Positions 1 through 64,000 of a DNA stretch of 64,000 nucleotides are shown in pieces (positions within the stretch are counted from its first letter, which is position 1; every line of letters starts with the position of its first letter). Made by a program: the position numbers and the translations under genes. The stretch is from an uncultured bacterium. Its GTDB lineage: Bacteria > Patescibacteriota > Patescibacteriia > Patescibacteriales > UBA12465. The DNA is taken from the NCBI GenBank assembly GCA_942492765.1, contig OW818634.1:153159-217158 (forward strand). The letters are read 5' to 3'. The notes below the pieces were generated by a model. It ran no database searches and had not been told where the DNA came from. It worked only from the letters and a program-made list of their open reading frames with translations.

Positions 1-185
1 CTGATTATCGGCATCTGCAATCCCACGTTTCGGGAAAATCTAGAGATCAGAACCGCGTCAGCCGGCAATATTTCAGAGTATCTGGTTTCTAATCTGACAT
101 CTCCGAAACTAAGCGCCAACCCGGTTTTTGCGACTTTTCTAAAAAAATCGTCGCATTTTCTTTGTGGTAAGCCTTTCTTTTCCAT
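1..185 (-). CDS. guaB: IMP dehydrogenase family protein, N-terminal fragment (gene runs off left edge)
   Basis: Not in the ORF track (no stop in window). Manual translation from ATG at 185 gives MEKKGLPQRKCDDFFRKVAKTGLALSFGDVRLETRYSEILPADAVLISRFSRNVGLQMPIIS. The GL.L.F.DV.L....SE.LP..V.L......N..L..P..S pattern is the conserved IMPDH/GMP-reductase N-terminus. Confidence 0.6.
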   Translation of the reverse strand, partial: MEKKGLPQRKCDDFFRKVAKTGLALSFGDVRLETRYSEILPADAVLISRFSRNVGLQMPII

Positions 186-240
186 TTACTATCTATTTTA
201 GGTGAATTTATTTGTGATTTTGTTGTTAAGGTAATAAAAA

Positions 241-270
241 AATATAGCATAAATGCTATATTTTTGTCAA
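241..270 (-). promoter_or_regulatory. sigma70-like promoter for guaB-like gene
   Basis: Minus strand reads TTGACA (265-270), 18 nt spacer, TATATT (241-246), about 55 nt upstream of the ATG at 185. It is a near-duplicate of the module at 1718-1746. Confidence 0.45.
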
Positions 271-309
271 ACTTATATGATTACGGCCACGGCTTAAACC
301 AGTCTTGTT

Positions 310-951
310 TTATTTAGAAAACATCTTAGCGACCCAGCCAAGCAGACTGAATGAATTTTCATGCGCTTTAACGAAAGCGTCTAATTGCTTTTGAGAATTT
401 TCCAGGGCTCTGATCTGAGTCACTAGCTCGATCCTATCCGTGCTGCTAGCGGTTTTCATCAAAAGATTTTTCAGCCTATGGACATTATTCTGAGTCATCT
501 CTATTTCGCTGCGAATCTGGCCCATATTCTTGTAATCGCTGCCCACAAGGAACGTCTTGATTGGACCTCGACCCTCTATTTTGGCGATGGCTTCCGCGGA
601 GGTGCTGGCTGAATCGCTTTGCATCCGGGCTATTCCCCTGACATCGGAGCCGATGCCTCCTTCGCGGTCAGCGACAGCCAGGAGAGATTTTACCATCGCG
701 GCGACAGCGCTACGATGCATTTCGGCATTGAGCTGCCCTTTCATGTTAGCGCTCGTAGTCGCCGCTCTATTGCCCTTAGCGGCCGTACTCGTGGCGTTGC
801 CGCGAGTCGTCGTGGCCATGCCCCGCTGTCTTTCCATATTTCTACCCCTATTTATATCAATCACATTGACGCCCTGAGCTGAAACAGCAGAAAATATCGC
901 GAAAGAAAAAATAAAAAAGAAAGCCGCGCCGGAGATGATTCTTATTTTCAT
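310..951 (-). CDS. secreted hypothetical protein
   Basis: ORF 310..1005. The internal start MKIRIISGAAFFFIFSFAIFSAVSAQG (ATG at 951) gives a clean signal peptide. The rest is helical and Ala/Ser-rich, with no recognised catalytic motif. Confidence 0.6.
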   Translation of the reverse strand: MKIRIISGAAFFFIFSFAIFSAVSAQGVNVIDINRGRNMERQRGMATTTRGNATSTAAKGNRAATTSANMKGQLNAEMHRSAVAAMVKSLLAVADREGGIGSDVRGIARMQSDSASTSAEAIAKIEGRGPIKTFLVGSDYKNMGQIRSEIEMTQNNVHRLKNLLMKTASSTDRIELVTQIRALENSQKQLDAFVKAHENSFSLLGWVAKMFSK

Positions 952-1095
952 AAAATTAATATTAATTGATAATATTTTATATATACCAATATACCATAAT
1001 AACACATTATTGGCAAAGGATTTCTAAAAATAAAAAATGATTGCTTTTGGATAGCAACCATTTTTAGAATATTAGCTAACTTTTTTTTAAAAATA

Positions 1096-1665
1096 TCAAG
1101 ACAACACGTTCTCTGCTCTCAGCTTCTTAGTCTTGGGCAATAAATTCAAAGGGATACTCTGATAAGCCAAGCCTGTCAGCATAACAGCCTTATAATAATC
1201 AGGCTCTTTAACATATAAGACCACGGTCTTATAAGAACGAGACATGCCTACGATATTATTGACGCTGGATTTCCATTTTTTTCCAGATTCTCCGCCGCCG
1301 ATTAAGACGATGGCTATGACCTCCTCGCTGCTTACCGGCAACCTGTTAAGGCAGCTCTCAATCAATTCAGGCGCATTATTCCATCCATTAGGCTCATTAG
1401 TGTGGACTGCCATGGCGTGAAAAGTCTTTCCTCGCGAAGAGTGAGAACGGATTTCGCCTTTTTCGAATCTGATATTTCTCAGTTCAGGCCAATAATCACC
1501 GCAAATTTCGGCCGCGAAACCGGTATCGTTATTGAATCGACCTTCTGAATTAGGATAATTGACAGCGAAGGCGATATGATCCGCTGGCGTTTCAAAAATA
1601 TTTCCCTGGATGCATAATAATGGCTCCTGGAAACCAAGCAACGACTTGAATTTCGCAATATTCAT
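1096..1665 (-). CDS. hypothetical protein, possibly macro-domain-like
   Basis: 189-aa ORF. GNIFETPADHIAFAVNYPNSEGRFNNDTGFAAEI and IVLIGGGESG loosely resemble the macro-domain GDIT..DAIVNAAN...GGG.A.AI and P.IgtG.yG motifs. The product call is weak. Confidence 0.55.
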   Translation of the reverse strand: MNIAKFKSLLGFQEPLLCIQGNIFETPADHIAFAVNYPNSEGRFNNDTGFAAEICGDYWPELRNIRFEKGEIRSHSSRGKTFHAMAVHTNEPNGWNNAPELIESCLNRLPVSSEEVIAIVLIGGGESGKKWKSSVNNIVGMSRSYKTVVLYVKEPDYYKAVMLTGLAYQSIPLNLLPKTKKLRAENVLS

Positions 1666-1717
1666 TTCTTATATCCTCCATCTTTAAGTTAGTATTATGT
1701 TTTTAAAGTAATAAAAA

Positions 1718-1746
1718 AATATATCATTCGGACACATTTTTGTCAA
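1718..1746 (-). promoter_or_regulatory. sigma70-like promoter
   Basis: Minus strand reads TTGACA (1741-1746), 17 nt spacer, TATATT (1718-1723), upstream of the ATG at 1665. An AGATGGAGGA Shine-Dalgarno precedes the start. Confidence 0.45.
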
Positions 1747-1760
1747 TTGAACCAAAAGGC

Positions 1761-2039
1761 TTATTCAAAAGAAATAATCTGTATTCCTTTCTCCTTAATA
1801 TCTTTCTCGCTCCACCATAAGTCTTGAAGCTTGAATTTTCTCAAATAGGTAACTTCTTTTTCAAGCGCTCGCCCAGTAGCTTTTCTGGTTTCTGGATCGG
1901 CCGAAGTATATTCTTCCAATACCAAGGTGTCTCCAGGCTCAATGTCAAAGTCATTGAGCCGCAGCTCATATTTCTTTTTACCGTCGAGAATATCTTGGAA
2001 ATATTCAGGCAAGACCTTCTTTATGATTCGTTTAGACAT
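1761..2039 (-). CDS. ASCH-superfamily protein (DUF3850-like)
   Basis: From MSKRIIKKVLPEYFQDILDGKKKYELRLNDFDIEPGDTLVLEEY. This matches the DUF3850 pattern (K..PEyF....G.K.fE.R.ND.d...GD.L.L.Ey). The start at 2039 is preferred over the ORF-track start at 2078. Confidence 0.65.
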   Translation of the reverse strand: MSKRIIKKVLPEYFQDILDGKKKYELRLNDFDIEPGDTLVLEEYTSADPETRKATGRALEKEVTYLRKFKLQDLWWSEKDIKEKGIQIISFE

Positions 2040-2065
2040 ATTTTTATACAAAATAAACAGGAAAC

Positions 2066-2248
2066 CTATTTTTTCCAATTCCTTATTAGGCCAGCAAGAC
2101 CGATAATAAACAGAATCAGCCCTATCAATTGCGCGCCAGGACTATCATCATATCCGCCGTATACGAACATGAACACGCCAAATAATATCGCGAAAGTGAA
2201 ATATAATATTTTTATATAATATCTTTTCATATAGCTTAATATTAGCAC
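2066..2248 (-). CDS. small membrane protein (2 TM)
   Basis: 60-aa ORF with two hydrophobic helices (ILYFTFAILFGVFMFVYGG, LIGLILFIIGLAGLI). No homology recognised. Confidence 0.4.
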   Translation of the reverse strand: MLILSYMKRYYIKILYFTFAILFGVFMFVYGGYDDSPGAQLIGLILFIIGLAGLIRNWKK

Positions 2249-2313
2249 TCCTTGTTCTGGATTTCAATAAAAAACGAGCGATTTTAATCTACTCGTTTAT
2301 TTCAGCAGCCCAG

Positions 2314-2886
2314 CTATTTATGATCTTTTTTCACATAGATGCCGGATAAGCCGCGACCTAATTGATTTGAATCCATTCCGTTGCCCACGACCCATTCCGG
2401 TCCGACTGTCCATGCTAAATATTTCAAATCAAATTCTAATGGAGCATGATTCGTTTTTATCAGCAGCGTGCAATACTGGATTGAACGCGGCGGCTCCTTC
2501 AGGTTCAGAAGATACTTATTCAAAAAATTCAAAGTATCTCCGCGATCGATGATGTCCTCAATGACTATCACATCTCTGTTCTCAAGACCAAGGCGCGGAT
2601 GGTTAACAATCTCGACATCTCCGCCGCTCTCATCGCTTCCATAACTCTTGAGAGCGATAGTATCGACGATATGATAGCAACCGATCTTTTCCAGGGCTCG
2701 CGATAGATCAACTCCGAGATATAAGCCGCCGTTTAAGACTATTAGCAATACGGGCGGATTATCGGGATTTGGGTAGTCAGACCTGATTCTCTGCGCGAAT
2801 TCGCTAACTTTTCTCATTATCTCTCTGCGGCCGAAAAGATGTTCGAACAAAACTCCGTGGAGCTTTATCTGTTTTTTCTTGCTCAT
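2314..2886 (-). CDS. hpt: hypoxanthine(-guanine) phosphoribosyltransferase
   Basis: PRPP-binding motif VIVIEDIIDRGDTLNFL, LLIVLNGGLYLGVDL and C-terminal VVGNGMDSNQLGRGL are typical of HGPRT. Confidence 0.85.
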   Translation of the reverse strand: MSKKKQIKLHGVLFEHLFGRREIMRKVSEFAQRIRSDYPNPDNPPVLLIVLNGGLYLGVDLSRALEKIGCYHIVDTIALKSYGSDESGGDVEIVNHPRLGLENRDVIVIEDIIDRGDTLNFLNKYLLNLKEPPRSIQYCTLLIKTNHAPLEFDLKYLAWTVGPEWVVGNGMDSNQLGRGLSGIYVKKDHK

Positions 2887-2896
2887 CTTTCAAATT

Positions 2897-3529
2897 TTAT
2901 TTAGTTCCATAAAGCCTATCCCCCGCATCGCCTAATCCCGGGAAAATATAGCCATTCTCTAATAATTTTTCGTCCAAAGCCGCGCAAAATATCTGCACGT
3001 CAGGATGATCGTTAAAAATTCTGCTAATCCCAACTTCACAAGCCACTAGGCACATGAATTTGATATTTTTTACCCCTTTAGCCTTTAACAAATTTATGGC
3101 GCAAGAGGCTGAGCCGCCAGTAGCTAGCATGGGGTCGAGCAGAATAGCATCGCGTTTCGAGCAATCATCCGGTAATTTATTATAATACACTACCGGCTGT
3201 AAGCTCTTCTCATCGCGAAAGATTCCTAAATGCCCGACTTTTAAGGTAGGCATGATCTTTAACATGCCAGGCACCATGCCGTCGCCGGCTCTCCAGACCG
3301 CAACGATAAATGGCTTTTCCTCGGAAACGATTCTAACCGAAGCTTTCCCCATTGGAGTTATTACTTCCGTGGCAACTAAAGGCATATCCTTAGTCACTTC
3401 ATAACTCATAATCATGGTTATTTCCTCCACTAATCTTCTGAATTCTTCTCGGCCGGTTTCCTTATTTCTTAGAATGGCCATTTTGTCCTGAATTAAAGGA
3501 TGGCCCAAGACTACGAAATTCTTTTTCAT
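2897..3529 (-). CDS. upp: uracil phosphoribosyltransferase
   Basis: HPLIQDKMAILRNKETGREEFRRLVEEIT, DPMLATGGSA and the C-terminal YIFPGLGDAGDRLYGTK are full-length Upp signatures. Confidence 0.9.
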   Translation of the reverse strand: MKKNFVVLGHPLIQDKMAILRNKETGREEFRRLVEEITMIMSYEVTKDMPLVATEVITPMGKASVRIVSEEKPFIVAVWRAGDGMVPGMLKIMPTLKVGHLGIFRDEKSLQPVVYYNKLPDDCSKRDAILLDPMLATGGSASCAINLLKAKGVKNIKFMCLVACEVGISRIFNDHPDVQIFCAALDEKLLENGYIFPGLGDAGDRLYGTK

Positions 3530-3594
3530 GATTTAAGGGTTTAAATTAGACAATTTTATTTTCTGGAAGATTACCAAAGTTAAATAAAAAAATT

Positions 3595-3858
3595 TCAAAA
3601 CACCTCTGCTTCGCAAGGATATTTAGTTATACAGTTGGCATCCAGCATAACTAATTCCCCGCCCTTTCTGCCGATAAGAAGACCGCGCCTTTGAACTTCA
3701 GACATGAATTGGCCTACTGTGCTTTTGAAGCTTAACCCCTCTGTATCTAAAGTGATAGACGCCGCGGGTTCATCATAACTTATATTAGGATAGAGATATC
3801 CTTTCTGTTCTTTAACGAACGCAACCCCTTGGGGATTGAGAGAGAATGTAAGTTTCAT
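3595..3858 (-). CDS. hypothetical protein
   Basis: 87-aa ORF preceded by a strong SD (AAGGAGGAG, 3866-3874) and a predicted promoter. No recognised family. Confidence 0.5.
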   Translation of the reverse strand: MKLTFSLNPQGVAFVKEQKGYLYPNISYDEPAASITLDTEGLSFKSTVGQFMSEVQRRGLLIGRKGGELVMLDANCITKYPCEAEVF

Positions 3859-3914
3859 TTATGCTCCTCCTTAGTTTATTTAATTGTTAAAGTAATCAAA
3901 ATGATTGACAGATA

Positions 3915-3943
3915 ACTATAATAGTTTCGGTAGAATAAGTCAA
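3915..3943 (-). promoter_or_regulatory. sigma70-like promoter
   Basis: Minus strand reads TTGACT (3938-3943), 17 nt spacer, TATAGT (3915-3920), upstream of the 3858 start. Confidence 0.45.
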
Positions 3944-3945
3944 TA

Positions 3946-4563
3946 TTAAAAGCTAGTCTTTTGCATTAAAGCAACAAATTTTTCTTTAACTCTCGACCAG
4001 GTAAAATCATTATGTTTTCTCTCTTCTTCGGTTAATTCAGAATATGTTTTATTGAAGCTTGGACAGAGCCAGAGGCTTGCAAGCCAAAATCCAGGCATGA
4101 TCATATCTTTATCATACTCTTTCTGCAGATATCCTTTTTCTCCATTTTGTAAAAACGAAAACATCAATTCCCCTTTATAAGCTACTGCTATGGCTTCATT
4201 CCACAGCACCGTTCTATCTTCTTTTTCGTAAGGTTCCATCATCTTTACCATCAGATTTAATCTATCTATCTCAGTGGCGGCATTGCCGGCAAAACGATGA
4301 GTTAATAACCCATTCCAATTATTGCCAAGAGCCGGTATGGTCACACCTCCGTCGGAAGCGACAGCATAGCCATCAAAAGCAGAAGAATAGGCTAGCGCTT
4401 TTATAATGGCATTCTCTTCAAAATTATTGCCGTTTTCTTCTATGTTTATATCTAAGTTTATATCTTCGATAGAAAATAACTGGAAAGAATCGAGACCATC
4501 AAAAAGCCATGACAACTTTTCTTTCTTTGACGGATTAGTCGTCCCTAATAATACTTTTGCCAT
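3946..4563 (-). CDS. Ham1/RdgB-like non-canonical purine NTP pyrophosphatase family protein
   Basis: N-terminal LLGTTNPSKKEKL (compare TGN.GK..E), EENGNNFEENAIIKA and ASDGGVTIPALG...THRFAG parallel the ITPase motifs E.tG.tFeeNA.iKA and DDSGL.v.aL...pGvysaRyaG. Confidence 0.6.
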   Translation of the reverse strand: MAKVLLGTTNPSKKEKLSWLFDGLDSFQLFSIEDINLDINIEENGNNFEENAIIKALAYSSAFDGYAVASDGGVTIPALGNNWNGLLTHRFAGNAATEIDRLNLMVKMMEPYEKEDRTVLWNEAIAVAYKGELMFSFLQNGEKGYLQKEYDKDMIMPGFWLASLWLCPSFNKTYSELTEEERKHNDFTWSRVKEKFVALMQKTSF

Positions 4564-4570
4564 AAAGATT

Positions 4571-5494
4571 CTAAGATAGCTTCTTTATTTTATTGAACTT
4601 GTATGCCCCGATAACGATCGGCAAAGCTAGGGTCAAAAAATAATATATATAAACATCGATCTTATAATAGTCAACCGCTTTGAATAGCTTGACTAAGAAA
4701 AAATAATCCAAAGCGATTGCCATGATTGTCCAAATAACACCCAAGCCGATATAGCAGGTAAATGATTCCCTCTTAATTTTTTTAAATAACACCCAAAAGG
4801 TCGCGATCAGCGCGATCGGCATGATATACCAGCCGATAAGCTCCTTGGGCGCAAAGGCAAAGAATATTATCCCTAAGATATACCCGAAAAGCCAAAGAAT
4901 TAGCCCCCAAAAGATAGTGTTTAAAAATATTTTTCCTTTATTCATCTCTACGCTTATAATATAATCCCACCCTGGTTGCCAAGCTTTTATTTTTCTCCAA
5001 TCATCAGCAAAAGCTTGTTCCCATGTTTTATTTTTCAATAAAACATCTAGAGACAGCTGTGGAGCCTTATGGCCGACAATAGCTACGGATTGTCCGTCAT
5101 AGTTCTCTTTTAGAAAATCGATAAAACCTTCTAGCCGTTCTTTTACATCTTCATAAGATTCTCCTTCTGAAAATTTTTCTGTAATATTCTTCTCTTGCAT
5201 CGGTTCAACAATATCAGAAGATTTGCCATTATACTTACCATAATTACATTCTCTTAATCTTTTGTCTTGAATTATTTTTACTTTATCTTTAAAAGTTAAT
5301 TCGGCTGATTTCACAGCTCTTTTTAAATCAGAACAAAAGACCGCATCAAAATGTTTATTCTTTATTTGGTCAATCAAATCGATCGATTGCTTAACGCCCA
5401 GCTCAGAAAGCTCTACATCAGACCAACCTGACGAAATATTTTTCTCATTATCAGTTGTGGTGCCATGAACAAAATAAGTTATTTTTATACTCAT
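4571..5494 (-). CDS. histidine phosphatase (phosphoglycerate-mutase family) fused to a C-terminal multi-TM domain
   Basis: N-terminus ITYFVHGTTTDNEKNISSGWSDVELSELGVKQ (RHG-type His phosphatase motif variant) and VGHKAPQ. Residues from about 185 to the end form 4 predicted TM helices. Confidence 0.75.
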   Translation of the reverse strand: MSIKITYFVHGTTTDNEKNISSGWSDVELSELGVKQSIDLIDQIKNKHFDAVFCSDLKRAVKSAELTFKDKVKIIQDKRLRECNYGKYNGKSSDIVEPMQEKNITEKFSEGESYEDVKERLEGFIDFLKENYDGQSVAIVGHKAPQLSLDVLLKNKTWEQAFADDWRKIKAWQPGWDYIISVEMNKGKIFLNTIFWGLILWLFGYILGIIFFAFAPKELIGWYIMPIALIATFWVLFKKIKRESFTCYIGLGVIWTIMAIALDYFFLVKLFKAVDYYKIDVYIYYFLTLALPIVIGAYKFNKIKKLS

Positions 5495-5511
5495 ATAGTA
5501 ATATTTTAAAA

Positions 5512-6276
5512 TTATTTAGAATTCATAATCTTCAACAATTTAGAGTGAAGATATTTATTAGCAGATAAAATTTCTCTATCTTTTAAAGACCAGGGCTCAC
5601 CTTTAAAATTAGTAACTTTACACCCCGCTTCAGCAAGGATTAGTGAGGCAGCGGCATAATCCCACAACCCTCCGCCCTGAGAAGCCCGCCAGTCCCTTCG
5701 GCCATCAGCTTGATACATGGCGCTAACCCCAGCCGATCCGAAAGCGCTCATCCAAAATTTTTCTTTTTCCGAATACTTTAATAATTTGCGTAAATTTGCT
5801 GCATTTTTTTCTGTCGTATTAACACTGGTCAACCCCCAACTGTTCTTCCAGGTTTTTTGTTGTGAGCAATTAACTTTTTTGCCATTTAAAAATGCACCTT
5901 TCCCTTTTTTAGCAAAGAATAATTCATCTGTACAGGGATTATATATAGTGGCTAATTCCATTTTTCCATTACGAGCCAGGCCAATCATTACAGCAAACAT
6001 CGGTGTTCTGGTAAGAAAGTTACGGGTACCGTCCAGTGGATCTATAATCCAACAATATTCAGCTCCATTTTGGTGTTCGCCTGTTTCTTCGGATATTATG
6101 GCATGTGACGGATATTTCTTTTTTATGGCTTTTGTAATAATATTATTTGCCGTTAAATCGGCCTCGGTGACAACATCCGCCGCATCTTCTTTCGTATACT
6201 TAACTCCAACTTTCCCAAATTTCTTTAGAATAGCAATACCCGCCTCTTTGGTTATTTGTTTAATAAATTTTTCCAT
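5512..6276 (-). CDS. suhB: inositol monophosphatase family protein
   Basis: Metal-binding motifs IISEETGE and WIIDPLDGTRNF, plus C-terminal WDYAAASLILAEAG. Confidence 0.85.
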   Translation of the reverse strand: MEKFIKQITKEAGIAILKKFGKVGVKYTKEDAADVVTEADLTANNIITKAIKKKYPSHAIISEETGEHQNGAEYCWIIDPLDGTRNFLTRTPMFAVMIGLARNGKMELATIYNPCTDELFFAKKGKGAFLNGKKVNCSQQKTWKNSWGLTSVNTTEKNAANLRKLLKYSEKEKFWMSAFGSAGVSAMYQADGRRDWRASQGGGLWDYAAASLILAEAGCKVTNFKGEPWSLKDREILSANKYLHSKLLKIMNSK

Positions 6277-6281
6277 ATTAT

Positions 6282-6962
6282 TTATTCCAACCTTCTTTTT
6301 TTGCGATTAATAGTTATTTCCGTTATTTCTATTTGCTTTGGCAATCTTAGCAGATATAAAACTATATTAGCCACGTCTTTTGGGTCCATCCACTCCGTCG
6401 CGTCTTCTATTTTCTTGCCATAATCTTTTTCATGCATCTTAGTATTCATGCCGCCGCAATGAACGTATATCACCCTACTTTTTGTTTTAGTTAATTCTAA
6501 CCCAATATTATAAGATCCGCCCCTCAATCCGTATTTAGTTGATGTGTATGCCAACTGATCATTAAAACCAGCTTTCAAATCCGCTGTCGTACCAATGTTT
6601 AATATATCAGCCTCATTCTTTACAATGTTATCAAACAATGAAGATAGAAAGTAAAGTGGCGCAATCGCGTTAATTCTAAATGCTCTTTCAAATTTAGGAA
6701 ATGTAATTTCATTTATTTTCTCCATCGCTACGATAGCAGCGCAATTAATGATAACATCAAAATCATTGTGTATTTTTTTTACTATGTTAATAGCATTATC
6801 AATATCTTTCTCTACGGATAAATCACAAGTAATATTAACAATACCCGATAAATCACAAGCTGTTCTGCTCACATTAATTACTTCTATTTTTTCTTTTAGA
6901 CACAGGCTAGCAATTGCCTTGCCGAGACCATCGCTAGCGCCTAATATAATAATTTTTTTCAT
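6282..6962 (-). CDS. short-chain dehydrogenase/reductase (SDR)
   Basis: N-terminal Rossmann motif ILGASDGLGKAIA and catalytic YTSTKYGLRG (YxxxK). Confidence 0.8.
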   Translation of the reverse strand: MKKIIILGASDGLGKAIASLCLKEKIEVINVSRTACDLSGIVNITCDLSVEKDIDNAINIVKKIHNDFDVIINCAAIVAMEKINEITFPKFERAFRINAIAPLYFLSSLFDNIVKNEADILNIGTTADLKAGFNDQLAYTSTKYGLRGGSYNIGLELTKTKSRVIYVHCGGMNTKMHEKDYGKKIEDATEWMDPKDVANIVLYLLRLPKQIEITEITINRKKRRLE

Positions 6963-6967
6963 AAATT

Positions 6968-7423
6968 TTATATAATGAAATTAGCTATAATTAAAACAAA
7001 TCCCGCACCCAATAAACAACCAGCCATCTTCCCGACAGCGGATTTGAGCATGGTTCTTTCTTCAGCAATCAATCTGGACCGTAATTTTTCGGCCATTTGT
7101 CCCTCAAATATGCCTGCAATACCATCCGTAACGGCATTGCCGACAACTCCGCCGAGGATTGCTCCTGCTACTCCCGCAAAATGCCCGCCAAATATAGCTA
7201 ATACAGCTAAAATTCCATTATCTATAATACCAAAAAAAATATCCGGTAAAACAGATTTCAAATTAATTCTAAAAGGAATGAGCGAAACAAGACAAAGTAA
7301 GGCTAAAATAATTAAGACTAAGCCCATCCATTCATTATTATCAATAAATGATATGCTGACCGCGGTTATGACGATACAAAGCGTTAAAATATTCAATACG
7401 GACAAAATAAATTTTTGATTCAT
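6968..7423 (-). CDS. integral membrane protein (Gly-rich TM helices)
   Basis: 151-aa ORF with 4 hydrophobic segments and Gly-zipper-like GGHFAGVAGAILGGVVGNAVTDGIAGIF. The opposite-strand ORF 6975..7418 is judged a shadow. Confidence 0.55.
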   Translation of the reverse strand: MNQKFILSVLNILTLCIVITAVSISFIDNNEWMGLVLIILALLCLVSLIPFRINLKSVLPDIFFGIIDNGILAVLAIFGGHFAGVAGAILGGVVGNAVTDGIAGIFEGQMAEKLRSRLIAEERTMLKSAVGKMAGCLLGAGFVLIIANFII

Positions 7424-7455
7424 AAATTTTTATTATTTCATAGCGCAACAGCCAG

Positions 7456-8475
7456 TCATCTATTTTCCACAAAAATCTGGCCAGCCGGCGTGGCACACTG
7501 AGGAGGGTTTGACTTCATAATCGAAAAACCGGCCTTAACGCAAGTATCATAATCAGTTATCTGTTTTAACAGCTCGTCACATTTTTCTTTGCTAACCATA
7601 TCGCTCATCACTATACATTTTTTAATCTGAGCTGAGAGGCTCTCAGCTTGAACTGAGCCCCATGTAATTGTCTGAACGATCCTATCAACCGTGGCGTCAA
7701 GATCAAAAGCCTCTCTCTCGCCAGTGCAAGCTTTGTTTTGCTCTTCGTCATAATTACCACAATTAGAATAGCGCAGAGCCAAGCCAACGTCGATGAGCTT
7801 GCCATCCCGGGCGGTAACATAAGTGTATGATGAATAAACGCTGCCAGCCGCACCTTCGTGCTTAACAGCTACGCAGTAAGTTCTGTGATCGACCAATCTC
7901 TCAGAGGTTATTGCGGATATACTGCTTATTTCCGGCGGCGTAGTTTTGCAGGAATATACCCCTGTTTTTATCGTTACAACTGGCGGCCATTCCGCAGCGC
8001 TAATATATTTTGCCAATAGCTCTTTAGGGTATTGAAATGTTACACCTTCGTCGGTTGTAGTTGCTGTCCACAAATCATTGGCAGGTTTAGAATTTTTGCT
8101 ATTCTCGGTGATAGTCCAGATTACGTAAAAACGACTATATTGGCGTCTGGTCATAATAATATCGCGGTCGGGAGATTTATAAAAATAACCAGAGCCCATC
8201 TGTTCAACGAACTCATAGCCTTTATTCTTCAAAAAACTATCAACGGAGTCCCCGCCCTCTTTGCTTTTGGTCAGATACTTATTATCTGAATCCGACAATT
8301 TAGCCATATCCGACCCACCAAGAGTTAACTGGGCGATACCTTTAATCTGTGGCCAAGGATTACCTTCTTGAAAGATGACCGGGGAGTAGAAAAATACAAA
8401 AATGCCCGTCGCTAAAAAGATAGAAGAAATGAGAAATAAATTTTTTTTGTTTTTCGAAGAGCGCCCTGGAATCAT
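7456..8475 (-). CDS. membrane-anchored hypothetical protein
   Basis: The start at MIPGRSSKNKKNLFLISSIFLATGIFVFFY (ATG 8475) removes the overlap with the upstream gene. It has an N-terminal anchor and a Cys-containing extracytoplasmic domain. No family recognised. Confidence 0.6.
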   Translation of the reverse strand: MIPGRSSKNKKNLFLISSIFLATGIFVFFYSPVIFQEGNPWPQIKGIAQLTLGGSDMAKLSDSDNKYLTKSKEGGDSVDSFLKNKGYEFVEQMGSGYFYKSPDRDIIMTRRQYSRFYVIWTITENSKNSKPANDLWTATTTDEGVTFQYPKELLAKYISAAEWPPVVTIKTGVYSCKTTPPEISSISAITSERLVDHRTYCVAVKHEGAAGSVYSSYTYVTARDGKLIDVGLALRYSNCGNYDEEQNKACTGEREAFDLDATVDRIVQTITWGSVQAESLSAQIKKCIVMSDMVSKEKCDELLKQITDYDTCVKAGFSIMKSNPPQCATPAGQIFVENR

Positions 8476-8479
8476 AGAA

Positions 8480-8830
8480 TTAAATTTGAAGATTATTCTT
8501 TGCCTGCCTTTTATACCCATCTATCAAATACAGAATGCCTGGAATAAGAGGGGCGGCCAAATTAACACTAAGATTTGCTTCCGTCAGCAGTCCGACGATA
8601 AGACCGATTCCAATTGAAATAATTACGATCCATCCTCCGACTTTAGGATATTTCCAGCCCAAGGCTAAACCGATAAATACCAATGGCATCATAGCCAAGG
8701 CGACATTTTCCCACAACGAATAACTAGATTTAGCAAAAGGCAACGGGTTACCATAACCGAAATAAAATGGCAAGGCGAAAATTAAGATGCTTAGCGCCAA
8801 TATTCTGGCGATCCATTTGATTGTTTTCAT
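8480..8830 (-). CDS. small integral membrane protein (4 TM)
   Basis: 116-aa hydrophobic ORF, tightly packed between neighbouring genes. Confidence 0.55.
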   Translation of the reverse strand: MKTIKWIARILALSILIFALPFYFGYGNPLPFAKSSYSLWENVALAMMPLVFIGLALGWKYPKVGGWIVIISIGIGLIVGLLTEANLSVNLAAPLIPGILYLIDGYKRQAKNNLQI

Positions 8831-8835
8831 ATGGT

Positions 8836-9402
8836 TTATATTAAATTAACTAAATTTTTTATATCTAATAATAGCTCGGGAAATTCTATAAAACCAGATG
8901 CGATATTAAAATGACCAGCGCCTTTGATAACTTTTATATTGGTATTGAGCTTCTTAGCCAACTCATAAGCCTTTTCCAGCGGAACATATGGGTCATTATC
9001 AGAGTGATACAAATATATTTTTTGGACATTATTCTTTATTCTCTTCCAATCAAACTTTCTATTTACAAATTCCTTATTTAATTCATCAAACTCATCATTA
9101 CCCAATAAACCAGGAAACCCTGAAACTAAAAATATAGATTTAATAGGTAAATTAAGAAGTTCTACATACGATAAAATAAAAGAGACGCCCAAACTATGGC
9201 CAATCAAAATAGTTTCTGGTCCGATATTATTGCTTATCCTTCCGATCACCTTTAACCAGGATTCTAAATTTTGATTTTCTGGAGTCGGAAAGGATGGCAC
9301 ATCAACCTTATATCCTATGTTTTCTAATTCTTTTTTTAACCAAGGAAACCAATTTTCGCTTGGGCTACCATAGGTGCCATGAATTATAATAGCGCTTTTC
9401 AT
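8836..9402 (-). CDS. alpha/beta hydrolase, YdeN/RBBP9-like serine hydrolase
   Basis: IIHGTYGSPSENWFPWLKKELE, nucleophile elbow GHSLG, and late D and H residues (SDNDPYVP, GAGHF). Size is about 190 aa, as in the YdeN family. Confidence 0.75.
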   Translation of the reverse strand: MKSAIIIHGTYGSPSENWFPWLKKELENIGYKVDVPSFPTPENQNLESWLKVIGRISNNIGPETILIGHSLGVSFILSYVELLNLPIKSIFLVSGFPGLLGNDEFDELNKEFVNRKFDWKRIKNNVQKIYLYHSDNDPYVPLEKAYELAKKLNTNIKVIKGAGHFNIASGFIEFPELLLDIKNLVNLI

Positions 9403-9584
9403 ATGATTTAATTATAGCATAAAAATGATAATTAACTCGAATCAGATTCAAACTAGGATGCCTTTATTTACAATCGATTTTACTTATTTTACTCCAACAA
9501 AAAACATGAACTAAATCATGTTTCTTTATATTTTAGCTAATGTTTAATAATTCGTATCGGTCATAGACACCACAATGCTGTTAA

Positions 9585-9613
9585 CTCTGGGGCTGGGGTA
9601 TAGTTGGAACGTC
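9585..9613 (-). repeat. tRNA-3'-end-like remnant, copy A (GGGGTATAGTTGGAACG core)
   Basis: The sequence ctctggggctggggtatagttggaacgtc lies immediately 3' of the GDPD stop. On the minus strand it is followed by the hairpin+T-run terminator at about 9495-9530. It shares a 17-nt core with the copies at 11413 and 12208, with 1 mismatch. Confidence 0.5.
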
Positions 9614-9628
9614 TTTATAAAATCTAGT

Positions 9629-10318
9629 CTATATAAATAATCTAGGAAGGTCAGTTCCTATTTCATCGACCTCCATCGATACTAAACTATCATATAATTC
9701 TTTGCTGTTTACCCCATAAGCATAGACTTTTTTATTTGAACTATGTGCCTTATCAACAAAATCTTTAGTTATCATTTCAGAAAAAGGAGCTAAAAAGTCC
9801 AACTTAACGGAGTCCACTAAATTCCATATATTTATCATCACTTCATCTGTCCAAAAAAGAAGACCTATTTTTAATTTTGGATTTATTTTTTTTATTTCTT
9901 CAAGCAAATGAGTTTTAAAAGAAGTGATAAAGACCGTTTTTTCAATATTATTTCTCAAAATTATTTCATTCACGGGCAATGGAGTCCCGTCTCCTTTTAA
10001 CTCAATTTGAAAATCAATCTTATTTTTGCAAACATTAATTACTTCTTGCAAGGTCGGAATTTTTCCACCATCTTTGTAATTCAGTTGCTGTATTTGATCT
10101 ATTGTCATATCACTTACTAAACCGACGCCATCCGTCAAATTTGAAACCTCCTTATCATGAAAAACTACAACTTCATTATCCTTTGTTAATCTAACATCCA
10201 TTTCTGCTCTATCGCAACCAATTTCAATGGCCAACTTAAATGATTCTAATGTATTTTCCGTTGCATATCCCGCCGCACCCTTATGTCCTACAATTATTGG
10301 CATATTATTTATTATCAT
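9629..10318 (-). CDS. ugpQ: glycerophosphodiester phosphodiesterase
   Basis: IVGHKGAAGYATENTLESFKLAIEIGCDRAEMDVRLTKDNEVVVFHD is the GDPD catalytic N-terminal signature (H.G...ENT...F, E.D, HD). Confidence 0.85.
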   Translation of the reverse strand: MIINNMPIIVGHKGAAGYATENTLESFKLAIEIGCDRAEMDVRLTKDNEVVVFHDKEVSNLTDGVGLVSDMTIDQIQQLNYKDGGKIPTLQEVINVCKNKIDFQIELKGDGTPLPVNEIILRNNIEKTVFITSFKTHLLEEIKKINPKLKIGLLFWTDEVMINIWNLVDSVKLDFLAPFSEMITKDFVDKAHSSNKKVYAYGVNSKELYDSLVSMEVDEIGTDLPRLFI

Positions 10319-10325
10319 GATTATT

Positions 10326-11237
10326 TTATAAAACCAAATTTATTGGCTCACCATTTAAATATGCCTTAACATTATCAATCATCATATTACTTGCTTGTCT
10401 ATCGGTAACATCAGTATTATAAGCGATATGCGGAGTGACTAATACTTTTGGATATTGGGATAATCTAATATACAGGGGGTCAGCCACATTTCCAACTTGG
10501 ATTGAACCACAATCAATACCGACGCCTGCTAAAATATTGTTATCTAAAGACTCTAGCATAGCTTCAATGTCATATATTTGTTGACCTGTGACGGTTACAA
10601 AATAAGCTCCTTTTTTAAAAGAGCTAAAAAACTTTTTATTCAACAACCCAGTCGTTTCTTGATTTAAAGCTAAGGCATCAACAACGATGTCGGCGTTTTT
10701 TATGGAATCTAATAAATTATCGTCGCGAGTAAAACATCTGACATTCATTTCTAACATCTCACAAATCCTCCCTACCCTTGAGCCAATATTGCCCTTGCCC
10801 AAAATAGTAATATTTTTACCCTTCAATCCCTTTTCTGACTCCGGAGTAATCCCCACCGGAAGATCTAAATTATTGATATATTTTGGGAATTTTCTAAATA
10901 AATTTAAAATCATAGCTATCACCCATTCGCTAACAGCCTCCTTATTACAGCCAGGAGTTCTTGAAACAAGAATATTTTTAGCCTTTAATTTATTCGAATC
11001 CAAAAATCCTGTTCCTACAAAAGGAACAGAAATAAACTTATTTTCCAATTCATATAATTTGTCCGAAGTCATACCAAAACGACCACTACAAATAACGTCG
11101 GCATCTTGAGATCTTTCTAGCCATTCTTCGGGAGATTTTGGTAGATTATCATAATAGACAACGTCGCCAAGTTTATTCAATCTCTCTTTCTCTTCTTGAT
11201 TTAACCCCAAATCTTGGGTAACTACTATTTTTTTCAT
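10326..11237 (-). CDS. D-isomer-specific 2-hydroxyacid dehydrogenase family protein
   Basis: NAD-binding ILGKGNIGSRVG, a catalytic-region R/E/H pattern ending in VTPHIAYNT, and typical size (303 aa). Confidence 0.85.
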   Translation of the reverse strand: MKKIVVTQDLGLNQEEKERLNKLGDVVYYDNLPKSPEEWLERSQDADVICSGRFGMTSDKLYELENKFISVPFVGTGFLDSNKLKAKNILVSRTPGCNKEAVSEWVIAMILNLFRKFPKYINNLDLPVGITPESEKGLKGKNITILGKGNIGSRVGRICEMLEMNVRCFTRDDNLLDSIKNADIVVDALALNQETTGLLNKKFFSSFKKGAYFVTVTGQQIYDIEAMLESLDNNILAGVGIDCGSIQVGNVADPLYIRLSQYPKVLVTPHIAYNTDVTDRQASNMMIDNVKAYLNGEPINLVL

Positions 11238-11283
11238 ATAAAATTAGTATATACTATATTTTTAAAACTTTGAAGCCTAAAAA

Positions 11284-11302
11284 CTGGGGAATGGATTCGA
11301 AC
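11284..11302 (-). repeat. tRNA-Gln 3'-end-like remnant
   Basis: ctggggaatggattcgaac compared with the tRNA-Gln gene segment ctcggggatagggattcgaac (13150-13170). The T-loop GGATTCGAAC is identical and the acceptor strand is nearly so. Confidence 0.45.
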
Positions 11303-11412
11303 TAATTTAATTTAATAAAAATGGACTATTGGTTTAAACAATGAATTCATAGCCAAAATTTTCGAACTATTTTACTTAACAAAAATGAGCCTTTCAGCTC
11401 ATTCTTGTATAG

Positions 11413-11444
11413 TTGCTCGGAGTTTGGGATATAGTTGGAACGAC
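11413..11444 (-). repeat. tRNA-3'-end-like remnant, copy B
   Basis: The sequence ttgctcggagtttgggatatagttggaacgac is followed on the minus strand by the hairpin aatgagc-tgaaa-ggctcat plus a T-run (11385-11410). Confidence 0.5.
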
Positions 11445-11517
11445 TGTTCATTTGTACAATTAATCTAGCACTCCTTTGATATTATAAACCGGAATATACA
11501 TACCAATTATTTATTAC

Positions 11518-11546
11518 TTGACATAATATTATATATATGTTATATT
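11518..11546 (+). promoter_or_regulatory. sigma70-like promoter
   Basis: TTGACA (11518-11523), 17 nt spacer, TATATT (11541-11546), upstream of the 11596 start. Confidence 0.5.
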
Positions 11547-11595
11547 ATATATTATTAAGATCTTTTAAAATTACATATCTCTAAATCCTACATAA

Positions 11596-12156
11596 ATGAA
11601 AAGCCTGTACTATCTTGGAGTAATGTTTACAACGTTAAACATCTTCGCAAGCAAAACCGTTGTCGCCCAAGTCCCTGTTCCGTTTGGCAATCCTGCTATC
11701 CTTTACGATGTGGCTCATCGGCAACAAGAAAATAAAAAAAATAATAATCAAGTTAAAAGTAACGCAAGTGATGATTATTGGTTTTATTACACCGAAACTA
11801 AGCGTAACGCAGAAAAAAACATCGCACTACTTTTGAAAAAAACCTATCAAGCTCTTCAACTAGCATCAAATGATACAAAAACCAAACGTATCAAAACTGA
11901 AGGAACCATAATCTTTAGTATTAAACCAGGAAAATTCCAGATTAAAAATCAAAAAGGCAAAGCCGAAGAATTCGTAGGAACATTTTACGGTTACAATTGT
12001 CGAGTAAGCAAAGATTACATTTTTGTATCAGGTTATGGTCCTAAATTCAATTTTTCTGCTGGCCGATTTCATGCAGACTTATTTAGACTTATAATAACTT
12101 TGGATGATTTGCTGACAAAAATGCTTGCAGATATGGACCGTACTAAGACAAAGTGA
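11596..12156 (+). CDS. secreted hypothetical protein
   Basis: 186-aa ORF with signal peptide MKSLYYLGVMFTTLNIFASKTVVAQ. Lys/Asn-rich, no family recognised. Confidence 0.55.
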   Translation: MKSLYYLGVMFTTLNIFASKTVVAQVPVPFGNPAILYDVAHRQQENKKNNNQVKSNASDDYWFYYTETKRNAEKNIALLLKKTYQALQLASNDTKTKRIKTEGTIIFSIKPGKFQIKNQKGKAEEFVGTFYGYNCRVSKDYIFVSGYGPKFNFSAGRFHADLFRLIITLDDLLTKMLADMDRTKTK

Positions 12157-12207
12157 GTAAAAAATTGCTTACTCATAAAGAAGTGGACTCATCCCGCTTC
12201 TTTTTTA

Positions 12208-12240
12208 TTTGCTCCGAGGTTGGGATATAGTTGGAACGGC
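12208..12240 (-). repeat. tRNA-3'-end-like remnant, copy C
   Basis: tttgctccgaggttgggatatagttggaacggc has an 18-nt identity (tgggatatagttggaacg) with copy B. A hairpin+T-run lies adjacent at 12178-12207. Confidence 0.5.
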
Positions 12241-12349
12241 GTTTGATACTAGCCGCGTTAGCAACATTTCTTTATAACTATATTTAATGAACATTAATTT
12301 ACAAATTTGACCAAATAATCTATAATTATAATACTTATCAAATGTATAT

Positions 12350-12991
12350 ATGAAATTTGAATTTCAAGAAAAGACTGACGAAAAACAACTAAAATGGCAA
12401 CAAATTAGACATGAGGTTGAAAACATTAAAGATAAATTAGGAAAAGGTATAGATGAAAATATAAAATCTGTCGTAATTTCTTTGAAAGCCAATAATTTTG
12501 GTACAACCGGCTCTTGTGAAGGACATAAAGACTGGGCTTATCCCTGGCCATGGATTGAAGTTGAGTCCCCTTTATCAGAAGATCTACTAGATAATCCGAG
12601 ATATAAAGAGCTTGGTGCTAAAAGCAGGGCCTCTCGGCAGGGCAGTGATGTGATGTCTAAGGAAGATAATCAAGAATTAGAATCTTTAATTAAAAGACAA
12701 AAACAAGAAAATGAAAAAGAGTACCAACGACTTCAAGGATTACTGGCGGAATTCTACGCGCTACAATCAAAACAAAATAATGATAATTTGGCGAATAGTT
12801 CGAAATTAGGGATAATAAAGGGATCATGGAACCAGAGCCATCTCCAACCGCTTGAGGGTCCGGATTTAAGACCACAGGAGGCTCAAGGATTATGGTCTGA
12901 TGAAGAAAAAGAACAAAAACTAATATCGTATAGGCAAGAAATTAATAGATTTTCAGAATTTCTTAAAAATAAATTTTTTGATAAAAAATAA
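12350..12991 (+). CDS. hypothetical protein (charged, coiled-coil-rich)
   Basis: 213-aa ORF with no signal peptide and no recognised motif. A terminator hairpin (aaaaagagc-tttt-tagctcttttt) follows at about 13014-13038. Confidence 0.55.
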   Translation: MKFEFQEKTDEKQLKWQQIRHEVENIKDKLGKGIDENIKSVVISLKANNFGTTGSCEGHKDWAYPWPWIEVESPLSEDLLDNPRYKELGAKSRASRQGSDVMSKEDNQELESLIKRQKQENEKEYQRLQGLLAEFYALQSKQNNDNLANSSKLGIIKGSWNQSHLQPLEGPDLRPQEAQGLWSDEEKEQKLISYRQEINRFSEFLKNKFFDKK

Positions 12992-13045
12992 AATTTGATC
13001 ATGGAGGAAACAAAAAAGAGCTTTTTAGCTCTTTTTTGCATATCT

Positions 13046-13063
13046 GCTCGGGGATAGGGATTC
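13046..13063 (-). repeat. exact 18-nt duplicate of the tRNA-Gln 3' end (att-like direct repeat / pseudo-tRNA fragment)
   Basis: gctcggggatagggattc at 13046-13063 is identical to 13149-13166, inside the tRNA-Gln gene. Similarity decays just beyond (ggtgaatccc vs ggttcgaatccc). Confidence 0.8.
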
Positions 13064-13149
13064 ACCCTTCGCTTCGCTTCGGGTATAAACTTCTCATCCC
13101 TTTCTCAAAATAAATAAAAATACACCCAAAGGGGTGTATTTTTATTTAG

Positions 13150-13220
13150 CTCGGGGATAGGGATTCGAACCCCAATAAACAGGACCAGAACCTGTTGTCC
13201 TACCGTTAGACGATCCCCGA
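13150..13220 (-). tRNA. tRNA-Gln (anticodon CUG)
   Basis: Minus strand folds as TCGGGGA TC GTCTAACGGTAGGAC A ACAGG TTCTGGT CCTGT TTAT TGGGG TTCGAAT CCCTA TCCCCGA G. This is a full cloverleaf of 71 nt with the U1:A72 pair typical of bacterial tRNA-Gln. CCA is not encoded. A terminator hairpin lies downstream (13118-13146). Confidence 0.9.
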
Positions 13221-13224
13221 ATGA

Positions 13225-13671
13225 TTATTTTATTTTTCCAGCGACCTTTTCCCAGGACTCTACTCCGCCCTTCCTTACTCTGAACAGAGGGCGAGGATCC
13301 AGCTTAACTAGTCCTTTCAGCTCATTATAGCGGCTTCTATCGCGCTTAACCAGCTTCTTTAGCAAATGCGCGAATTCGTACTCTATCTGGCCACTGCTTA
13401 CTTTAATATTTTTTAATTTTTTTTTCAAGAGGCCAGCTTTGACCTGATTAAACTTATAGCCGCGGCTAGCCGCTTCTTGATATATCCCCAGTAAATAAGC
13501 CTTAATATGATCTACTGGCCTTTCTTGCTCTCTGAACCTTATCAATTGCGGATGACTCTTATAGCCTTTTGTCTCCCCTTCTAAGACTTTCTTAGCCAGG
13601 AGACCCTCTCGCCAAACCGCCAAAAGACCTTGGCGGTCTAAGTATCTAGGCGATAAGCTCCAAAGGCGCAT
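13225..13671 (-). CDS. pyrimidine dimer DNA glycosylase (endonuclease V / DenV family)
   Basis: MRLWSLSPRYLDRQGLLAVWREGLLAKKVLEGETKGYKSHPQLIRF matches the conserved Pyr_excise N-terminus (MR.WsLhP.YLD..GL.A.WRE.LLA..VL.G.TKGY..HPQL.RF). Confidence 0.8.
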   Translation of the reverse strand: MRLWSLSPRYLDRQGLLAVWREGLLAKKVLEGETKGYKSHPQLIRFREQERPVDHIKAYLLGIYQEAASRGYKFNQVKAGLLKKKLKNIKVSSGQIEYEFAHLLKKLVKRDRSRYNELKGLVKLDPRPLFRVRKGGVESWEKVAGKIK

Positions 13672-13675
13672 ATTT

Positions 13676-15172
13676 TTATTCTTCCTCTTTCTTAGGCTTC
13701 ATTAATGGGAATAAAGTCACTTCTCTGATCGGCTTATCAACCAAGAACGCGAATAAGCGTTCGCCAAAGCCGAAGCCGCAAGTCGGCGGCATGCCATGCT
13801 CGAGCATCTCGACGAATTCCCAATCCGGCATCATCGCCTCCTTATCTCCCCTATCTATCAACTTCTGCTGCTCTTCAAAACGTTTCTGCTGATCGAGCGG
13901 GTCATTTAATTCCGAGAAGCCGTTGCCGACTTCGGAGCCGGCGATGATTATCTGGAAGCGTTCGGTCAGCTCAAGATTATCAGACTTGGCTTTGGACAAA
14001 GGCGAGACGAGTTTCGGATGATTTATCAGGAAAACTGGACCAGCGATATTCTTGCGGCAATATTTCCATAGGGTATCAGTCAATCTCTCGCGATTGCTGC
14101 CTTCGTATTTAACATGCAGTTTCTCTAAAGCCGCCGCCATTTCTTTTTCCGTCGCCTTCAGGACATCTATTCCGGTCTGCTTCAAGACCTCGGCGCGATA
14201 ATCTATCTTCGGCCATTCTCCAGCTAAATCATACTCAAAGCTCTTAGTCGTGAACTTAGTCTTGCCGAAAACGCGCACGGCGATTTCCTGATATAGCTCC
14301 TGAGCTAATTTCATACCCATCTCGTAATCGGCATAAGCCCAATAGAATTCCATATTCGTGAATTCCTGAAGATGATCCGGGCTCGAGCCTTCATTGCGGT
14401 AGACGCGGCCGATCTCATAGACCTTTTCGTAGCCGGCGGCCATCAGCCTCTTCTGCCAGAGTTCGCCGACGGAAATGCGCATGAAGACATCTAGATCAAA
14501 ATCATCGTGATGCGTCTTGAAAGGATTGGCTTCCGCGCCGCCGGTCGTCGTCTCAATAGTCGGAGTCTCAACTTCAAAGAAGCCGCGGCTCTTCATGAAG
14601 AAGCGCACGGTTTCCCAGAACATCGCTTTCTTATAGAAGATATCTCTCAATTCCGGATTCAATAATAGGTCGAGATAGCGCTTGCGCAAGCGCTCCTCTT
14701 CGTCCTTCAAGCCGTACCAAGCATCGGGAATCGGGCGCAAAGCTTTAGTTAACAGTTTCCAATCGCTAACCATCACGCTCTTCTCGCCCTTATGGGTCAA
14801 GAAGGCAGAACCTTTAACCTGAATGAAGTCGGCGATATCGATGAATTTTAAAAAGCTCTTATATGAATCAGCGCCGAGATCTTTCTTGGAAAAAGCGATC
14901 TGGATATTGCCAGAAGCGTCTTCGAGATTAGCGAAAGCTAGATTACCGTGCTCGCGCTTGGCGCGCAGGCGGCCAACGATCGCGAAAGCCTCCTGAGAGC
15001 CGCTCAGAGCCTCAAAATCAGCCAATACCGAGGCGATCTCGCGATCACGCTCAACTTTAGCCGGATAAGGATTAAGACCCGCCTGCTTCAATTCTTCCAG
15101 TTTCTTCAGGCGTTCTTGGCGCTCGTTCGATGGCGCGATAGCTTCTGGCTTGGCTTCTTTGACTGCCGGCAT
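13676..15172 (-). CDS. lysS: lysine--tRNA ligase (class II)
   Basis: OB-fold N-terminal domain followed by class II motifs (FFEVETPTIE, YEIGRVYRNEGSSPDHLQEFTNMEFYWAY, GFGFGERL). Full length, 498 aa. Confidence 0.95.
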   Translation of the reverse strand: MPAVKEAKPEAIAPSNERQERLKKLEELKQAGLNPYPAKVERDREIASVLADFEALSGSQEAFAIVGRLRAKREHGNLAFANLEDASGNIQIAFSKKDLGADSYKSFLKFIDIADFIQVKGSAFLTHKGEKSVMVSDWKLLTKALRPIPDAWYGLKDEEERLRKRYLDLLLNPELRDIFYKKAMFWETVRFFMKSRGFFEVETPTIETTTGGAEANPFKTHHDDFDLDVFMRISVGELWQKRLMAAGYEKVYEIGRVYRNEGSSPDHLQEFTNMEFYWAYADYEMGMKLAQELYQEIAVRVFGKTKFTTKSFEYDLAGEWPKIDYRAEVLKQTGIDVLKATEKEMAAALEKLHVKYEGSNRERLTDTLWKYCRKNIAGPVFLINHPKLVSPLSKAKSDNLELTERFQIIIAGSEVGNGFSELNDPLDQQKRFEEQQKLIDRGDKEAMMPDWEFVEMLEHGMPPTCGFGFGERLFAFLVDKPIREVTLFPLMKPKKEEE

Positions 15173-15183
15173 ATGATTAAAAA

Positions 15184-15642
15184 TTAATCGATCTTGATGA
15201 TCTTATATTTGACTACGCCCTTCGGAGTCTCAACCTCCACGTTATCGCCCTTATGATGATGGATAAAAGCAACGCCGAGCGGCGATTCATTAGAGATCTT
15301 GCCGTTAAGCGGATCCGCTTCATTAAAGCTGACAATAGTATATTGCTTCTCTCCGTTATCAGACTTAACTGTTACCTTAGAGCCCATGCTCACCTCTCCG
15401 CTGGAGGCGGCGGTATCGACGACAGTCACGTTCTTAAGCGTATTCGCCAGTTCTAAAACACGCCCCTCGTTCAAAGCTTGGGCGTCTTTCGCTTCGCTAT
15501 ATTCGGCGTTCTCGCTCAAATCGCCGAGCTCCTTGGCGCGTTCGATCCTTTCCGCGATCTCCTTGCGTCTGACTGTCGCCAAGAAATTCATTTCATCTTT
15601 TAATTTGTCATAGCCTTCCTGAGAGATGATTTGTTCATTCAT
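15184..15642 (-). CDS. greA: transcription elongation factor GreA
   Basis: GDLSENAEYSEAKDAQ coiled-coil tip motif and C-terminal globular domain (ISNESPLGVAFIHHHKGD). Confidence 0.9.
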   Translation of the reverse strand: MNEQIISQEGYDKLKDEMNFLATVRRKEIAERIERAKELGDLSENAEYSEAKDAQALNEGRVLELANTLKNVTVVDTAASSGEVSMGSKVTVKSDNGEKQYTIVSFNEADPLNGKISNESPLGVAFIHHHKGDNVEVETPKGVVKYKIIKID

Positions 15643-15676
15643 AATTTTAGTTTAAATATTGAAGCTTAATTCAAAA

Positions 15677-17167
15677 TTAATATATCCTATTTGGCCGGAT
15701 TAGACAAGAGCAGATGACTATTATTCCTATGCCTAGCGGATGATTGAGATAGGGAGTGAAGATATTGGTGACGGCCAGGAAAATTAAACCCGCGGCCAGA
15801 CCGAAGAAGGCCGCTCGATTATTCTTAAAGCCCAGAACTACTCCGCCCCTGATCAGGCGATATAAGAGCCAGAGATAGGCGGCTAAGCCCAATAGGCCGA
15901 GCTTGAGCCATAATTCTAAGTAACCCCATTCAAAAGCATAGGTCGTATATATACCGGTTGGATTGCTTTGCAAGACGCGCGGATCGCTAGATTTATAGGT
16001 GACAGTCGCGCCATAACCCTGGCCCAGAATCGGTTCTTTCTTGATCTCTGCCATTAAGACTGGCAGAAGCGACCAGCGCGAAGCCACGGCGGCTTCGTTG
16101 CTATTAGATACTCTATCTAAGAAGCTGGCTCTAAAATTAGTCTTGTAGATATAAGGAAAGGCGGCGACGGCGTAGATGATCGCAAAGCTAAGACTGAGAG
16201 AACTTATCAGCCAGACGCCAGCGACTATCATTTTCTTAAAGGAATAGAAGCTCCAAACTAACACTAGAGAGAAAATGATCGCGGCGATAAGCCCGGCCCA
16301 GAAGCTGCGCGAGAAGCTGATAATCAGCGTGCTTAAGAAGAGACCAGCGGCTAGCAACGGCAGAATATTTATGCGCTTGAAAATATCTTTGATCTTAAAG
16401 TTAGCTTGGCTCGCCCAGAAGCACAGGAAGAAAGCGCTGCCTGAATATATCTGCCCCTGGATGAAGATGCGCGGCCAGCCGGCATTAGTTGGAGTCATTT
16501 CTCCGTTTAAGGTTCTTCTCAGCCAATTATATATCTCCGGCGCTATCGCCGCGTCATGCGTAAAAATATATAAAAAAACCAAGGTCTTAAGGCTCATCCA
16601 AAAAACGCCAGCCAAGAAGATAGTCTTTAAGCGCACGAATTTTTCCTCTTCTCTGCCCCCATAGATAGCGACTGCCGGGATTATCAGCAAAAAGAAAAGC
16701 CAGGCATTAAAATCTGAAAAAATAATACCGAGAGCGTGCCCTCTAATTAGGCCGCCAACTAAGGCGATAGCGACAAATATTGCTAAGATGAAAAATGATC
16801 TCTTCTCACTGAAGCTTTTTAGATTCTGAATATATGAGCTGTTCTTACCCTGCCGAGACGATTGAATTAAAAATTTTATCGCGAAAACACCCATGAAAGC
16901 GCCCCAAATCGCTATCCGGAGCGGTAATTGCCCGCCATCAAGATTAATGAAGAAAGAATGGCCCATCGAGCCGATGAGCAATTCGCTGACAAGCGCTAAG
17001 AAACCGTATTCTAGACGATAAGCGCTCAGAACAACGACGGCCAAACCTAAAGATATCAATATCGCGCCATTGAGAAACGGCTGGGCGAATGTTAAAAAAG
17101 ACAAGGCTTCAATAATCAGGAAGCCCGTCATGATGATGGCAATCTTTTTGAAATTTATCTTATCCAT
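15677..17167 (-). CDS. O-antigen ligase-like (Wzy_C) polytopic membrane protein
   Basis: 496 aa with about 12 TM segments. A large periplasmic loop and the central SRSFWAGLIAAIIF region are typical of O-antigen ligase/polymerase family proteins. It sits in a glycan-cluster context. Confidence 0.65.
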   Translation of the reverse strand: MDKINFKKIAIIMTGFLIIEALSFLTFAQPFLNGAILISLGLAVVVLSAYRLEYGFLALVSELLIGSMGHSFFINLDGGQLPLRIAIWGAFMGVFAIKFLIQSSRQGKNSSYIQNLKSFSEKRSFFILAIFVAIALVGGLIRGHALGIIFSDFNAWLFFLLIIPAVAIYGGREEEKFVRLKTIFLAGVFWMSLKTLVFLYIFTHDAAIAPEIYNWLRRTLNGEMTPTNAGWPRIFIQGQIYSGSAFFLCFWASQANFKIKDIFKRINILPLLAAGLFLSTLIISFSRSFWAGLIAAIIFSLVLVWSFYSFKKMIVAGVWLISSLSLSFAIIYAVAAFPYIYKTNFRASFLDRVSNSNEAAVASRWSLLPVLMAEIKKEPILGQGYGATVTYKSSDPRVLQSNPTGIYTTYAFEWGYLELWLKLGLLGLAAYLWLLYRLIRGGVVLGFKNNRAAFFGLAAGLIFLAVTNIFTPYLNHPLGIGIIVICSCLIRPNRIY

Positions 17168-17625
17168 ATCTTGTCTCCCGGCTTAATATCATATTTCGCG
17201 CAATAGCCCCCGTTCACTTCCAGGACTTGGTCGGCCGCGCCGGCGCTCTTATAAAAATTCTTAGGATTATTGCCTTCCGGCTCTAGGTTGGCGGCGATAT
17301 TCTTAATAACGCCTTTATCTATAAAAATGATATCGAGCGGAAATTCCATATTGCGCATGACAAAAGTCTTAGAATCGGATTCGGAAAAATCAAACAGCAT
17401 CCCGCATTCAGCGCAAATCGCTTTCCGGCCGCTTAATCCTTGATATTGCTCATTAGGAGTAGAAGCCGTTTCAATAGCTATCTTCTGTTGATTTATCACA
17501 GCGACTCGACCATGATTCCGGCCCTTTCTGACCATTATCGTCGATAAGAGCGCTATTAGGACAGCGATCACTAGGATGATAGCTAGGAGCCAAAAAATAT
17601 GTAATTTTATCCTTGGTGAAGCCAT
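17155..17625 (-). CDS. DUF192 domain protein, N-terminally anchored
   Basis: GLSGRKAICAECGMLFDF....FVMRNMEFPLDIIFID.....I matches the DUF192 core (M.F.....fWMkn..ipLDiiFid). It overlaps the downstream gene by 13 nt. Confidence 0.7.
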   Translation of the reverse strand: MASPRIKLHIFWLLAIILVIAVLIALLSTIMVRKGRNHGRVAVINQQKIAIETASTPNEQYQGLSGRKAICAECGMLFDFSESDSKTFVMRNMEFPLDIIFIDKGVIKNIAANLEPEGNNPKNFYKSAGAADQVLEVNGGYCAKYDIKPGDKIWIR

Positions 17626-17627
17626 AC

Positions 17628-18335
17628 TTATTTTTGAATGAGAGCGTGCTTTTCCTTAACTATTTTAAGAGCATTATTATATTTCTTGACTCGACCTAGA
17701 AAAGGCAATAGCTTATAAGCGAAAGATGGCAGCCAAGAGCTCATCGTCCCGCCCGGAGAGACCGTAAACAGAACTTGAGGCACCCAGACGCCGACATGAC
17801 CCTGTTCCAACATAGTCAGCCAGAGATCCCAATCCTGTAATTTCTTGATCTTTATATCCCAGCCGCTAGCCGGAAAATCGCTGCGCCTGATAAGCGCCAT
17901 AGTATGGATATAGGGGCCGGTCTCAAGCTTATCAGGATTAAAATCTCCGACCTTGAAGAGTTTTCTGCCCCAATTGAAAGACGGATAGGCATAGCTCGCC
18001 TGAGGGTTGCGAATCAAGGCGTCAGCCATGATCTCTAAAGCTTCCGGCTTGAGAATAGCATCGGCATCGCAGAAGAATAAATATTCGCCGCGCGCCTCTT
18101 TCCAGCCGCGATTCCGCGCTGCTGGCGCACCTTGATTAGATTGGGAGATGAATAGGTACTTATTTTCCGTCTCTAGCTTCTTGAAATAATTAGCGAAGAC
18201 CAGATCAACTTGATCATGGCTGCCGTCGTTTACGATAATCACTTCATAATCGCGATAAGTCTGCTTGGCCAGGCTGTCCAAGGTTCTGATTAATTTTTGC
18301 GCTTGGTCATAGACCGGAATGATGATTGAAATCAT
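17628..18335 (-). CDS. glycosyltransferase family 2
   Basis: ISIIIPVYDQAQKLIRTLDSLAKQTYRDYEVIIVNDGS and a DxD motif (FCDADA). Confidence 0.85.
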   Translation of the reverse strand: MISIIIPVYDQAQKLIRTLDSLAKQTYRDYEVIIVNDGSHDQVDLVFANYFKKLETENKYLFISQSNQGAPAARNRGWKEARGEYLFFCDADAILKPEALEIMADALIRNPQASYAYPSFNWGRKLFKVGDFNPDKLETGPYIHTMALIRRSDFPASGWDIKIKKLQDWDLWLTMLEQGHVGVWVPQVLFTVSPGGTMSSWLPSFAYKLLPFLGRVKKYNNALKIVKEKHALIQK

Positions 18336-19432
18336 AGGATATTATCTTTAATCTGCCGGCTCAGCTTTTCGGCGAGCGCCGGCCAATTGAATTCATTAAG
18401 AGCTCTCTCTTTTCCTTGCCGGCCTAATTTTTCACGTAAAACCGGATCAGCTGCTAATTTTAATATCGCCCCTCTGATGCTATTTTCATCTTCAGAGTCG
18501 GCTATCAAACCATTATAGCCATCGCGGACCGCATCCCGGACTCCGCCCGCCGCGCCGGCGATGACTGGCTTGCCGCAAAGATTAGCTTCCAGATAAACGA
18601 TGCCGAAGCCTTCATAGTCTCCTCTGATATCGCGCGCTGGCATGATAAAGATATCGCAAAGATCAAGCCAGGCCCATTTCTCATCTTCGTCCAACTCGCC
18701 CAAAAAGATAATCTTGTCCTTGAGCTTAGCCGGAACCATAGCCTTAAGGTATGCTTCTTCCGGTCCAGCCCCAGCTATGAAATAGCTCAGCTTACCTAAA
18801 ACTTCATCAGGCAGGCCGCTTAAAGCAGCGATGGTCTTATCAACCCCTTTGCGCTTGACCAGGCGCCCTAAGGTAAATAAGGTTATCTGCTCATTACTCC
18901 CTAAGCCGTAATTGATCTTAATAGAATCCTTAAGTTCTGAGCGCGGCTGCGCGTCATCTTTCAAGATGCCAGGATTAGCGATCAAGGTCTTAGCGCTGCC
19001 AGCCGGATAATATTTATCAAGCTGCGCTTTGACATAACTATTGGCGCAAATGATCCTATCAGCTCTCCGGATTATCAATGAGGATAAGAATCTCTTGAGC
19101 GGCTTCCTCAGCGAATAGCTTAGGTCCATCCCATGAAAAAAGATCGCGTATTTGCAGGGGCGGAAAAACGATAAGAGCAATGCGACGGTTCCGAGCGGTA
19201 AAACTTGGCCGACAAGGAGATAATCAGCCCCTTCTCTCTTCATCGTGGCGGCAATCGCGCGGAAAGCGCGACGCCAAGGCCAAAAACCCCTTTCAGCCAA
19301 AAGTTGGCCATCGTTATTAGACAAGACTGCCAAGCGGCCAGAACTCGGCCATGAAGCGGCCAGATGGCCATAATAATTGGCAACGCCGCCTTTGAACGGA
19401 GGAAATTCGATTGTGGCCAATAAGATATTCAT
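18332..19432 (-). CDS. glycosyltransferase family 4 (GT-B)
   Basis: C-terminal EX7E region (EGFGIVYLEANLCGKPVIA). There is a 4-nt overlap with the GT2 gene. Confidence 0.85.
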   Translation of the reverse strand: MNILLATIEFPPFKGGVANYYGHLAASWPSSGRLAVLSNNDGQLLAERGFWPWRRAFRAIAATMKREGADYLLVGQVLPLGTVALLLSFFRPCKYAIFFHGMDLSYSLRKPLKRFLSSLIIRRADRIICANSYVKAQLDKYYPAGSAKTLIANPGILKDDAQPRSELKDSIKINYGLGSNEQITLFTLGRLVKRKGVDKTIAALSGLPDEVLGKLSYFIAGAGPEEAYLKAMVPAKLKDKIIFLGELDEDEKWAWLDLCDIFIMPARDIRGDYEGFGIVYLEANLCGKPVIAGAAGGVRDAVRDGYNGLIADSEDENSIRGAILKLAADPVLREKLGRQGKERALNEFNWPALAEKLSRQIKDNIL

Positions 19433-19434
19433 AA

Positions 19435-20913
19435 TTAGATATTCGTTTCAATAGCAGGCGCTGCCTGAAAATCTTCCTTATTGCGCTTAAAGGATCTGGC
19501 AACGCTCTTGATGTCCTCCTGGCTGAAACCGCCGAAGAGATATAGGCTGCCAAAATAAACTAAACCGCCCAAAATCGTGATAATAAAAATATTAAGATAA
19601 CTCTTCCCGATCATGATTATAAGTCCCATGACAAGAGAGGCGGCCATGACCTTAAGGAATGTCTTCAGGTTCTTGCGCAGGCGATAGGCGACTATCTTCT
19701 TGACAGAAACAACGCCGAGGACGAACATTAGAAAATTAGTAACTAGAACCGTAATACTGGCTCCGGCCGCCTGCCAATAAGGAATCAGCGCCAGATTCAT
19801 CAAGACGCTGGCCGTCGCGACTATCGCCATATTGCGGGTATTCTTTCGCTGCGCGTCGCAGGCGTTCAGAAGTGAGCCGATCGGAAAATTCAAAAAGATG
19901 AACAGTAAGGAGACGATAGATATCTGCAGCGGCAGGATCGCGCCGTCATAGCCAGTCTTAAATAACAGGATGATTTTATTAGCCAAGACGATAGCGCCGA
20001 CGATGATCGGCAGAGAGATGATGATCAAATAATTCATCGCTCGTTCAAAAGAAACTAGGAGCTGATCGCGATTGCCGTGCCAATAAGCGCTCATCGCCGG
20101 ATAGAGCGAGGCGGTAAAAGCGGATGGCAGGAATTGGAGGGCAAAGATTATCTTGAAGGCGACCTGATAGAGTCCGACCTGCGCATCGCCGGCCAGAACC
20201 GACAAGAGAACCGAATCCAAATAAGTATATAATCTCTGCAGGATAGCATAAGCCGCGAATGGCCAGCTGATCATAATGATTTCTCTGATGAGCGGCTTCT
20301 CATACAAAGCGCGGACAGCTAGTTTTAAGCGCTTCCTGACGATTATAAGAGAATAACTGAAATTAAAAACGCTAGCTAAAGCGAGCGCCGCCATCGCCGG
20401 AATCAAGCCGCCGCCTAGAAGCAAGGAGGCATAGCCGACAGTCAAGACTATAAGCTGAAAGACGACGGAAGAGATGCTCTCATATTTTAAGTTATGGAAG
20501 CCTCGGACTGCGCCGAAGAAAGTGGTCGTAAAAGAATCAAGAACCATCGAGATAGCTGAAATATAAACTAAAGTCTTAGTGAGCGAGTCATAGCCTAGCA
20601 CATTTATCAATATAAAAACCGCAGCCAGAGCTAACCCGGCGAGCGGTATTTTCAAAGACACGATATTGCCAAGCCAGCGCTCAGCCTTACCCTGGTCCTT
20701 AGCCACTTCCCTAGTCAAGACGTTAGTAAAGCCCAAATCTATGAAAATGGCGAAAATCGTCGTAAAAGATATGGCTAAATAGTATTTGCCTAAGCTGGCC
20801 GGACCGACATAACGAGCCAAAAGCGTAAAGTAAGTGAAGGATATTATTTTCTGCAGGATCAGCGCCAGAGTCAAATATGAGGTATTTTTAGCGATATTTT
20901 CCACTTTAGTCAT
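19435..20913 (-). CDS. polysaccharide flippase (MOP/Wzx family)
   Basis: 492 aa, about 14 TM. N-terminus KNTSYLTLALILQKIISFTYFTLLARYVGPASLGKYY is typical of polysaccharide-biosynthesis (Wzx-type) transporters. Confidence 0.8.
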   Translation of the reverse strand: MTKVENIAKNTSYLTLALILQKIISFTYFTLLARYVGPASLGKYYLAISFTTIFAIFIDLGFTNVLTREVAKDQGKAERWLGNIVSLKIPLAGLALAAVFILINVLGYDSLTKTLVYISAISMVLDSFTTTFFGAVRGFHNLKYESISSVVFQLIVLTVGYASLLLGGGLIPAMAALALASVFNFSYSLIIVRKRLKLAVRALYEKPLIREIIMISWPFAAYAILQRLYTYLDSVLLSVLAGDAQVGLYQVAFKIIFALQFLPSAFTASLYPAMSAYWHGNRDQLLVSFERAMNYLIIISLPIIVGAIVLANKIILLFKTGYDGAILPLQISIVSLLFIFLNFPIGSLLNACDAQRKNTRNMAIVATASVLMNLALIPYWQAAGASITVLVTNFLMFVLGVVSVKKIVAYRLRKNLKTFLKVMAASLVMGLIIMIGKSYLNIFIITILGGLVYFGSLYLFGGFSQEDIKSVARSFKRNKEDFQAAPAIETNI

Positions 20914-21049
20914 AAATTATGCGAGTATTTTCATAAATCAGCCTCGGGTCTTGATTAAATCTAGAAGTTATGATAACATAATATTACATAAAAATAAATA
21001 TAATAATAGTTCAAATTTTATTGATTTTAAATAAAATTTTTTTATTTGT

Positions 21050-21385
21050 ATGAAAAATAATATCCATCCTAAGTACTACCCGGATTGCAAGGTGACTTGC
21101 GTCTGCGGCAACACCTTCTTGACCGGCTCTACCGAACCGGAGATTAAGGTTGAACTTTGTTCCGCTTGCCATCCTTTCTACACTGGCAAACAGAAATTAG
21201 TCGATACCGCCCGCCGGGTCGAGAAATTCGTGGCTAAAGCTAGCGCTAAGGAAGCAGCTGGCAAGGACAAGAAAGGCAAGAAGGTCAAACGGGCCGCTCG
21301 CGCCGTCGCCAAGGCTAAGAAAGAAGTCGTCGTCAAGACGAAGGATTTCAAGAGAATCACCCAGGTCAAATTAAACAAGAAATAA
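21050..21385 (+). CDS. rpmE: 50S ribosomal protein L31 with Lys/Ala-rich C-terminal extension
   Basis: [10 protein letters not shown]...CVCGN...[13 protein letters not shown] is the L31 core with the Zn-ribbon cysteines. An additional tail of about 45 aa reads [31 protein letters not shown]... Confidence 0.9.
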
Positions 21386-21471
21386 CTTCTATAAAAAGCA
21401 ATCAGCTTTAATTCTTTTAGCTATCCATGCTAAAATAGTTATATAAGCTGATTGTTTTTTATTACTGGCAT

Positions 21472-22518
21472 ATGTACGAAGATATCAAAGGGCGTTTCCA
21501 AGCTCTAGAAGAAAAATTAATGGATCCCGCTGTCATGGGCGATTCCAAAGAGATGGTCAAAATCTCTCAAGAGCACGCCGGCTTAAAGAAAGCCGTAGCG
21601 CTGATTTTAGAATTGGAAAAAGTTTCCGAACATATCCGGCAGAATACTGAAATAATCGAGAACGAGAAGGATGCTGATTTCAAGGCGATGGCTCTCGAAG
21701 AGATGGCTGGACTGAAAGAACGGGAAGAAAAGCTGAAAGAAGACTTAGAAGAAGAGATCCACCCAGCCAGCCCGAATGATAAGAAGAACGCCATCATCGA
21801 GATCCGGGCCGGAACCGGCGGCGATGAGGCCGCTTTATTCGCTGGCGACCTTTTCCGCATGTATTCCCGCTTCTGCGAACGTCGCGGCCTAAAACTGAGC
21901 CTGATCGAATCCAGCGTCATCGGCATCGGCGGTTTTAAGGAAGTCATCTTCGAAGTCAAAGGCGAAGGCGCTTATGGATTACTGAAATTCGAAGCTGGAA
22001 CCCATCGCGTCCAGCGCGTTCCAGAAACAGAAAAACAAGGACGCGTTCATACTTCTACGGCCACTGTCGTCGTTCTTCCAGAAGCGGAAGAGGTCGATGT
22101 TGAAATCAAGCCTAATGATATCAGAATAGATACTTTCTGCTCCAGCGGACCGGGCGGACAATGCGTCAATACGACTTATTCCGCTATCCGCATCGTCCAC
22201 ATTCCAACCGGCATCACGGTTTCCTGCCAAGATCAGAAATCACAGCATCAAAATAAGGAAAAAGCCTTACAGGTCTTACGCTCCCGTCTATTGGCAAAAC
22301 AAGAAGACGAGAAGCGCGCGGCCGAATCCAGCGCCCGCCAGACCCAAATCGGCGGCGGCGACCGCAGCGACAAGGTCAGAACCTATAATTTCCCTCAGGA
22401 TCGCGTTACTGACCATCGCATCAACATGTCTTGGCATAGCATTCCGCGTATCATTGACGGCGATATTGAAGAAATCATCAAGGAACTTAAAAAAGCGGCT
22501 AAGTCAGAACTGAAATAA
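21472..22518 (+). CDS. prfA: peptide chain release factor 1
   Basis: GGQ motif ([11 protein letters not shown]), RF1-type P-x-T tripeptide region ([14 protein letters not shown]), full length. Confidence 0.95.
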
Positions 22519-22519
22519 T

Positions 22520-23374
22520 ATGGACATAAGGGATATTTACAAGACCTCTTCCCTGCCGCCCCTAGAAATAGAAATGCTCCTGGCGCATCTCTTAAAAAAG
22601 AGCCGAGAGTTTTTGTTAACTCACCCAGAGCTTAAGATAGGCCAAGCGGCTCTTAATAATTTTAAGAAGCTTGAGGCTAAACGCCTCCTGAACTGGCCGA
22701 TTGCTTATCTGACCGGCGTTAAAGAATTCTATGGCTTTGATTTTATGGTTTCTCCAGCCGTTCTAACCCCTCGGCCGGAAACCGAAAAGATTGTCGAAGA
22801 CATGGTTAATATTGCCAAAGCCTCGCCCCTGAGACCGCTGATCATCGATATCGGCACCGGTTCTGGAGCCATTATCATCTCCGTTGCTAAAGAGCTGAAA
22901 AAATTAGCGCCAGGAGCTTACCGGCGCGCGGAATTCTTAGCCGCTGATATTTCCGAGAAAGCCCTGAAGGTAGCTGCTCAGAACGCCAATAAACATAGGC
23001 TTAATGATAAGATAAGTTTCCATAAAGGCGACCTGCTAGCTCCGCTCAAGCTTGATAAACGCGATTTGAAGGACTATGAACTGATAATGGCGGCTAATCT
23101 TCCCTATCTGACCAAGGCGCAGATAAAAAAATCTCCAAGCATCAGCCGCGAGCCCCTCTTGGCTTTAGACGGCGGGCCCGACGGCTTGAAATATTACCGC
23201 AGATTATTTAAACAATTAGCCGCTTTGAAAAATGTCGGCAATATCAGGCTAATCTGCGAAATCGACGATTCACAAGCAAAAAAGATTAAAGAGCTGTCAG
23301 AACAATATTTTCCAGCCGCTAAAGAAAAGATAATCTATGATTTGTCCGGCCAGAAAAGATTCTTAAGCTTCTAG
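22520..23374 (+). CDS. prmC: release-factor glutamine N5-methyltransferase
   Basis: It starts 2 nt after the prfA stop. SAM motif IDIGTGSGAI is present. The substrate motif reads NLPY where NPPY is usual. Confidence 0.85.
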   Translation: MDIRDIYKTSSLPPLEIEMLLAHLLKKSREFLLTHPELKIGQAALNNFKKLEAKRLLNWPIAYLTGVKEFYGFDFMVSPAVLTPRPETEKIVEDMVNIAKASPLRPLIIDIGTGSGAIIISVAKELKKLAPGAYRRAEFLAADISEKALKVAAQNANKHRLNDKISFHKGDLLAPLKLDKRDLKDYELIMAANLPYLTKAQIKKSPSISREPLLALDGGPDGLKYYRRLFKQLAALKNVGNIRLICEIDDSQAKKIKELSEQYFPAAKEKIIYDLSGQKRFLSF

Positions 23375-23389
23375 TGTCCAGAGATACAA

Positions 23390-23422
23390 AAAAACTCGTG
23401 ACTTTAATCGCGAGTTTTTTAT
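23390..23422. terminator. bidirectional rho-independent terminator
   Basis: Stem ACTCGTG/CGCGAGT (23394-23400 / 23409-23415), flanked by an A-run and a T-run. It lies between the convergent prmC (+) and 23448 (-) genes. Confidence 0.65.
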
Positions 23423-23447
23423 TTTATCTATTTGTAGCTTGAGGAAA

Positions 23448-23861
23448 CTAATATTTCGTAATGATATCCGCGTCGCTGTTGATTATCTTATAAGCCGTGA
23501 TCTTGCCCGTACTATTCCTTTCCAAAACCTGGACCTTGGTGCTAATAGCCAACCCCTTCTGGATCTTCTCTTCATCGGTCATCAGTTCTAAGCTTAACGG
23601 CTGTTCCTCCTCTAATCCCAAAAACCGATATGAAGCCACTTTACCAGCCGCATCCCTTGAAACCACTTCAAGCTGCAGACGCTTATTAAACCCCAAAGCG
23701 ATCTTCTCGTCGTCAGTCATCATCACTGGCGCCGCGGCTGAGGCTGAAGATCCGTCCTGACTGCCGGCTGGAGCGTAGAAATATCTGACCAGATAGACTG
23801 CCAAGGCGATGATGGAGAGGGCTGCCGCTATGATAAGTAATATCTTGATAATTCTGTTCAT
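23448..23861 (-). CDS. N-terminally anchored protein with two copies of an approx 40-aa MT.EEK...V.V.ER...G....Y repeat
   Basis: One TM helix (IIKILLIIAAALSIIALAVYLV), then the repeats MMTDDEKIALGFNKRLQLEVVSRDAAGKVASYRF and LMTDEEKIQKGLAISTKVQVLERNSTGKITAYKI. Confidence 0.6.
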   Translation of the reverse strand: MNRIIKILLIIAAALSIIALAVYLVRYFYAPAGSQDGSSASAAAPVMMTDDEKIALGFNKRLQLEVVSRDAAGKVASYRFLGLEEEQPLSLELMTDEEKIQKGLAISTKVQVLERNSTGKITAYKIINSDADIITKY

Positions 23862-23876
23862 ATTTTTATTTCTTAA

Positions 23877-24167
23877 TTACTTGATTATCCTATAGACGGT
23901 CGGAGTGCCGCTCGCGTTTCTTTCTACTACCTCGACATTGAGATCTGAGCTGACATGAAGTAGGTTCTTCTCTTCAACGGTCATGACAGACGGATCTATC
24001 AGAGTCGAACTGGCGACATAGACTATCGGCGCTTTTCTCGCCGCTTGCTTAGCATCTGCCTGGCTCCCCTGCTTGAAGCTTATCTTTCCAGAAAGGAGAA
24101 GATAGGCGGCGAAAGCTGCCAAGATAACCAACAGGCCGAGACTTAGATATTTAAGATTTTTTTTCAT
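23877..24167 (-). CDS. N-terminally anchored paralog with one copy of the same repeat
   Basis: TM helix LSLGLLVILAAFAAYLLL, then VMTVEEKNLLHVSSDLNVEVVERNASGTPTVYRIIK. Confidence 0.6.
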   Translation of the reverse strand: MKKNLKYLSLGLLVILAAFAAYLLLSGKISFKQGSQADAKQAARKAPIVYVASSTLIDPSVMTVEEKNLLHVSSDLNVEVVERNASGTPTVYRIIK

Positions 24168-24182
24168 ATGAATGAATGATAA

Positions 24183-25301
24183 TTATTGGATAGCCGTCAT
24201 ATTTATACATTCAGTGCCGGTCCAGAAACAGCACGGACTAGATAGGCACAAGCTCTGCTTATTATTCATGGCGCAATCAACATTTAGGCAATCCTCGCAA
24301 GCACCGCAATCTCCCGGGCAAGAATAACAGTCTTCTGAGCCGTTGCAGCTATAATCGCCGCAATATGCCGGGCAGACACCGCAATCAGCCACACAAGTCG
24401 AACATGACTCGCCATAGCCAGACGCGCAGATGCCGTCACCGCAAGGAGCGTGAGTTGAACAATAGCCCCAGGAAGCAGTCGATGCGCCCACGAGATCATA
24501 AGTAGAGCCATTATACGTGAATGGAATAGAAACGGCCGTATTAGCCGGAGTAAAGACGGTTTCTCCCCAACCATAAGAACTTCTAGTGTGCAAGTGGGAA
24601 TAAACGCAAGTATTAGCGGCATAGTTATAAACTCCTTCGCAATCCGCCCATGCGACACCAGGAGAATTCCGCCTGTAGCCCGTAGTGCATGGCTCGCCAT
24701 CATATATATAACTAGTTGCTCCGACCAAGGTAACCTTTTCGCAATATCTCATTGATGAAAACAACGCGCAACCGCTTTCTATATCAGTGACCCCGGCCTG
24801 ATTAGCCTGTAGAGTATGTGATCCATTAACTCCGTCATTAGCAGAAAAAGTGCAACTCGGATAACCGCCGCCGCAAATCCTATCAGTTTCATAAACATTA
24901 CCTATATAAATTCCTGTCGGACGATATCTGCCGCAGGTTCCGCAATCTCCAGGACAAGCAGAACAGGTTTCACTATTATTACAAATCTCATCGCCACAAA
25001 ACAGGCAAATAGACAGCCCGGAAGGAAGGTTAGCTTTGACACTATTTAATTCGCCTGGATTTTTAGTAGGAATAAAGTAGTCATTCGCCGATAGGTTAGT
25101 GAAACAAGTCGAGGCGTATCCGCTAGAGGAAACTATATTATTTACCGTGCCGCGGACGACTGTATAGCCGCCGCTAGGGGTGTTTAACTGACTATGAACT
25201 AATAACGGAATAAAAAATAAAAAAACCAGAAATAATAAACTTAAGAGTTTATGACGTTTGAAAAATGATTTCATACTTTTTAAAAAATGAAAAATAATCA
25301 T
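24183..25301 (-). CDS. secreted cysteine-rich protein with CGD..C....E.C..CP.DCG.C repeats
   Basis: Signal peptide present (start may be MKSFFKRHKLL at 25274). There are three copies of the Cys motif (CGDEICNNSETCSACPGDCGTCG; CGDGICASGYGESCSTCVADCGVC; CGDYSCNGSEDCYSCPGDCGAC) and a Cys-rich C-terminus. Confidence 0.65.
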   Translation of the reverse strand: MIIFHFLKSMKSFFKRHKLLSLLFLVFLFFIPLLVHSQLNTPSGGYTVVRGTVNNIVSSSGYASTCFTNLSANDYFIPTKNPGELNSVKANLPSGLSICLFCGDEICNNSETCSACPGDCGTCGRYRPTGIYIGNVYETDRICGGGYPSCTFSANDGVNGSHTLQANQAGVTDIESGCALFSSMRYCEKVTLVGATSYIYDGEPCTTGYRRNSPGVAWADCEGVYNYAANTCVYSHLHTRSSYGWGETVFTPANTAVSIPFTYNGSTYDLVGASTASWGYCSTHAPCGDGICASGYGESCSTCVADCGVCPAYCGDYSCNGSEDCYSCPGDCGACEDCLNVDCAMNNKQSLCLSSPCCFWTGTECINMTAIQ

Positions 25302-25365
25302 ATTTTTTAAATTAACTCTATTAAAATCATAACATAAAAGCTATTTAGCGGCAATATCTTAGAAC

Positions 25366-25400
25366 AATAAAAAAGGAGTGTCTGGGTAGACACTCCTGCT
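25366..25400 (-). terminator. rho-independent terminator
   Basis: Stem AGGAGTGTC/GACACTCCT (25374-25382 / 25389-25397) with a T-run on the minus strand, 20 nt after the 25419 stop. Confidence 0.7.
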
Positions 25401-25418
25401 AAAAATTAATATTCTCGA

Positions 25419-26489
25419 TTAATCTGAGATTAATCTGACACTGAAACCGCATTTTTGCGGATAAATAGCCCCTACTCCGACAAAAGAATAATTATAAGAT
25501 GCTACGAATCCTGTCGCTGCTCCCGGCCCAAAAAGCTCTGATGACCAAAAAGCTGTACCTTCGTGTAAATTCATAAACTCAATTTCCCCCGTGGCAATGG
25601 TGGGGGCGATAGCCCCGCTCGGCAGCGCTGTAAAACCACTGCTATTGGTAGCTACAATTACGCTACTAGTCCGCGGATCAATGCCTGTTAGCGGTTTCCA
25701 ATGGAGGGAGCCGGTTTCCAATAACTTATACATAGCATCCACTTGTGCTAAAGGATTTGCCGGATCTTTAATAGCGTCCACCAAGCTCCACCATTCAGAA
25801 ACAGTCGGCACATGCCAGCCGTCAATCAAGACTTTGTCATTGTTAGCGCCGACATACCAATTGTAGAGCGCGCCATAGACCTTCCCGTTTTTAGGATCAT
25901 TATCATACCAACAATAAGCGCCGGTAGTTAATTGACCCCAAGCCTCTGGATTAGTGATGTGAGAAATCGATTCCCCATTAGCATAATGAGTGGCTCTCAG
26001 GTTTTCTCGGAGCCAGGTCTGGGTACCGATAGTAACTGTGTGGTATAGATTACCATCACAGTCAGAGACGGCATAGGTCTCGAAGGTTGATTCCAAAGTA
26101 GTGACGTCGCCACCGGCGTTTGAGGCCTTAGCTCGGAAGCTATACTTGGTATTAGCTGTCAGGCCGGTGAGCTTGAGCGTGACTGCAATAGAATCCTGGC
26201 CAGTATAATCTAGGGGCAAAGGCATAACTTGCCAATTCCAGGAAGCAGCGATTCTGTACTCAAACGAGACGGTTGTCCCCTTCTCGTATGGTACTAGCTT
26301 GGCCACTAGCGTGGCCGAATCAATGCCTACCCTTTCAGCTGGTTTTATGACAATGGCTGGCTTCAGGGCAATATCTTCTTCATCATCGCATTTGGAGCAA
26401 GAGAAGAGAGATATGGCAGTCACAAAAATCATAGCGATGGCGAAAACCCGATGGGTTCTCAAGCCGTCAGGTTTACGGTTTGTTTTCAC
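25419..26489 (-). CDS. lipoprotein with Fn3-like domain and FISUMP (Fibrobacter succinogenes major paralogous, TIGR02145-type) domain
   Basis: Lipobox AISLFSC. DGNLYHTVTIGTQTWLRENL, GALYNW and GWHVPTVSEWWSL are the hallmark FISUMP motifs. Confidence 0.8.
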   Translation of the reverse strand: MKTNRKPDGLRTHRVFAIAMIFVTAISLFSCSKCDDEEDIALKPAIVIKPAERVGIDSATLVAKLVPYEKGTTVSFEYRIAASWNWQVMPLPLDYTGQDSIAVTLKLTGLTANTKYSFRAKASNAGGDVTTLESTFETYAVSDCDGNLYHTVTIGTQTWLRENLRATHYANGESISHITNPEAWGQLTTGAYCWYDNDPKNGKVYGALYNWYVGANNDKVLIDGWHVPTVSEWWSLVDAIKDPANPLAQVDAMYKLLETGSLHWKPLTGIDPRTSSVIVATNSSGFTALPSGAIAPTIATGEIEFMNLHEGTAFWSSELFGPGAATGFVASYNYSFVGVGAIYPQKCGFSVRLISD

Positions 26490-26605
26490 GATTTATATTG
26501 GTTTTAGTTGTTTACTTATTAAAGTACCTTTAACCTATTTTTAACTAATATAGGCTAATGATATTATACTATTAAATCTTGTTTCTGTCAATAATAGCGA
26601 GGCTA

Positions 26606-26636
26606 ACAAAAAAACAGATCTTGAAGAGGGATCTGT
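26606..26636 (-). terminator. rho-independent terminator (rplY)
   Basis: Stem ACAGATC/GATCTGT (26614-26620 / 26630-26636) with T-runs on both strands. Confidence 0.65.
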
Positions 26637-26658
26637 TTTTTATTGGAATTATTTATCT

Positions 26659-27315
26659 TTATTTCTTAGCTTCCGGCTTCTTGCCTTCTTCTTTCTTAGC
26701 GCCAGCGGCCGGAGCGCCCGCAGCCGGGGTCCCGGCGGCCGGAGTGGCTTCAGCAACGACTGGAGTCGGCTCAGCTTCAGCTTTAGGCTCTCTGACAGCA
26801 GCGATCATCTCATTAGTATGGCTGACGGCAACGATACCCTTGGGCAAAGCTAGGTCATTGATTCTGATAGCATCATCAAAAGTCTTTAAGACGGAAATAT
26901 CGATATCGATGTGATCGACCAGGTCGCCCGGCAAGCACTCAACTTCCAGGTGGGCCATATCCTTGATCAGAACGCCGCCTAATTCCTTGATAGCCTTAGC
27001 TTCGCCGATAAAGTGGAATGGGATTTCCGCGGTTATCTTCTCGCTCATATTGACCTGATAAAGATCGACATGGGTAAAAGTATTCTTCATGACATCGCGC
27101 TGAACTTCCTTGACTAAAACTTTGACCGCGCCTGAACCGAAATCGAGATTAATGAGGTTGGATTCGCCAGCGGCGGCAAAAGCCTTTTCAAATTCGACTT
27201 TCTTGAACTTCAAGCTCTTGTTCTCTACGCCCTTGCCATAGATTACGCCCGGGATTAAATCCGCGCCTAACTTTTCATTCTTGTCTCTTAATTGTGCTGA
27301 TAATTTGATTTCCAT
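26659..27315 (-). CDS. rplY: 50S ribosomal protein L25 / general stress protein Ctc form
   Basis: N-terminal LRDKNEKLGADLIPGVIYGKG is the L25 motif, followed by the Ctc C-terminal domain and a Pro/Ala/Lys-rich tail. Confidence 0.9.
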   Translation of the reverse strand: MEIKLSAQLRDKNEKLGADLIPGVIYGKGVENKSLKFKKVEFEKAFAAAGESNLINLDFGSGAVKVLVKEVQRDVMKNTFTHVDLYQVNMSEKITAEIPFHFIGEAKAIKELGGVLIKDMAHLEVECLPGDLVDHIDIDISVLKTFDDAIRINDLALPKGIVAVSHTNEMIAAVREPKAEAEPTPVVAEATPAAGTPAAGAPAAGAKKEEGKKPEAKK

Positions 27316-27356
27316 ATCATTTTAATTTTTATTATCTTTTATCTTAATTTTTAGTT

Positions 27357-28463
27357 TTAATAGCTGATTTTTGACTTAATGATGATATTCTCGATTATTC
27401 CCACTAACAATAGCAAAGAAATAAGCGAACTGCCTCCATAACTGATAAAAGGCAGGGGCAAGCCGACAACCGGAACGAGCCCTAGGTTCATACCAATATT
27501 AATAAACATTTGAATAAAAATCAAGCCGGTAGCCCCTAAAAGGAAATAAATACCGAAATCATTGTTTATTTTCTTCAAGATTCGGAAACAGCGAGAAAAG
27601 AAAATGGCATAGAAGCCAAGTACCAAGGTTACCCCTAAAAAGCCTAATTCTTCTGATATTACAGCAAAAATGAAGTCGGTATGCGCTTCCGGCAAAAATT
27701 TCAACTGGGATTGCGAGCCAAAACCGACACCCTTGCCGGTTAAGCCGCCGGATCCGATGGCTATGATGGATTGGGTGATATTATAGCCGGATTCCTGGGC
27801 ATTGCTATTAGCGCCCGAGAGATTCATTATTCTCTCTTTCTGATAATCCTTGAACAGGAAGAACCAGGCGATAACGAACAAGATCAATCCGCCCGAGGCG
27901 ATCATGATAAAATATTTCTTGTTAAATCCAGCCGCTAGCAGCATGAACAGCCAGATAGCGCCTAAGATCATGGCGGAACCGAAATCAGGCTGCAGCAAGA
28001 CCAAACCGATAAAAGCAAAGGTCATGAGAGCTGAACCGAAAAAATGACGGGCAGTCTTTACTCTGGTCGCTAAACCGGAAAAATAGCTGGCTAATGACAA
28101 GATCAGGACTATCTTGATGAATTCTACCGGCTGTAAGCCGAAGCCGAAGAGATTGAACCAACCCTTGGTATCTCTGATGGTTTGGCCGAAAATCAGGACG
28201 CCGATCAGCAAGAATACCGAAAGGATATAGATATACTTGTTCAGGCTCTTCAGAAAATATGAATCGACAAAAGTGAAGACAAATAAGAAAAAGAAGCCGA
28301 TGCCTGCAAAGAGGAGCTGCTTTTTGAAATTAATCAGATTGAGGCTGCCCTGCCCTAAAGCTACGCTATATATCTCCACCAAGCCGAAAGTCACCAGCAG
28401 AAGGACAGCGGCGAAGATTATCCAATCAAAATTCTTGAAATAAAGCTTGAAGCGGCTGATCAT
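27357..28463 (-). CDS. SEDS-family peptidoglycan glycosyltransferase (FtsW/RodA)
   Basis: 10-TM protein with QPVEFIKI, DFGSAMILG and PEAHTDFIFAVISEELGFLG signatures. Confidence 0.9.
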   Translation of the reverse strand: MISRFKLYFKNFDWIIFAAVLLLVTFGLVEIYSVALGQGSLNLINFKKQLLFAGIGFFFLFVFTFVDSYFLKSLNKYIYILSVFLLIGVLIFGQTIRDTKGWFNLFGFGLQPVEFIKIVLILSLASYFSGLATRVKTARHFFGSALMTFAFIGLVLLQPDFGSAMILGAIWLFMLLAAGFNKKYFIMIASGGLILFVIAWFFLFKDYQKERIMNLSGANSNAQESGYNITQSIIAIGSGGLTGKGVGFGSQSQLKFLPEAHTDFIFAVISEELGFLGVTLVLGFYAIFFSRCFRILKKINNDFGIYFLLGATGLIFIQMFINIGMNLGLVPVVGLPLPFISYGGSSLISLLLLVGIIENIIIKSKISY

Positions 28464-28465
28464 AA

Positions 28466-29377
28466 CTAGTTGGCGCTGGCCCCCTGATACTTAAGGTAGA
28501 CATTATCATCCATAATATTGATATCCGGAATAACTTCGGTTCGATTAACAGAATTGAATCGGCCCGGCCAGATGATCTTCACTGAACGGGTTTCGCCTGG
28601 CAAGAAATTCTGCAGTATATAACGGTTGACGCCGACTATTTCCGAACCGCTATATAAGAAAATGTTCAGCGGCGCCTCATAATAGCCGTAGGCGGTTTGA
28701 TTCTTGACTGAGAAATCAAAGGTGCTCAGATTAACCTTGTCAGATAAGCCGCTCGCGGCAGCAGAAGCGAAATTCATATCAGAGAAAGCGAAGTCTAAGC
28801 GCTGGCCCAGAAAATCCGCCCAATTAGGAATCTGATGGGCATCAATTCGACGCCAGAATATGTCGGAAATACTGAATGACAATTCGCTGCGGCTGCCGCT
28901 GAAGGCTTGGGCGAGAGCCAAGATATTTTTCTTTTCACTCGGCAGTATGAAAGATTTGCCGCAAGCTAAATCCTTATCGCCCTGCTTGAAGCAATAGCTG
29001 AAATTAGCCATGAACTTGTCATTGGGATTAGTCACCTGGATCGCTAAGTCAGAATGGCCGTCCAGATCAAAGACCTGTAGCGCTGCTGTTTCCAGATCGC
29101 TCGTCACTTGTCGCGACGCGAAAGACAGATTATTATTTATCAATTCTGAATTAGGATCGCCAGAGATAAAATAAACAATATAACTATAAGAGGAGTATAT
29201 GAAAAAGAAAGCCGATAACGATATAAGGAAAATAATGACGATCTTAATTATCCGGCGGCGATGTTCCGCCACCCACAGTCCGAAATTCATGCGTTTCAGG
29301 CTGACATCCGCTTCATCGTTATAATTTTTCAAATCGATATCCTTGTTCTGGCCGTTTAAATTTTCTTCTTTTGACAT
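28466..29377 (-). CDS. membrane-anchored hypothetical protein
   Basis: 303 aa with one TM (IIKIVIIFLISLSAFFFIYSSYSYIVYFI) and an extracytoplasmic beta-rich domain. It abuts the SEDS gene (2-nt gap). Confidence 0.6.
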   Translation of the reverse strand: MSKEENLNGQNKDIDLKNYNDEADVSLKRMNFGLWVAEHRRRIIKIVIIFLISLSAFFFIYSSYSYIVYFISGDPNSELINNNLSFASRQVTSDLETAALQVFDLDGHSDLAIQVTNPNDKFMANFSYCFKQGDKDLACGKSFILPSEKKNILALAQAFSGSRSELSFSISDIFWRRIDAHQIPNWADFLGQRLDFAFSDMNFASAAASGLSDKVNLSTFDFSVKNQTAYGYYEAPLNIFLYSGSEIVGVNRYILQNFLPGETRSVKIIWPGRFNSVNRTEVIPDINIMDDNVYLKYQGASAN

Positions 29378-29465
29378 ATTTGTGATATAATAGTTTTACG
29401 CTTAACGCCAACGCTTTAGCGCCTTAATCATACCATAATATCATAAATTTTTAAATATTTTAGCT

Positions 29466-30416
29466 ATGAAATCAATCAAGATGCCCTTGAGCGTACCAAA
29501 TAACAAAAAAAGTGAGTACCTGAGGAATTACCGCCTATTGACTAATGGTAGCGGCAATCTTCTGCTCATTGCCGGCGACCAGAAAGTGGAACATCTTAAT
29601 GCTGATTTCTTCGGCCCAGGCATAGCGCCAGAAGACAAAAACCCGGAGCATCTCTTCAAGATAGCGTCCGCCTCTAAAGGCGGGGTTTTAGCGACTCATC
29701 TCGGCTTCATCTCCAGATATGGCCGCGACTATCGCTCGCTTCCTTACATCGTCAAGCTCAACGGCAAGACCAATCTCGGCGCAGGCGAAAAGAATTCTAA
29801 CAAAGTCTGGTGGACAGTCGAGGATATCATCAAGTTCAAGAAGCAGAGCGGCCTGAATATCGCAGCGATCGGCTATACCCTATATCTCGGCGGTATTTAT
29901 GAAGCTAAGATGCTCAAAGCAGCGGCGCAGGCGATCTTTGAGGCACACCAAGCCGGATTATTAGCTATCCTCTGGGTTTATCCGCGCGGCAAAGGCGTCA
30001 AGGAAGAAGATATCCATACTATTGCCGGCGGTGCCGGAGTAGCGGCCGCGCTTGATGCTGATTTCGTTAAAGTCAAATATCCTTATGGCCTGAAAGATAA
30101 GAAAGCCGCGGCTGCAAAATTCCAGGAAGTGACAGAAGCTGCCGGTCGGACCAAGGTGATTTGCGTTGGCGGCGATAAGCGTCCGGTCAAGGATATATTA
30201 GAACACTTAGAGGAACAAATCCGCACATCCGGAACTGCCGGCATGGCGATAGGCCGTAACTTACATCAGAGATCGCTCGAAGAAGCGACTAGACTGAATG
30301 CCGCCTTGGGCGCGATAATCTTCCATAATAAGAACGCTAAAGAGGCGCTAGCTCTGTATAATAATAAAACAAAAATTAAAAAAGCGGGCCTATCTAAATT
30401 CCTGGGATTATTTTAA
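29466..30416 (+). CDS. class I aldolase, DhnA/FbaB-type (fructose-bisphosphate aldolase or related DeoC/LacD-family enzyme)
   Basis: LLLIAGDQKVEHL and ADFVKVKYP (Schiff-base Lys context), about 316 aa as in archaeal-type class I FBP aldolases. The exact substrate is not determinable. Confidence 0.7.
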   Translation: MKSIKMPLSVPNNKKSEYLRNYRLLTNGSGNLLLIAGDQKVEHLNADFFGPGIAPEDKNPEHLFKIASASKGGVLATHLGFISRYGRDYRSLPYIVKLNGKTNLGAGEKNSNKVWWTVEDIIKFKKQSGLNIAAIGYTLYLGGIYEAKMLKAAAQAIFEAHQAGLLAILWVYPRGKGVKEEDIHTIAGGAGVAAALDADFVKVKYPYGLKDKKAAAAKFQEVTEAAGRTKVICVGGDKRPVKDILEHLEEQIRTSGTAGMAIGRNLHQRSLEEATRLNAALGAIIFHNKNAKEALALYNNKTKIKKAGLSKFLGLF

Positions 30417-30440
30417 TCAACTACTCAACTGCTGTAAATA

Positions 30441-30470
30441 AAAAAGCACCGGTTATTCTGGTGCTTTTTA
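30441..30470. terminator. bidirectional rho-independent terminator
   Basis: Stem GCACCGG/CTGGTGC (30446-30452 / 30458-30464), A-run 5' and T-run 3'. It lies between convergent genes. Confidence 0.65.
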
Positions 30471-30496
30471 TATCTGTTTTATATATCGTTAATTTC

Positions 30497-31984
30497 TTAT
30501 TCCGTTTTCACTTCAACTTTGATCCTGTCGACTAAGCTCGGAGCCTTCTTAATGAAAGATGGCGAGAACTTTAATTCATAATCCCTGACTTCATTCTGGC
30601 TCTTCAGATAAGTGCCGATCTGGCCAGCGCTGAGATTAACAAGCTGGGACGGATCAATCACCTCAGAATCCCTCTTCAATATCATCGTGCCGTTAAAAGA
30701 AGCTTTGATAGTCGCCGTTCCCGACATCGGATCATAATTATCAAAAGTATAAGCGATATTCTCCGACTTGAAATCGCTCAATTCCTTATCATCAGGAATA
30801 ATCAGATTGAATTTAGCGGCGGCTAATTTAGCTGCTTCCTGTTTCGAGAAAGAAACGGCGATAATCTTGCCATTGGCCTTAGCCGTAAATTCGTCTTTCT
30901 TGTCTCCGACCTTGGCGTCGATATTGACTATCGCCGGACCGCTCGCCAGGTAGAGCCAATCTCCAGATGCGCCATTCGCTTCAGCCTGCTTTTTGGCTGC
31001 CTCAGTCAAGGCGTCATTGATGTCTTTAGAGGCTGCCTCTAGATCAGCCGAAGTTATATATTTCTTGACTTGCTTGGAGAAAGAAAAGGCCATATCGCTC
31101 TTAGCGAAGATCTTGTCCTGCAGGCCGAGCCAGAGCCCGGGAATAGTGAAAGTCGTCGGCTCTATCGCTAAGTCAGCTGCCGGCTTATCGGCATAAATAT
31201 CAGCCACAACTTCCCCTCCAGCCGGAATGTTAACCGCGTTCTTGATCCTGAATAATTTATTGTCAGCGCTGAGCAGCCTAGTCGTCGCGACCAGGGCCTG
31301 ATTCTTCGAAGAATTATTTATCAATCTGACTTGCCCGATGATCGCCTCGCCCAGATAGGTTTCTCCTGAGGCTGGATAAGTCTTGGCGACATCGGCGCTT
31401 ATCTCCTTAACGACGCCGTTTATCTCTTCGCGCGGATCATTGAGGACGGCAAAGGCGGAACTAGAAGTCGCCTTAGCTAGACCGGCATCAGCAATCTTCA
31501 GCAATAAAGTGTCGCTGATATTTTCGCCCTTCAAACTGAGAGATATGGTTAATTTTGAAAAAGAGAAATAAAAGACGACTGCGGCCAGAAGCGCTACCAG
31601 GATGACGAATTTTATCACTAAGCGGCGATAAAGGCCGACGCTTCTCTTCTTTTCGGCTCCGCCTCGCTTGAGCGAGTATTCTTTGGATCCATCAGAATTC
31701 TTGAGTTTTTCAGCTAGATCAGAAAAATATCTCTTCTGATTATCAATCTCATCATCCTCCTTTTTCTCGCGCTTCGATATCTTTTCTATGATCTCCGTTT
31801 TTTCTTCCTTATCCTCCTTATATTCCGGCCAGCTCGCTTCCATCAGCGGCTCATCTTCAATGACGTCGATCAGGATAGATTTAGTCCTTTTCTTGGGATG
31901 AATGGTCCTGGCAGCCGCTTTTTTTTCAACTCGAGGCTTCTTGGCGGCGGCAGAGATTGGAGATTTAGTTCTAGGCATAAACAA
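30497..31984 (-). CDS. membrane-anchored hypothetical protein
   Basis: 495 aa with a Lys/Glu-rich cytoplasmic N-terminus, one TM (VIKFVILVALLAAVVFYF) and a large extracytoplasmic domain. No motif recognised. Confidence 0.6.
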   Translation of the reverse strand: MFMPRTKSPISAAAKKPRVEKKAAARTIHPKKRTKSILIDVIEDEPLMEASWPEYKEDKEEKTEIIEKISKREKKEDDEIDNQKRYFSDLAEKLKNSDGSKEYSLKRGGAEKKRSVGLYRRLVIKFVILVALLAAVVFYFSFSKLTISLSLKGENISDTLLLKIADAGLAKATSSSAFAVLNDPREEINGVVKEISADVAKTYPASGETYLGEAIIGQVRLINNSSKNQALVATTRLLSADNKLFRIKNAVNIPAGGEVVADIYADKPAADLAIEPTTFTIPGLWLGLQDKIFAKSDMAFSFSKQVKKYITSADLEAASKDINDALTEAAKKQAEANGASGDWLYLASGPAIVNIDAKVGDKKDEFTAKANGKIIAVSFSKQEAAKLAAAKFNLIIPDDKELSDFKSENIAYTFDNYDPMSGTATIKASFNGTMILKRDSEVIDPSQLVNLSAGQIGTYLKSQNEVRDYELKFSPSFIKKAPSLVDRIKVEVKTE

Positions 31985-32047
31985 AAAAACAAATTTAATT
32001 TTGATTAACTCTATTATAACAGAAAATCAAAATACCGACAACCAAAT

Positions 32048-32461
32048 TTAACTGATCTTGGCCAGGTCGCCATCGATAATTATCGGCTGCAGCGCTTTGA
32101 GCTCATCGCTATACAGCATCTTCGGGATATCATACAAGAAATAGACCTTCTTATTCAAAATATGAGCAAAACCGGCTTCGAGAAAAGAGTTGCCGCCGAC
32201 ATAATTATCAATGCCGCCTTTGTCATAATTCAGGATAAGGACTCCATCAGCCGCCTCGATCTCCTGATAATACGCCCTGATGAGATCGTATTTGATCTTA
32301 TTCTTAACCGTCTCGGCTTTCGTTTCCATGGCTAACTGGGATTTAGCATAACGCTCGGCGTTACGAGGCAGGACGACGTCATGACCGAGCTTTTCCAGGC
32401 CGGACTTGATTTCCATCATTTCCTTGGCGAAAATCATACTAGCGCAGATGACGATTTTCAT
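32048..32461 (-). CDS. hypothetical protein, nucleoside 2-deoxyribosyltransferase-like fold suspected
   Basis: MKIVICASMIF... and GGNSFLEAGFAHILNKKVYFL resemble the Rossmann-like Nuc_deoxyrib_tr pattern (G.a.E.G.A....K.v). The call is weak. Confidence 0.5.
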   Translation of the reverse strand: MKIVICASMIFAKEMMEIKSGLEKLGHDVVLPRNAERYAKSQLAMETKAETVKNKIKYDLIRAYYQEIEAADGVLILNYDKGGIDNYVGGNSFLEAGFAHILNKKVYFLYDIPKMLYSDELKALQPIIIDGDLAKIS

Positions 32462-32473
32462 ATGATTATATGA

Positions 32474-35400
32474 TTACTCGGCTATCTTCAGCGTTTCTAA
32501 GAAACGCTCTCTTAGCTCTTTATTAAGCTGGCTATTATTATCAACTTTAAAAGCGGTCTTGATTATCTTCGGCTTGTCCGCTTCGGTCACCCTGAAATAA
32601 ACCTCGTCTTGCCCTGGATAAGCGGCAAAAAGTCCGCGCAAATTTTCAAGGTTAGCCGCATTCAATTCCTGCAAGAAGATCAAGCGCAGGGGCTTAGACG
32701 CGGACTGGCTGGCAGACGGCTTAGGCGAAGCCGCTCGCGGCGCCTTAACGGCTGAAACTTTATTGCTCTCATAGCTATTGTTATTATAACCGTTACCAAA
32801 GCCATTGCCGTTCTTGCCGCGATAACTCGGTTTAGGCGGATTATCAAGCATAATCTTTTTGAACGCGTCGATAGAAGCTTGGGGCGCGAGCGGATCAAGC
32901 GGCATAGCCCGATTAACGAGCACCTTAGCTTCCTGGTCTTTTTCGGACACTTTGCTATCAGTAATAATCGCTTGCCCACTGATCCATAGCGAGGCTGTCT
33001 CTTTCAAGAGGCGCGGAAATATCAAGAGTTCGACAGAATTAGTCGCATCTTCCAGCTTCACGAACAGCATGGATTCGCCCTTGCGGGTGATGATCTTCTT
33101 GATAGTAGAGACGATGCCAGCGACTATTACTCTGTCATCGCTCTTATGGCCGCCGAGAGAGACTAGCGGAATGATATAATTATTCAAATACGGCCGAAAA
33201 GCGTTGAAAGGATGTTCACTGACATATAAGCCCAGCAATTCTTTTTCCCAGATCAGCTTCTCGTTCTGCTCTGCTGGCGGCGCCGGATTAAGCGTCAGGC
33301 GGCTCAGGTTAGCGGTCGGCATCTCCGCGAAAAGGCTGGTCTGCTTATTATCCTTATTCTTCGCTAATTCCTTATTGAAGCTCAGCATCCTTTCGGTATT
33401 GGCGAGCAGCATCCCGCGCTCGCCGAAATTATCAAGAGCGCCGCTCTTGATCAGACTTTCCAAAGATTTCTTATTTAAATCTTTATCAGTCACCCTTTCT
33501 AAGATATCAAAGACGTCCTGATAGGGCCCGTTCTCCTTCCTCTCGCGGATGAGCTCTTCGACAATATGTTCGCCGACGTTCTTGATGGCTTTCAAGCCGA
33601 AACGGATAGTATTAATGCTCTTATCATCAGCGGTCACGGCGCGGTTCTCTTTGGTGCCCGAGGTGACGACGGTAAAGGTTCCGAAGGATTCGTTGATATC
33701 CGGCGCCATGATCTTTACGCCCATATTGCGGCACTCCTCGATCTCGATGGCAACACGATCGGTATCTCCCTGGTCTGACGTCAATAACGCGGCCATGAAT
33801 TCTACCGGCCAATGCGCCTTGAGATAGGCGGTCTGGTAGCCGATAAGAGCATAGCAGGCGGCATGACTGCGATTAAAGCCATAGCCGGCGAAAGGCTCAA
33901 TGAAAGAAAAGACTTTTTCTCCTAGTTCTTTATAAACGCCATTCTTGACGCAGCCTTCAATAAATTTTTCTTTCTGTTCTGCCAGCAAAGAAGCGATCTT
34001 CTTACCCATGGCTTTGCGCAAGACATCGGCCTGACCCATAGTGAAGCCAGCTAAGTCTCTCGCGATCTGCATGACTTGCTCCTGATAAATAGCGACGCCG
34101 TAGGTCTTTTCTAGGATGGGCGCCAATTTCGGATGCAAGTAAATAACTTTTTTAGTCTTATGCTTGCCGGCGATATAATCAGGGATCCACTCCATCGGTC
34201 CCGGGCGATAAAGAGCGACCATGGCGATGATGTCCTCAAAGACTGTCGGCTTAAGTTCGCGCAGATAGCGCTTCATGCCGGAAGATTCGAATTGAAACAC
34301 GCCGGTGGTTTCCCCGTCTTGGAATAATTTATAAGTCCTCGCGTCGTCTAACGGAATCTTATCTATATCCAATTCTAAGCCGCGGGTATTTTTTATAATC
34401 TTTAAGGCCGACTCGATGATAGTCAGGTTTTTCAAGCCCAAGAAGTCCATCTTCAATAAGCCCAAGTCTTCGACCGGATGGAGAGAATATTGAGAGATAA
34501 CGCTCTTATCAGCCGAGGAAGCATATTGGATCGGCACATTATCAGTCAGCGGATCCTTAGTGATGAGCACGCCGCAGGCATGGGTCGAAGAATGACGGGC
34601 AACGCCTTCCAGACGCTTCGCGTAATCCAAGATCTTCTTAGCGGCTGGTTCGGTATTATACATCTCTTTTAATTCCGGCACGGTCTTGAGGGCTTCATCC
34701 AGCTTCATCATCATCGGTATGCTCTTGGAGATCTTATCGCAATAATCATAAGGTTCATCCAGCACGCGGCCGACATCACGCACGGCCGCCCGAGCCGCCA
34801 TAGTTCCGAAAGTGATGATCTGCGCGACATGGTCTTGGCCGTATTTTTCTTCGACATACTTAAGCACTTCGCCGCGGCGGATATCAGCGAAGTCCATATC
34901 GATATCAGGCATGGAGATGCGATCCGGATTCAAGAAACGCTCAAATAATAAGTCATACTTCAGCGGATCAAGATTAGTGATTCCGGTCAGGTAACAGACC
35001 AATGATCCGGCGGCGCTGCCGCGGCCCGGACCAACAACGATCTTATTGTCCTTAGCCCAATTTATAAAATCAGCGACAATCAAGAAATAAGAGGGCCAGC
35101 CCATCTTGGCGATGACTGATAATTCGTAATCTAGGCGCTCCTTAATTTTCTTCATTTCTTCATCACTCGCCTCTGGGAAACGCTTAGTGATTCCCTTTTC
35201 GCACCATTCTTTCAGATAAGACGAGCCGTCATAGCCTTCAGGCACCTTGAAATGCGGCAATTGAATATTACCGAGTTCGATCTCGACATTGCACATCTCG
35301 GCTATCTTCAAGGTATTCTCGATGGCGTCCGGAGTGTCTTTGAAAGCAGTAATCATCTCTGCGTTCGGCCGCATGGAAAAATCTCCGTGTCCGATCATGG

Positions 35401-36112
35401 TCATGCGGTCGGTATCGCTCTTCTTCTTCTTATTCTGCAGGCACAGCAAGATATCCTGAGCTTCCGCATCCTCTTTCTTAAAATAATGGACGTCGTTGGT
35501 CGCGACTAGTGGGACGCCTAACTCCCTGGAAAACTTGATCATCGCCTTATTAACCTTTTCCAAGTCTTCTCCTAATTCGGGATGATCCATTATCTCCAAA
35601 TAAAAATTGCCCTGCCCGAACAGACTATTATATTCCAAGATTCTCTTTTTCGCTTCCTCTAACTTATCGGCCGCAATCAGGCGCGGAATTTCGCCGGCCA
35701 AGCAGGCGGTCGAAGCGATCAATCCCTCATGATGCTCAACTAATATTTCCCAATCGATTCTAGGCTTATAATAGAAGCCTTCAATATGGGCATGGGAAAC
35801 GAGCTTGATTAGGTTCTTATAGCCGGTCAGGTTCTTAGCCAATAAGAGTAGATGGTAGCCGCGGCCGTCTTCGCGCGTATTCTTGTCAAAGCGGGAATGA
35901 GGCGCCAGATAGGTCTCAACGCCCAGGATAGGCTTGATTCCAGCCTTCTTGGCCTTCTGGTAGAACTCTATGACTCCATACATGGTTCCATGGTCAGTAA
36001 TAGCTACAGCCGGAGACCCCTGTTCTTTAGCAAAATTAATCATCTCGTCGAGCTTAGTCAGCCCGTCGAGCAAGGAGTAATGGCTATGGTTGTGGAGGTG
36101 GACAAAAGACAT
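32474..36112 (-). CDS. dnaE: DNA polymerase III alpha subunit
   Basis: PHP domain FVHLHNHSHYSLLDG, polymerase core (PDIDMDF, GLLKMDFLGLKNL), HhH and OB regions. 1212 aa, uninterrupted. Confidence 0.97.
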   Translation of the reverse strand: MSFVHLHNHSHYSLLDGLTKLDEMINFAKEQGSPAVAITDHGTMYGVIEFYQKAKKAGIKPILGVETYLAPHSRFDKNTREDGRGYHLLLLAKNLTGYKNLIKLVSHAHIEGFYYKPRIDWEILVEHHEGLIASTACLAGEIPRLIAADKLEEAKKRILEYNSLFGQGNFYLEIMDHPELGEDLEKVNKAMIKFSRELGVPLVATNDVHYFKKEDAEAQDILLCLQNKKKKSDTDRMTMIGHGDFSMRPNAEMITAFKDTPDAIENTLKIAEMCNVEIELGNIQLPHFKVPEGYDGSSYLKEWCEKGITKRFPEASDEEMKKIKERLDYELSVIAKMGWPSYFLIVADFINWAKDNKIVVGPGRGSAAGSLVCYLTGITNLDPLKYDLLFERFLNPDRISMPDIDMDFADIRRGEVLKYVEEKYGQDHVAQIITFGTMAARAAVRDVGRVLDEPYDYCDKISKSIPMMMKLDEALKTVPELKEMYNTEPAAKKILDYAKRLEGVARHSSTHACGVLITKDPLTDNVPIQYASSADKSVISQYSLHPVEDLGLLKMDFLGLKNLTIIESALKIIKNTRGLELDIDKIPLDDARTYKLFQDGETTGVFQFESSGMKRYLRELKPTVFEDIIAMVALYRPGPMEWIPDYIAGKHKTKKVIYLHPKLAPILEKTYGVAIYQEQVMQIARDLAGFTMGQADVLRKAMGKKIASLLAEQKEKFIEGCVKNGVYKELGEKVFSFIEPFAGYGFNRSHAACYALIGYQTAYLKAHWPVEFMAALLTSDQGDTDRVAIEIEECRNMGVKIMAPDINESFGTFTVVTSGTKENRAVTADDKSINTIRFGLKAIKNVGEHIVEELIRERKENGPYQDVFDILERVTDKDLNKKSLESLIKSGALDNFGERGMLLANTERMLSFNKELAKNKDNKQTSLFAEMPTANLSRLTLNPAPPAEQNEKLIWEKELLGLYVSEHPFNAFRPYLNNYIIPLVSLGGHKSDDRVIVAGIVSTIKKIITRKGESMLFVKLEDATNSVELLIFPRLLKETASLWISGQAIITDSKVSEKDQEAKVLVNRAMPLDPLAPQASIDAFKKIMLDNPPKPSYRGKNGNGFGNGYNNNSYESNKVSAVKAPRAASPKPSASQSASKPLRLIFLQELNAANLENLRGLFAAYPGQDEVYFRVTEADKPKIIKTAFKVDNNSQLNKELRERFLETLKIAE

Positions 36113-36147
36113 GGAATATTTTAAGAAAAATTAAGATTTCTCTTATC

Positions 36148-36176
36148 ATTTTAGTATAAGAAACCCAGACTGACAA
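36148..36176 (-). promoter_or_regulatory. sigma70-like promoter for dnaE
   Basis: Minus strand reads TTGTCA (36171-36176), 17 nt spacer, TAAAAT (36148-36153). Confidence 0.4.
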
Positions 36177-36182
36177 CTTGAC

Positions 36183-36212
36183 AAAAAGAGCTGGACTTGC
36201 CAGCTCTTTTTT
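36183..36212. terminator. rho-independent terminator after parB
   Basis: Stem AGAGCTGG/CCAGCTCT (36187-36194 / 36200-36207), flanked by A5 and T5 runs. Confidence 0.7.
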
Positions 36213-36239
36213 ATGATTAAAATCGTAGTAACCATTGTC

Positions 36240-37124
36240 TTATTGCTTATTTATCTTCTTCAAAATATTTATCAATTCTTCCTCGCTATAAAAATCAATC
36301 ATTATCTTGCCGCCCCTTCCCTGGCGTTTCAATTCTACTTTAGTGCCGAGGAATTCGCCTAATTCATTCTCTTGCGCCCTATCAAAATAATCTTTCTCTT
36401 TGACTTCTTTGGTGCTGGTCAATCTTTTTATCTCCTTATCCGTTTCCGCGACTGTCAGATTCTGGCGCAGAATCTTCTTCAGCATGTTCAGCTGCTTGGC
36501 TTCGCTTTCCAGTCCTAAAAGATACTTAGCGTGCGCTTCAGAAATCTTCCCGGTCGCCAAGGCTTCCTGAATCGGCAGAGGCAGGGCTAAAAGGCGCAAA
36601 GCATTGGCGACGCTAGAACGCGCTTTGCCGACTTTCTTAGCCGCTTCTTCCTGAGTTATATTGAACTCATCGATCAGGCGCTTATAAGCGCGGGCAGTCT
36701 CGAGCGGATTAAGGTTCTCGCGCTGCAGATTCTCGATCAAAGCTATCTCTAATTTTTTTTGTTCTTTCTCTTCGCGCACTATCACCGGCACTTCCTTAAG
36801 CCCGATCATCTTCGCGCTGCGCCAGCGGCGTTCGCCGGCGATAAGTTCATAATTATCGCCTTTCTTAGTAACAACGAGGGGCTGGATTATGCCGTGCTGC
36901 TTAATTGATTCGGCTAAATCATTCAAGGCGCTCTCAGAAAAATGCGTGCGCGGCTGTTGCGGATTAATGACTATCTTATCAGGATTTATCCTCAATATCC
37001 TGTCTCCGTCGCTCAGGACGACAGTCTCCTCTTCTGAGGCTTCCGCCTTGAAGGGATTCTGTCCGTAAGTGACAGTCTTCTTGGGAATTAAGGAGCCGAG
37101 TCCTCGGCCTAAACCTTGGGGCAT
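36240..37124 (-). CDS. parB: chromosome partitioning protein ParB
   Basis: IQPLVV....YELIAGERRWRSAK (ParB box), HTH region ITQEEAAKKVGKARSSVANALRLL. Confidence 0.93.
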   Translation of the reverse strand: MPQGLGRGLGSLIPKKTVTYGQNPFKAEASEEETVVLSDGDRILRINPDKIVINPQQPRTHFSESALNDLAESIKQHGIIQPLVVTKKGDNYELIAGERRWRSAKMIGLKEVPVIVREEKEQKKLEIALIENLQRENLNPLETARAYKRLIDEFNITQEEAAKKVGKARSSVANALRLLALPLPIQEALATGKISEAHAKYLLGLESEAKQLNMLKKILRQNLTVAETDKEIKRLTSTKEVKEKDYFDRAQENELGEFLGTKVELKRQGRGGKIMIDFYSEEELINILKKINKQ

Positions 37125-37127
37125 ATA

Positions 37128-37892
37128 TTATTTTTCTAAACTTAAGATTTCTTTAGCTAAACCCTCATAGGCTTTGCCGCCTTTTGATTTCGGATCATAA
37201 TGCAGGATAGAACGGCCATAGCTCGGCGCTTCGGCGAGCCGCACGCTGCGCGGGATGACGGAACGGAAGATGCGGTTCGGAAAATATTGATACAATTCGC
37301 CCATGACTGATTCGGATAATTTATTGCGGCGATCGAACATGGTAATGACCGCGCCCATGATGCCAAGAGTCGGTTTCAGGTTATTTTGAACCAAGCTGAT
37401 AGTTTCTAATAATTGGCTAAGGCCCTCCAGGGCATAATATTCGCTTTGGATAGGGATAAGGATTTCATCGGCCGCGACCAGGCTATTGACCGTTAGGAGT
37501 CCGAGAGAAGGCGGACCGTCGATAATGATATAATCGAAATCTTTCTTAACTTCTTCTAAGATATGGGCTAAGCGGAATTCGCGGTTCTCAAGAGTAACCA
37601 TCTCGACGCTCGCTCCTGATAAAGCGACGGTGGCCGGAGCGATATGCAGGCCTTTCTGAACCGTCCGCTTAATGACTTCAAATAGCGGCTTATTGCCAAT
37701 AAGGGCCTCATAGACGCCATGCTCGAGGGTACGGTGATCAAGACCGATGCCGGAAGTTGCGTTCGCCTGGGGGTCGATATCGACTAAAAGCACCCGTTTG
37801 CCCAGATGGGCCAGATAGGCGCTGAGATTAACTGAAGTCGTGGTTTTCCCGACTCCGCCTTTTTGGTTAACGATGGCGATTATTTTCCCCAT
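37128..37892 (-). CDS. parA: chromosome partitioning ATPase ParA/Soj
   Basis: Deviant Walker A VNQKGGVGKTTT, LLVDIDPQANAT, IIIDGPPSLG. Confidence 0.93.
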   Translation of the reverse strand: MGKIIAIVNQKGGVGKTTTSVNLSAYLAHLGKRVLLVDIDPQANATSGIGLDHRTLEHGVYEALIGNKPLFEVIKRTVQKGLHIAPATVALSGASVEMVTLENREFRLAHILEEVKKDFDYIIIDGPPSLGLLTVNSLVAADEILIPIQSEYYALEGLSQLLETISLVQNNLKPTLGIMGAVITMFDRRNKLSESVMGELYQYFPNRIFRSVIPRSVRLAEAPSYGRSILHYDPKSKGGKAYEGLAKEILSLEK

Positions 37893-37922
37893 ATGATGGT
37901 ATTATATAATAAAGAATCTCTT

Positions 37923-37951
37923 TTGACAATTAATATTTTATTTATTATACT
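37923..37951 (+). promoter_or_regulatory. sigma70-like promoter for tRNA-Leu
   Basis: TTGACA (37923-37928), 17 nt spacer, TATACT (37946-37951), 42 nt before the tRNA 5' end. Confidence 0.5.
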
Positions 37952-37992
37952 AGGGAAAGCAATTAATAGCCGAACTGGCTATTAGTAAGCGA

Positions 37993-38076
37993 GCCGCGAT
38001 GGCGGAATTGGTAGACGCGCACGACTCAAAATCGTGTGGGGGAGACTTCATGAGGGTTCGATTCCCTCTCGCGGCA
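37993..38076 (+). tRNA. tRNA-Leu (anticodon CAA)
   Basis: Acceptor GCCGCGA/TCGCGGC, anticodon arm CACGA-CTCAAAA-TCGTG, 15-nt variable arm (class II), T-arm GAGGG-TTCGATT-CCCTC, discriminator A. 84 nt, CCA not encoded. Confidence 0.9.
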
Positions 38077-38081
38077 CATAA

Positions 38082-38108
38082 AAAGACCCTGAAAGGGGTC
38101 TTTTTTTA
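38082..38108. terminator. rho-independent terminator
   Basis: Stem GACCC/GGGTC (38085-38089 / 38096-38100) followed by T7. Preceded by A4. Confidence 0.7.
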
Positions 38109-38127
38109 TACAATCACCAATATAATA

Positions 38128-38685
38128 TTATACCAAAGCCTCCTTTACTAATTGAGCTATCTTTGGATCAGAAAAATTTATTTTAGCTATCAGTTTTTGG
38201 GCCTCTGGAGAAAGTCGATTATACATAAATCTAATCTTTTCTTTTGTCCTTTCTTCACCATTTCTTTCCAAATAAAAAGGGATATTATAATCAAAATAAG
38301 CTAGGCTATCAGCGTTCATTAGCATGTCAGATTCTTTATCTCCTCCAAACTCATGATTCTCCACTAAATGCTTAACTTTGTTGATGATTTCTGGACTATA
38401 TGCGTATTTCCGCAGAATGTCAGTGATGAAGCTAGCAGATCTCAGGCAATGCTCTTTTTTAAATTCATTGATCTTTGAATAATCAACTAAATCTTTTTCG
38501 GTTATTCCGGTCATTGCCCTATCTATATCATGCGATAAAGCTGCTATCTTAAGGGCTTCATCTGCGGTCGGATTTATTTCTAGTATCCATTTCAAGACAA
38601 GCCGACCATGGGCAAGCTCAAAATCCAAAGGGGATTTTGGCAATATAGATTCTATTTCTTGTTTAACTATATTAAAATCGGACAT
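38128..38685 (-). CDS. HD-domain-like protein
   Basis: The start at MSDFNIVKQ (38685) avoids overlapping the upstream gene. It has an H...HD motif (AALSHDIDRA) and a later ENHEFGGD. The family is not confidently placed. Confidence 0.55.
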   Translation of the reverse strand: MSDFNIVKQEIESILPKSPLDFELAHGRLVLKWILEINPTADEALKIAALSHDIDRAMTGITEKDLVDYSKINEFKKEHCLRSASFITDILRKYAYSPEIINKVKHLVENHEFGGDKESDMLMNADSLAYFDYNIPFYLERNGEERTKEKIRFMYNRLSPEAQKLIAKINFSDPKIAQLVKEALV

Positions 38686-38689
38686 AATA

Positions 38690-39046
38690 CTATTGCGCTT
38701 TCTTAAATCTGACCGTAAAGATCGGCGCATATTCTACCTTATTCTCATCAACGATCTTAATAGGTTCGCCGCTCGTCAACTGACCGATAGCTAAATCGCT
38801 CAATAATTGATTATCTCCAGCAATGTTCAGTTTCAAGCCTTCGAGCTTGTCGAATTCTTCCTTGAAGTCAGAAGCGACCGTCGCCTCGATCTTTTTCTTC
38901 TTTAATTTCAAGACATTTAATTCTTCTAAGGTCTGCTGGTAATCGCCGTTAACCGAGAGGGCGTCGCGATACATGGTTTTTAATTCGCGCTGTTCTTTCT
39001 TCTTGTCTTGGATGCGCTTGAAGACATCGGGGAGAGCTTGAGCCAT
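38690..39046 (-). CDS. hypothetical coiled-coil protein
   Basis: 118-aa charged helical ORF. No motif recognised. Confidence 0.5.
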   Translation of the reverse strand: MAQALPDVFKRIQDKKKEQRELKTMYRDALSVNGDYQQTLEELNVLKLKKKKIEATVASDFKEEFDKLEGLKLNIAGDNQLLSDLAIGQLTSGEPIKIVDENKVEYAPIFTVRFKKAQ

Positions 39047-39108
39047 AATGATAGAAAATTAATTTTTATTACGCCCATCATTATAGCACAAAAAATAAAT
39101 AATCCAGA

Positions 39109-40197
39109 TTACTTCCAAGCAGCGATGATTCCGCCGCCTAAAACGCGCTTCTTATCATAGAAAACGACGCTTTGACCCGGAGTGACGGCCCGCTGCGGCT
39201 TATTAAAAGTAACGAGATAATCCGCCTTATTATTTGGCGCAACCGTGCAATTCACAGCCGCATGGCCATAGCGGATGACCGCACTGCACTTGAAGGCTTT
39301 CTTAGGCGCGCGGCCGGAGAGCCAATTAATTTTCTTGGCGACTAAGCCCTTCTCATATAAGATATTCTCGTTCCAATTCTTAACGACGTAAAGAATATTT
39401 TTCTTATAGTCGAATCTGGCCGCGTAATATGGACCCGTGCCGCCGACTAAACCGCGGCGCTGACCGATCGTATATAGCGGCAAACCCTGATGCTCGCCAA
39501 TCTTCTCATTCGTGCCTAATATCCTAATATCGCCCGGAACTAATTTAAGATATTTCTTCAAAAAATTGTTATGGCTGCCTGACAAAAAACAGATGTCCTG
39601 ACTTTCCGGCTTAGCCGCAACGGTGAGCTTGAACTTAGCCGCTAATTTCCGGACTTGCGGCTTAGTATAATTTCCTAACGGAAACATCAGATGCGCGAGT
39701 TCGTCAGGCGTGAAAGTATACAAGAAATAGGATTGATCCTTATTTTTATCCTTGGCCTTAAAAAGCTGATATGCGCGGCCAACTTTCTTGATATTGAGAT
39801 AGTGCCCTGAAGCGACATAATCAAAGCCGAGCGCGCGAGCATGCTTCAGTAATAAGCCGAGCTTAATCCGCTTATTGCAGACAACGCAAGGATTCGGCGT
39901 CCGGCCGGCCCCATATTCTTTTAAAAAATTATCTACGACCGCCTTCTTAAAAGGCTCTGAAAAATTAAAAGTATAAAGCGGGATGCCGATCTTATTCGCG
40001 ACCACCTTAGCGTCCAAGAGAGACTCGAGCGAGCAGCAACGATTCTCAGCTCCCGGCCCCATGGTCTCATCTTTCCAGAAATGCAAAAAGACGCCAGCGA
40101 CATCATATCCCTGGTTCTTCAAGAGCTGAGCCGCCACGCTGGAATCGACTCCGCCAGACATGGCGACGAGAATTTTTTTCTTACTTTTTACTTTCAT
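39109..40197 (-). CDS. mnmA: tRNA 2-thiouridine(34) synthase
   Basis: PP-loop ILVAMSGGVDSSVAA, catalytic Cys region (NPCVVCNKRIK, DQSYFL), full length. Confidence 0.93.
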   Translation of the reverse strand: MKVKSKKKILVAMSGGVDSSVAAQLLKNQGYDVAGVFLHFWKDETMGPGAENRCCSLESLLDAKVVANKIGIPLYTFNFSEPFKKAVVDNFLKEYGAGRTPNPCVVCNKRIKLGLLLKHARALGFDYVASGHYLNIKKVGRAYQLFKAKDKNKDQSYFLYTFTPDELAHLMFPLGNYTKPQVRKLAAKFKLTVAAKPESQDICFLSGSHNNFLKKYLKLVPGDIRILGTNEKIGEHQGLPLYTIGQRRGLVGGTGPYYAARFDYKKNILYVVKNWNENILYEKGLVAKKINWLSGRAPKKAFKCSAVIRYGHAAVNCTVAPNNKADYLVTFNKPQRAVTPGQSVVFYDKKRVLGGGIIAAWK

Positions 40198-41338
40198 GCA
40201 ATTCTTTAAATAATGCTAAATACTCGACAGCGGTTTTATTCCAAGAGAATATCTTAGCCCGCTCATAACCGGAATCTACTAGGCGGGCGCGTAATCCTTT
40301 ATCAGTCAAAATCATTTTCATTGCCTCGGCGAGCTCTTCAGATTTCTCCGGATTAATCATAATAGCGGCCTCGGCCACTATTTCAGGCAAACTGGAAACG
40401 TTAGAACAGACGACTGGCGCGCCATAAGTCATCGCCTCTAAAGGCGGGAAACCAAAACCTTCGTAATATGAAGGATAGGCAAAAACGGCTGCTTTGGAAT
40501 ATAATATTTCTTTTTCTTCTTGGCTGATATAGCCGAGGAACTTGATTTGATCCTTATAAGGAGAAGCTTGCCAATCGCTATAAATCTGGGCATCTTTCCA
40601 GCCCGGAGCACCAGCTAAGACTAGATCGATATTCTCGCCTCCGCGGCGCAGCTCATCATAAGCTTTGATCAGGCCGCTGATATTCTTACGTGGTTCGATA
40701 TTGCCGACGTAAAGGATAAACGGGCCGCTGACGCCCAGCTTATCCAAACAAGTTTTAGCCTTCTCTTCCGGCCAGGCTTTCTTAACAAGGTTGTTGCCAG
40801 AATAAATCACTCTGATCTTCGCAGCGTCAATGCCAGCCAGTTCAATAATATCATTCTTCGTATTCTCCGAAACCGCGATGATCATATCTGCTTCCTTCAT
40901 TATCTTCTTGACGCCGAGGGCTTTATGCCAAAAATTCTTGCGGCCGCTAAAAAATTGCGGATAGCGCAAGAAGGAGAGGTCATGGACCGTAATGACTTTC
41001 TTTAGCCCGGATTCCGAACCACTCAGGCTCGTGAAATTAAAATGCGGCGACCAGAAAACATCGACGCCGCCTAAAATCTGATCCAGGCGCGGATAACCGA
41101 AAACTTTCTGTAAGCAATAATTAAAGATCTTATTCGGATAATGCAGGCCGATAACCTGGGAATTAGGGCCGTTCCAGCTATCTAAGCGTCCGCCCAAATC
41201 ATGATAAGAATTATAAAAAAGCTTATATTCGCTAGTCCTATCCTGAGCCAATAAAGCCGATAATAAATTAGCGGTATATTCTGATATGCCGCTATAATGC
41301 TTATCCATTAGAACTCTGATATCTGCTCCGATTTTCAT
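40181..41338 (-). CDS. glycosyltransferase family 4 (GT-B)
   Basis: EX7E region YYEGFGFPPLEAMTYGAPVV. It overlaps mnmA by 17 nt. Confidence 0.85.
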   Translation of the reverse strand: MKIGADIRVLMDKHYSGISEYTANLLSALLAQDRTSEYKLFYNSYHDLGGRLDSWNGPNSQVIGLHYPNKIFNYCLQKVFGYPRLDQILGGVDVFWSPHFNFTSLSGSESGLKKVITVHDLSFLRYPQFFSGRKNFWHKALGVKKIMKEADMIIAVSENTKNDIIELAGIDAAKIRVIYSGNNLVKKAWPEEKAKTCLDKLGVSGPFILYVGNIEPRKNISGLIKAYDELRRGGENIDLVLAGAPGWKDAQIYSDWQASPYKDQIKFLGYISQEEKEILYSKAAVFAYPSYYEGFGFPPLEAMTYGAPVVCSNVSSLPEIVAEAAIMINPEKSEELAEAMKMILTDKGLRARLVDSGYERAKIFSWNKTAVEYLALFKELHESKK

Positions 41339-41362
41339 AATAATTTGCTGATATTTATGCCC

Positions 41363-41391
41363 TTGACAACTACCTGACCAAGAACTAATAT
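41363..41391 (+). promoter_or_regulatory. near-consensus sigma70 promoter driving the plus-strand ncRNA
   Basis: TTGACA (41363-41368), exactly 17 nt spacer, TAATAT (41386-41391). No plus-strand CDS follows. Confidence 0.6.
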
Positions 41392-41397
41392 AAGGCC

Positions 41398-41678
41398 AAG
41401 GCTTGATTAAGAAGAGTTAACATCAAAACCATTCTGTAAGCGGTTCACGAATCGCAAAGATATTAAACCTGGGTGTTATAACCTATTACTAATCAAGTCG
41501 CGACATGATTTTGAGGTCGGCACGTTAAAGAAAAAAATTCCTTTGTCTCTTGCCCGCCCGCCAGTCATAAGCATATGACCGCCTAAAGCGAAGCAAGGAT
41601 GGGGACGCCATACTAATCAGGTGCCGCAACCAATATCGAATCATGTCCGGGATAAGCAACAAGCTTATCCCTTTTTTT
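41398..41678 (+). ncRNA. candidate structured ncRNA of unknown class (about 280 nt)
   Basis: Bounded by the promoter above and an intrinsic terminator (GGGATAAGC-aacaa-GCTTATCCC + T7, 41649-41678). Long-range helices: 41400-41409 with 41490-41499, and 41502-41510 with 41639-41647, extended by 41515-41523 with 41621-41631. Internal hairpins GCGGTT-CACG-AATCGC and GTCATA-AGCA-TATGAC. The G-U pairs are compatible only with the plus strand. Confidence 0.5.
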
Positions 41679-42792
41679 ATTTTTCAGACTTACGCGCCGC
41701 GATAAACTCATTCATCTGGCGCTTAAAATTATCTACGGAAAATTGCTCGGCATGTGCGCGGATTGCTTTCGGATCATAAGCCCCTGATTTAAAGTCCCTG
41801 ATTACCGCTTCTAACCCTGCCGCAGTCTGGATATCAAAGAAGGCTCCGGTCTTCCCTTCTACAATTGTTTCGGTCGCTCCGCCCTTGCGATAAGCTATGA
41901 CCGGCCGACCGCTAGCCATGGATTCGACCGCCGTGATGCCGAAATCTTCTTCTTGCGGATTAATGAAGGCCTCGGCTCCTTGATAAAGGCGAGCTTTTTC
42001 TTCTTCGGTCACTCGGCCTAAGAATTCAATATTATTACTATCTCCAGCCAGGCTCTTCAATCGTTTCATATCCACGCCGTCGCCGAATATCTTAAGCTTA
42101 TAATCTTTACCCAGACTTTTAAAAGCTTCGACAACAATATCGATGCGCTTATACGGCGCTAAGCGGCAGCCGGCCAAGAAATATCTCTCGCTCTGCGCTT
42201 TGCCGGATAGATCAACAACAGAAAATTTCTCTGTTTCTACCGGCGGATAAATAACGACGGATTCACGGCGATAATATTTCATGATGCGTTTCTGGACAGT
42301 GACGGAATTAGCTATGAAAAAATCAACCCTATCGGCAGCGGCGCGATCCCAGAGACGGATGCGGCTGATGACGAGAGAAATGATCTTCTTGAACCATTTA
42401 TTATATTTAAGCTCATTCAGATACTCGTGAGTATCGCTCCAGAGATAGCGGGTCGGAGTGTGGCAATAGCAGATATGCAGGCAATCCGGCTTAGTGATGA
42501 CGCCCTTAGCAAAAGAGCTGGTATCGGAAATAACCAAGTCGTATTCCCCTAAATCAAAAAATTCCACGGCAATCGGCATGAAAGTCAGATACCATTGATA
42601 ATGCTTGACGCCGCCAGGCAATTTCTGAATGATGGAAGCCGCGACTTGGCGGCCGGCATAGCGGTCGATATTCTTCTTCTCATAAAGAAGCGTATATATC
42701 GGCGCGTCTTGGAACATATCGGCCAAGACTTGCAGGACCTTTTCGGCGCCGCCGTCTTGGGCGAGATGATCATGAATGAGAGCGGTTTTCAT
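41677..42792 (-). CDS. glycosyltransferase family 4 (GT-B)
   Basis: The start at MKTALIHDHLAQDGGAEKVL (42792) sits 5 nt after the upstream stop. EX7E-like region EDFGITAVESMASGRPVIA. Confidence 0.85.
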   Translation of the reverse strand: MKTALIHDHLAQDGGAEKVLQVLADMFQDAPIYTLLYEKKNIDRYAGRQVAASIIQKLPGGVKHYQWYLTFMPIAVEFFDLGEYDLVISDTSSFAKGVITKPDCLHICYCHTPTRYLWSDTHEYLNELKYNKWFKKIISLVISRIRLWDRAAADRVDFFIANSVTVQKRIMKYYRRESVVIYPPVETEKFSVVDLSGKAQSERYFLAGCRLAPYKRIDIVVEAFKSLGKDYKLKIFGDGVDMKRLKSLAGDSNNIEFLGRVTEEEKARLYQGAEAFINPQEEDFGITAVESMASGRPVIAYRKGGATETIVEGKTGAFFDIQTAAGLEAVIRDFKSGAYDPKAIRAHAEQFSVDNFKRQMNEFIAARKSEK

Positions 42793-42797
42793 GAGAT

Positions 42798-44213
42798 TTA
42801 TTCCGCTTCGCGATGCTTGAGCACGGCAAAGGGCGTTTTTAATAGGATAGAGATATCGAGTAGCATGGTCCAATTCTCGATATAGTAAATATCGAGCTTC
42901 GCCTCCTCTTCAAATAATAAATCGCTGCGGCCGGATACTTGCGCTAAGCCGGTAATGCCGGGCTTGATGGTCAAAGTCTTGCGATGATAATTCTCATACT
43001 TAGCGACTTCTTCCGGCAAGTGCGGGCGCGGTCCGACTAGGCTCATGCGGCCGATAAAGACTAGGAATAGCTCCGGCAGCTCGTCTATGGACCAGCGGCG
43101 GATGACCTTGCCGACACGGGTGATGCGCGGATCATCCTTGATCTTGACCATCGGGCCGTCGGTACGGATATTCCTATCAGCTAACTCGTTATAGCGCATG
43201 CTATCAGAATTAGGGATCATGGAACGGAACTTGAAATATTTGAACGGGGCGCCGCCTTCGCCGACGCGAGTCACGGGTTGGCCGTCATCGCGGCGCGAAA
43301 AGAAGATCGGTCCGCGAGAATCGAGCTTGATAGCCAGCATGGTTATCAGGATGATCGGAGACAGTATGATTATCAGGATAGAAGAAACGATGATATCAAA
43401 ACCGCGCTTCAGGATGCGGCCCCAGCCTTCTAGCGTCGTCCGCTTAACTTCGACGACCGGGATGCCGATGATCTCGGCGACTTCGGTCCTGAGAACCTTC
43501 ACTTCTAATAAATCGGCGACGTATTTGAAAGTCAGATGATTGTCGTTAGCAAAATCATAAAGGCGCAGGGTCTCCACTTTGCTCAGATTAGGATCGCTTT
43601 GGATGATCTCATCGACTTCCCTATCCTTGATGAACTCGGATAATTCCTGGACGGTTTCCAGAGAAAAATCACGGACGCGCTTGACGACCTCGAAGCCGGA
43701 CTTCTTGTTGCTAGAAAATTCTGCCATGAGATTGTCAGTCGTCTTGGAATTGCCGACGAGGATGACTTTATGGACGCCGATGCCTAAGATATATAAGCGG
43801 CGCTGGATAAAGCGGATGATGATATGGGCTAAGCTGATATAGACGACCGCAAAAAGCCAGCCGGCTAAAACGATAAAACGCGAATCAAATAATTCGCGCT
43901 GAAAGAAAATCATGACGGCGATGAGCGCCAAGCCGGTCGAACAAGCGAAAAATATCTTACGCAGCTCTTGAGCTAATTGGCGCGCGCCTCTGATCTGATA
44001 TAGGCCGGCGATGACAAAGATGACGGTCCACAAGACCGCGATAAGCGCGACCGAACGGAAATATTGCGGAAAAGGCAGATTGAAGATGACCGGACGAATA
44101 TTAGCCGACCATTCAGAAAATCTTAAATAGTAGGCTGACACTCCGGCAAGCAAGACCATGACAAAATCCACCGGAATGAAGAGCACGGAAAAGAATGACT
44201 CGATTTTTTTCAT
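42798..44213 (-). CDS. polyprenyl-phosphate glycosyl-1-phosphate transferase (bacterial sugar transferase, WbaP-like)
   Basis: Five N-terminal TM helices and a C-terminal catalytic domain with SLVGPRPHLPEEV...KPGITGLAQVSGRSDL. Confidence 0.9.
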   Translation of the reverse strand: MKKIESFFSVLFIPVDFVMVLLAGVSAYYLRFSEWSANIRPVIFNLPFPQYFRSVALIAVLWTVIFVIAGLYQIRGARQLAQELRKIFFACSTGLALIAVMIFFQRELFDSRFIVLAGWLFAVVYISLAHIIIRFIQRRLYILGIGVHKVILVGNSKTTDNLMAEFSSNKKSGFEVVKRVRDFSLETVQELSEFIKDREVDEIIQSDPNLSKVETLRLYDFANDNHLTFKYVADLLEVKVLRTEVAEIIGIPVVEVKRTTLEGWGRILKRGFDIIVSSILIIILSPIILITMLAIKLDSRGPIFFSRRDDGQPVTRVGEGGAPFKYFKFRSMIPNSDSMRYNELADRNIRTDGPMVKIKDDPRITRVGKVIRRWSIDELPELFLVFIGRMSLVGPRPHLPEEVAKYENYHRKTLTIKPGITGLAQVSGRSDLLFEEEAKLDIYYIENWTMLLDISILLKTPFAVLKHREAE

Positions 44214-44236
44214 ATGTGAAGTTTTTGTTGACTAAG

Positions 44237-44617
44237 GTTATTAGAGCAGCCGTAAGCCGGATTCTGTTCTAGCGATCATTTATCTAGGCCGGCCATTGCT
44301 GACAGGCTCAAGCGAGCTACTTTTTCTAACCCGCGAACGGATTAGTTTGCTCTTGCTTCTGATAGGGTTTACCACGGCATCTCCGTCGCCGGAGGCCGAA
44401 ACCGGTAGCCCCGAAGGACATCCAGCCACTTTTCACCTTTGATTCTGTCAAATAAATTCCAGAATTAGTATAGTCTCTGTGGCACTTTCCCTAATCTGCC
44501 TTGCGGCAGACCGGTGGGCGTTACCCACTATCATATTTGCTTATAAATAAACAAATTGCGAAGTCCGGACTTTCCTCTCTATTAAAAATAGAGCAATCGC
44601 CCGCTTACTCTAATAAC
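44237..44617 (-). ncRNA. rnpB: RNase P RNA, bacterial type A
   Basis: Minus strand: P1 GTTATTAGAG pairs with the 3' CTCTAATAAC. P3 hairpin CTCTATT-TTTA-ATAGAG. P4 GAGGAAAGTCCGGAC. GTGCCACAGAGA. GCTTGAGCC...GGCCTAGATAAATGA...ACAGAATCCGGCTTAC matches the universally conserved 3' core. Confidence 0.93.
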
Positions 44618-44623
44618 GTTTTC

Positions 44624-44652
44624 ATAATACAAGAAAAGCCGAAAAAAAGCAA
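44624..44652 (-). promoter_or_regulatory. sigma70-like promoter for rnpB
   Basis: Minus strand reads TTGCTT (44647-44652), 17 nt spacer, TATTAT (44624-44629). The 7th nt downstream is the G at 44617 that starts helix P1. Confidence 0.6.
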
Positions 44653-44680
44653 GAGAAAGGCCACCCGAAGGTGGCCTTTT
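44642..44680 (-). terminator. rho-independent terminator of the 1294-aa gene
   Basis: Stem AGGCCACC/GGTGGCCT (44658-44665 / 44670-44677), directly after the stop at 44681, followed on the minus strand by TTTCTCTTGCTTTTTTT. Confidence 0.7.
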
Positions 44681-47600
44681 TTATTTATTATTAGCATAAA
44701 TCTCTTTTACTTGACTTGGGGTCAAAGCGCCCTGCCAAAGACTTAGATCATCGATTTCCGTTTCTGACCCGCTAGTCGTTATCTCAATTCCCTTGATTTT
44801 GTCGCTTTCATGTATCCAGATTAAGGAAGAACTAGCTTTCTCGATCCCATCGACATAGAAGCTCAATTTATAACGATAAGAGTCATAGACGTAGGTCAGA
44901 TAATGCCAATCGCTCCCTCCCGGTATCGCCGTGTTCAATCCCTCGGCTAAAATTCCGTAATTGTTATTAAACCAATAATCAAGCCGAAAATTATCAGGCA
45001 AGATTGCCAATAATTTCTTATCATTATTCACGCCGCCGGTAAGATATAGGCCGGTTTCACCATTATAGTCATCGGGGATATCTCGCCACCAGAAAGCCAT
45101 GGACAGATCTTTCGTGGCCGGAAAATCAGTTAAAGCGGCGGAATGTATGCGTCCAGGATCGACTTTGATAGCATAATTATTATGGCTTCGTCCGACCCAG
45201 GCATCAGCAGCCAGATCAAGCGCGACTCCGCCGATGCTGTCTAAAGAAGTTCGGCCGGTACCTTCTCCAAAGCTCCAAAAATTCACTAATTCCGGAGCTG
45301 TTTGCGCCTCGCGTTCCGGCATCGGACTATAGGGCGCATCAGCTTCATAATCGGCTCGTATCTCTGCGGCTGTCAGCGGCCGATGCCATAAGGCTAATTC
45401 ATCGAAGAGAACGGCGACGCTCTCGCTCTTGATATCCAGATTAGTCATTGTCGGCAAAGGCAGGACGCAAGCCTCTCGCGCTACTCTAGCGCTATCGATA
45501 TAGACTTCCCAATAATCCTCCTCGCGATTTATCACTAAAGTTAATTTATGCCATTCATAATCGCCGGGGATGCCTTGATAATATCGGAATTTGGAATTAG
45601 GCAAACCTTCTATCTCTAGCATGCTGGCATCTGTCCTGATAGAAAATTTTTCTCCGGCTGAATTCGAAAGTTCTGTCTTGATGCTCGGCGTATCCTGGGA
45701 TTTCTTATAATAAAAGCTCAGAGAAAAGCCGTTATTCATATTTATTGCCGGATTAAGCGCGATATTCAACGGCCCGTGATAATAGCCGAGCTGGCGCGCG
45801 CAATCCCATTTTCCGACCGCCCAATCTCCCGGCCCATAACATTCATTAAAATGCCAGATATCGGTCAGTCCGGATGACACGGTCGGCGCTGGCGGCACGA
45901 ACAAGCCAGAATCTTCTTCTGGATCAGGAGTCGCGGCTTCGGGATCGTCAGAGACTGCCAGGTTGAAATCAGTAGAATTACTATGAGTATTGGCGATCCG
46001 ATTCAAGATATAGGCATCGATAATTTCCAGAGCCGGTCCATTGCCGCGATAGTATGAAGCGCTGGGACCGAAACCGACTAAGTCGACGATATCCGAATCA
46101 GTGCTGGAACTGATAGCATCCATTCCTAAATACAAGCTATAGCCATCTCCTCCCCAGCTGAATTCCGTTCGGGTCGCGATCGCGTCCGCCTGATTCCGAT
46201 AATAATTATTAGCATCATCGCGAGCTATCAGATAAACATCGTGCGCTTTAATGATAGTGCCGCCGGGATAAAAGCCATCAGTTTCATCGCCGAGGCGCAT
46301 CAATAGACTCGGGTCTTCGGAGGTGACAGCTTTCTCCAAGCGATATCCGGACGCCGCCAAATCAATATCGACATCAGTCGGGTTAAATAATTCTATCCAA
46401 TCATTATTGCCAGTGCCGTATATCCTCTTTATCAGCATCAACCTATTCAAATCCGCTACTGGCGTCGAGGTCGCAATTTCTGGAGTCGAGGTTGCCGCTT
46501 CTGGCGTAGAAGTAGCGGTCGAGCCGTTATCATTTTCGGGGTTCGAGGCGATAGACGGGTCATCGCTTATGACTAGATTAAAATCTATCGCATTATCATT
46601 TGATGAGCTGGCGCGCCTTAAAATATAGTTATCCTTGATTTCTATTGCTGGGCCGCTGCCAAGGAAATAAGTCGCATCTTCTCCGAAACCGACAGCATCA
46701 ACGACATCCGGATCAGTGCTAGAACTTATAGCTCCTGTGCCCAAATACATAGTATAGCCGGAACCCGTCCAATTAAATCCTTCCCGATAAACCAGGGCAT
46801 CGGCTTTCTGCTTATAATAATCGTTAGCGCCGCCATTGACGATCAGATAAGTATCATGCGCTTTAATCACGGTTCCGCCCGGATAAGCGCCATCATCAGC
46901 GTCGCCAAGGCGCATCAATAGGCTCGGATCTTCAGCGCTCTTAGTTTTTTCTAACCTATAGCCAGCAGCGGCCAGATCAAAATCATTATCAGTCGTGTTG
47001 ATTATTTCTACCCAATCATTATTACCAGTGCCATAGATCTTATTGATACTCGCCAATTTTGGATAATTGTCAGCCGCCGTATTCGCAGATGTTCCGCCGG
47101 ACGAAGAACCTCCTGATGAAGAACCTCCTGACGAAGAGCTGCCAGAGCTTCCGCTTGAGCTGTGGACCGTGACAGAAGATGCTGTCGCGGCCGCTAGATT
47201 ATAATAGGCTTGATTGACTGATTTATCAGAGCTAACCGCTGCCAATACAGTCGTGCTCGCTTGATCGCTCTTAGACGCGATGACCTTAGTCGTGCTCGCT
47301 TTAGTCGCGCTAACTTTAACTTCCGTAGTCTTGCCAGTGCTGACCTTAAGGCTCGCTTTTCCAGCTTTCACCTCAACGGCCGCCGTCTGGCTAGTTTTTA
47401 CATTGATGCCCAGGCTCTTGGCAGCGCTACTCTTGGCCGAGGCCTTCGCAGTCTTCACGGCCGAGGCCGTCTTAGCCTTAGAAGCTGAGGTCGCCTTCTT
47501 CTTAACGGCTACCGCTTTCTTGGCGCTACTGGCAACCGCTGCTTTCTGAAGATTATCATTGACCAAAGTTATAGACGTTCCAGAATCAGAACCGAATATC

Positions 47601-48565
47601 TTTCCGCTCAAGCTTTGCGCTATCTCCTTAGTCTTGGCAGCAGCCTTAATGGCCGTCTCTTTTATCGTTTTTCCGATAATCTTCAAGGAGGAAACGGGAT
47701 TATTAATCAGGCTCCAGCGGGCCGCTAGAGAGTAAACATTTAACGGCCCATTGATCTCTTCTCGCGAAAATGATGAAAAAATCTCTACGTCCGCAGCAAT
47801 CTTCTCCAGACTGGGCTGGAGAAATTGGGTATAGGGCAAAAAGATATAACGATCGCTTTCATGTTCTAGCCCGACATCATAACCGATCAATTCCGGCGCC
47901 GGGATGACAATATCTTTCCGGCGCGCTATCTTAGAGAATTCCCTGTCCTCAGAAAAACAATCGCCCAAAGAATTCACGACACTCTCGTTGTCAAAACCAT
48001 CCGGCGTAATATCGACGGCATAATAAGCCGGATCATATTCTAAAGCTCCGAGATTATTAGGATTAAAGATATTAGCGCTTTCATATAATTTTTCTGTCAG
48101 ACCGACACAGGTCCATTCCTTATCGCCTGGACCTTTCTGCTTATGAAAATCAAAATCATAACCCAATCTTTTTCCGACTAGGCTCTTAGCGAGCGCGACC
48201 ACGCGCGCTTGCTGGAGAGCGTTGACAGATTTCGGCATGCGCGCGCCTAGGAAAACTTCGCCATCGGCGCGATTAACGAAATACTTGGCCGGATTTTTGA
48301 CTATGCCGCCAGCCATTGCTTCTACGATATAATCTTCGCCGTTTTCCTTGCCGATATAGATGGCGGCATGGCCGGAATAGATATTCTTGATTATCCCCTT
48401 CTCTGAATAGATCAAGGGGTCTTGGCTATAGCCGAACATCTTTCCGTCGCCAGAAGTCCGATAAAGCAAAGTCCCAGGAGGCATCGCCCGGCAGAATCCG
48501 GGAGCTAATAAAAAGCTGCATGTTAAGACCAAGCTAAATAATATTTTTCTATATTTCATAAGCAA
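44681..48565 (-). CDS. giant secreted protein: NlpC/P60-superfamily (YiiX/C92-like permuted papain) domain + Ala/Lys and Ser/Gly linkers + 2 lamin-tail (LTD) domains + 2 LamG/concanavalin-like domains
   Basis: Signal peptide present. GHAAIYIG...VEAMAGGI...WTCVGLTEKLYE gives the H and C context of permuted papain-like amidases. LTD motifs are YGTGNNDWVEIINTTDNDFDLAAAGYRLEK and its duplicate. LamG_3-like ends are LALWHRPLTAAEI and LSLWQGALTPSQVKEIY. Confidence 0.85.
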   Translation of the reverse strand: MLMKYRKILFSLVLTCSFLLAPGFCRAMPPGTLLYRTSGDGKMFGYSQDPLIYSEKGIIKNIYSGHAAIYIGKENGEDYIVEAMAGGIVKNPAKYFVNRADGEVFLGARMPKSVNALQQARVVALAKSLVGKRLGYDFDFHKQKGPGDKEWTCVGLTEKLYESANIFNPNNLGALEYDPAYYAVDITPDGFDNESVVNSLGDCFSEDREFSKIARRKDIVIPAPELIGYDVGLEHESDRYIFLPYTQFLQPSLEKIAADVEIFSSFSREEINGPLNVYSLAARWSLINNPVSSLKIIGKTIKETAIKAAAKTKEIAQSLSGKIFGSDSGTSITLVNDNLQKAAVASSAKKAVAVKKKATSASKAKTASAVKTAKASAKSSAAKSLGINVKTSQTAAVEVKAGKASLKVSTGKTTEVKVSATKASTTKVIASKSDQASTTVLAAVSSDKSVNQAYYNLAAATASSVTVHSSSGSSGSSSSGGSSSGGSSSGGTSANTAADNYPKLASINKIYGTGNNDWVEIINTTDNDFDLAAAGYRLEKTKSAEDPSLLMRLGDADDGAYPGGTVIKAHDTYLIVNGGANDYYKQKADALVYREGFNWTGSGYTMYLGTGAISSSTDPDVVDAVGFGEDATYFLGSGPAIEIKDNYILRRASSSNDNAIDFNLVISDDPSIASNPENDNGSTATSTPEAATSTPEIATSTPVADLNRLMLIKRIYGTGNNDWIELFNPTDVDIDLAASGYRLEKAVTSEDPSLLMRLGDETDGFYPGGTIIKAHDVYLIARDDANNYYRNQADAIATRTEFSWGGDGYSLYLGMDAISSSTDSDIVDLVGFGPSASYYRGNGPALEIIDAYILNRIANTHSNSTDFNLAVSDDPEAATPDPEEDSGLFVPPAPTVSSGLTDIWHFNECYGPGDWAVGKWDCARQLGYYHGPLNIALNPAINMNNGFSLSFYYKKSQDTPSIKTELSNSAGEKFSIRTDASMLEIEGLPNSKFRYYQGIPGDYEWHKLTLVINREEDYWEVYIDSARVAREACVLPLPTMTNLDIKSESVAVLFDELALWHRPLTAAEIRADYEADAPYSPMPEREAQTAPELVNFWSFGEGTGRTSLDSIGGVALDLAADAWVGRSHNNYAIKVDPGRIHSAALTDFPATKDLSMAFWWRDIPDDYNGETGLYLTGGVNNDKKLLAILPDNFRLDYWFNNNYGILAEGLNTAIPGGSDWHYLTYVYDSYRYKLSFYVDGIEKASSSLIWIHESDKIKGIEITTSGSETEIDDLSLWQGALTPSQVKEIYANNK
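45937..47056 (-). repeat. tandem duplication of an approx 168-aa LTD module inside the giant gene
   Basis: Unit 1 is about 46553-47056 and unit 2 about 45937-46440. The protein units align end to end (INKIYGTGNNDW...DFNLVISDDPS vs IKRIYGTGNNDW...DFNLAVSDDPEA) with long identical peptide runs (EDPSLLMRLGD, AISSSTD). Confidence 0.8.
46459..46521 (-). repeat. 21-nt x 3 in-frame tandem repeat (TSTPE[A/I]A)
   Basis: Units at 46459-46479, 46480-46500 and 46501-46521 encode TSTPEAA/TSTPEIA/TSTPVAD in the linker between the two LTD modules. Confidence 0.8.
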
Positions 48566-48568
48566 ATT

Positions 48569-49426
48569 TTAATTATTATAATATTCTTCCCATTCCTCCG
48601 CGCTTATCTCCGGCACAGCCAATTCTTCTTCGCCTAATCGATTAAGAATGTCGGCGGCGAAGGCGCGGCTGATAGCATCGCCGCTAGATTCCGTCTTATA
48701 GAAGACTAGGAGCATGTCTTTGGTCTCGCTTGGAAAGAACGGATAATAATCGCCCAATAACAGAATAAGCGGCCGCCGCAAGCGCTGATCAGACCCCGAA
48801 TCAAAGATAATCTTCTTGATGCGCTCTAATTGCTCCTGATTAAAAGATTCTTCCTTGCCGGGCGACGAGCTTAAGGCTCTGATCGCGGCCTCTTTGACTA
48901 TCAGATCGTCATCGCCCGATAAGATTTCGTAATAATAGTCTAAGGGGTTATCGCTTGCGCCTAGGCCTGAGGCGCTAAAAGCAGAGATAACCGCAGCTTT
49001 TAAGAGAGATTCCTTCCCGTCAGCCAGATAAGCTTTCATATAATCTGGAGGATTATCTGGCCCGAATATTTCTTGCGCCGCATCGGCTAGGCTTATCCGG
49101 AAACCAATCCCGACGCTCTCATCTAAAAAGTATCCTTTTAATCGCCGTAACGCTTTAGAGTCCTGATCATCTCTTAGTTCTTTTATTAATGCGGATTTAG
49201 CTTCCTCCCTAGCGGCAGCGCAAGCTTCGTGACAGACAGTCTCATCGCCGAAAGAGCGGCGCAGCTTTTCTAGATTAAGCTCGGCCCGACTGACTAAGGA
49301 CATTGAAACCGCGAAATAGACAAGCGCTAGCGCTAGCAAGAGACCGAAAATCAAGAACCATTTCTGCCTGGCTGGAAAAGACCGCCAGAATTTATAACTT
49401 TGCAGATGTCGGAATAATCCTTTCAT
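48569..49426 (-). CDS. N-terminally anchored alpha-helical-repeat protein (HEAT/ARM-like), hypothetical
   Basis: One TM (WFLIFGLLLALALVYFAVSMSLV) followed by helical repeats. A 3-nt gap separates it from the giant gene. Confidence 0.55.
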   Translation of the reverse strand: MKGLFRHLQSYKFWRSFPARQKWFLIFGLLLALALVYFAVSMSLVSRAELNLEKLRRSFGDETVCHEACAAAREEAKSALIKELRDDQDSKALRRLKGYFLDESVGIGFRISLADAAQEIFGPDNPPDYMKAYLADGKESLLKAAVISAFSASGLGASDNPLDYYYEILSGDDDLIVKEAAIRALSSSPGKEESFNQEQLERIKKIIFDSGSDQRLRRPLILLLGDYYPFFPSETKDMLLVFYKTESSGDAISRAFAADILNRLGEEELAVPEISAEEWEEYYNN

Positions 49427-49555
49427 ATTTTTATTGTCATTAATTATTTAGCCTCTTCACTATAACAAAATCACCCTGATGGAATCTTAAATTTTATTTG
49501 AATAGTTACTGAACTTAAAAAATAAAAAACTCTTGAATTAACAAGGTTTTTTGCT

Positions 49556-49590
49556 AAAACAAAAATCAGACCTTATTGGTCTGATTTTTA
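49556..49590 (-). terminator. rho-independent terminator
   Basis: Stem ATCAGACC/GGTCTGAT (49565-49572 / 49578-49585) with T-runs on both strands, about 50 nt after the 49637 stop. Confidence 0.65.
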
Positions 49591-49636
49591 AGAAAAATAT
49601 TTTAACTATTGGGCGACAAATCCCGCTCTCTAATCC

Positions 49637-51925
49637 TTATTTCTTCACGCTCGAAGAAGCTCTAAGTTCCTGCTTGCTTAAGAGATCTAGGAATGATTTC
49701 CAGCCCGCATCAAGCGCCGGATCCAAGCTGATAGATTTAGCCGCCGCCTCGCCTGCCTTAACCGTATCTCCGGAAATAGTATAAAGCTTCGCCAAACTAA
49801 ACCAGATTTGCGCATCCGTATTATATAGGGCGGCTAATCTCTCCGCTCCTTTCAAGGCATTGGGATAATCAGGCTTACCGGCAAAATAATTTATCGCTTC
49901 GACTAGCAGCTGTCCAGAATTAATATCGCCCAGGCCGTCAAGCTCGGCGCATTTAGTCATCGGCTCAGCCATATCCTTAACCGTAATGCCGCTCTTCGGC
50001 TGATCCTTCAAGAAAAGATAAAATTGAGCTAAGCGGCAATAGCCTTCCGGATATTCCGGGTTCAAGCTGATAGCATAATTGACCGTTTCGATAGCTTGCT
50101 TCTGTTCGCCGCGCGCCAGAAGCATCTGCGCCTTAGTCAAATAGACGGTAGCGCGATTCGGACTGGCTTCAATGGATTTTTCCATCGCCCCCAGAGCTAA
50201 ACCGGAATAATAATTGAATTTAGCCAAATCCTTGATATTGTATCTGGCCGCCGTATCTAATACCTGAGCCATTTGCATCTGAGTCAAGCTATCTAGAGGA
50301 CTTTCGTCCACATTCTTCTGAGCCAGAGAGATAGTATAGTCAATGATATCTTGCGCTTCCGTGGCCGATACCGTCTTTAGAGCCTCTGGGTTCATAGTCA
50401 CTAGATTGATAAGCGTGCCGCGGCCATCTCTATCCAAAGGCGTGCCAGTTAGAGCTTTACGATACTCAACAATGCCACCAGCCAGCTCTCCTTGAGCGAT
50501 ATAGCTATAGCCGTTGATAACGCCTTTAAACATGCGCCAAGGCTTCAGATTATATTGATTAGTGAAGATATAGGCGCCGATAACCAAAAGAATAAGGACC
50601 ACCCATTCCCAGTCGCGATTCATAGTCAACCATCTCTTAGATACCGCTTCTTCTTCCAAAGAAGATTCCTCGCCAAAATAGAGCCAATAGATGAAACCAA
50701 GAATCATCATCAGGCCGATATAGGTAACCAAGGAATCAAAGACGGCTAAATTCTGAATAAAATAAGCGACTAAGAGCGCGACAATAACTATTATTTCCAG
50801 GTTCTGACGGCTTGCTTCGTCGCCAAGGCCAGCGCGTTTCCCGTTCGCTTTAAATTTCTTCCAGAGATAATATAGAGCCGCGGTAAAGAGGCTCAGGTAA
50901 GTGACTAGGCCGAATAACCCGGTCGTGGAAGTGATATCGATGATATTGTTATGCGCTCGATCAAAATAGGTTTCTGTCCGCGTATAGCTGAGGAATTTAG
51001 AATCAAAATGCTTATCGAATATGATAGCATAATTTCCAAAGCCGGTGCCGAAGACCGGATGGTTCTTAAAATCAGCCGCGGCCCCCTTCCACGAAATCAA
51101 ACGAGTCTGAAAAGTAACCTTCTGAGCAGTTAAATTTCTCAGGAAACTATTCTGGAACCAAGCTTTATCACTTTGAGAGAAAATAATGATCACAGCCGCT
51201 ACCGCCAAGACGAAAAAAGAGAGCGAGGCGCGGCGCAAATTTTTACTCTTATGAAATAAGCCTAATAAAAACACAGTCAACAAGATGCTGGCAGCTAGGC
51301 CGATAATCGCGCCGGAAGTATGGCAGTGCCAGAACTCGAGCAGCATGATAATGACCGGGATGGCGTAAAGCCAGCGCCAGCCTCTATATTCGCTGCGGAA
51401 AAAAAGGATAACACAGAAGAAAATATTGAATATCAAATAACCGCTCACGTAAGCCGTATTGCCGATAGTGCTATAAGGAGCTTCGCCGAATAAACCGATC
51501 AGAGAAACTATTGGCGCAATCATTATAGAGGCTAAGAATAAGGACTGCCACTCTTTCCAGGACCTGAAAGCGGTGACCAGAATAAGATAAAAGATAAAGA
51601 AATGAAGGATATGGAAAAAACCAAGCATGCGCTCGGAATCGCCCCAAAAGCTGAGAATAGGATCAACGCTAATGATGCAAGACGCGACTATGGCCACGAA
51701 ATAAGCCATTAATCCGTAAATTATCAGATTCTTCTTCGGGCGATATTCGGGAAAACGCAGAACGAAGACGAACCAGATGACCAACAAGAACTCCATCAAA
51801 ACGTTGAATGACAGCTGTTTGGAGGTGATGTAAGGAAACAGCAAGTCCTTAAAGACAAAAAAGACGATCAGGAGCGAGGCGATTAATCCGCCCTGCAAGA
51901 TCCTCAAATAGGTTTTTGCAGACAT
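49637..51925 (-). CDS. O-antigen ligase-like (Wzy_C) membrane protein with C-terminal TPR domain
   Basis: About 12 TM helices with a Wzy_C-like central region (WHCHTSGAIIGLAASILL). The C-terminal 300 aa or so are TPR-like repeats (AQMLLARGEQKQAIETVNYAISLNPEYPEGYCRLAQFY). Confidence 0.7.
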   Translation of the reverse strand: MSAKTYLRILQGGLIASLLIVFFVFKDLLFPYITSKQLSFNVLMEFLLVIWFVFVLRFPEYRPKKNLIIYGLMAYFVAIVASCIISVDPILSFWGDSERMLGFFHILHFFIFYLILVTAFRSWKEWQSLFLASIMIAPIVSLIGLFGEAPYSTIGNTAYVSGYLIFNIFFCVILFFRSEYRGWRWLYAIPVIIMLLEFWHCHTSGAIIGLAASILLTVFLLGLFHKSKNLRRASLSFFVLAVAAVIIIFSQSDKAWFQNSFLRNLTAQKVTFQTRLISWKGAAADFKNHPVFGTGFGNYAIIFDKHFDSKFLSYTRTETYFDRAHNNIIDITSTTGLFGLVTYLSLFTAALYYLWKKFKANGKRAGLGDEASRQNLEIIVIVALLVAYFIQNLAVFDSLVTYIGLMMILGFIYWLYFGEESSLEEEAVSKRWLTMNRDWEWVVLILLVIGAYIFTNQYNLKPWRMFKGVINGYSYIAQGELAGGIVEYRKALTGTPLDRDGRGTLINLVTMNPEALKTVSATEAQDIIDYTISLAQKNVDESPLDSLTQMQMAQVLDTAARYNIKDLAKFNYYSGLALGAMEKSIEASPNRATVYLTKAQMLLARGEQKQAIETVNYAISLNPEYPEGYCRLAQFYLFLKDQPKSGITVKDMAEPMTKCAELDGLGDINSGQLLVEAINYFAGKPDYPNALKGAERLAALYNTDAQIWFSLAKLYTISGDTVKAGEAAAKSISLDPALDAGWKSFLDLLSKQELRASSSVKK

Positions 51926-51927
51926 AT

Positions 51928-54069
51928 TTATTTTATATTATTAGAGGTTTCACCCAGGCTTATCTTCCTTAAGTTAACATTGGTTATTCCCAAGCTCAGG
52001 GAACGGAAGATATCCATCAGATTAGACGCTTCGATATCGTGGCGATAACCATCGAGATCGACATAGCTTATCCGGCCACCTTTTTCTGTGCGCAATAAGA
52101 GGCGTCCTTTCAGGCGGCTGCGCAAAGAAGCATTCCCCTTCTGGCCGCTGGCTTTAGTCGGAATCAGATTAAGATTAGTTTCGGTGATACCAAGAGCTAG
52201 GGAACGGAAAATACTTAAAGCACTGTCCTGACTTATAAAATAACGCTTATAGTCTTGCGGATTCACATACCAGATATAACCCTTGGTTTCAGTCTGCAAA
52301 AGCAAACGTCCGGCCAACCTGGCTGCTAATTTCGCATCAGTCTTCCCTGCCAACTTTTTCTCGGCCGCGATAATATCGGCGACCGTGTCTTTTACCCGGA
52401 CAATACTAGCGCTCACCGCGGCGCTATATTGACCGCTAGTATCCATAGCTATCAATTCCAAGCTATTGGATCCTAAAGATAAACTCATAGTATAAGACCA
52501 GCTTTCTGAACTATTAGCAGACACAACTTCTTGCCCGTTGATTAAGACGCTAGCTCCGGCCGGTTTAGAGCCGCTGATAGCCAAACTAGAGGCCGTGGTC
52601 GTCGCTAAAGACGAAGTGATAGCCGGCGCAGCTAAGCCGTTATTGCGGCGGATATAGACGGATAGACGGTCGCTCTGCTGGCCGGAAATATCCTGATAGA
52701 AAATAGAAAAACTATTGTCTCCGAGCTCAAGATTAACCCGATAAGACCAGGCGGAGACGTTGCGATCGCTAAAGACACTCTGTCCGTTTATAGAAACGAT
52801 CGTTCCTAGCGGCTTAGTGCCGGACAGCTCGATAGAAGCAGCGACAGTCGTGGTGCTGATATTATCAATGATCGGCGCTACTATGGCCGCCAGATTGCTT
52901 TCAGTTATCAGGAAGGGCTTGAAAATAACCGGATAGACCGTAGTATCGACAGTCGAAGTCGCAATCGTCGTCGTAACCGTCTTTAAAAAAGTCGCCTCGA
53001 TAGCTGTCTCGTCGCCACTGCCCCAATAATTATTGGCGGCGGCCAAGCTATAGACATTATTCTTCAGATTATAATTCTTATTATTATAGATATTGTTCAA
53101 GCTGAACAGGTGTGGCCGAGCGGAAAGATACAGGCCATAGTTGAAATTATTCTTGATAGCGTTCTGCATGATGATCGTATCAGCCGCAGCGATATCCAGG
53201 CCGATTTCATTATTGCTAACATTATTTTTTTCAAAGATATCCGAACGACTGGCAGCAGCCGTTAAGACGCCGGCGACCGAATTATATTTAATAGTATTGC
53301 CGAGAATGGCATTATTATCGCCATTGACGATATTCAAGCCGACGCTATTACTGTTCAAAGAATTGCCTTCAATGACTGCGGTGACTAGCGGCTGGCCGAC
53401 ATAAGATGCTCCGGCTGGAGTGACAATATAGCTCTGGCTGTTATTGCGATTGATAACGATAGCAGTCGTATTGTCGGTAAAGACATTATTCTTGACATAC
53501 ATCGGAATAACGATGTTAGCGTTAGGATTAGAGGCTGATACAGAAGCGGCTATCCCGCCGACATAGCCGTTATCGCCAATAATTGCCAAGCCGGACACGT
53601 TATTCATTATCTGGTTATCACTGATGAAGGGGCTGGCGTCATCGCATTTTATGCCTTGACCGAACTTGATGATGGCATTCTTGATGATACTGCCGGAAAC
53701 GTATTGGCCATCCTTGACCGTCGCATCGACCGCGTCCGCCGTAAATTCGATGCCGTCCCAAAGACTAGTGCTGGAAGCAGATGATCCCAGGGTCATAGTG
53801 ACTGGATTATCTGCGGTCCCCAAGACTTGGAGTTCCCCGTTGACAAGAATCTTTGCTCCCGGATTAAAGCGTATCTCGGTTCCGGCTTCGATTTTTAAGA
53901 TCGCGCCTTTGGTCACTTCAATGGTGCCGCTTACTATATAAGGGCTATTCTCCGTCGTCCAAACCGGATTAGTGATGCTGCTAGAAACGGCAGTTCCAGC
54001 CGCTAGGCTCGGCAGCGGGAGAAACGCTAAGGCTACGAATAATAAGAATCCCTTCAGATTGGTTGGCAT
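51928..54069 (-). CDS. secreted right-handed parallel beta-helix (PbH1/NosD-like) protein with two Ig-like modules and two C-terminal approx 55-aa repeats
   Basis: Signal peptide present. Many N/G/I-rich about 22-aa turns (NNVFTDNTTAIVINRNN, GNSLNSNSVGLNIVNGDNNAILGNTIKYN). Ig-like modules are SGTKPLGTIVSINGQSVF and SGSKPAGASVLINGQEVV. The C-terminal repeats are described in the findings. Confidence 0.75.
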   Translation of the reverse strand: MPTNLKGFLLFVALAFLPLPSLAAGTAVSSSITNPVWTTENSPYIVSGTIEVTKGAILKIEAGTEIRFNPGAKILVNGELQVLGTADNPVTMTLGSSASSTSLWDGIEFTADAVDATVKDGQYVSGSIIKNAIIKFGQGIKCDDASPFISDNQIMNNVSGLAIIGDNGYVGGIAASVSASNPNANIVIPMYVKNNVFTDNTTAIVINRNNSQSYIVTPAGASYVGQPLVTAVIEGNSLNSNSVGLNIVNGDNNAILGNTIKYNSVAGVLTAAASRSDIFEKNNVSNNEIGLDIAAADTIIMQNAIKNNFNYGLYLSARPHLFSLNNIYNNKNYNLKNNVYSLAAANNYWGSGDETAIEATFLKTVTTTIATSTVDTTVYPVIFKPFLITESNLAAIVAPIIDNISTTTVAASIELSGTKPLGTIVSINGQSVFSDRNVSAWSYRVNLELGDNSFSIFYQDISGQQSDRLSVYIRRNNGLAAPAITSSLATTTASSLAISGSKPAGASVLINGQEVVSANSSESWSYTMSLSLGSNSLELIAMDTSGQYSAAVSASIVRVKDTVADIIAAEKKLAGKTDAKLAARLAGRLLLQTETKGYIWYVNPQDYKRYFISQDSALSIFRSLALGITETNLNLIPTKASGQKGNASLRSRLKGRLLLRTEKGGRISYVDLDGYRHDIEASNLMDIFRSLSLGITNVNLRKISLGETSNNIK

Positions 54070-54101
54070 AAGATTAAAAAAATTAATTTATCATTGTCCT
54101 T

Positions 54102-54130
54102 ATTATAGCATATTTGCCCTTAATTGGTAA
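54102..54130 (-). promoter_or_regulatory. sigma70-like promoter (extended -10) for the beta-helix gene
   Basis: Minus strand reads TTACCA (54125-54130), 17 nt spacer, TGCTATAAT (-10 at 54102-54107). Confidence 0.5.
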
Positions 54131-54131
54131 A

Positions 54132-54162
54132 ACAAAAAGGCCGGGCTTGCGCCCGGCCTTTT
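54132..54162 (-). terminator. strong rho-independent terminator of the S-layer-like gene
   Basis: GC-rich stem GGCCGGGC/GCCCGGCC (54139-54146 / 54151-54158) with a T-run on the minus strand. Confidence 0.8.
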
Positions 54163-54194
54163 CTTGCTCACTTACCTATCTCTAAATAATTAAA

Positions 54195-56846
54195 TTATTT
54201 AGACATGGTCTGGGTCATGGTGGTTACACCAGGAACCTTATAACCATTAGAGTAAGTAGGAGTGGATACAGAAGCGCCGTCAGACCATTCAAAGCTGCTA
54301 GCTGCAGTATAGCTAGTAGGCTCAGAAATCTTAGTTGAAACGGAAGAACCTGTATCGATTGTTCCAGAGATATTGCCATAGACTTCGAAAGTCTTGGTAG
54401 TACCGGCAGAAATAACTTCAACCGCAGAATCTGCGAAGTCGAGAGTTAACAAGCTTCCTACTAAAGTAGATGAAGCGAGAGCCTTCATGGAACCATTGAC
54501 TCTAACAGCCGTACCAGCTGCCATAGGAGTAACAGTGGCAGTAGAGGTAGCGACAGTAAGAACAATCTTCTTCAAAGTTACATCGCCATTGCTATCAGCA
54601 GTAACGGTGAACTTAGAAATAACTGCATCACCAGCGGTCAATAAAGTTGCCGGTAAGGCAGCTAAAGCGACAGTCGGGACAGTCTTTCTGACACGGAACG
54701 AATTTGCATCTACGTTGGTAGAGGCAGAAGTATATTCGGAGCCGGAAGAAGATTTAGCCTTAACAGACGTAAAGCTTAACTTAATGTCTTTGTTAGTAGC
54801 ATTGACATCATTATCGATGTTGTTCAAAACAACCTTGACAGATAAAGTCTTGCTCAAATTAGCATCGATCTTTACTTCGCCAGAAGAGATAGTGAACTTG
54901 CCAGCACCGGAAACCGGTACGAAGCTATCGATCAAAGTAGCGCCATCATATAACTTGATGGAAGCGATTCTAGCATCGGCACTTGAAGTAGCAACGTTAG
55001 GAGTGGTTGCATCTGAATCGTTGATAACGTTGATTTCAGTCAAATCAGCGCTGTCGTTGACAGCGGTGAACTTGAACTGAGCAACTTCCTGTTCGGCTGC
55101 CTTAGAGGCTAAGATAGCAGAAGCAGGGGTGTTACCACCCAATTCGACGTTCAAAGAACCAGCGCTAGCAGTAGCGAACAAAGTAGAAGTCGCTAAGTTA
55201 CCAGAGGTGATTGAAGTACCGCGAGAATCCTGAGCATTGACAGTCATCAAAGTCTGGAAAGTACCAGTAGCGGAAGAATCGAAGGAACCCTTCAATTCGA
55301 TAGCTTTAGTAGAATCCTTAGCAATGGTGAAGTTCAATGAAGAGAAGGTGGAGCCGGTAGAACCGAAATCGACAGTGCTGCCGACCTGGGAACCGTCAAC
55401 GAACAACTTCATGTCATTGATGTTGGTTGGTGAAGTGCTGCCGATGTTCATGCCCAAGGTAATAGAAGTAACCTTGATGTCATCATTAGTAGCCTTCAAA
55501 GTGAATTTGCCCAAGGAAACATCAGTGCTTCCATTGACAATAACCTTGTTATCAGAATAACCGTCGCTCTTAACAGTCGTTAAGACAGCGCCGGAAACAG
55601 TGAAAGTAGCGCCAGTAGCAGAGCCCATATTACCTAAATCGGTAGTAGAGACCGTGTTACCAGAGACAACGTATTCAGCATTCTGATTATCAAACATAGT
55701 GGTGTCTAAGACAAACTTAATGGCACCATTAGTAGCATTGGTCTTCGCTTTAGCCATCACCTTAACTTCATTGTCTCCTTTGGATAAATTCAAAGTGCTG
55801 TCAATGGTTGCATAAAGGTCAGAGCTAGTACTAACAGACGGGTCGAAAGAGTCTAATAAAACACCATTCAAATAAACTCTAACGTTCTCGAACTGGTTAG
55901 TAGTGGAAGCAGCAGTACCGGTGGTATATTTGATCTTCAAACCATCGGCGACAATCGCCTCGTCGGCATGGACATTAGCCAATAACATTAAGTTATCAGT
56001 GCCCTTGACGATAGTAGTATCGGAAGGAGAGGTAGATTTCTTAGAAACAGAAAGCTTACCTGCATCGATATCTATAGTGGATATGGCAAATCCATCAGCA
56101 GCAGTAGCACCGACAGTAGTCTCGTTATAAACATTGACACCGAAACCGGTGGCCTTTTCATAACCGACTAAATCAGTGCTCTTATTCAAGACGAATACTA
56201 AGCTGCCAGTGCCAGCAATGTCCTTAGAAATGATATCTCCCTTGATATAGAAAATCTTGGAAGCATCGTCCTTTAAGACATCGAAGCCAGTGCTCGGGAA
56301 GTAGAAAGTAACATAGCGGTCGCTAACAACAGTGTTAACGGAAACCTTGTTACCAGCGTTCTCTAAGTAAAGATTCATAGTCGCAGCAGATAAATCTTCA
56401 GTACCATTGTTCTTTATCATGATGGACTTTAGGGTAACGTCCTTAGCCGCAGAAGCAGAAGATCCGCCGACTAAAGTGTTGAAATCTACGGTGAATTTAC
56501 CTAACTCAACTTTCTCGTCACCAACCTTGACAGTAGTGGCGGTAGTGGTCGTGCTGGTAAGACCTAAGTTAACAACGCTATAAGAGGTTGGAGACATTAA
56601 GTTGCTGCTGACCGGGAAAGAACCGGTAACGGCGGCAGAAGTAGCGCTAATCGCAGAAGCGGAAGCGATGCTTAAACCGATGTTACCAGAAGCGGCAGTC
56701 AAAGAAACAATGAAATCTAAAGAAACAGTCTGACCAGCGTTGACAGTCAAAGCTGGGGAGAAAGTCAAAATAGATTCGTCATTGGAATTCATGGACTTTT
56801 TTAGAAGCGACGATAACGCCGTCTCTTTCCGCCCAAACCTTATCAA
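54195..56846 (-). CDS. S-layer-like Thr/Ser/Ala/Val-rich surface protein, C-terminal segment (reading frame +1 relative to 56779..57723)
   Basis: 883-aa ORF lacking its own signal peptide and SD. It is built of repeated beta-rich modules (D.T...I.........L..DG......F....G..F......). It overlaps the upstream ORF by 68 nt, and the frames join at the A6 run 56797-56802. Confidence 0.75.
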   Translation of the reverse strand: MIRFGRKETALSSLLKKSMNSNDESILTFSPALTVNAGQTVSLDFIVSLTAASGNIGLSIASASAISATSAAVTGSFPVSSNLMSPTSYSVVNLGLTSTTTTATTVKVGDEKVELGKFTVDFNTLVGGSSASAAKDVTLKSIMIKNNGTEDLSAATMNLYLENAGNKVSVNTVVSDRYVTFYFPSTGFDVLKDDASKIFYIKGDIISKDIAGTGSLVFVLNKSTDLVGYEKATGFGVNVYNETTVGATAADGFAISTIDIDAGKLSVSKKSTSPSDTTIVKGTDNLMLLANVHADEAIVADGLKIKYTTGTAASTTNQFENVRVYLNGVLLDSFDPSVSTSSDLYATIDSTLNLSKGDNEVKVMAKAKTNATNGAIKFVLDTTMFDNQNAEYVVSGNTVSTTDLGNMGSATGATFTVSGAVLTTVKSDGYSDNKVIVNGSTDVSLGKFTLKATNDDIKVTSITLGMNIGSTSPTNINDMKLFVDGSQVGSTVDFGSTGSTFSSLNFTIAKDSTKAIELKGSFDSSATGTFQTLMTVNAQDSRGTSITSGNLATSTLFATASAGSLNVELGGNTPASAILASKAAEQEVAQFKFTAVNDSADLTEINVINDSDATTPNVATSSADARIASIKLYDGATLIDSFVPVSGAGKFTISSGEVKIDANLSKTLSVKVVLNNIDNDVNATNKDIKLSFTSVKAKSSSGSEYTSASTNVDANSFRVRKTVPTVALAALPATLLTAGDAVISKFTVTADSNGDVTLKKIVLTVATSTATVTPMAAGTAVRVNGSMKALASSTLVGSLLTLDFADSAVEVISAGTTKTFEVYGNISGTIDTGSSVSTKISEPTSYTAASSFEWSDGASVSTPTYSNGYKVPGVTTMTQTMSK

Positions 56847-57723
56847 TCTGATTATAGGTTGATAAGCCGATTCTCTTGACAGTGATGGAATTGACAGTCA
56901 CTGCGCCATCGTTAGCCGCGGTCAAATTAACCTTAGCCATTGGAACGCGAGCGCCGTTCTGAGGAACGGAAGCTGCGGCCGGGGTGGAAGCAGATAAGCT
57001 GACCATCAAGCCGGAACCGGTAATAACGGTACCGCCCATATTGCCACCCTGAGCGACGTTAACGAATTCAGCAGAAGAAATAGCGGTGCCACCGGCAGCA
57101 ATAGTATTGCTGATAGTGATAACGTTAGCCATCTCGAATCTGTTAGCCATCATAGCGGCTTCGTTGGCGATGGATCTATAGTTAGAACCATCATAGTAAT
57201 AGATGCTAGCAGAACCAGCATTCTTTACTAAAGAGCCAACTGGAGTAGCGCCGGTCGCTAAAGCAGCGCCGGTGGTGTAGTTAGTGAAGAAAGCGTCAGG
57301 AACATCGACAACTCTCTTATTCCAGCTGGTGCCGAACAAAGAAGCAGCCTGAGCTTCAGTCTGGATTCCTCTTAAAACACCATTAGGTTCAACGACGTAG
57401 ACTTTAGGGTCAGTCGTGATTTTCACTAACTTAGTGCCTGGTCTCATGGTTACATTGCCGCCCAATGGGTAGCTCTGTAATTCAGCAGCCGGAATAGTAA
57501 CTACTCCGCTGAAATCTGGGTACCAAGAGAAATAGGTAGTAGAGTTAGGGAAAACATATCTCTTGCCGTCAGCACCAAGGTAATAAACAGAAGTGTTGCC
57601 AGCCATTTTGATTAAGTCGCCAGTTGAGGCCGCAGCCTTAACAGAAGCGCCATAAGGAAAACTCATAGCAACGATGGATAATACCATTACGCTGACAGTT
57701 AAGAATTTGCGTAATTTTTTCAT
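56779..57723 (-). CDS. S-layer-like surface protein, N-terminal segment with signal peptide
   Basis: MKKLRKFLTVSVMVLSIVAMSFPYGASVKA is a signal peptide. The last module (GAVTVNSITVKRIGLSTYNQIDKVWAERDGVIVASKK) is truncated by a TGA 5 codons after the A6 run. Confidence 0.75.
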   Translation of the reverse strand: MKKLRKFLTVSVMVLSIVAMSFPYGASVKAAASTGDLIKMAGNTSVYYLGADGKRYVFPNSTTYFSWYPDFSGVVTIPAAELQSYPLGGNVTMRPGTKLVKITTDPKVYVVEPNGVLRGIQTEAQAASLFGTSWNKRVVDVPDAFFTNYTTGAALATGATPVGSLVKNAGSASIYYYDGSNYRSIANEAAMMANRFEMANVITISNTIAAGGTAISSAEFVNVAQGGNMGGTVITGSGLMVSLSASTPAAASVPQNGARVPMAKVNLTAANDGAVTVNSITVKRIGLSTYNQIDKVWAERDGVIVASKKVHEFQ

Positions 57724-58215
57724 AAGAAATGATTAATATCATTCTGATCGTCCGGACAATAGTAGTCGGAACAGATCATAATGATGTGGTTCGATTCTCC
57801 GCTCTTATAGAAGCATGCTTTACTTTCAAGGTTGTAAATCAGTCGGAATCCCGCTCCACCAGCCCCTTAAGGCTTAAGGCGAAGGCTGACTGATCTTACG
57901 TATAAGTTCTGCCAACCTAGCGCGTGTTGCACAAAGGCTGGAGAAAAGCTTAACCGATTTACCGCCTGTTTCGGGCTATGAATCGTTTGAGCTTCGAATC
58001 GATAATAAGGTTTATAAGGGACAAAACCACTACATCTTGCGATATAGCTCGACCCTTGACGGGGTTCTGCCAATCCGCTATCTGCGGCAAACAGCCGTAA
58101 ACGCGAATTTGTTAATTTATCTCGCCCGGTATTGTCCAGAGTCGATGACGAATCTTCTAAACTTGGAGGAACCAATAAGGAGATAAACTAACAAACGCGC
58201 GCTTTAGCGCTTTAA
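57724..58215 (-). other. 492-nt noncoding leader / unassigned structured region upstream of the S-layer-like gene
   Basis: No credible CDS (the 102-aa ORF 57867..58175 has no SD or protein-like features). It contains a 10-nt exact direct repeat GTTCTGCCAA (57906-57915, 58064-58073), duplicated AGTCGGAA motifs and two tRNA-3'-half-like strings. Confidence 0.5.
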
Positions 58216-59061
58216 TTATTTTATAGTCTCGCTGACTTCTTTTAATTTATCCGAGGCTTTTTCGTAATCCTTAGAACTGAATAACTGGATTACTTCATCA
58301 ATCATCCTATCCGCTGCGGTCGGCTCGACGGTTTCAGTAGAACTGGCTGCTACTTCCGCAGAGGTCGCCTGCAGATTCATCCCGGCTGGCACTACTAAAG
58401 TCGCGGTCGCCGAAATTGCCGGCTGAGCGCTAGCGGCGATAGCAGAGACGGCGGCACTTAAAGCCGACCCGTCCGCTATCTGTATTCCCTGCTCATCTTT
58501 AGAGCTATCAGCGATGACGACTTCGTCTCCGGTTTTAACCGGAACGATAGCCGCGTTCAGACGGCCGATCTTCTCTTTGACAGTATTAACCTCTTCATTG
58601 AAGCTATTATTCAATCTCGCCACCTGATCCCTGTTTTCTTCGGTATTGAAAGACGGATCAGCCAGAACCGCAGTAATATCCTGGGCGTGCTCAGAAGCAA
58701 ACTTAACCTCCATCTTATTGCGGGCCGATGAATCGAAGGTCGTATTCAGCTTAACTTTTTCAGACAGAATCCTGGCTATATATAAGGAATCATTCGGCTT
58801 AGTGCTAGCTAAGAGCTGGCCGCTGAATAAGCTGCCGGTCAACAGCAATAAAACAAAAGCTCCTAAAGCATAGACTGGCTGAGACGCTGATTTTAAGACG
58901 CTAGAAACATTTATAAAGACGACTCTCCAAGTCGATAGGTTTTCCGCTCCGGAATTAGAAACCTGAGATAACAAAAGCTCCCGATTGCTTTCCAGCCATT
59001 TCTGATCGGGGTTGATGTTCTTCAGGTTATTTAATTTGGCGATCAACTCTGAGTTAGTCAT
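58216..59061 (-). CDS. anti-sigma-factor-like single-pass membrane protein
   Basis: It lies directly downstream of the ECF sigma gene. It has a short cytoplasmic N-terminus, one TM (VYALGAFVLLLLTGSLF) and an extracytoplasmic helical domain. The call rests on position, not on a motif. Confidence 0.55.
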   Translation of the reverse strand: MTNSELIAKLNNLKNINPDQKWLESNRELLLSQVSNSGAENLSTWRVVFINVSSVLKSASQPVYALGAFVLLLLTGSLFSGQLLASTKPNDSLYIARILSEKVKLNTTFDSSARNKMEVKFASEHAQDITAVLADPSFNTEENRDQVARLNNSFNEEVNTVKEKIGRLNAAIVPVKTGDEVVIADSSKDEQGIQIADGSALSAAVSAIAASAQPAISATATLVVPAGMNLQATSAEVAASSTETVEPTAADRMIDEVIQLFSSKDYEKASDKLKEVSETIK

Positions 59062-59119
59062 AAGAGTGATATTCTCTAATTAGTCGTACACTATAATATA
59101 CGGAAAATTCGCCAAAACG

Positions 59120-59701
59120 TTACAGTTTCGTGTCGGCTTCGACCAGTTCTCGCAAAGCATTCAAAGCCCGATGCAGTAAGACCCTGACATTGCCCCGGCT
59201 TTTTTCACTAACCTCAGCTATTTCTTCTAAACTTAAATCGTTAATGAATTTCATGATGATTATCTCTCGATACTCCTCTTTCAGAAGAGGCAGCTTAGCC
59301 TTGATCAGCTCCAGATCAGCCGCCCTATCTAAGCGCTCCTGGGGATTTTCCGATTCATCGATGACTTCTATCCGGTTCTCTTCATCGTCGAGCGAAGCCG
59401 TTACCTTATTGCCGGTTTCGCGATAATAATCGACTATCGCATTACGGGCAATCTTATACAGCAAAGCCCTTAAAGTTTTCGCGTCTTCCAAAGTCTTATT
59501 CTGAATATGGTTCCAGGCCTTTAAGAATATCATGGAAGTCAGGTCATCGGCTTCTTCGCGGCTGCCTATCTTAAAATAGACGAAGCGATGGATATCCTTG
59601 ACGTTTTCATCATAGACTCTAATAAAGGCTTCCTTATCGCGGTTTTTCAGCTTGCTGAGAGTCTGCTTATCTTTGAATTTTCTAACCAGGTTTATGGACA
59701 T
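59120..59701 (-). CDS. RNA polymerase sigma-70 family factor, ECF-type
   Basis: Region 2 (ADDLTSMIFLKAWNHI, YKIARNAIVDYYR) and region 4 HTH (LSLEEIAEVSEKSRGNVRVLLHRALNALRE). About 190 aa, with no region 1 or 3. Confidence 0.85.
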   Translation of the reverse strand: MSINLVRKFKDKQTLSKLKNRDKEAFIRVYDENVKDIHRFVYFKIGSREEADDLTSMIFLKAWNHIQNKTLEDAKTLRALLYKIARNAIVDYYRETGNKVTASLDDEENRIEVIDESENPQERLDRAADLELIKAKLPLLKEEYREIIIMKFINDLSLEEIAEVSEKSRGNVRVLLHRALNALRELVEADTKL

Positions 59702-59789
59702 TTTAGATTTTTATAAATGCTAAAAAAGCGTTAAATGATTTTAACAAAAAATAACGGGAACCAATACGAACCCGCCGCTAAGATAATTA

Positions 59790-59821
59790 TTCTATTATGG
59801 CTTTATCCTAGCATAATAGAA
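59790..59821. promoter_or_regulatory. 10-bp perfect inverted repeat upstream of the sigma gene
   Basis: TTCTATTATG (59790-59799), 12 nt, CATAATAGAA (59812-59821). It overlaps a possible minus-strand promoter (TTGCTT-17-TAGGAT). Confidence 0.35.
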
Positions 59822-59899
59822 GCCCAAAAGCAAGAATATGGGTAAGATTTACCTGACGCCAGATACCGTCAGATACTGCTAATACGCACCGGATCACCC

Positions 59900-59928
59900 T
59901 TGACTTTTAGGCAATCATGAATTAAGAT
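59900..59928 (+). promoter_or_regulatory. sigma70-like promoter of the HTH gene
   Basis: TTGACT (59900-59905), 17 nt spacer, TAAGAT (59923-59928). Confidence 0.55.
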
Positions 59929-59935
59929 AAGATGA

Positions 59936-59962
59936 CTTAAGTCTATCTAATCTTGGACTTAA
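59936..59962. promoter_or_regulatory. operator-like site 1 (TTAAGTC-N12-GACTTAA)
   Basis: cttaagtctatctaatcttggacttaa starts at about +1 of the predicted transcript. Its left arm lies in the 10-bp palindrome GACTTAAGTC (59934-59943). Confidence 0.5.
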
Positions 59963-60000
59963 AGATAATATCTAACCTTTTTCTAAATAAACAAGCACTT

Positions 60001-60027
60001 CTTAAGTCTAAGATATTCTGGACTTAA
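60001..60027. promoter_or_regulatory. operator-like site 2 (TTAAGTC-N12-GACTTAA)
   Basis: cttaagtctaagatattctggacttaa is 21/27 identical to site 1 with identical 7-bp inverted arms. It ends 20 nt before the ATG at 60047. Confidence 0.5.
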
Positions 60028-60046
60028 CTGCTGAAGTGACCTAAAA

Positions 60047-60316
60047 ATGGCCGGAGAAATAATCTTCCAAATCAAAAAGGCAAGCTTTCCTATCTGGGTT
60101 TCTGTCTCTGAAGCCGCTTCTTTGGGCGGAGTTCAGGGCAAGACTATCCGCCGCGCTATCAAGACTGACCCCAATCTGCTTTTCCGGATAGTCAAGAATC
60201 GCTATCAGATAGAGTTCGGATCCCTGCTCTCTTTCCTCCACAAGAATACTAAGCTGAACAATAAGCTGAAAGATTTCGGCCTCGGCCAATACGTCGCTGA
60301 ATGGAAGCGCTCATAA
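60047..60316 (+). CDS. small helix-turn-helix DNA-binding protein (excisionase/MerR-like HTH_17 type)
   Basis: WVSVSEAASLGGVQGKTIRRAIKT is a classic HTH_17-type helix-turn-helix. 89 aa. Confidence 0.65.
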   Translation: MAGEIIFQIKKASFPIWVSVSEAASLGGVQGKTIRRAIKTDPNLLFRIVKNRYQIEFGSLLSFLHKNTKLNNKLKDFGLGQYVAEWKRS

Positions 60317-60349
60317 AAAAACATCCCGGATTCCGACGGGATGTTTTTC
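60314..60349. terminator. bidirectional rho-independent terminator
   Basis: Stem ACATCCCG/CGGGATGT (60321-60328 / 60337-60344), A7 upstream and T5 downstream. It lies between the convergent HTH and HU genes. Confidence 0.7.
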
Positions 60350-60422
60350 ATATTCGAGAAACTAAATTTTTTCTCATTCGGCCCCTAAGGGCCCGAACTA
60401 TCTCTAATTACACTTCAACTGA

Positions 60423-60704
60423 TTATAGGACGGTGTCCTTAACGACCTTGGCTAAGCGGAACTTAACTACGGTCTTGGCCGGGATCTTGATGGTCTCGCC
60501 AGTAGCAGGATTGCGGCCCTCTCTAGCCTTTCTCTTGGCTTTGACTAACTTGCCGAAGCCAGGAACGATGCATTCGCCATTCTTCTTAACTTCCTTGTAA
60601 ACGAATTCCGCTAAATTATCCATGAAAGTAGCGGTCTCTTTCTTGCTCAAACCAGCTGCTTCGGATAAAGAAGCGATCATCTGTGACTTTGTCATTTTTG
60701 ACAT
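60423..60704 (-). CDS. hup: DNA-binding protein HU
   Basis: MSKMTKSQMIASLSEAAGLSKKETATFMD... and the arm signature GRNPATGETIKIPAKTVVKFRLAK. The start at 60704/60695 is preferred over the ORF-track 60758. Confidence 0.9.
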   Translation of the reverse strand: MSKMTKSQMIASLSEAAGLSKKETATFMDNLAEFVYKEVKKNGECIVPGFGKLVKAKRKAREGRNPATGETIKIPAKTVVKFRLAKVVKDTVL

Positions 60705-60863
60705 AATTTTAGCATGGGGCTTTACCAATAAGCCGAAAGGCTTAGAAATAAGGTCCATTATAAATTATTGCTTATTTAAATTAATAAACTACTATTGATT
60801 ATTCATTAATGTTTACCGGAGTTTTCAACAGGCCTCTTTTGAAACATCAATGTTTATAAGTGT

Positions 60864-60893
60864 ATTATAACACACCTAATAAAAACATGCCAA
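60864..60893 (-). promoter_or_regulatory. strong sigma70-like promoter (extended -10) for hup
   Basis: Minus strand reads TTGGCA (60888-60893), 18 nt spacer, TGTTATAAT (-10 at 60864-60869). It implies an approx 150-nt 5' UTR. Confidence 0.55.
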
Positions 60894-60907
60894 TATACAA
60901 GGCTTTT

Positions 60908-61669
60908 TTATTTTCCGGCGACTAGCAGCCCGTCGACGATGGCTGTTACTTTAAGTCCTAGCTTCTTAAAATTCAAGACGCGGCCGCCAGCACGCAAACG
61001 CTTTCTTAGCTCGAGGATACTAGGCATCTTCTCATCATTGAAGTTGAGCGGCGCCGCTTCCCTGTCCGCGAACAGATTGAATATGACATTATCTTTTATT
61101 TCTTTCGGATATTTTTCTAGCGGCGGCAATATCTTTCCGGCAGCAAGAGTCTTGAATTTCTGGCCTTTAGTTTCGGCGCGATAGAAGGCGCCATAGCGTC
61201 TTAGTTTCGCGTCGCTCGCATACATCGTGCCGCGGCAGAACGGACTGCCGCAGAAGCAAGGATGCAAAAATTCTCTCTTATTCCTATTACCGTCACGGCC
61301 GTCATCCGTATCAAAGCCGTAATCGATCGTCAATTCTTCGCCCGGCAAGATGCGGCGGAGAGCGAAATATAAAGTGTGCCCGTAATAAAAATAAGCATCG
61401 CAATTAGAAGAGCAGGAATGATTTATCAAGTGAACGCCGGGAGCTTTGACGTCTACTGGAAAGATAGATAAGCCGTTGTCGTTATAATCCATCGAGTAGC
61501 AAGAATTGCCATACTTCTTTTCCAGGAGCTCGGCTTTCTCGTCCTTAATCAATAAGCCGACGTAGTCGCCGATGACAGTTCCGGCCGGAATCTCGCGGCG
61601 CGCGAAAACACCGCGGCCTTTCTTCTTGGTCTGCCTGATCTGATAATAGCTAGCGGGTATTAAGAACAT
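60908..61669 (-). CDS. SET-domain protein (putative protein lysine methyltransferase) with approx 90-aa C-terminal extension
   Basis: GRGVFARREIPAGTVIGDY, HLINHSCSSNC (NHSC), GEELTIDYG, and a post-SET-like Cys cluster CFCGSPFCRG. Confidence 0.85.
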   Translation of the reverse strand: MFLIPASYYQIRQTKKKGRGVFARREIPAGTVIGDYVGLLIKDEKAELLEKKYGNSCYSMDYNDNGLSIFPVDVKAPGVHLINHSCSSNCDAYFYYGHTLYFALRRILPGEELTIDYGFDTDDGRDGNRNKREFLHPCFCGSPFCRGTMYASDAKLRRYGAFYRAETKGQKFKTLAAGKILPPLEKYPKEIKDNVIFNLFADREAAPLNFNDEKMPSILELRKRLRAGGRVLNFKKLGLKVTAIVDGLLVAGK

Positions 61670-61696
61670 AAATGATTTTATTTTTAGATATTTAAT

Positions 61697-62236
61697 TTAT
61701 TTAGCGCGTTTCAATTTCCTCATATCCGGCCACATCTTATTGATATTCTTCTTCCGGAATTCCGGATCAAGCCAGTCATTTCCGGTAATGAATCCGCGGC
61801 AATTCTTGGCGCCGCAAGCGCACTTCATCTTCAATTTCGGATCCGTATACATGCGCCCGTAATCGACGAACAGCTCTTCGCCGGCCTTGATAGCGCGATC
61901 GGCGATGAAATTGCCTTTCTGGTCATAGGCGACATTAGAGGCGCAGCTATGATTGAAATACCAGGAAGCGCCCATATTATTGATATCGGCCGGCACGCAA
62001 TATTCTCCGTCCTCATCAAGCACGCAGAATCTTTCGATGCGCCGGCGCGTCAACGGATCAAGCTTCTTGAAGTCGGCCTGCTTTAAGAAAACGACTTCTT
62101 CCGGAGAATCGACAGCGTCTATGACCTCGCCCTTCTTGATGTTCCTGACCGCGAAAGTTCCGACCTCGCCACGGAAAGATCTTGAGGGACGGATTTCGTA
62201 CATTAATTTTGGTATTCTCTTAACGCGCTTGACCAT
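61697..62236 (-). CDS. SET-domain protein (putative protein lysine methyltransferase), short paralog
   Basis: GTFAVRNIKKGEVI, WYFNHSCASNV, GEELFVDYG, CACGAKNCRG. Confidence 0.85.
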   Translation of the reverse strand: MVKRVKRIPKLMYEIRPSRSFRGEVGTFAVRNIKKGEVIDAVDSPEEVVFLKQADFKKLDPLTRRRIERFCVLDEDGEYCVPADINNMGASWYFNHSCASNVAYDQKGNFIADRAIKAGEELFVDYGRMYTDPKLKMKCACGAKNCRGFITGNDWLDPEFRKKNINKMWPDMRKLKRAK

Positions 62237-62249
62237 ATATTCTTTTTTA

Positions 62250-63152
62250 TTATTCGTGATTCTTGATAAATTTATATTGCGGCAGCTTATCCATATGCCA
62301 GTGAGTCTTCCAATTGCAATCTCCCAAGGAACAATTGAATATCTTAGCTTTCTTAGCGATAGCCAGCTCTAGATTAGCCTTAGTCAAATACTTGAAGACA
62401 TCGGGAATCTCACTCATGTCCGCGCCAGCTATCATGTAGAAATACGTGCCTTTATACAGGACGGACAGCGATCCAGCGAGCTTAGCGCCGTCGACTACGA
62501 CCGTCACCGCCTGCCAATCCAGGGGCAGATTAATCAGGTCGAAGAACGGCTGCCTTTCCTTATCGGTATTCAGATAAGACTCATCGCTGAAATTCTTGAC
62601 GCTCAGGTCCATGATCAATTTCAGATCGGAAAAATCATTGATAATAGTTTCGACTTGATGTTCCTCTTCCATGAGCGTAGCGACTCTCCGGAACTTCGCC
62701 CGCTTCTTCCGGTCAGAAAAAGCTTTCAGGAGATAATCATCGAAGCTTCCCAGGCCCTCTAGATCAATGAAATAGACATAATCTTCGAGAGGCAGGACGC
62801 GCGTAAAATCATCTATCCCGTCGAGATCATAAAGCTTGGCTGTCTCTGAAAAATTTTGACTGAAGAGTTGAGGAGCCAGATATTCATAACCGGACTTGAA
62901 AAAAGGCCGGTTGTTCTCCATGAAATTCTCGGCAAAGAACTCTAGACAGGCGAATTCTCCGCTATGCTGCAACGGCAAAAGCGCGACGGGCTTCCCGGCG
63001 TCGTAGGCGGCGTAAAAATAAAGAGGCTGAGGATCGTACTTATAGAAGCAATAGCGGAAATCCCAGAGATCGTAGATATTCTCCGCCGGCGACAACTCAT
63101 TCCATAAACTCTTGGCCGTTTCTAGATCTTTGATGACTTTTATTTCAATCAT
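62250..63152 (-). CDS. GNAT-fold protein of the FemAB/CelD(BcsL)-like type (Acetyltransf_6-like)
   Basis: 300 aa. N-terminal WNEL......YDLWDF and C-terminal VVVDGAKLAGSLSVLYKGTYFYMIAGAD...LELAIAKKAKIFNCSLGDCNWKTHW resemble CelD/Fem-like amino-acyl or acyl transferases. The family call is moderate. Confidence 0.6.
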   Translation of the reverse strand: MIEIKVIKDLETAKSLWNELSPAENIYDLWDFRYCFYKYDPQPLYFYAAYDAGKPVALLPLQHSGEFACLEFFAENFMENNRPFFKSGYEYLAPQLFSQNFSETAKLYDLDGIDDFTRVLPLEDYVYFIDLEGLGSFDDYLLKAFSDRKKRAKFRRVATLMEEEHQVETIINDFSDLKLIMDLSVKNFSDESYLNTDKERQPFFDLINLPLDWQAVTVVVDGAKLAGSLSVLYKGTYFYMIAGADMSEIPDVFKYLTKANLELAIAKKAKIFNCSLGDCNWKTHWHMDKLPQYKFIKNHE

Positions 63153-63161
63153 ATTTGGAGG

Positions 63162-64000
63162 CTACATCACGTTCGGCTGGAGATGATAATAAGGGGGATT
63201 ATCCTTATAGCGCTTGATGGCCAGGCGGATGATCTCTTCCAAGAAATCACCATAGTCCATGCCGATGACTTCGGCTGAGGCCGCAAAAGTGCCTTCGGCG
63301 TCGAGCGACGGATTAGGATTAAGCTCGAGCACGTAAGGATTATTATTCTTATCGACGCGGATCTCAATGCGGCCGTAATCATGGCAATCCAAAATATTAT
63401 AAGTATCGAGCGCGATTTCTCCCAAAAGCTGTTCCAGCTTCTTGCCGATATTTTTCGGCGGCCGCTGGACCACGATCTTATTGTATTCCCCGCCGTCAGT
63501 ATATTTCGCTTCGAACGGATAAATATGCCAGAGGTTGGAAGGCAGATTATCAAATAGCGAACGGGCTAAAGGCAGGACGCGCAAATCGTCTTCTTCTGAA
63601 CCGATGATCGGCACGTCATATTCGTCGCCGTCGATATATTCTTCGATGAGCGCCGGCCGGCCGATCTCCTTCAAGACTTTCTCTAATTGGCGAGTCAGCT
63701 CCTCCTTGTTCCTGACGACAGAATCATTAGTGATGCCGATGGAATTATCGGTATTAGCCGGCTTGACGATGAGCGGATACTTGAGGTCGTCGCGAATATC
63801 GTCTTCCATGGAATAGACATAATCCCATTCTGGGGTCGGGATCTTATGATAGCTGAGCAGCTTCTTGACGCGGATCTTATCGATACAGAGGCCGAGAGTG
63901 AAAGGATTGGAACCGGTATAAGGAATCTGCAGAGTATCTAGGATAGAAGCCACGTGCGGCTCTAGGAGACTGGAATTATTGATTCTCTCGCAGACATTGA
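63162..64000 (-). CDS. ATP-grasp ligase of the D-Ala-D-Ala-ligase (Ddl) family, N-terminus beyond window edge
   Basis: LQIPYTGS, DKIRVKKLL...IPTPEW, PLIVKPANTDNSIGI, IEEYIDGDEYDVPIIG, FEAKY and YGRIEIRVDKNNNPYVLELNPNPSL are ATP-grasp/Ddl motifs. The frame stays open upstream of the GTG at 63953 to position 64000. Confidence 0.8.
   Translation of the reverse strand, partial: NVCERINNSSLLEPHVASILDTLQIPYTGSNPFTLGLCIDKIRVKKLLSYHKIPTPEWDYVYSMEDDIRDDLKYPLIVKPANTDNSIGITNDSVVRNKEELTRQLEKVLKEIGRPALIEEYIDGDEYDVPIIGSEEDDLRVLPLARSLFDNLPSNLWHIYPFEAKYTDGGEYNKIVVQRPPKNIGKKLEQLLGEIALDTYNILDCHDYGRIEIRVDKNNNPYVLELNPNPSLDAEGTFAASAEVIGMDYGDFLEEIIRLAIKRYKDNPPYYHLQPNVM

Follow-up and report, generated by a model that had tools for sequence, protein, structure and literature searches.

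Tandem cassettes at the 3' end of tRNA-Gln in a Patescibacteria genome as probable integration modules of large serine recombinases

The window, as we call the whole 64-kb stretch of DNA that was analysed, contains a tRNA-Gln(CTG) gene on the minus strand at 13149-13220, which was predicted by ARAGORN and scores 56.6 bits as tRNA in Rfam. The genes upstream of it encode a Pyr_excise-domain protein, LysRS and GreA. The tRNA gene also marks a boundary in base composition, with a GC content of 30-34% in the array described here and its surroundings and 44-49% in the core genome across the tRNA. Three copies of a short repeat are found at this locus, and their core, the 17-mer GGGATATAGTTGGAACG, has two exact plus-strand matches, at 11426-11442 and 12222-12238, and a third, at 9595-9611, that differs at one position. 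About 0.15 matches to this 17-mer are expected by chance in the window and three matches were reached in none of 100 shuffles, so the three co-oriented core copies reported in a first-pass annotation are real. Since the tRNA gene lies on the minus strand, all three copies follow it downstream in the same orientation. As a whole, the conserved unit spans 27 nt; on the minus strand it reads GTTCCAACTATATCCCAACCTCGGAGC at 12211-12237 (copy 3, PWM score 42.2), GTTCCAACTATATCCCAAACTCCGAGC at 11415-11441 (copy 2, which equals the family consensus and scores 48.1 of a maximum of 49.1) and GTTCCAACTATACCCCAGCCCCAGAGT at 9584-9610 (copy 1, which is degenerate and scores 27.1, compared with a top null score of 8.4). 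A PWM scan of both strands of the 64-kb window down to low scores found no 27-nt motif beyond these three, and there is no comparable array downstream of the tRNA-Leu(CAA) gene at 37993-38077.

Read in the direction of the tRNA, the array consists of three cassettes and two B-type remnants of the tRNA end, one of them only a possible one, and it does not include a large serine recombinase (LSR); a tblastn search of the whole 64-kb window gave no LSR homologue. Directly 3' of the tRNA lies a palindromic A-tract/hairpin/T-tract terminator (13111-13148; -20.1 kcal/mol, z = -6.8), which opens an ORF-less unit (13064-13148). This unit is closed by 18 nt that match the 3' end of tRNA-Gln exactly (GCTCGGGGATAGGGATTC, 13046-13063, minus strand) and that begin in the middle of the T-loop (GAATCCCTATCCCCGAGC), and homologous units are present in three related loci (L001, L111 and L096). 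The first-pass annotation did not list this copy. A strong hairpin follows it in the minus-strand reading (z = -4.3).

Cassette A (body 12238-13045, minus strand) has a terminator hairpin at 13010-13039 followed by a reversed ORF of 213 amino acids (12350-12991, plus strand), and copy 3 forms its 3' end. A homologue with 70% nucleotide identity is located between two motifs in another locus (L152), where its neighbours differ. Cassette B (body 11442-12210, minus strand), which ends in copy 2, has a hairpin at 12177-12203 and a reversed ORF of 186 amino acids (11596-12156, plus strand) with a signal-like N-terminus. Cassette C opens after copy 2 with a terminator hairpin (11379-11408; -18.8 kcal/mol, z = -6.3) and ends in copy 1. 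Its cargo, on the minus strand, is a D-isomer 2-hydroxyacid dehydrogenase (10326-11237; PF02826 and PF00389) and a glycerophosphodiester phosphodiesterase, GDPD (9629-10318; PF03009). The gene content that had been assigned to the bracketed segments is thus confirmed by Pfam, with zero matches for the 213- and 186-amino acid ORFs. A hairpin with a T-run had also been claimed to follow each copy on the minus strand. This is clearly the case for copy 2, and for copy 1 the distance to the hairpin (9499-9526) is about 60 nt, but after copy 3 it is weak on this strand (z = -1.4) and 12177-12203 scores as a plus-strand terminator. Beyond copy 1, the distal flank that contains hairpin 9499-9526 (9403-9583, minus strand) is homologous to the sequence directly after tRNA-Gln in L013, L010 and L025 and to that after a motif in L008; its nucleotide identity to L013 12017-12214 and 13214-13319 is 74-84%.

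The stretch at 11284-11302 (GTTCGAATCCATTCCCCAG, minus strand) had been described as a fourth remnant, with a sequence closer still to that of tRNA-Gln. It has an exact 10-mer, GTTCGAATCC, in common with the T-loop region of the tRNA, but as a 22-mer it is 6 edits away from the tRNA end, which is not better than some chance matches elsewhere in the window. Its position fits a degenerate B-type remnant, so that such an origin is plausible, although the match alone is not significant, and cassette C may be divided by it into one unit that lacks an ORF and another that has two genes. B-type remnants similar to those in the window are also found in L001, L003, L008 and L017. An Rfam e-value scan of 9300-13300 found the true tRNA-Gln alone, and no remnant is a full tRNA pseudogene.

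The relation between the motif and the tRNA is seen by aligning it with the last 22 nt of the gene (13149-13170, GTTCGAATCCCTATCCCCGAGC on the minus strand). The two are identical at 18 of the 22 positions with a single 5-nt gap, and a score of 18 was reached in none of 200,000 shuffles. The proposed derivation of the repeats from the tRNA-Gln 3' end is upheld. The additional 5 nt are inserted after the T-loop block of the tRNA 3' end, which is GTTCGAA followed by TCCCTATCCCCGAGC, and this single gap is common to all four motif subfamilies. For the integrase of LI/A118, a half-site of attP measures 25 bp, and the ZD motif in attB is 5 bp nearer to the centre (PMC3783163). The +5 nt of the motif equals this known spacing difference between the attP-type and attB-type half-sites of LSRs, and we refer to the motif copies as P-type half-sites and to the tRNA end as the B half-site (attB-type). 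The rule has a replicate at a second tRNA: sister LSRs adjoin tRNA-Ser(GCT), and the end of the L157 element that is remote from the tRNA reads GTTCCAA, CTACG and TCCCACCCTCTCCGCA, compared with GTTCGAA and TCCCCGCCTCTCCGCA at the tRNA end. At both tRNAs the attP-type half-site is longer than the attB-type one, with the distal block displaced by 5 bp.

Hamming and PWM scans across loci from related Patescibacteria, all of them from metagenome assemblies, gave 173 motif copies in 84 loci by PWM. In 22 of the 23 metagenome loci with a detected tRNA (out of 74 metagenome loci), the motif has a tRNA-Gln gene (CTG or TTG) on its own strand and upstream of it. There is one motif array per genome, and it adjoins tRNA-Gln wherever that gene falls within the retrieved sequence. 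Units from motif to motif (n = 90) have a median length of 858 bp and 62 of them hold a single ORF, and 116 of 126 cassette ORFs are co-oriented, with 10 reversed. The cassettes c13, c25 and c26 are distributed independently. The two reversed ORFs of the window fall in this minority. Their mixed orientation had been taken as an argument against an integron-type array; the family-wide counts overturn this, and the organisation is integron-like, though the associated enzyme is an LSR and not IntI. The cargo in the family includes phosphodiesterases, dehydrogenases, NUDIX and GNAT proteins, methyltransferases and transporters.

Recombinases with Resolvase, Recombinase and Zn_ribbon_recom domains (Pfam) are encoded beside the att site in six of the related loci (L101, L134, L093, L127, L002 and L007). 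They abut tRNA-Gln in L101, L002 and L007 and the motif in L134 and L127, and they are accompanied by a rolling-circle Rep (PF23343). These LSR-Rep elements of about 7 kb are bounded by the tRNA-Gln end or a motif on one side and by a motif on the other, for example from tRNA end to motif in L101 (7.5 kb) and from motif to motif in L134 (7.0 kb), with junctions at GAGC. The left end of one element was met with four different left partners, every one of them ending in GAGC, and one right end was joined to four distinct right flanks. Relatives of either LSR that was compared were not found in the viral contigs.

The repeats had been proposed to delimit gene cassettes inserted serially at the tRNA, and both claims are borne out by relatives that have other content at the same junctions. 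In L013 the tRNA is joined directly to the flank that follows copy 1 in the window (9591..9398). In L001 one extra cassette, with a terminator, a 250-amino acid gene and a motif, is placed exactly after the GAGC of the tRNA and is followed by the sequence that comes after the tRNA in the window. All junctions are within or right after CCGAGC(A), which is common to both partners. The two half-sites are not both recognisable: the flanks to the right of GAGC share an A-tract and a hairpin and are otherwise unconserved, and the att sites lack an inverted copy of the left half-site. An inverted half-site after the hairpin, which would make the att site palindromic or the unit MITE-like, was considered and rejected, with such a sequence at only about 9 of 173 junctions. 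By eye, most of these read as a TTGGAA..TATAAT promoter-like stretch.

The explanation that we consider probable is that 9584-13148 is a tandem array of small LSR modules integrated at the 3' end of the tRNA-Gln(CTG) gene. In tRNA orientation, each module opens right behind ...GAGC with its own A-tract/hairpin/T-tract terminator, continues with one or two cargo genes and closes with the 27-nt site GTTCCAAYNNTATCCCARNCTCCGAGC, the putative P-arm (attP-type half-site) of a Patescibacteria LSR family; the tRNA 3' end would be the B-arm (attB-type half-site). As far as the sequences allow such an assignment, the distal GTTCSAA block (T-loop), which both arms have and which lies 5 bp further out in the P-arm, would be the target of the recombinase zinc ribbon, and the proximal TCCC..C.CCGAGC block, also common to both arms, would be the motif of the recombinase domain. 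Strand exchange would take place in or just after GAGC, i.e. the discriminator base plus 1-2 nt, where the putative crossover dinucleotide would lie, and would thus leave the tRNA intact. An incoming module would give the tRNA its new terminator and shift older modules away from it. The putative catalyst of these insertions is the LSR, and cassettes that lack one, including the three of the window, would be moved in trans by an LSR encoded elsewhere.

Several observations do not sit easily with the LSR model. The enzyme is unobserved for this genome, within a 64-kb window that has no LSR. The att sites of characterised LSRs usually have recognisable features in both half-sites. Serial insertion needs a recombinase that accepts the B-arm together with the start of an earlier module, which is formally an attL, and to our knowledge canonical LSRs do not use attL. 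Copy 1 is degenerate, two of the three cassettes of the window have reversed ORFs, and a crossover at GAGC would not be expected to leave the B-type remnants at 13046-13063 and 11284-11302.

Another option is that the cassettes are immobile deletion remnants of full LSR-Rep elements, with arrays reshaped by deletion and by homologous recombination at the 27-nt repeats, and that the three in the window are inert. In favour of this, in L113 a motif is followed by 86 nt of the left end of an LSR element and then by cargo, with the LSR, the Rep and a neighbouring gene deleted, and fragments of the LSR C-terminus adjoin motifs in L026, L123, L129 and L134; the missing LSR and the degenerate copy 1 of the window also suit this option. 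However, the LSR-less c23 cassette (618 bp, 96-100% identical) is found after three upstream sites and before three downstream sequences with junctions exactly at GAGC. The bias to single, co-oriented ORFs is unlike the outcome of random deletion, and the 27-mer is strongly conserved in LSR-less units too. We regard this option as unlikely, if still a serious one.

It is less probable still, and in our view improbable, that the copies are independently decayed duplicates of the tRNA-Gln 3' end left by a tyrosine integrase or prophage-type insertion with the crossover inside the tRNA, an extension of the decay reading in the first-pass annotation. The 18-nt copy at 13046-13063 begins in the T-loop, as a T-loop crossover would give, the spacing at 11284-11302 is of the tRNA type, and B-type remnants recur in the four relatives named above. 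Yet the three main copies carry the derived sequence and the 5-nt insertion of 170 copies in other species, and the motif does not follow the T-stem variant of each host's own tRNA. Pfam scans of the recurrent ORF clusters and of the cassette proteins gave no tyrosine integrase, and the recombinases that were found are LSRs. The proposed decay is not supported, and from its sequence the 27-mer is best described as a conserved site borne by the cassettes and not as a decayed tRNA end.

A generic dispersed repeat of the REP or MITE kind, or a regulatory motif that goes with terminators or promoters and is unrelated to tRNAs, would also be short, intergenic, repeated and beside hairpins, but it is very improbable here, as many scattered copies on both strands were not met: the copies lie 173:1 on the tRNA strand, the motif is confined to one neighbourhood downstream of tRNA-Gln in contigs of 340-976 kb, and the viral contigs gave two matches only, both by chance and inside phage ORFs. 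A true integron, with attC sites recombined by an IntI tyrosine recombinase, would account for short, mostly single-gene, co-oriented cassettes, each of which ends in a conserved site; it can hardly apply to a 27-nt tRNA-end mimic that is not an R''-L''/L'-R' imperfect palindrome, that lacks an inverted partner (one minus-strand match only) and that is inserted at a tRNA gene and not at an attI beside intI, with no IntI among the genes upstream of the tRNA, with serine and not tyrosine recombinases associated and with a terminator opening each cassette. Single-strand transposition of the IS200/IS605 type, in which elements with subterminal hairpins insert 3' of a short target, was rejected because the hairpins vary in sequence between cassettes and resemble ordinary terminators, and because the sites are flanked directly by LSRs and have no HUH transposase associated with them.

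Among known systems, phage-type large serine integrases such as that of LI/A118 (PMC3783163) have the same recombinase domain set and a half-site in two versions, in one of which the distal motif is shifted outward by 5 bp, with half-site lengths of about 21 and 26 bp inferred here. They differ in that the target here is a tRNA 3' end whose universal T-loop serves as distal block, conservation is lacking in the right half-sites, the units are Rep-carrying elements of 7 kb or sub-kilobase cassettes and not phages, and insertion is serial, into a formal attL. In the tycheposons of Prochlorococcus tRNA islands, elements integrate serially at one tRNA, older ones are pushed inward, partial-tRNA repeats lie between units, and degenerate remnants and accessory-metabolism cargo are found; a minority have LSRs, and most carry tyrosine recombinases with primase or helicase modules, with plain partial tRNAs as repeats (bioRxiv 10.1101/2020.12.28.424599). 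The array has in common with them tRNA-site-specific integration, tRNA-derived repeats and tandem accumulation, and differs by its dedicated +5 mimic repeat, its units, for the most part recombinase-less cassettes of about 0.5-1.5 kb with one gene, its rolling-circle Rep and its CPR host (gene content compared by Pfam domains). With integrons the likeness is in organisation only: short, mostly single-ORF, co-oriented cassettes that end in a conserved site, and the same cassette in different arrays and positions. Here the recombinase class is another, the tRNA-mimic site is of a double-stranded type and not a folded attC, there is no adjacent integrase or Pc promoter, and cassettes have their own terminator and apparently their own promoter. 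In the SCC/SCCmec elements of staphylococci, which are tens of kilobases long, insertion is into the 3' end of rlmH (orfX) and is carried out by the LSRs CcrAB/CcrC, and composite islands form tandem arrays with short direct repeats between the elements, including recombinase-less pseudo-elements that are thought to be mobilised in trans. The likeness lies in the tandem arrays and in LSRs that target the 3' terminus of a conserved housekeeping gene; the target here is a tRNA, and we know of no description of the 5-bp tRNA-mimic logic for SCC elements. A literature search of incomplete coverage gave no account, for Patescibacteria, of cassette arrays linked to LSRs or of islands at tRNA-Gln.

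A wider proposal, which we put forward tentatively, is that Patescibacteria hold an integron-analogous gene capture by a trans-acting LSR. Single-gene, recombinase-less cassettes with a P-type tRNA-mimic half-site would be individually excised and re-inserted at the tRNA-Gln 3' end, in sister lineages at tRNA-Ser, and the identity of target and donor would be set solely by the 5-bp spacing of the left half-site. With identity encoded only there, the tRNA would be a permanent target and every motif still a donor.

The CPR or Patescibacteria have tiny genomes and their gene acquisition is little understood. The array offers a defined hotspot, a site grammar and a candidate enzyme family for the turnover of their accessory genes. 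The tRNA 3' end and its 5-nt mimic form a natural example of the attB/attP spacing rule of serine integrases, and they indicate a possible retargeting route for such enzymes, in which the T-loop block stays constant and the proximal block changes with the tRNA that is targeted. The cassette arrays would represent another, independent route to gene capture in the manner of integrons. Provided that the recombinases act as proposed here, the enzymes and their 22/27-nt sites are possible integration tools for organisms in which genetic work is very difficult.

Three copies of the 17-mer core described in the first-pass annotation are indeed found on the plus strand of the window, exact at 11426-11442 and 12222-12238 and with one mismatch at 9595-9611, where only about 0.15 matches would be expected by chance. 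The full conserved unit is 27 nt long (12211-12237, 11415-11441 and a degenerate copy at 9584-9610), and no further lookalike of it exists on either strand within the 64-kb window. All copies lie downstream of, and co-oriented with, a tRNA-Gln(CTG) gene on the minus strand (13149-13220). At 13046-13063 the tRNA-Gln 3' end is repeated exactly over 18 nt, a copy that had escaped the first reading. The hairpin and T-run that were said to follow each site on the minus strand are real, except that the hairpin of the third copy is weak on that strand (z = -1.4) and scores only as a plus-strand terminator. The tRNA is also a compositional boundary, with a GC content of 44-49% on the LysRS/GreA side against 30-34% across 9001-13000.

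A motif scan of metagenomes returned 74 loci, 23 of them with a detected tRNA. In 22 of these 23 it is a tRNA-Gln (CTG or TTG), which lies upstream of the motif and on its strand, the lone exception being L120 with tRNA-Asn. The motif is confined to one neighbourhood per contig, on contigs of up to 976 kb, and scanning the window together with all loci by PWM (threshold 14; highest null score 8.4) gave 173 matches on the tRNA strand versus 1 on the other. Its sequence is independent of the host's own tRNA T-stem variant, and it therefore travels with the inserted DNA. Contrary to the earlier view of a decaying tRNA sequence, the motif is a conserved site linked to tRNA-Gln.

Relatives of the LysRS that adjoins the tRNA, 64-95% identical, occur in 80 Patescibacteria MAGs, and tRNA-Gln follows LysRS in 43 of them. 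In the related locus L013 the tRNA end ...CCCCGAGC is joined directly to a homologue of window 9591..9398, so that window 9592-13148 is DNA that L013 lacks. In L001 (95% LysRS identity) a terminator, a 250-aa TIM-barrel gene and CGTTCCAATTGTATCCCAGACTCCGAGC are inserted after the tRNA, exactly before the sequence found behind it in the window, and no other content is common to the two until a serine-hydrolase gene several kb further on. These comparisons show that the region is strain-variable, with sharp boundaries at GAGC. On the other side of the tRNA, between it and LysRS, the window has a gene (13225-13671) whose 148-aa product contains a Pyr_excise (pyrimidine-dimer DNA glycosylase) domain; some relatives (L001, L002, L008) have this gene and others lack it.

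Clustering of 687 ORFs across the loci gave 407 clusters, with very diverse cargo and one recurrent mobility module. Its protein of 510-560 aa carries Resolvase, Recombinase and Zn_ribbon_recom domains and is therefore a large serine recombinase (LSR), with a rolling-circle Rep (PF23343) as companion gene. Directly behind the tRNA-Gln end (L101, L002, L007) or a motif copy (L134, L127) comes the LSR gene, which is on the opposite strand and overlaps the site with its 3' end. The L101 element extends from the tRNA end to a motif over 7.5 kb and that of L134 from motif to motif over 7.0 kb. Four different left partners, every one ending in GAGC, are found next to a single element left end (ATTGAAGAAAAATCGC...), and four different right flanks next to a single right end, which would place strand exchange in or just after GAGC. 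There is no LSR homologue in the window; an LSR-Rep element is present at this same tRNA in L002, which is among the two closest relatives (LysRS 95% identical). The LSR ORF was also seen to cross the recombination site and to continue in the complement of the tRNA 3' end or motif (L101 3943-5469 with the tRNA at 3920-3991, in reversed, tRNA-oriented coordinates; L002 11963-13612; L134 1566-3107), so its last 15-20 codons are supplied by the DNA to the left of the crossover and become different ones upon integration. The LSRs of the family are 490-570 aa long, and one database entry (P0057) is a GNAT-LSR fusion.

Aligned to each other, the motif reads GTTCCAA + 5 nt + TCCCAAACTCCGAGC and the tRNA-Gln end GTTCGAA + TCCCTATCCCCGAGC, with 18/22 identity and a single 5-nt gap that is common to all four motif subfamilies (0/200,000 shuffles as good). 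For the LI/A118 integrase, Rutherford et al. (PMC3783163) showed that the half-site of attP measures 25 bp and that attB also has the distal zinc-ribbon-domain motif, but 5 bp nearer the centre. The tRNA end and the 27-mer match this pattern: they have the distal block (T-loop, GTTCSAA) and the proximal block in common, and the spacing between the blocks differs by 5 bp. From this likeness we infer that the B-arm may be the tRNA end and the P-arm the motif. Sister LSRs, which share 68-70% identity with the L134 enzyme, adjoin tRNA-Ser(GCT) (L157 1-6944 and L158-L160), with the tRNA at L158 6829-6920 and the LSR at its 3' end. The far end of the 6.9-kb element of L157 is GTTCCAA+CTACG+TCCCACCCTCTCCGCA, to be compared with a tRNA-Ser end of GTTCGAA+TCCCCGCCTCTCCGCA. 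Between the tRNA-Gln and tRNA-Ser sites the distal block is thus constant and the proximal block tracks the target tRNA. The sister element is an independent replicate that supports this assignment of the arms, and it suggests that the LSR family was retargeted between tRNAs.

The 90 motif-to-motif units have a median length of 858 bp (10-90% range 486-2228 bp), and 62 of them hold exactly one ORF of at least 70 aa; 116 cassette ORFs are oriented with the tRNA and 10 against it. The cargo is accessory metabolism without a recombinase (methyltransferases, NUDIX, GNAT, IMPase, EamA, nitrilase-type hydrolase, SAICAR synthetase, GDPD, GDSL lipase and TrpR). A reverse transcriptase (RVT_1, 335 aa; L134 12117-13124, with homologues in L026 and L123) is cargo between sites in three arrays, and fragments resembling, by eye, an IS30-type transposase occur in some, e.g., L132 1691-2059. 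Individual units are distributed independently of those beside them: three neighbouring L001 cassettes each have homologues in a different set of loci, with homology ending at GAGC, and window cassette A recurs in L152 (70% nt identity) between two motifs with different neighbours. Cassettes lacking an LSR may be moved in trans, or they may only decay and shuffle. Decay does happen in the arrays, since L113 keeps 86 nt of the LSR-element left end and has lost the LSR and Rep genes, and LSR C-terminal fragments adjoin several motifs. Yet a 618-bp LSR-less cassette (c23), 96-100% identical among its copies, lies behind three different sites and is followed, past its own site, by three different sequences, which favours active relocation.

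From the tRNA outward, the array in the window begins with a unit without an ORF (13064-13148), with a terminator at its start and the exact 18-mer at its end. Cassettes A (12211-13045) and B (11415-12210) each consist of a terminator, a reversed ORF (213 and 186 aa, respectively) and a P site. Cassette C (9584-11414) contains a terminator, a possible degenerate remnant with the tRNA-type spacing (11284-11302), a 2-hydroxyacid dehydrogenase, GDPD and a degenerate P site, followed by a flank (9403-9583) that lies directly behind the tRNA in other genomes. Beyond it GC stays low down to ~4000 (34-43% in the low-GC region of 1-9400), and synteny with L001 is back only at the UPRT/HPRT genes (2314-3529). 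Several genes in this part have homologues that are cassettes in other arrays: the IMPase (5512-6276) is 93% identical to an L096 gene sitting right after a motif, and the 151-aa membrane protein (6968-7423) 86% identical to an L147 gene with a motif behind it. The low-GC part of 1-9400 probably represents an earlier section of this island that has lost its sites, and the whole island is probably of greater age and extent than the part in which sites are still recognisable. Elsewhere in the window there is no comparable array downstream of tRNA-Leu(CAA) (37993-38077), where a strong terminator is found, and a bacterial class A RNase P RNA is encoded on the minus strand at 44237-44613 (176 bits).

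Two short ORF-less units, 13046-13148 and 11284-11414, have the terminator first and a tRNA-type 3'-end remnant, lacking the 5-nt insert, last. The remnant of the former is the exact 18-mer, with a T-loop 2 nt shorter (GGGT--GAATCCC). Homologous units are present in L001, L111 and L096, and similar remnants occur in L003, L008 and L017. Such remnants are not predicted by a crossover at GAGC; they may have arisen through gene conversion from the tRNA or through another integrase, with strand exchange in the T-loop. In L013 a flank of ~130 nt (CAACAACGTTTTGGTG...terminator), together with a degenerate tRNA end (gggttcgaatattactgcgggagc), is duplicated around a single DHH-like gene (12025-12214 and 13190-13345), so what looks like the ancestral flank may itself start another module.

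The entire data set consists of metagenome assemblies, in which the right half-sites are not conserved, and repeated insertion at the tRNA needs a recombinase that accepts what is formally attL. Serial integration at tRNAs, with partial-tRNA repeats and remnants, is already known from tycheposons (bioRxiv 10.1101/2020.12.28.424599), which the window array resembles in these respects, as is the spacing rule of LSR attB and attP sites (PMC3783163). The likeness to integrons is in the arrays of sub-kilobase, single-gene cassettes, here recombinase-less. In the literature searched, no description was found of this combination in CPR bacteria: an LSR family for which tRNA 3' ends may act as attB, a putative P-arm that is a dedicated +5 tRNA mimic, and integron-like arrays of such cassettes.

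Follow-up and report, generated by a model that had tools for sequence, protein, structure and literature searches.

The locus and its transcription signals

The window, that is, the whole 64-kb stretch of DNA analysed, carries two neighbouring family 4 glycosyltransferase genes on the minus strand. GT_A (40181-41338) was assigned with the Pfam domains Glycos_transf_1 and Glyco_transf_4, and GT_B (41677-42873) was also assigned with Pfam. GT_A orthologues, with up to 86% identity, were found in Falkowbacteria/Patescibacteria MAGs. About 40 or more loci keep these two genes in the order sugar transferase, GT_B, GT_A, and mnmA. The gap between GT_A and GT_B is 338 nt long and, in agreement with the first-pass annotation, lacks a convincing coding sequence: the ORFs wholly inside it are only mechanical ones of at most 45 aa, with no conserved counterpart in relatives. 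The matches of a 52-aa plus-strand ORF correspond to the antisense of the GT_B coding region. A small protein-coding gene was rejected, as no small ORF is conserved among relatives.

A plus-strand transcription unit fills this gap. Both the signal scan and the sequence itself reveal a sigma-70-type promoter at 41363-41391 (+), composed of TTGACA (41363-41368), a 17-nt spacer, and TAATAT (41386-41391); transcription is predicted from the sequence to start near A41398. An intrinsic terminator lies at 41649-41678 (+), with the stem GGGATAAGC/GCTTATCCC at 41649-41671 and T7 at 41672-41678. In the RNA, it consists of a 9-bp stem, GGGAUAAGC/GCUUAUCCC, with a 5-nt loop, followed by U7. On the minus strand, no U-run follows this hairpin. 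The coordinates and sequences of both signals are those given in the first-pass annotation. The body of the RNA is thus about 281 nt long (41398-41678, +). The -35 hexamer is 24 nt from the GT_A start codon, and the T-run of the terminator overlaps the GT_B stop codon; the RNA gene occupies the whole gap from start codon to stop codon. There is no plus-strand gene downstream, and the RNA stops at its own terminator.

Within 6 kb, 9.8 promoter-like and 7.4 terminator-like sites are expected, and 18 and 17, respectively, were seen; a lone match of either kind is therefore not rare here. The unit as a whole is above chance because it recurs in 13 further distinct syntenic loci, and the covariation described below also argues against chance.

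The scan found no minus-strand terminator-like site within the gap, as had been annotated for the interval between the two glycosyltransferase genes. The divergent minus-strand promoter that had been proposed (TTGGTC-18-TAAATA) proved weak and not conserved. An operon-sense promoter was also rejected as a feature of the family: a good one, TTGTCA-16/17-TAAAAT, is present only in three related loci (L001, L081, and L091; L numbers designate loci here), and none for GT_A is conserved across the loci compared. GT_A therefore probably depends on read-through, and it is likely, judging from these signals, that the operon transcript reads through the gap.

Distribution of the unit in Falkowbacteria

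Counting the window, 14 distinct loci have the unit; the 13 others are syntenic Falkowbacteria loci, and in each of them the unit lies between GT_A and GT_B and is oriented as here. At 11 of the 13, TTGACA, a 16-17-nt spacer, and TAnnAT or TAAAGT are accompanied by a terminator, all in the same position and orientation; in L247, the two signals were identified by reading the sequence. Of the other two, the L085/L086 locus is cut by a contig end, and L248 retains the terminator stem, with no promoter located. Promoter hexamers and terminators are kept across loci whose GT_A is only 60-86% identical to that of the window. The terminator stem GGGATAAG..CTTATCCC recurs in L001, L002, L081, L087, L090, and L248. 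The annotation of an orphan structured RNA of about 280 nt, transcribed from the plus strand and antisense within a glycosyltransferase operon, is supported by this orientation of the signals in 11 related loci.

The unit is missing from this locus, the only one searched, in most Falkowbacteria relatives. It is absent there even in P0008 (77% identity) and L092, and in most of the more distant relatives, GT_A and GT_B abut. In L036, L028, and L030, the same gap contains unrelated short inserts or a small ORF. As read from these sequences, the RNA unit is a lineage-restricted insertion in one Falkowbacteria subclade and not a general feature of the operon.

The body of the RNA changes faster than its signals. 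L002 is the closest relative by flanking proteins, yet its 3' module is entirely lost, and L005, L008, and L069 have little in common beyond promoter, terminator, and position. When 80 syntenic genome loci were searched with the gap by nhmmer and blastn, only the closest relatives aligned, and the family was therefore traced through synteny. A covariance model of the 3' module trained on the window, L081, and L087 (R1) finds L001 (E = 2e-6) and L090 (E = 7e-5), and its best matches are all inside the gap. A second model (R2) adds L091 (E = 0.036); it gave no match at E <=1 in 0.69 Mb of unrelated metagenomic DNA.

The covariance models found no further copies of the 3' module elsewhere in the window or the examined loci. 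A metagenome scan with the terminator pattern GGGATAAG..CTTATCCCYTTTTT returned unrelated terminators, with the RNA body in none among the matches listed. In viral contigs, neither the terminator pattern nor the core motif yielded more than chance matches, mostly in coding regions; L240, an AT-rich look-alike on a viral contig, has no covariance model match and was rejected. The RNA family is, on this sequence evidence, small and fast-evolving.

Structure, modules and covariation

The fold of 41397-41678 (+) has a minimum free energy (MFE) of -85.4 kcal/mol, whereas dinucleotide shuffles give -60.7 +/- 4.9 (z = -5.1), and 0 of 200 shuffles were as stable, in keeping with the folding that the first-pass annotation had proposed. 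The corresponding z values are -5.1 in L001, -3.2 in L002, -2.5 in L005, and -3.0 in L008. The fold of the minus strand is of similar stability (z = -4.4), so the strand cannot be chosen from folding energy alone. The helices named in that annotation are part of the MFE fold and are backed by compensatory changes: 41400-41409 pairs with 41490-41499, and 41502-41511 with 41638-41647, the latter extended by GGTCGGCAC/GTGCCGCAACC.

RNAs of this family consist of one to three rod-like modules, and that of the window has two. The modules share a short helix, 5'-GRCAY/5'-GUGYC, with an A-rich strand after its 5' strand and (G)UAAYC after its 3' strand. RNAalifold on six modules recovers this helix, and the element GGTGYCRYAAYC is present twice in the RNA. 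Module content, as read from the sequences, varies: L087 has type I only, L002 and L247 have type II only, and L091 has several.

Domain 1 (41398-41499, +) has the closing helix 41400-41409/41490-41499 in the MFE fold and is a shortened type II module. Its family-wide element is AACAU (41419-41423) paired with GUGUU (41473-41477) and followed by AUAACC (41478-41483); GGTGTTATAACC in this domain fits the element pattern with one mismatch. The closing helix is retained in L001 and L081 with a different 3'-strand sequence, and in L090 it is a shorter, interrupted duplex. The inner MFE hairpins are not conserved. This applies to those of the annotated tetraloop hairpins that lie in the 5' domain, which is better described as the shortened copy of the second module type.

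Domain 2 (41500-41648, +) is a long rod, the type I or 3' module, defined by a covariance model match of 154.7 bits, the consensus structure, and MFE folds. Its first helix joins 41502-41511 to 41638-41647, and its second joins GGUCGGCAC (41515-41523) to GUGCCGCAACC (41621-41631). A large internal loop follows, with an A-rich 5' strand (41524-41539) and the 3' strand AUACUAAUCAG (41610-41620). Beyond it, 41540-41556 pairs with 41589-41609 and leads to a conserved apical motif (41557-41588, +), made up of CCCGCC (41557-41562), a variable hairpin GUCAUA-AGCA-UAUGAC (41564-41579), and CGCCUAAAG (41580-41588). In the alignments, this motif forms two small internal loops whose unpaired C and A residues are near-invariant. 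CCCGCC and GCCYAAAG are retained in the window, L001, L081, L087, and L090, and the hairpin that they enclose varies in sequence and length. L091 has the variant GCCCGC ... UCCUAAAGC.

Among five sequences, both partners differ in 24 of the 43 pairs of the consensus structure. The share of paired cells is 92.8%, and it is 33-50% with partners slid; pair counts are biased towards the structure as the sequences were aligned to the model. With slid partners, at most 6 pairs change on both sides, and 0 of 500 shuffles reach the observed values. The five homologues share the rod architecture when MFE-folded independently, and compensatory changes are found in six helices. Plain MAFFT misaligned the flanks of the domain 2 rod and domain 1, and a model-guided alignment with helix-by-helix checks was used. 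The plus strand was annotated as the functional one from its G-U pairs, and the comparison upholds this: there are 20 G-U/U-G pairs against 7 A-C/C-A mismatches, and the plus strand is therefore the strand under selection. Within the sequences compared, conservation of the structure through compensatory changes and selection on the plus strand are shown.

Possible functions and comparison with known RNAs

No known class was recognised, as annotated. Rfam 15 (4227 families) at the gathering threshold gave no match for the window gap and 11 related loci. At E <=10, 41250-41780, L091, and L087 gave a few low-scoring, implausible matches, e.g., to eukaryotic snoRNA and miRNA families; cmscan at E <=10 gave no match to 6S RNA (RF00013) in 41250-41780 or in L087 570-845. 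ARAGORN and Rfam found no tmRNA, SRP RNA, or RNase P RNA in the gap, and no Rfam cis-regulatory family matches it on either strand. Elsewhere in the 64-kb window, Rfam identified tRNAs and RNase P (44237-44613, -) only, and ARAGORN reported two tRNAs and nothing else. Twister, twister-sister, SRP domain IV, k-turn, and UAA/GAN were considered for CCCGCC/GCCYAAAG and GUAAYC and rejected, with no Rfam support and no convincing likeness. A riboswitch or cis-regulatory leader was rejected because no plus-strand gene lies downstream; for the minus strand, the G-U/A-C counts and the promoter orientation are against it. A CsrB/RsmZ-type sponge was rejected because there are very few GGA triplets, and AAGGAUGGGG, found near 41595-41604, is predicted to form part of a helix strand and not of a hairpin loop. 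A literature search on small RNAs of CPR or Falkowbacteria found nothing relevant. On the sequence comparisons made here, the RNA family is previously undescribed and confined to a single subclade of Candidatus Falkowbacteria (Patescibacteria/CPR).

We take 41398-41678 (+) to be an independent non-coding RNA gene and favour, with a probability of about 40%, the reading that its product is a stable trans-acting RNA, most likely one that binds or sequesters a protein. A strong housekeeping-type promoter would drive the RNA, and the intrinsic terminator would end it. Three features suggest a folded particle that is stable and acts in trans: unpaired nucleotides that are near-invariant, modules repeated in varying number, and a strong promoter. 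Because the gene is antisense within an operon with neither an internal terminator nor a conserved internal promoter, the RNA would also be fully complementary to any read-through operon mRNA. Since its transcription converges on that of the operon, expression of GT_A and mnmA should fall or become uncoupled as a side effect. An antisense site inside an operon is expected to be costly, which counts against a trans-acting RNA. Pairing with the operon mRNA would be either an unavoidable side effect or, alternatively, the main role.

We consider the latter alternative, cis-antisense control as the main function, somewhat unlikely. Strong convergent transcription and duplex formation would lower or uncouple GT_A, mnmA, and the downstream genes relative to sugar transferase and GT_B, through transcriptional interference or cleavage by a double-strand RNase, and the folded body would mainly provide stability. 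A perfect duplex of 170-460 bp with the read-through mRNA is possible. The unit is always in the GT_A-GT_B gap, always antisense, and spans it from start codon to stop codon, and neither a minus-strand terminator in the gap nor a conserved operon-sense promoter for GT_A was found. Promoter, terminator, and orientation persist where the body is unalignable (L002, L005, L008, and L069). It is thus the antisense transcription of the gap, and not the RNA body, that persists over the longest distances, which fits cis-antisense control at least as well as the trans-acting reading. However, a perfectly complementary target does not need unpaired CCCGCC, GCCYAAAG, and GUAAYC or compensation in six helices. 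The operon also works in most relatives with the genes abutting and no unit, and vertical inheritance alone could explain the fixed position.

A more specific proposal is that the repeated helix element and conserved C-rich loops of the modular RNA sequester either RNA polymerase or a global regulator, which would make it a functional counterpart of 6S or CsrB. As the gene is antisense within a surface-glycan operon, its expression would also be coupled to envelope glycosylation. We regard this as doubtful. If true, the Candidate Phyla Radiation would gain its first described lineage-specific regulatory ribonucleoprotein RNA.

A 6S-like role of the 3' module, which would imitate an open promoter and bind the RNA polymerase holoenzyme, is quite unlikely. 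The model draws on the rod of about 145 nt, which is conserved in five sequences together with its internal loop (about 16 nt by 7-16 nt). The duplex arms would be of roughly the right length, and the 3' bubble strand is AU-rich and -10-like (CUAAU or CAUAAU). A 6S RNA would be expected to have the dimensions and strand polarity reportedly described by Barrick et al. 2005 and Wassarman. L087 consists of the rod and terminator only, and Rfam found no 6S gene in the 64-kb window. Against this, RF00013 fails to match even at E <=10, the apical loop motif and not the bubble is the most conserved part, and most members carry extra modules. Furthermore, L002 and L247 lack the module, and close relatives lack the whole unit at this locus.

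A decaying remnant, i.e., a pseudogene or mobile-element relic with fortuitous signals and no present function, would account for the patchy distribution (absence in P0008 and L092), the quick turnover of the RNA body, and the unrelated inserts or small ORF in the gap of L036, L028, and L030. This is improbable: promoter hexamers and terminators are maintained at 60-86% GT_A identity, helices are preserved by compensatory changes, no conserved ORF remnants are seen, and there is no second copy of the 3' module in the window or the examined loci. That the minus strand is the functional one, and controls GT_A as a riboswitch-like element or a structured leader between the two genes, is hardly credible: the minus strand folds well (z = -4.4) and the gap is probably within the operon transcript, but the G-U to A-C counts (20 to 7), the conservation in 11 related loci of a promoter and a U-tailed terminator on the plus strand, the model scores of 18-21 bits on the minus strand (as expected for the reverse of training sequences), and the lack of an Rfam cis-regulatory match on either strand are against it.

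To our knowledge, the regulatory RNA of Patescibacteria/CPR is largely unexplored. A modular RNA family with a strong promoter and support from covariation would provide a concrete entry to RNA-based regulation in reduced, episymbiotic bacteria, and its position in a conserved surface-glycan operon offers a testable tie to cell-envelope expression.

Among known systems, the RNA resembles 6S RNA (RF00013) as a stand-alone bacterial RNA with strong expression, here predicted from the promoter. A partial likeness may lie in the 3' module, whose rod spans about 145 nt, is paired at its ends, and opens into a large internal loop at its centre; there is also a shape retained while the sequence evolves fast. 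In contrast to 6S RNA, it is most conserved in the apical loop motif, and no such motif is known in 6S RNAs. The window RNA has an additional 5' domain of about 100 nt, and only L087 is a single rod; some members lack the rod, and in the loci compared, the family is confined to one site and one subclade. With CsrB/RsmZ, it shares a non-coding transcript with its own promoter and terminator, a variable count of repeated structural units bearing a short conserved element, and rapid turnover between relatives. The element here is the GRCAY/GUGYC helix with A-rich and UAAYC strands, where CsrB/RsmZ RNAs have GGA in the loops of hairpins, and an RNA has only one to three units, each as large as 100-150 nt.

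Cis-antisense RNAs such as GadY of Escherichia coli and IsrR of Synechocystis are likewise encoded opposite an operon, fully complementary to its transcript, and discrete, small (predicted here), and ended by an intrinsic terminator. Unlike them, the present RNA covers a spacer that exists solely because of the RNA gene, and it overlaps no coding sequence (except the GT_B stop codon) and no ribosome-binding site. Its conserved unpaired motifs and covarying helices exceed the needs of antisense pairing. Apart from matching none of the 4227 Rfam 15 families, it is similar to the Weinberg/Breaker-type candidates in Rfam, orphan structured RNA motifs that comparative genomics has revealed: covariation, together with a promoter and a terminator, defines it, and it has a narrow taxonomic range.

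Transcription unit between two glycosyltransferase genes

GT_A (40181-41338) and GT_B (41677-42873), two minus-strand family 4 glycosyltransferase genes, are separated by 338 nt containing only short mechanical ORFs, none of which is conserved in relatives. On the plus strand of this gap, a consensus scan detected a -35 TTGACA (41363-41368), a -10 TAATAT (41386-41391) after a 17-nt spacer, and a terminator with a 9-bp, 5-GC stem (41649-41671) followed by T7. Sequence and scan agree here with the first-pass annotation, which had described this promoter, this terminator and the ORF-free gap. Isolated promoter-like or terminator-like matches occur often in this region, so the case for an RNA (the gap RNA, 41398-41678) rests on comparative evidence.

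The unit was found in the GT_B/GT_A gap of 14 distinct loci, the window included (window, L001, L002, L005, L008, L069, L081, L082, L085/L086, L087, L088, L090, L091, L247, and L248). It is complete and antisense to the operon in the window and 11 others. The exceptions are L085/L086, where the contig ends within the unit, and L248, where the called GT_A ORF covers the promoter region and the promoter was not located. In the window and the 11 loci, TTGACA is separated from the start codon of GT_A by 2-60 nt, the spacer is 16-17 nt, the -10 box is of the TAnnAT type (once TAAAGT), the body is 173-458 nt, and the T-run of the intrinsic terminator adjoins the GT_B stop codon. The primary sequence diverges rapidly among loci; the window gap was aligned by nhmmer to L001 only (E = 1e-6) and by blastn to L081 and L087 only. 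In L088 and L089, the stretch separating the -35 hexamer from the start codon of GT_A contains a direct duplication of ~30 nt (GGCCCTATTTAAAGCTCT twice), which immediately precedes the RNA promoter.

By annotation, orthologues of GT_A belong to Candidatus Falkowbacteria or Patescibacteria, and nearly all window genes are on the minus strand. The order RNase P RNA, sugar transferase, GT_B, GT_A, mnmA is kept in dozens of related loci, and in most related loci GT_B and GT_A abut or lie <50 nt apart. Nearly every locus with a GT_A at least 72% identical to the window's has a gap of ~170-550 nt, as do the more distant L005 and L008. It is missing in P0008 (77% GT_A identity) and L092 (68%). Presence in near relatives, with absence from most others and from these two, points to a patchy, lineage-restricted insertion into a conserved operon. 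The GT_B/GT_A junction seems prone to insertions. Among more distant relatives, the gap of L036 (298-532) contains a small hydrophobic ORF and a terminator, and short AT-rich inverted or tandem repeats are seen in those of L028 (3900-4000; for example, GACGACA three times over), L030 (1810-1957) and L033 (1681-1783).

Several other features of the window were recorded. The listed GT_B ORF starts with TTG and shares 76 nt (42798-42873 region) with the sugar transferase gene upstream of it. Its homologue alignments start only at residues 16-28, and the true start is therefore probably further downstream. The sugar transferase gene is closely preceded by an RNase P RNA of bacterial class A (176 bits; 44237-44613, minus strand), an adjacency kept in the five related loci for which the sequence obtained extends that far. 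A perfect bidirectional terminator hairpin (GGCCACC..GGTGGCC, 44653-44682) separates it from the gene (44681-48565, minus strand) for a 1294-aa, probably surface-located protein, in which a permuted papain-like amidase (Peptidase_C92) is combined with Lamin Tail domains and a Laminin_G_3 domain. Between minus-strand genes at 59702-60422 is a 722-nt gap with a plus-strand 89-aa ORF (60047-60316), 350 nt of unassigned sequence upstream of it, a promoter-like TTGACT-17-TAAGAT (59900-59928), and a hairpin with a T-run after the ORF (~60319-60349).

Conserved fold and its strand

Separate folds of the window, L001, L081, L087 and L090 RNAs have the same architecture: a 5' domain, a long rod and the terminator, in this order. 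In the closing helix of the 5' domain, the starting AAGRC pairs with sequence just before the second domain. The window, L001 and L081 have this domain at full size; that of L090 is tiny, and L087 lacks it. Its closing helix, already named in the first-pass annotation (41400-41409 with 41490-41499), recurs in L001 and L081, where it has 10-12 bp and the 3' strand differs in sequence, and in L090 as a shorter, interrupted duplex.

In the alignments and model, the rod of the window RNA (domain 2, 41500-41648, plus strand) consists of helix 1 (41502-41511 with 41638-41647), helix 2 (GGUCGGCAC, 41515-41523, with GUGCCGCAACC, 41621-41631, including a CA bulge), an internal loop (A-rich 5' strand, 41524-41539; 3' strand AUACUAAUCAG, 41610-41620) and two more helices beyond it. 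The apical motif, CCCGCC (41557-41562) and CGCCUAAAG (41580-41588), surrounds a hairpin whose sequence and length vary freely in relatives. Conservation along the RNA is highest in the invariant, mostly unpaired residues of this motif.

A rod covariance model trained on the window, L081 and L087 matched L001 (40.5 bits, E = 2e-6) and L090 (34.1 bits, E = 7e-5), and all of its best matches across the 0.77 Mb of syntenic loci fell inside the gap. A five-sequence model also matched module one of L091 (E = 0.036); unrelated metagenomic DNA (0.69 Mb) gave no match to it at E <=1. In the model-guided alignment, standard pairs occupy 92.8% of cells, versus 33-50% with partners slid by 1-3 columns, and 24 of 43 pairs show both-side changes, versus at most 6 in the slid controls. 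None of 500 shuffles reached the observed values. The relatives conserve the structure through changes on both sides of the helices. This covariation evidence is good but not final, because the alignment was fitted to the structure and includes only five sequences.

The minimum free energy of the plus-strand RNA (41397-41678) is -85.4 kcal/mol, better than that of shuffled sequences (-60.7 +/- 4.9; z = -5.1), and this fold includes the helices of the first-pass annotation. Energy does not decide the strand, because the minus strand is nearly as stable (z = -4.4). The homologues show 20 G-U/U-G pairs versus 7 A-C/C-A mismatches. These counts, together with the orientation of promoter and terminator, assign the function to the plus strand. 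The earlier description was essentially right and the finding is real; we put the probability of a genuine plus-strand RNA gene at about 90%.

Modules of the RNA family

Reading of the gap sequences revealed, besides the rod (type I), a second module type (type II) in L082, L091, L247, L002, L001 and L081, with conserved stretches including CGGACAYYAAAAC, UUCCGGA, AAUCGGGCA, AACGGAAAAAA and CCGGGUGUCGUAAYC. Domain 1 of the window RNA is, on this reading, a shortened type II module. Both types contain a helix 5'-GRCAY/5'-GUGYC, which covaries (e.g., GGCAC/GUGCC, GGCGC/GCGCC, AACAU/GUGUU, CGACAU/AUGUCG) and is flanked by an A-rich run after the 5' strand and (G)UAAYC after the 3' strand. The helix was also recovered when six modules were folded together with RNAalifold. 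Within the window RNA, the pattern GGTGYCRYAAYC is found at two positions (41472-41483 and 41620-41631), with one further occurrence elsewhere in the 64 kb. L087 (rod only) and L002 and L247 (type II only) have one module, the window, L001 and L081 have two, and L091 has three. No module is universal, and the shared helix is found in nearly all members.

A third recurring motif, CCGG-loop-CCGGAAGAUG-hairpin-CAUAAAUCUUnnUCAGAA, lies just before the terminator in the gap RNAs of L082, L088, L091 and the truncated L085 and L086, and has no Rfam match. An AT-rich intergenic look-alike of the core motif, CCCGCCCGTC...GACAGCCTAAAG, in L240 (2600-2960; IMG/VR contig IMGVR_UViG_3300021963_000087) has neither a covariance model match nor a credible Rfam match and is probably unrelated.

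Possible roles and known RNA classes

The promoter and terminator are conserved, as is the modular fold with its invariant loop residues. The invariant unpaired residues and the repeated units suggest that the folded RNA would act in trans through a partner that recognises it, most likely a protein; we hold this reading tentatively, at somewhat below even odds. A function in cis, acting on the operon's downstream half, is somewhat less likely. No minus-strand terminator was found in the gap by the consensus scan, and no operon-sense promoter for GT_A is conserved across loci, so expression of GT_A and mnmA probably relies on transcripts that read through the RNA gene. Such read-through would make convergent transcription and an RNA duplex of ~280 bp unavoidable, and the antisense effect would then be either a side effect or the real function. 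In favor of the cis reading, it is the promoter, terminator and antisense position, not the body, that persist over the longest distances (L002, L005, L008 and L069).

The gap RNA matches no known class, as first proposed: searched against Rfam 15 at the gathering threshold, the window and 11 related loci gave nothing beyond RNase P and tRNAs, with nothing plausible at E <=10 in the gaps of the window, L091 and L087, and ARAGORN found no tmRNA. Literature searches on small or structured RNAs of Patescibacteria, CPR or Falkowbacteria gave nothing relevant. The family is new but its kind is familiar, the bacterial small structured RNA; it is narrow in distribution and fast-evolving. Its notable points are the modular build and the antisense position inside a conserved glycan operon, as well as the phylum of origin, in which, to our knowledge, few regulatory RNAs have been described.

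The nearest analogies are functional, not familial. 6S RNA resembles the rod with its central bubble, but a 6S-like role is improbable, with no family-model match, the conserved part located elsewhere, and a rod that is dispensable in some members. CsrB/RsmZ-type sponges have a similar modular build and variable unit number, whereas the gap RNA has no GGA loops. Cis-encoded antisense RNAs are similar to it in geometry.

Follow-up and report, generated by a model that had tools for sequence, protein, structure and literature searches.

Introduction

The leaders known from S-layer genes are roughly 100-nt hairpins with little sequence conservation, and the RNase III sites of phage T7 early mRNAs are intercistronic processing elements. 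Processive antitermination RNAs of the EAR and put type are also structured, and occur in envelope or exopolysaccharide-type operons ahead of long genes. In the Lactobacillus S-layer mRNA (e.g. slpA of Lactobacillus acidophilus) a long 5′ UTR folds into a secondary structure that stabilises the message (PMC3666127), and intergenic stem-loops set transcript ratios within operons, e.g. the cip-cel operon of Clostridium (PMC4423207).

Here we describe the RNA encoded between an anti-sigma gene and a surface-protein gene in a window of 64,000 nt, i.e. the whole stretch of DNA that was analysed, and compare it with these systems. Like S-layer leaders, it is structured sense RNA directly upstream of a secreted surface-protein gene that is presumably highly expressed, and it would be expected to prolong the life of the mRNA. 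Unlike them, it has about 470 nt, four domains, 118 base pairs and invariant loops, is conserved over a whole candidate phylum-level lineage, comes after an anti-sigma gene and lacks a recognisable promoter of its own, in an organism without Shine-Dalgarno sequences. A preliminary description of this DNA had likened the region to the S-layer leaders of Lactobacillus and Thermus, an analogy that holds only loosely for a multi-domain RNA of 470 nt with invariant internal loops. As with the cip-cel and T7 elements, the RNA lies between genes that are probably co-transcribed, has a long near-perfect helix that suits double-strand-specific cleavage, and could set a high ratio of structural to regulatory product. 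Those elements are single stem-loops, however, and a cleavage site, here a predicted one in helix P1, needs neither domain 2 nor the core nor hairpin P11. It is similar in size to OLE, ROOL, GOLLD, raiA and HEARO (PMC12286853) and, like them, has many helices that covary, with invariant nucleotides at junctions from which a tertiary structure can be expected, but those are free-standing genes, often near tRNAs or in phages, whereas this RNA is welded to a start codon, was found in no viral contig and matches none of their Rfam models. It resembles the EAR and put-type RNAs in lying inside an envelope-type operon before a long downstream gene, and differs from them in being much larger, in having no sequence similarity to them and in showing no enrichment of internal terminators downstream.

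Falkowbacteria are a group of tiny uncultivated bacteria that occur in groundwater, lake-sediment and anaerobic-digester samples. The Patescibacteria, or candidate phyla radiation, form a very large bacterial branch with tiny genomes, of which almost nothing is in culture. The cell surface is thought to be where these episymbionts meet their hosts and phages. To our knowledge almost no RNA regulators have been described from Patescibacteria, and a literature search turned up nothing published about DUF5667, nor about structured RNAs from Falkowbacteria or Patescibacteria.

Results

The gap of 492 nt (57724-58215) extends from the stop codon of the anti-sigma gene to the ATG of the secreted-protein gene (Table 1), and the order ECF sigma, DUF5667 anti-sigma, RNA and surface-protein gene is kept in all loci long enough to judge. 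The sigma gene encodes a bona fide ECF factor. The downstream protein carries a signal peptide; its N-terminal domain is conserved (55–90% identity), its C-terminus is variable, and its message is long (3.5 kb). A model of its N-terminus resembles EccB periplasmic repeats, a weak likeness of fold, and the protein has no sequence family in Pfam, NCBIfam or PDB; it is at most a candidate S-layer protein. Exact look-ups of the window's proteins returned no record. The claim that the gap is the longest noncoding stretch in the window is approximately right once a spurious 102-aa ORF is discounted, the second-largest ORF-free gap being 467 nt and containing RNase P RNA. That ORF (57867-58175, minus strand), suspected from the start to be spurious, is broken in one relative that is 95% identical (L001) and in all others, and has no Pfam match. 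Across 32 relatives no reading frame is conserved in the gap, and a coding function was rejected because no ORF is kept among them.

A profile of 27 orthologues found one nhmmer match in the window (58216-57725, minus strand, E 2.7e-130), and there is a single copy of the RNA per locus. It was present in 33 of 34 orthologous loci from Falkowbacteria/Patescibacteria that had been ascertained via the sigma gene, and in a further 100 metagenome stretches, but in none of the viral contigs. Full-length copies numbered 116, of which 86 were non-redundant, and synteny of the locus extends over more than 100 genomes or loci. Mean nucleotide identity to the window was 0.82–0.88 for P1 and the core, while protein identity across loci dropped to about 56–64% for sigma and, over the same set, to ~30% (about 30–40%) for anti-sigma. 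Two blocks in the core were invariant in all 33 protein-ascertained loci and among the metagenome loci, where the invariance was partly forced by the search pattern. Many matched contigs terminated within or beside the RNA, and many homologous proteins were annotated as partial. These breaks may come from conserved sequence common to co-occurring strains; we rejected contig ends as evidence for transcript ends, since assembly trouble at conserved sequence with strain-variable flanks may suffice.

The RNA is encoded on the minus strand of the gap, the same strand as the flanking genes. Its consensus fold comprises 118 base pairs (93.5% canonical), with compensatory changes in 48, and none of 500 shuffles reached the observed covariation; in a separate count 37 of 94 pairs covaried. 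For the core alone, pair counting over 40 sequences gave 44 pairs, 93.2% paired, with covariation again matched in 0 of 500 shuffles, and controls in which the partner was slid along gave 0.02–0.09 compared with 0.216 observed. On the minus strand a covariance model of the core (R1) scored 145.2 bits (E 3e-36), against 19.5 bits on the plus strand, with no second copy in the window. Both strands were much more stably folded than shuffled sequence (z = -5.7 for the minus and -4.5 for the plus strand), and the helices include many conserved G-U pairs. The structure is thus supported by covariation and lies on the sense strand, as is expected of a structured cis-acting mRNA leader. The gap is a conserved, elaborately folded, multi-domain RNA of ~470 nt, sense to the flanking genes.

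The RNA opens with P1, a helix with several G-U pairs whose 24 pairs are 96% paired across relatives and in which covariation was found at p23:122, p29:116, p30:115 and p32:113. Its apical region is less conserved (mean identity to the window 0.55), with pairs at p57-59:87-89, p66-68:79-81 and p70-71:76-77 indicated by RNAalifold and mutual information. The following segment (p126-147) is missing from some relatives and ranges in others from a short stretch to about 70 nt, with a mean identity to the window of 0.26. In domain 2, which holds the first copy of TTGGCAGAAC and the CCC-GUCAA-GGG string, P2 and P2b covary strongly (e.g. p179:192 is UA, CG, GC or AU), and GG.CG in the loop is invariant among 36 diverse copies. 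A mini-hairpin ACC/GGU within this domain was rejected, as GGCCGA variants occur without covariation whereas an alternative CC/GG extension of P2 does covary. The module of AAGGUCG plus hairpin recurs in five distant sigma / DUF5667 / surface-protein cassettes, and a model of domain 2 (R2) matched four of these five sites, although weakly. Homology of the core was sought in distant cassettes (L140-L143) and rejected, both nhmmer --max and model R1 being negative there; the leaders of L140, L141, L143 and L146 are GC-rich. P3 closes two variable segments and the core, and seven of its eight pairs show compensatory changes. The core carries the invariant blocks UUAAGCUUUUC.CCAG and GCGGGAUUCCGA, the second copy of TTGGCAGAAC as the 5′ strand of P9, and UGGUGGAGC, which is the antisense of GCTCCACCA of the preliminary description. 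P11 has the strongest covariation in the RNA (p455:471 is CG in 42 and UA in 41; p457:469 is GC in 35, AU in 34 and CG in 8), reaches p441:484 and p442:483 by mutual information, and bears a highly conserved loop CUACUAUUGU (57758-57764 and flanking bases). Pairing of this loop with GACAAUA of the P1 apical region was rejected because the apical partner is not conserved in relatives. A hairpin like P0 was seen in about 39 of 83 relatives and was missing in the rest; P0 resembles a weak terminator and was flagged by the terminator scan.

Table 1. Features of the locus in window coordinates, listed 5′ to 3′ along the RNA; RNA positions follow p = 58224 - window coordinate.
Feature	Window coordinates	Strand	RNA positions	Remarks
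DUF5667 anti-sigma gene	58216-59061	minus		
Hairpin P0 (GCGC-UAAA-GCGC)	58193-58212	minus		lineage-specific; overlaps P1 base
Whole conserved structured RNA	57740-58204	minus	p20-p484	by nhmmer and covariation
P1 5′ strand, AGCGCGCGUUUGUUAGUUUAUCUC	58180-58204	minus	p20-44	pairs with 58099-58123
P1 apical region	58124-58179	minus	p45-100	short helices and UUCG/UACG-type loop
P1 3′ strand, GAGAUAAAUUAACAAAUUCGCGUUU	58099-58123	minus	p101-125	
Variable hairpin / insertion site	58077-58098	minus	p126-147	
Domain 2	58018-58076	minus	p148-206	P2 stem, asymmetric loop ..CAA.GGUCGA, inner hairpin P2b
Conserved single-stranded joiner, CUUAUAAAC	58004-58017	minus	p207-220	by alignment conservation
P3-enclosed domain	57790-58003	minus	p221-434	P3 is p221-228 with p427-434
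Core	57834-57962	minus	p262-390	long irregular hairpin, helices P4-P10
P11	57740-57783	minus	p441-484	long terminal hairpin
Spacer ..UUAAUCAUUUCUU	57724-57739	minus		A/U-rich, unstructured; precedes AUG (57721-57723)
Secreted (surface) protein gene	56779-57723	minus		ATG adjoins gap

The short strings that had drawn attention to this gap are real, but their meaning differs from that proposed. The 10-nt direct repeat GTTCTGCCAA does occur at 57906-57915 and 58064-58073, its only two exact copies in the window; with one mismatch allowed there were 4 matches against 3.5 expected by chance. The copy at 58064-58073 lacks a G (TTGGCA-AAC) in relatives beyond the closest, so the exact repeat is lineage-specific. 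AGTCGGAA was found twice, at 57764 and 57841 (1–2 nt from where it had been placed), GGTTCGATTCTCCGCTC starts at 57788, TCGGAATCCCGCTCCACCA lies at 57843-57861, one base from its first placement, and both hairpins, CCC-GTCAA-GGG and GCGC-TAAA-GCGC, are present.

Some of these strings had suggested kinship with tRNA or tmRNA, or scars of tRNA-targeted integration, and on the plus strand they do look like a T-arm and a ..GCUCCACCA 3′ end. ARAGORN, however, found only two tRNAs in the window (13149-13220 and 37993-38077), both elsewhere, and no tmRNA at the gap, and the Rfam tRNA and tmRNA models had no match in 57300-58700 even at E ≤ 10. The strings are instead the antisense of covarying helix strands: the 3′ strand of P3 is the antisense of GGTTCGATTCTCCGCTC, and GGGGCUGGUGGAGCGGGAUUCCGAC is an internal strand of the core hairpin (P6/P5 and junction). 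In relatives the P3 string drifts (GCGGCGAACUGAACA and others) and its partner compensates. There is, moreover, no integrase or repeat boundary at the locus, and synteny is found everywhere. An origin from tRNA, tmRNA or integration can scarcely be entertained on these data. The suggestion that the region might hide an unrecognised ncRNA proved true insofar as no Rfam 15 model covers it. The window was searched at the gathering threshold, and three divergent copies (the window, L029 and L016) at E ≤ 10, with no match to any family, including OLE, ROOL, GOLLD, raiA, HEARO, T-box, riboswitches and ribozymes; the best scores were chance-level miRNA or snoRNA hits of at most 26 bits, compared with thresholds of 43–100. 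The RNA is a new RNA family. An invertible DNA switch of the cwpV kind, flanked by P1 as inverted repeat, was also considered and rejected, as the P1 apical segment has the same orientation in 27 of 27 aligned sequences and the G-U pairs of the P1 arms do not pair in DNA.

The only strongly conserved promoter of the cassette is TTGCTT-N17-TAGGAT, upstream of the sigma gene. In agreement with the preliminary description, no convincing sigma-70 promoter was found, in that none is positionally conserved in the gap. The sole candidate is a weak TTAAAA-16-TAAAAT that overlaps the anti-sigma stop codon and occurs also in some relatives. It overlaps codons of a conserved C-terminal peptide, KLKEV.E.IK., whose synonymous sites vary, thus giving no sign of constraint at the DNA level, although a promoter hidden in the last anti-sigma codons is conceivable. 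A sigma-70 promoter between the anti-sigma gene and P1 was rejected, the best matches scattering from -72 to +1 relative to an anchor within the P1 5′ strand, and in several loci the anti-sigma stop codon directly abuts P1.

The proposal that TTGGCAGAAC is an ECF promoter element, e.g. a -35 element, failed: each copy forms the 5′ strand of a covarying helix (P2 for the first, P9 for the second), spacings are wrong or variable, as with the loop that follows the second copy, and the rest of the window shows no enrichment of the motif. Inspection of the alignment gave no ECF-type pair of -35 (..AAC) and -10 (CGT/GTC) with a constant spacer of ~16–17 bp; candidate strings (GAAC/AAC and GTC/CGAC) are 10–12 or about 20 nt apart, or have loops of variable length between them, and all lie within covarying helices. 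It could still be argued that the conserved blocks serve the adjacent ECF sigma factor or the divergent HTH protein as promoter or operator sites, because ECF systems usually drive adjacent envelope genes, a bona fide ECF sigma factor is encoded next door and strings containing GAAC are present. Covariation, though, keeps pairing and not sequence, G-U pairs function on one strand only, the covariance model separates the strands by 145 to 19.5 bits, and the candidate elements form no constant-spacer -35/-10 pair, with loops of varying length between them. Control at the DNA level seems very unlikely as an account of the blocks, but a promoter embedded within the region in addition to the RNA is possible.

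At its 3′ end the RNA is tied closely to the surface-protein gene. The 3′ GAC of P11 lies 24–28 nt from the AUG in 49 of 50 measurable loci, no terminator was found between the RNA and the ORF, and terminator-like sites downstream numbered 8 against 6.1 expected, i.e. internal terminators are not enriched. The region from -14 to +8 had a mean predicted unpaired probability of 0.45–0.9 in 52 sequences. Only 4 of 51 genes have Shine-Dalgarno sequences, which the genome does not use. A hairpin that would sequester the region before the AUG (AAUGAU / AUCAUU) was rejected, since it is not conserved and mutual information backs an extension of P11 instead. The RNA begins only a few nucleotides from the anti-sigma stop codon and P11 ends 24–28 nt ahead of the AUG, and it is thus predicted to be part of the surface-protein mRNA. 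The picture of a long, highly structured region in sense orientation, physically continuous with the surface-protein ORF, is borne out, and the constant linkage to one ORF, with no terminator intervening, is that of a cis-acting leader.

It is in this connection that an autonomous large ornate RNA (a ribozyme, an RNP scaffold or a self-assembling RNA, in the spirit of OLE, ROOL or GOLLD), merely co-transcribed with the gene or excised, has to be weighed. Size, multi-domain build and degree of covariation are typical of that class (PMC12286853), P1 might be an excision site and, more speculatively, the palindromic joiner UUAUAA could mediate dimerisation. Against this are the fixed spacing of the 3′ hairpin from the AUG with no terminator between, the absolute synteny with one gene over more than 100 loci, the single copy per locus with none in viral contigs, and the lack of likeness to the OLE, ROOL, GOLLD, raiA and HEARO models. 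We regard an autonomous RNA as unlikely.

Discussion

The fixed spacing to the AUG, the lack of a terminator and the lack of a conserved promoter make a cis-acting leader or intercistronic element the most likely identity of this RNA. With moderate confidence we favour the reading that it acts post-transcriptionally on the surface-protein mRNA, to stabilise, process or present it. We infer co-transcription, cleavage at P1 and stabilisation as its steps. The sigma, anti-sigma and surface-protein genes would probably be co-transcribed from the promoter upstream of the sigma gene. P1, with its 24 bp, would make a plausible processing site for a double-strand-specific enzyme of the RNase III type; a duplex of at least about 20 bp, with no conserved promoter or terminator separating the genes, fits such a predicted site. 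A cut in P1 would separate the surface-protein message from that of the regulatory genes, and the compact fold that remained at the new 5′ end might shield the long message from decay. In about half of the relatives, the GC hairpin P0 with U-rich sequence could terminate the upstream transcript. P11 may insulate a landing site that is A/U-rich, unstructured and always about equally far from the AUG; this would matter where Shine-Dalgarno sequences are not used.

Stabilisation alone, however, under-explains the conservation, as simple stabilisers need neither 470 nt nor invariant loops. The invariant loops of the core junction (UUAAGCUUUUC / GCGGGAUUCCGA), of domain 2 (AAGGUCGA) and of P11 point to recognition of a specific partner as well, be it protein or tertiary contact, and regulation on top of stabilisation is therefore likely. 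Another reading is a sensor leader, riboswitch-like or protein-binding, in which the loops form a pocket and binding alters expression of the surface protein; the ligand would be a metabolite, an ion or a regulatory protein, e.g. an envelope precursor or the surface protein itself. Such a leader would be consistent with internal-loop and junction blocks that stay invariant while sigma identity falls to about 56–64%, with the deeply conserved AAGGUCGA loop common to distant cassettes, and with the position directly upstream of a single gene. Yet no conserved expression platform was found, neither a terminator/antiterminator pair nor sequestration of the start codon, predictions leave the start region open, the Rfam riboswitch and T-box models have no match, and the RNA is larger than typical aptamers by a wide margin. 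We consider a sensor leader a possibility worth keeping in mind, though distinctly less probable than the reading favoured above.

Cassettes of sigma, DUF5667 and surface-protein genes in other lineages, one of which carries the label Uhrbacteria, contain a module similar to domain 2. We suggest, tentatively and below our favoured reading of a cis-acting leader or intercistronic element, that the RNA might be a new large ornate RNA specific to Patescibacteria, whether sensor, ribozyme or RNP platform, that couples sigma/anti-sigma signalling to production of the main surface protein. Domain 2, with its AAGGUCGA loop and hairpin, would then be ancient, and the 214-nt P3-enclosed core a Falkowbacteria-specific insertion.

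The RNA sits within the one cassette that joins an envelope-type sigma/anti-sigma pair to a giant secreted protein with a variable C-terminus. It is a candidate for a new Rfam family, for which 86 non-redundant sequences are ready, and a tractable target for structure probing or cryo-EM. It also offers a handle on the control of a major envelope protein in organisms that have few regulators and no Shine-Dalgarno sequences.

Results

By comparative sequence analysis, the gap between the anti-sigma and surface-protein genes (57724-58215), which is bounded on both sides by minus-strand genes, encodes a structured RNA on the minus strand. Folding was far better than that of shuffled sequence on both strands (z = -5.7 minus, -4.5 plus), but the numerous conserved G-U pairs become C-A mismatches on the opposite strand, and R1, a covariance model of the core, scored 145.2 bits on the minus strand versus 19.5 on the plus, with no second copy found in the 64-kb window. 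Alignment of orthologous leaders, suggested as a check in the preliminary description, revealed compensatory changes: RNAalifold on 27 orthologues gave 94 pairs, 37 with such changes, and a set of 86 sequences gave 116 pairs, the top mutual-information pairs falling nearly all within predicted helices. On alignment A1 the full structure has 118 pairs, 93.5% canonical and 48 changed on both sides, with a covariation score of 0.263 that fell to 0.05-0.09 when partners were slid by 1-3 columns and was attained by none of 500 shuffles. For the core alone (44 pairs, 93.2% paired) the observed covariation was likewise attained in 0 of 500 shuffles.

Features of the locus, the RNA and the rest of the window. 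P1-P11 and P2b are helices; RNA position p is window coordinate 58224 - p, read along the minus strand.
Feature	Position	Strand	Description
ECF-type sigma factor	59120-59701	minus	193 aa; precedes DUF5667 gene
DUF5667-domain membrane protein	58216-59061	minus	281 aa, anti-sigma; upstream of gap in transcription direction
Secreted surface protein	start 57723	minus	N-terminus MKKLRKFL..; downstream of gap
P1	p20-44 with p101-125	minus	24-bp helix, nearly invariant; closes apical region of lower conservation
Variable hairpin	p126-147	minus	long, short or absent depending on relative
Domain 2	p148-206	minus	P2 stem, asymmetric loop ..CAA.GGUCGA and hairpin P2b, covarying strongly
Joiner	p207-220	minus	CUUAUAAAC
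P3	p221-228 with p427-434	minus	encloses core and two variable segments
Core	p262-390	minus	long irregular hairpin, helices P4-P10
P11	p441-484	minus	long hairpin, loop CUACUAUUGU; strongest covariation in whole RNA
Spacer	p485-500	minus	A/U-rich; AUG next
Sigma-gene promoter	59801-59834	minus	TTGCTT-N17-TAGGAT with upstream TG, CTTGCTTTT..TATGCTAGGATA
GC hairpin and U-tract	59743-59776	minus	conserved hairpin with UUAUUUUUUGUU
Two inverted repeats	59934-59963; 60001-60027	minus	TTTAAGTCCA..N..TAGACTTAAGTC, conserved across relatives
RNase P RNA, bacterial class A	44237-44613	minus	176 bits
tRNA-Gln	13149-13220	minus	
tRNA-Leu	37993-38077	plus	

All of the strings listed in the preliminary description were recovered, with offsets of 0-2 nt. 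The copies of the exact 10-mer repeat TTGGCAGAAC (57906-57915 and 58064-58073) are 5' helix strands, one in P2 and the other in P9. The strings that had been likened to tRNA and tmRNA are antisense to helix strands, GGTTCGATTCTCCGCTC to the 3' strand of P3, which drifts in relatives while its partner compensates, and ..GCTCCACCA to UGGUGGAGC, the 3' strand of P6/P5. ARAGORN and Rfam 15, which found two tRNAs and an RNase P RNA in the rest of the window, gave no match within the gap, so that relatedness of these strings to tRNA or tmRNA is not supported and a tRNA relic is rejected by the tests run. CCC-GTCAA-GGG lies in the domain-2 loop, and GCGC-TAAA-GCGC forms hairpin P0, which is lineage-specific and overlaps P1 at its base; about 39 of 83 relatives have a comparable hairpin. 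The 102-aa ORF is spurious, as suspected: it is interrupted in the closest relative, and relatives share no conserved reading frame at all.

A scan with the sigma protein, one genome per species, yielded 34 orthologous loci with titles naming Candidatus Falkowbacteria or the Patescibacteria group, or in some cases "uncultured Gammaproteobacteria", a label that looks wrong. The gap sequence occurred exactly once in 33 of these (BLASTN and nhmmer profile, E 1e-135 to 1e-28), always on the coding strand and 3' of the anti-sigma gene; the contig of the 34th stops within the sigma gene. Full-length identity was 70-95%, even where the sigma protein was only 70-75% identical, and in a deep branch, where the sigma protein is ~62-64% identical, the same blocks recur within a ~600-nt version. 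Searching for TTAAGCTTTTCNCCAG followed after 70-100 nt by GCGGGATTCCGA retrieved every one of the 33 protein-ascertained loci and a further 100 metagenome stretches, while viral contigs gave no match; the invariance of these blocks in metagenome loci is imposed by the search, so that the unbiased sample is the 33 genome loci only. There were 116 full-length RNA copies, 86 of them less than 96% identical to each other, and the core blocks UUAAGCUUUUC.CCAG and GCGGGAUUCCGA were invariant in 86/86 sequences, among which the metagenome loci were partly pattern-selected. The order sigma, DUF5667, RNA, surface protein held in every locus long enough for judgement. Many contigs of metagenome and genome loci end within or beside the RNA, including L003, L041, L058, L062, L074, L085, L121 and L125, and many surface-protein homologues are annotated 'partial'; a conserved RNA with variable flanks, shared by strains that occur together, may be what interrupts assembly at this point.

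Between loci, the surface protein is 55-90% identical in its N-terminal 300 aa and highly variable in its C-terminal part. Searches of Pfam, NCBIfam and PDB sequences gave no family for this protein. The 314 N-terminal residues, modelled with AlphaFold (pLDDT 84), weakly matched EccB periplasmic repeats (Foldseek E 1e-4, TM-scores only 0.16-0.20), which have been likened to cell-wall-binding modules. With so weak a likeness and no sequence family, the earlier term "S-layer-like" is plausible for this secreted protein and unproven. A +1 frameshift in a run of A (TCTAAAAAAGTCC in the window, TCTAAGAAGTCC in the relative L001) splits the gene at ~56798 into minus-strand ORFs 56779-57723 and 54195-56846, and relatives have a single ORF of ~1170-1180 aa. 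This could be sequencing error, a pseudogene or homopolymer slippage; a 302-aa protein record (P0001), encoded on an 895,742-bp NCBI contig, is identical to the N-terminal ORF across 96% of its length, which fits the presence of this split in a deposited genome. Elsewhere in the window are tandem minus-strand ORFs, 60908-61669 (253 aa), a SET-domain protein (Pfam SET, E 9e-21), and 61697-62236 (179 aa), which resembles its neighbour in a by-eye comparison only. SET domains are uncommon among bacteria.

The N-terminal domain has 815 homologues at E <= 1e-5, and five more distant ones (41-45% identical; L140-L143 and L146, one labelled Candidatus Uhrbacteria) occur in the same cassette, as sigma, DUF5667, a gap of 250-410 nt and the homologue. 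The core was undetected in L140-L143 by nhmmer and by R1. In each of the five gaps AAGGUCG occurs ~105-150 nt ahead of the AUG with a hairpin after it, and a flanking stem is drawable by eye in at least four. In Falkowbacteria the distance from this motif to the AUG is 330 nt, the sum of 116 nt and the 214 nt of the domain enclosed by P3; this spacing suggests that the core is a lineage-specific insertion. Of the five best hits of a domain-2 covariance model, four coincided exactly with AAGGUCG sites, each in a different locus of the five; with E of only 0.016-1.7 they are suggestive, not proof. GC-rich leaders of this cassette type in other Patescibacteria (L140:3721-4000, L141:3630-4000, L143:1686-2096, L146:2710-3000) have conserved blocks of their own, CCC..CAGGG..AUCCUGACGGG(C/U)GGGGGA, CUCGAACUCCAGCGCCCGG and AAUCCUCGCC, and also carry AAGGUCGA and then a hairpin; they probably constitute another family of leader RNAs, related to this one.

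Discussion

The RNA matches no family in Rfam 15, and the literature searched described no structured RNA of Falkowbacteria or Patescibacteria and did not mention DUF5667. It is a new family, and in kind a structured mRNA leader. P1 starts 0-30 nt past the anti-sigma stop codon, and at the other end 24-28 nt separate the closing GAC of P11 from the AUG in 49 of 50 measurable loci. Set beside this attachment to the surface-protein gene, an autonomous RNA, to which so ornate a structure might be suited, is rather improbable.

The preliminary description saw no convincing sigma70 promoter for the downstream gene, and indeed no sigma-70-like promoter occupies a conserved position between the anti-sigma stop and P1; nor did inspection of alignments reveal an ECF-like -35/-10 pair with constant spacer inside the RNA. 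A promoter is clearly conserved upstream of the sigma gene, and the GC hairpin downstream of it covaries (CGGG/CCCG versus AAGGGA/UCCCUU); together with its U-tract, this hairpin resembles an attenuator of the terminator type within the leader of the sigma gene. The inverted repeats lie upstream of this promoter, in the interval that separates the sigma gene from a divergently oriented ORF of 89 aa (60047-60316, plus). The gene at that position carries an HTH_17 domain in distant cassettes (L141 and L142, upstream of the sigma gene), and the repeats are probably operator sites for a DNA-binding protein encoded by the divergent ORF. Within the gap, where compensated pairing prevails, DNA-level control sites cannot be the explanation on their own, and as a rival reading they are very improbable; a promoter embedded in the RNA region, besides the RNA, is possible. 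The simplest reading is that the cassette is a single transcription unit and the RNA its intercistronic leader.

We lean toward action of this leader in cis, post-transcriptionally, by a mechanism that we infer. P1 could be a processing site for double-strand-specific cleavage, the folded domains could shield the 5' end of a 3.5-kb message, and P11 could serve as an insulator, keeping an A/U-rich start region open and exposed at a constant spacing from the AUG. When 52 leaders were folded by partition function, P11 came out firmly paired and the stretch from -14 to +8 mostly unpaired. Shine-Dalgarno-like motifs precede only 4 of the 51 long ORFs of the whole window; initiation in this genome appears to proceed without such pairing, and the missing motif before the surface-protein gene is therefore ordinary. 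A sensor leader, to which invariant loops might be suited, is unlikely; no terminator was found between the RNA and the surface-protein AUG. For the favoured action in cis there are precedents in S-layer 5' UTRs that stabilise their own mRNAs (PMC3666127) and in intergenic stem-loops that set transcript ratios inside operons (PMC4423207), although in its size, its ornateness and its place in the operon the Falkowbacteria RNA is unlike the known S-layer leaders. Stabilisation alone leaves the invariant loops unexplained, and it is likely that the RNA has a specific partner and is therefore involved in regulation.
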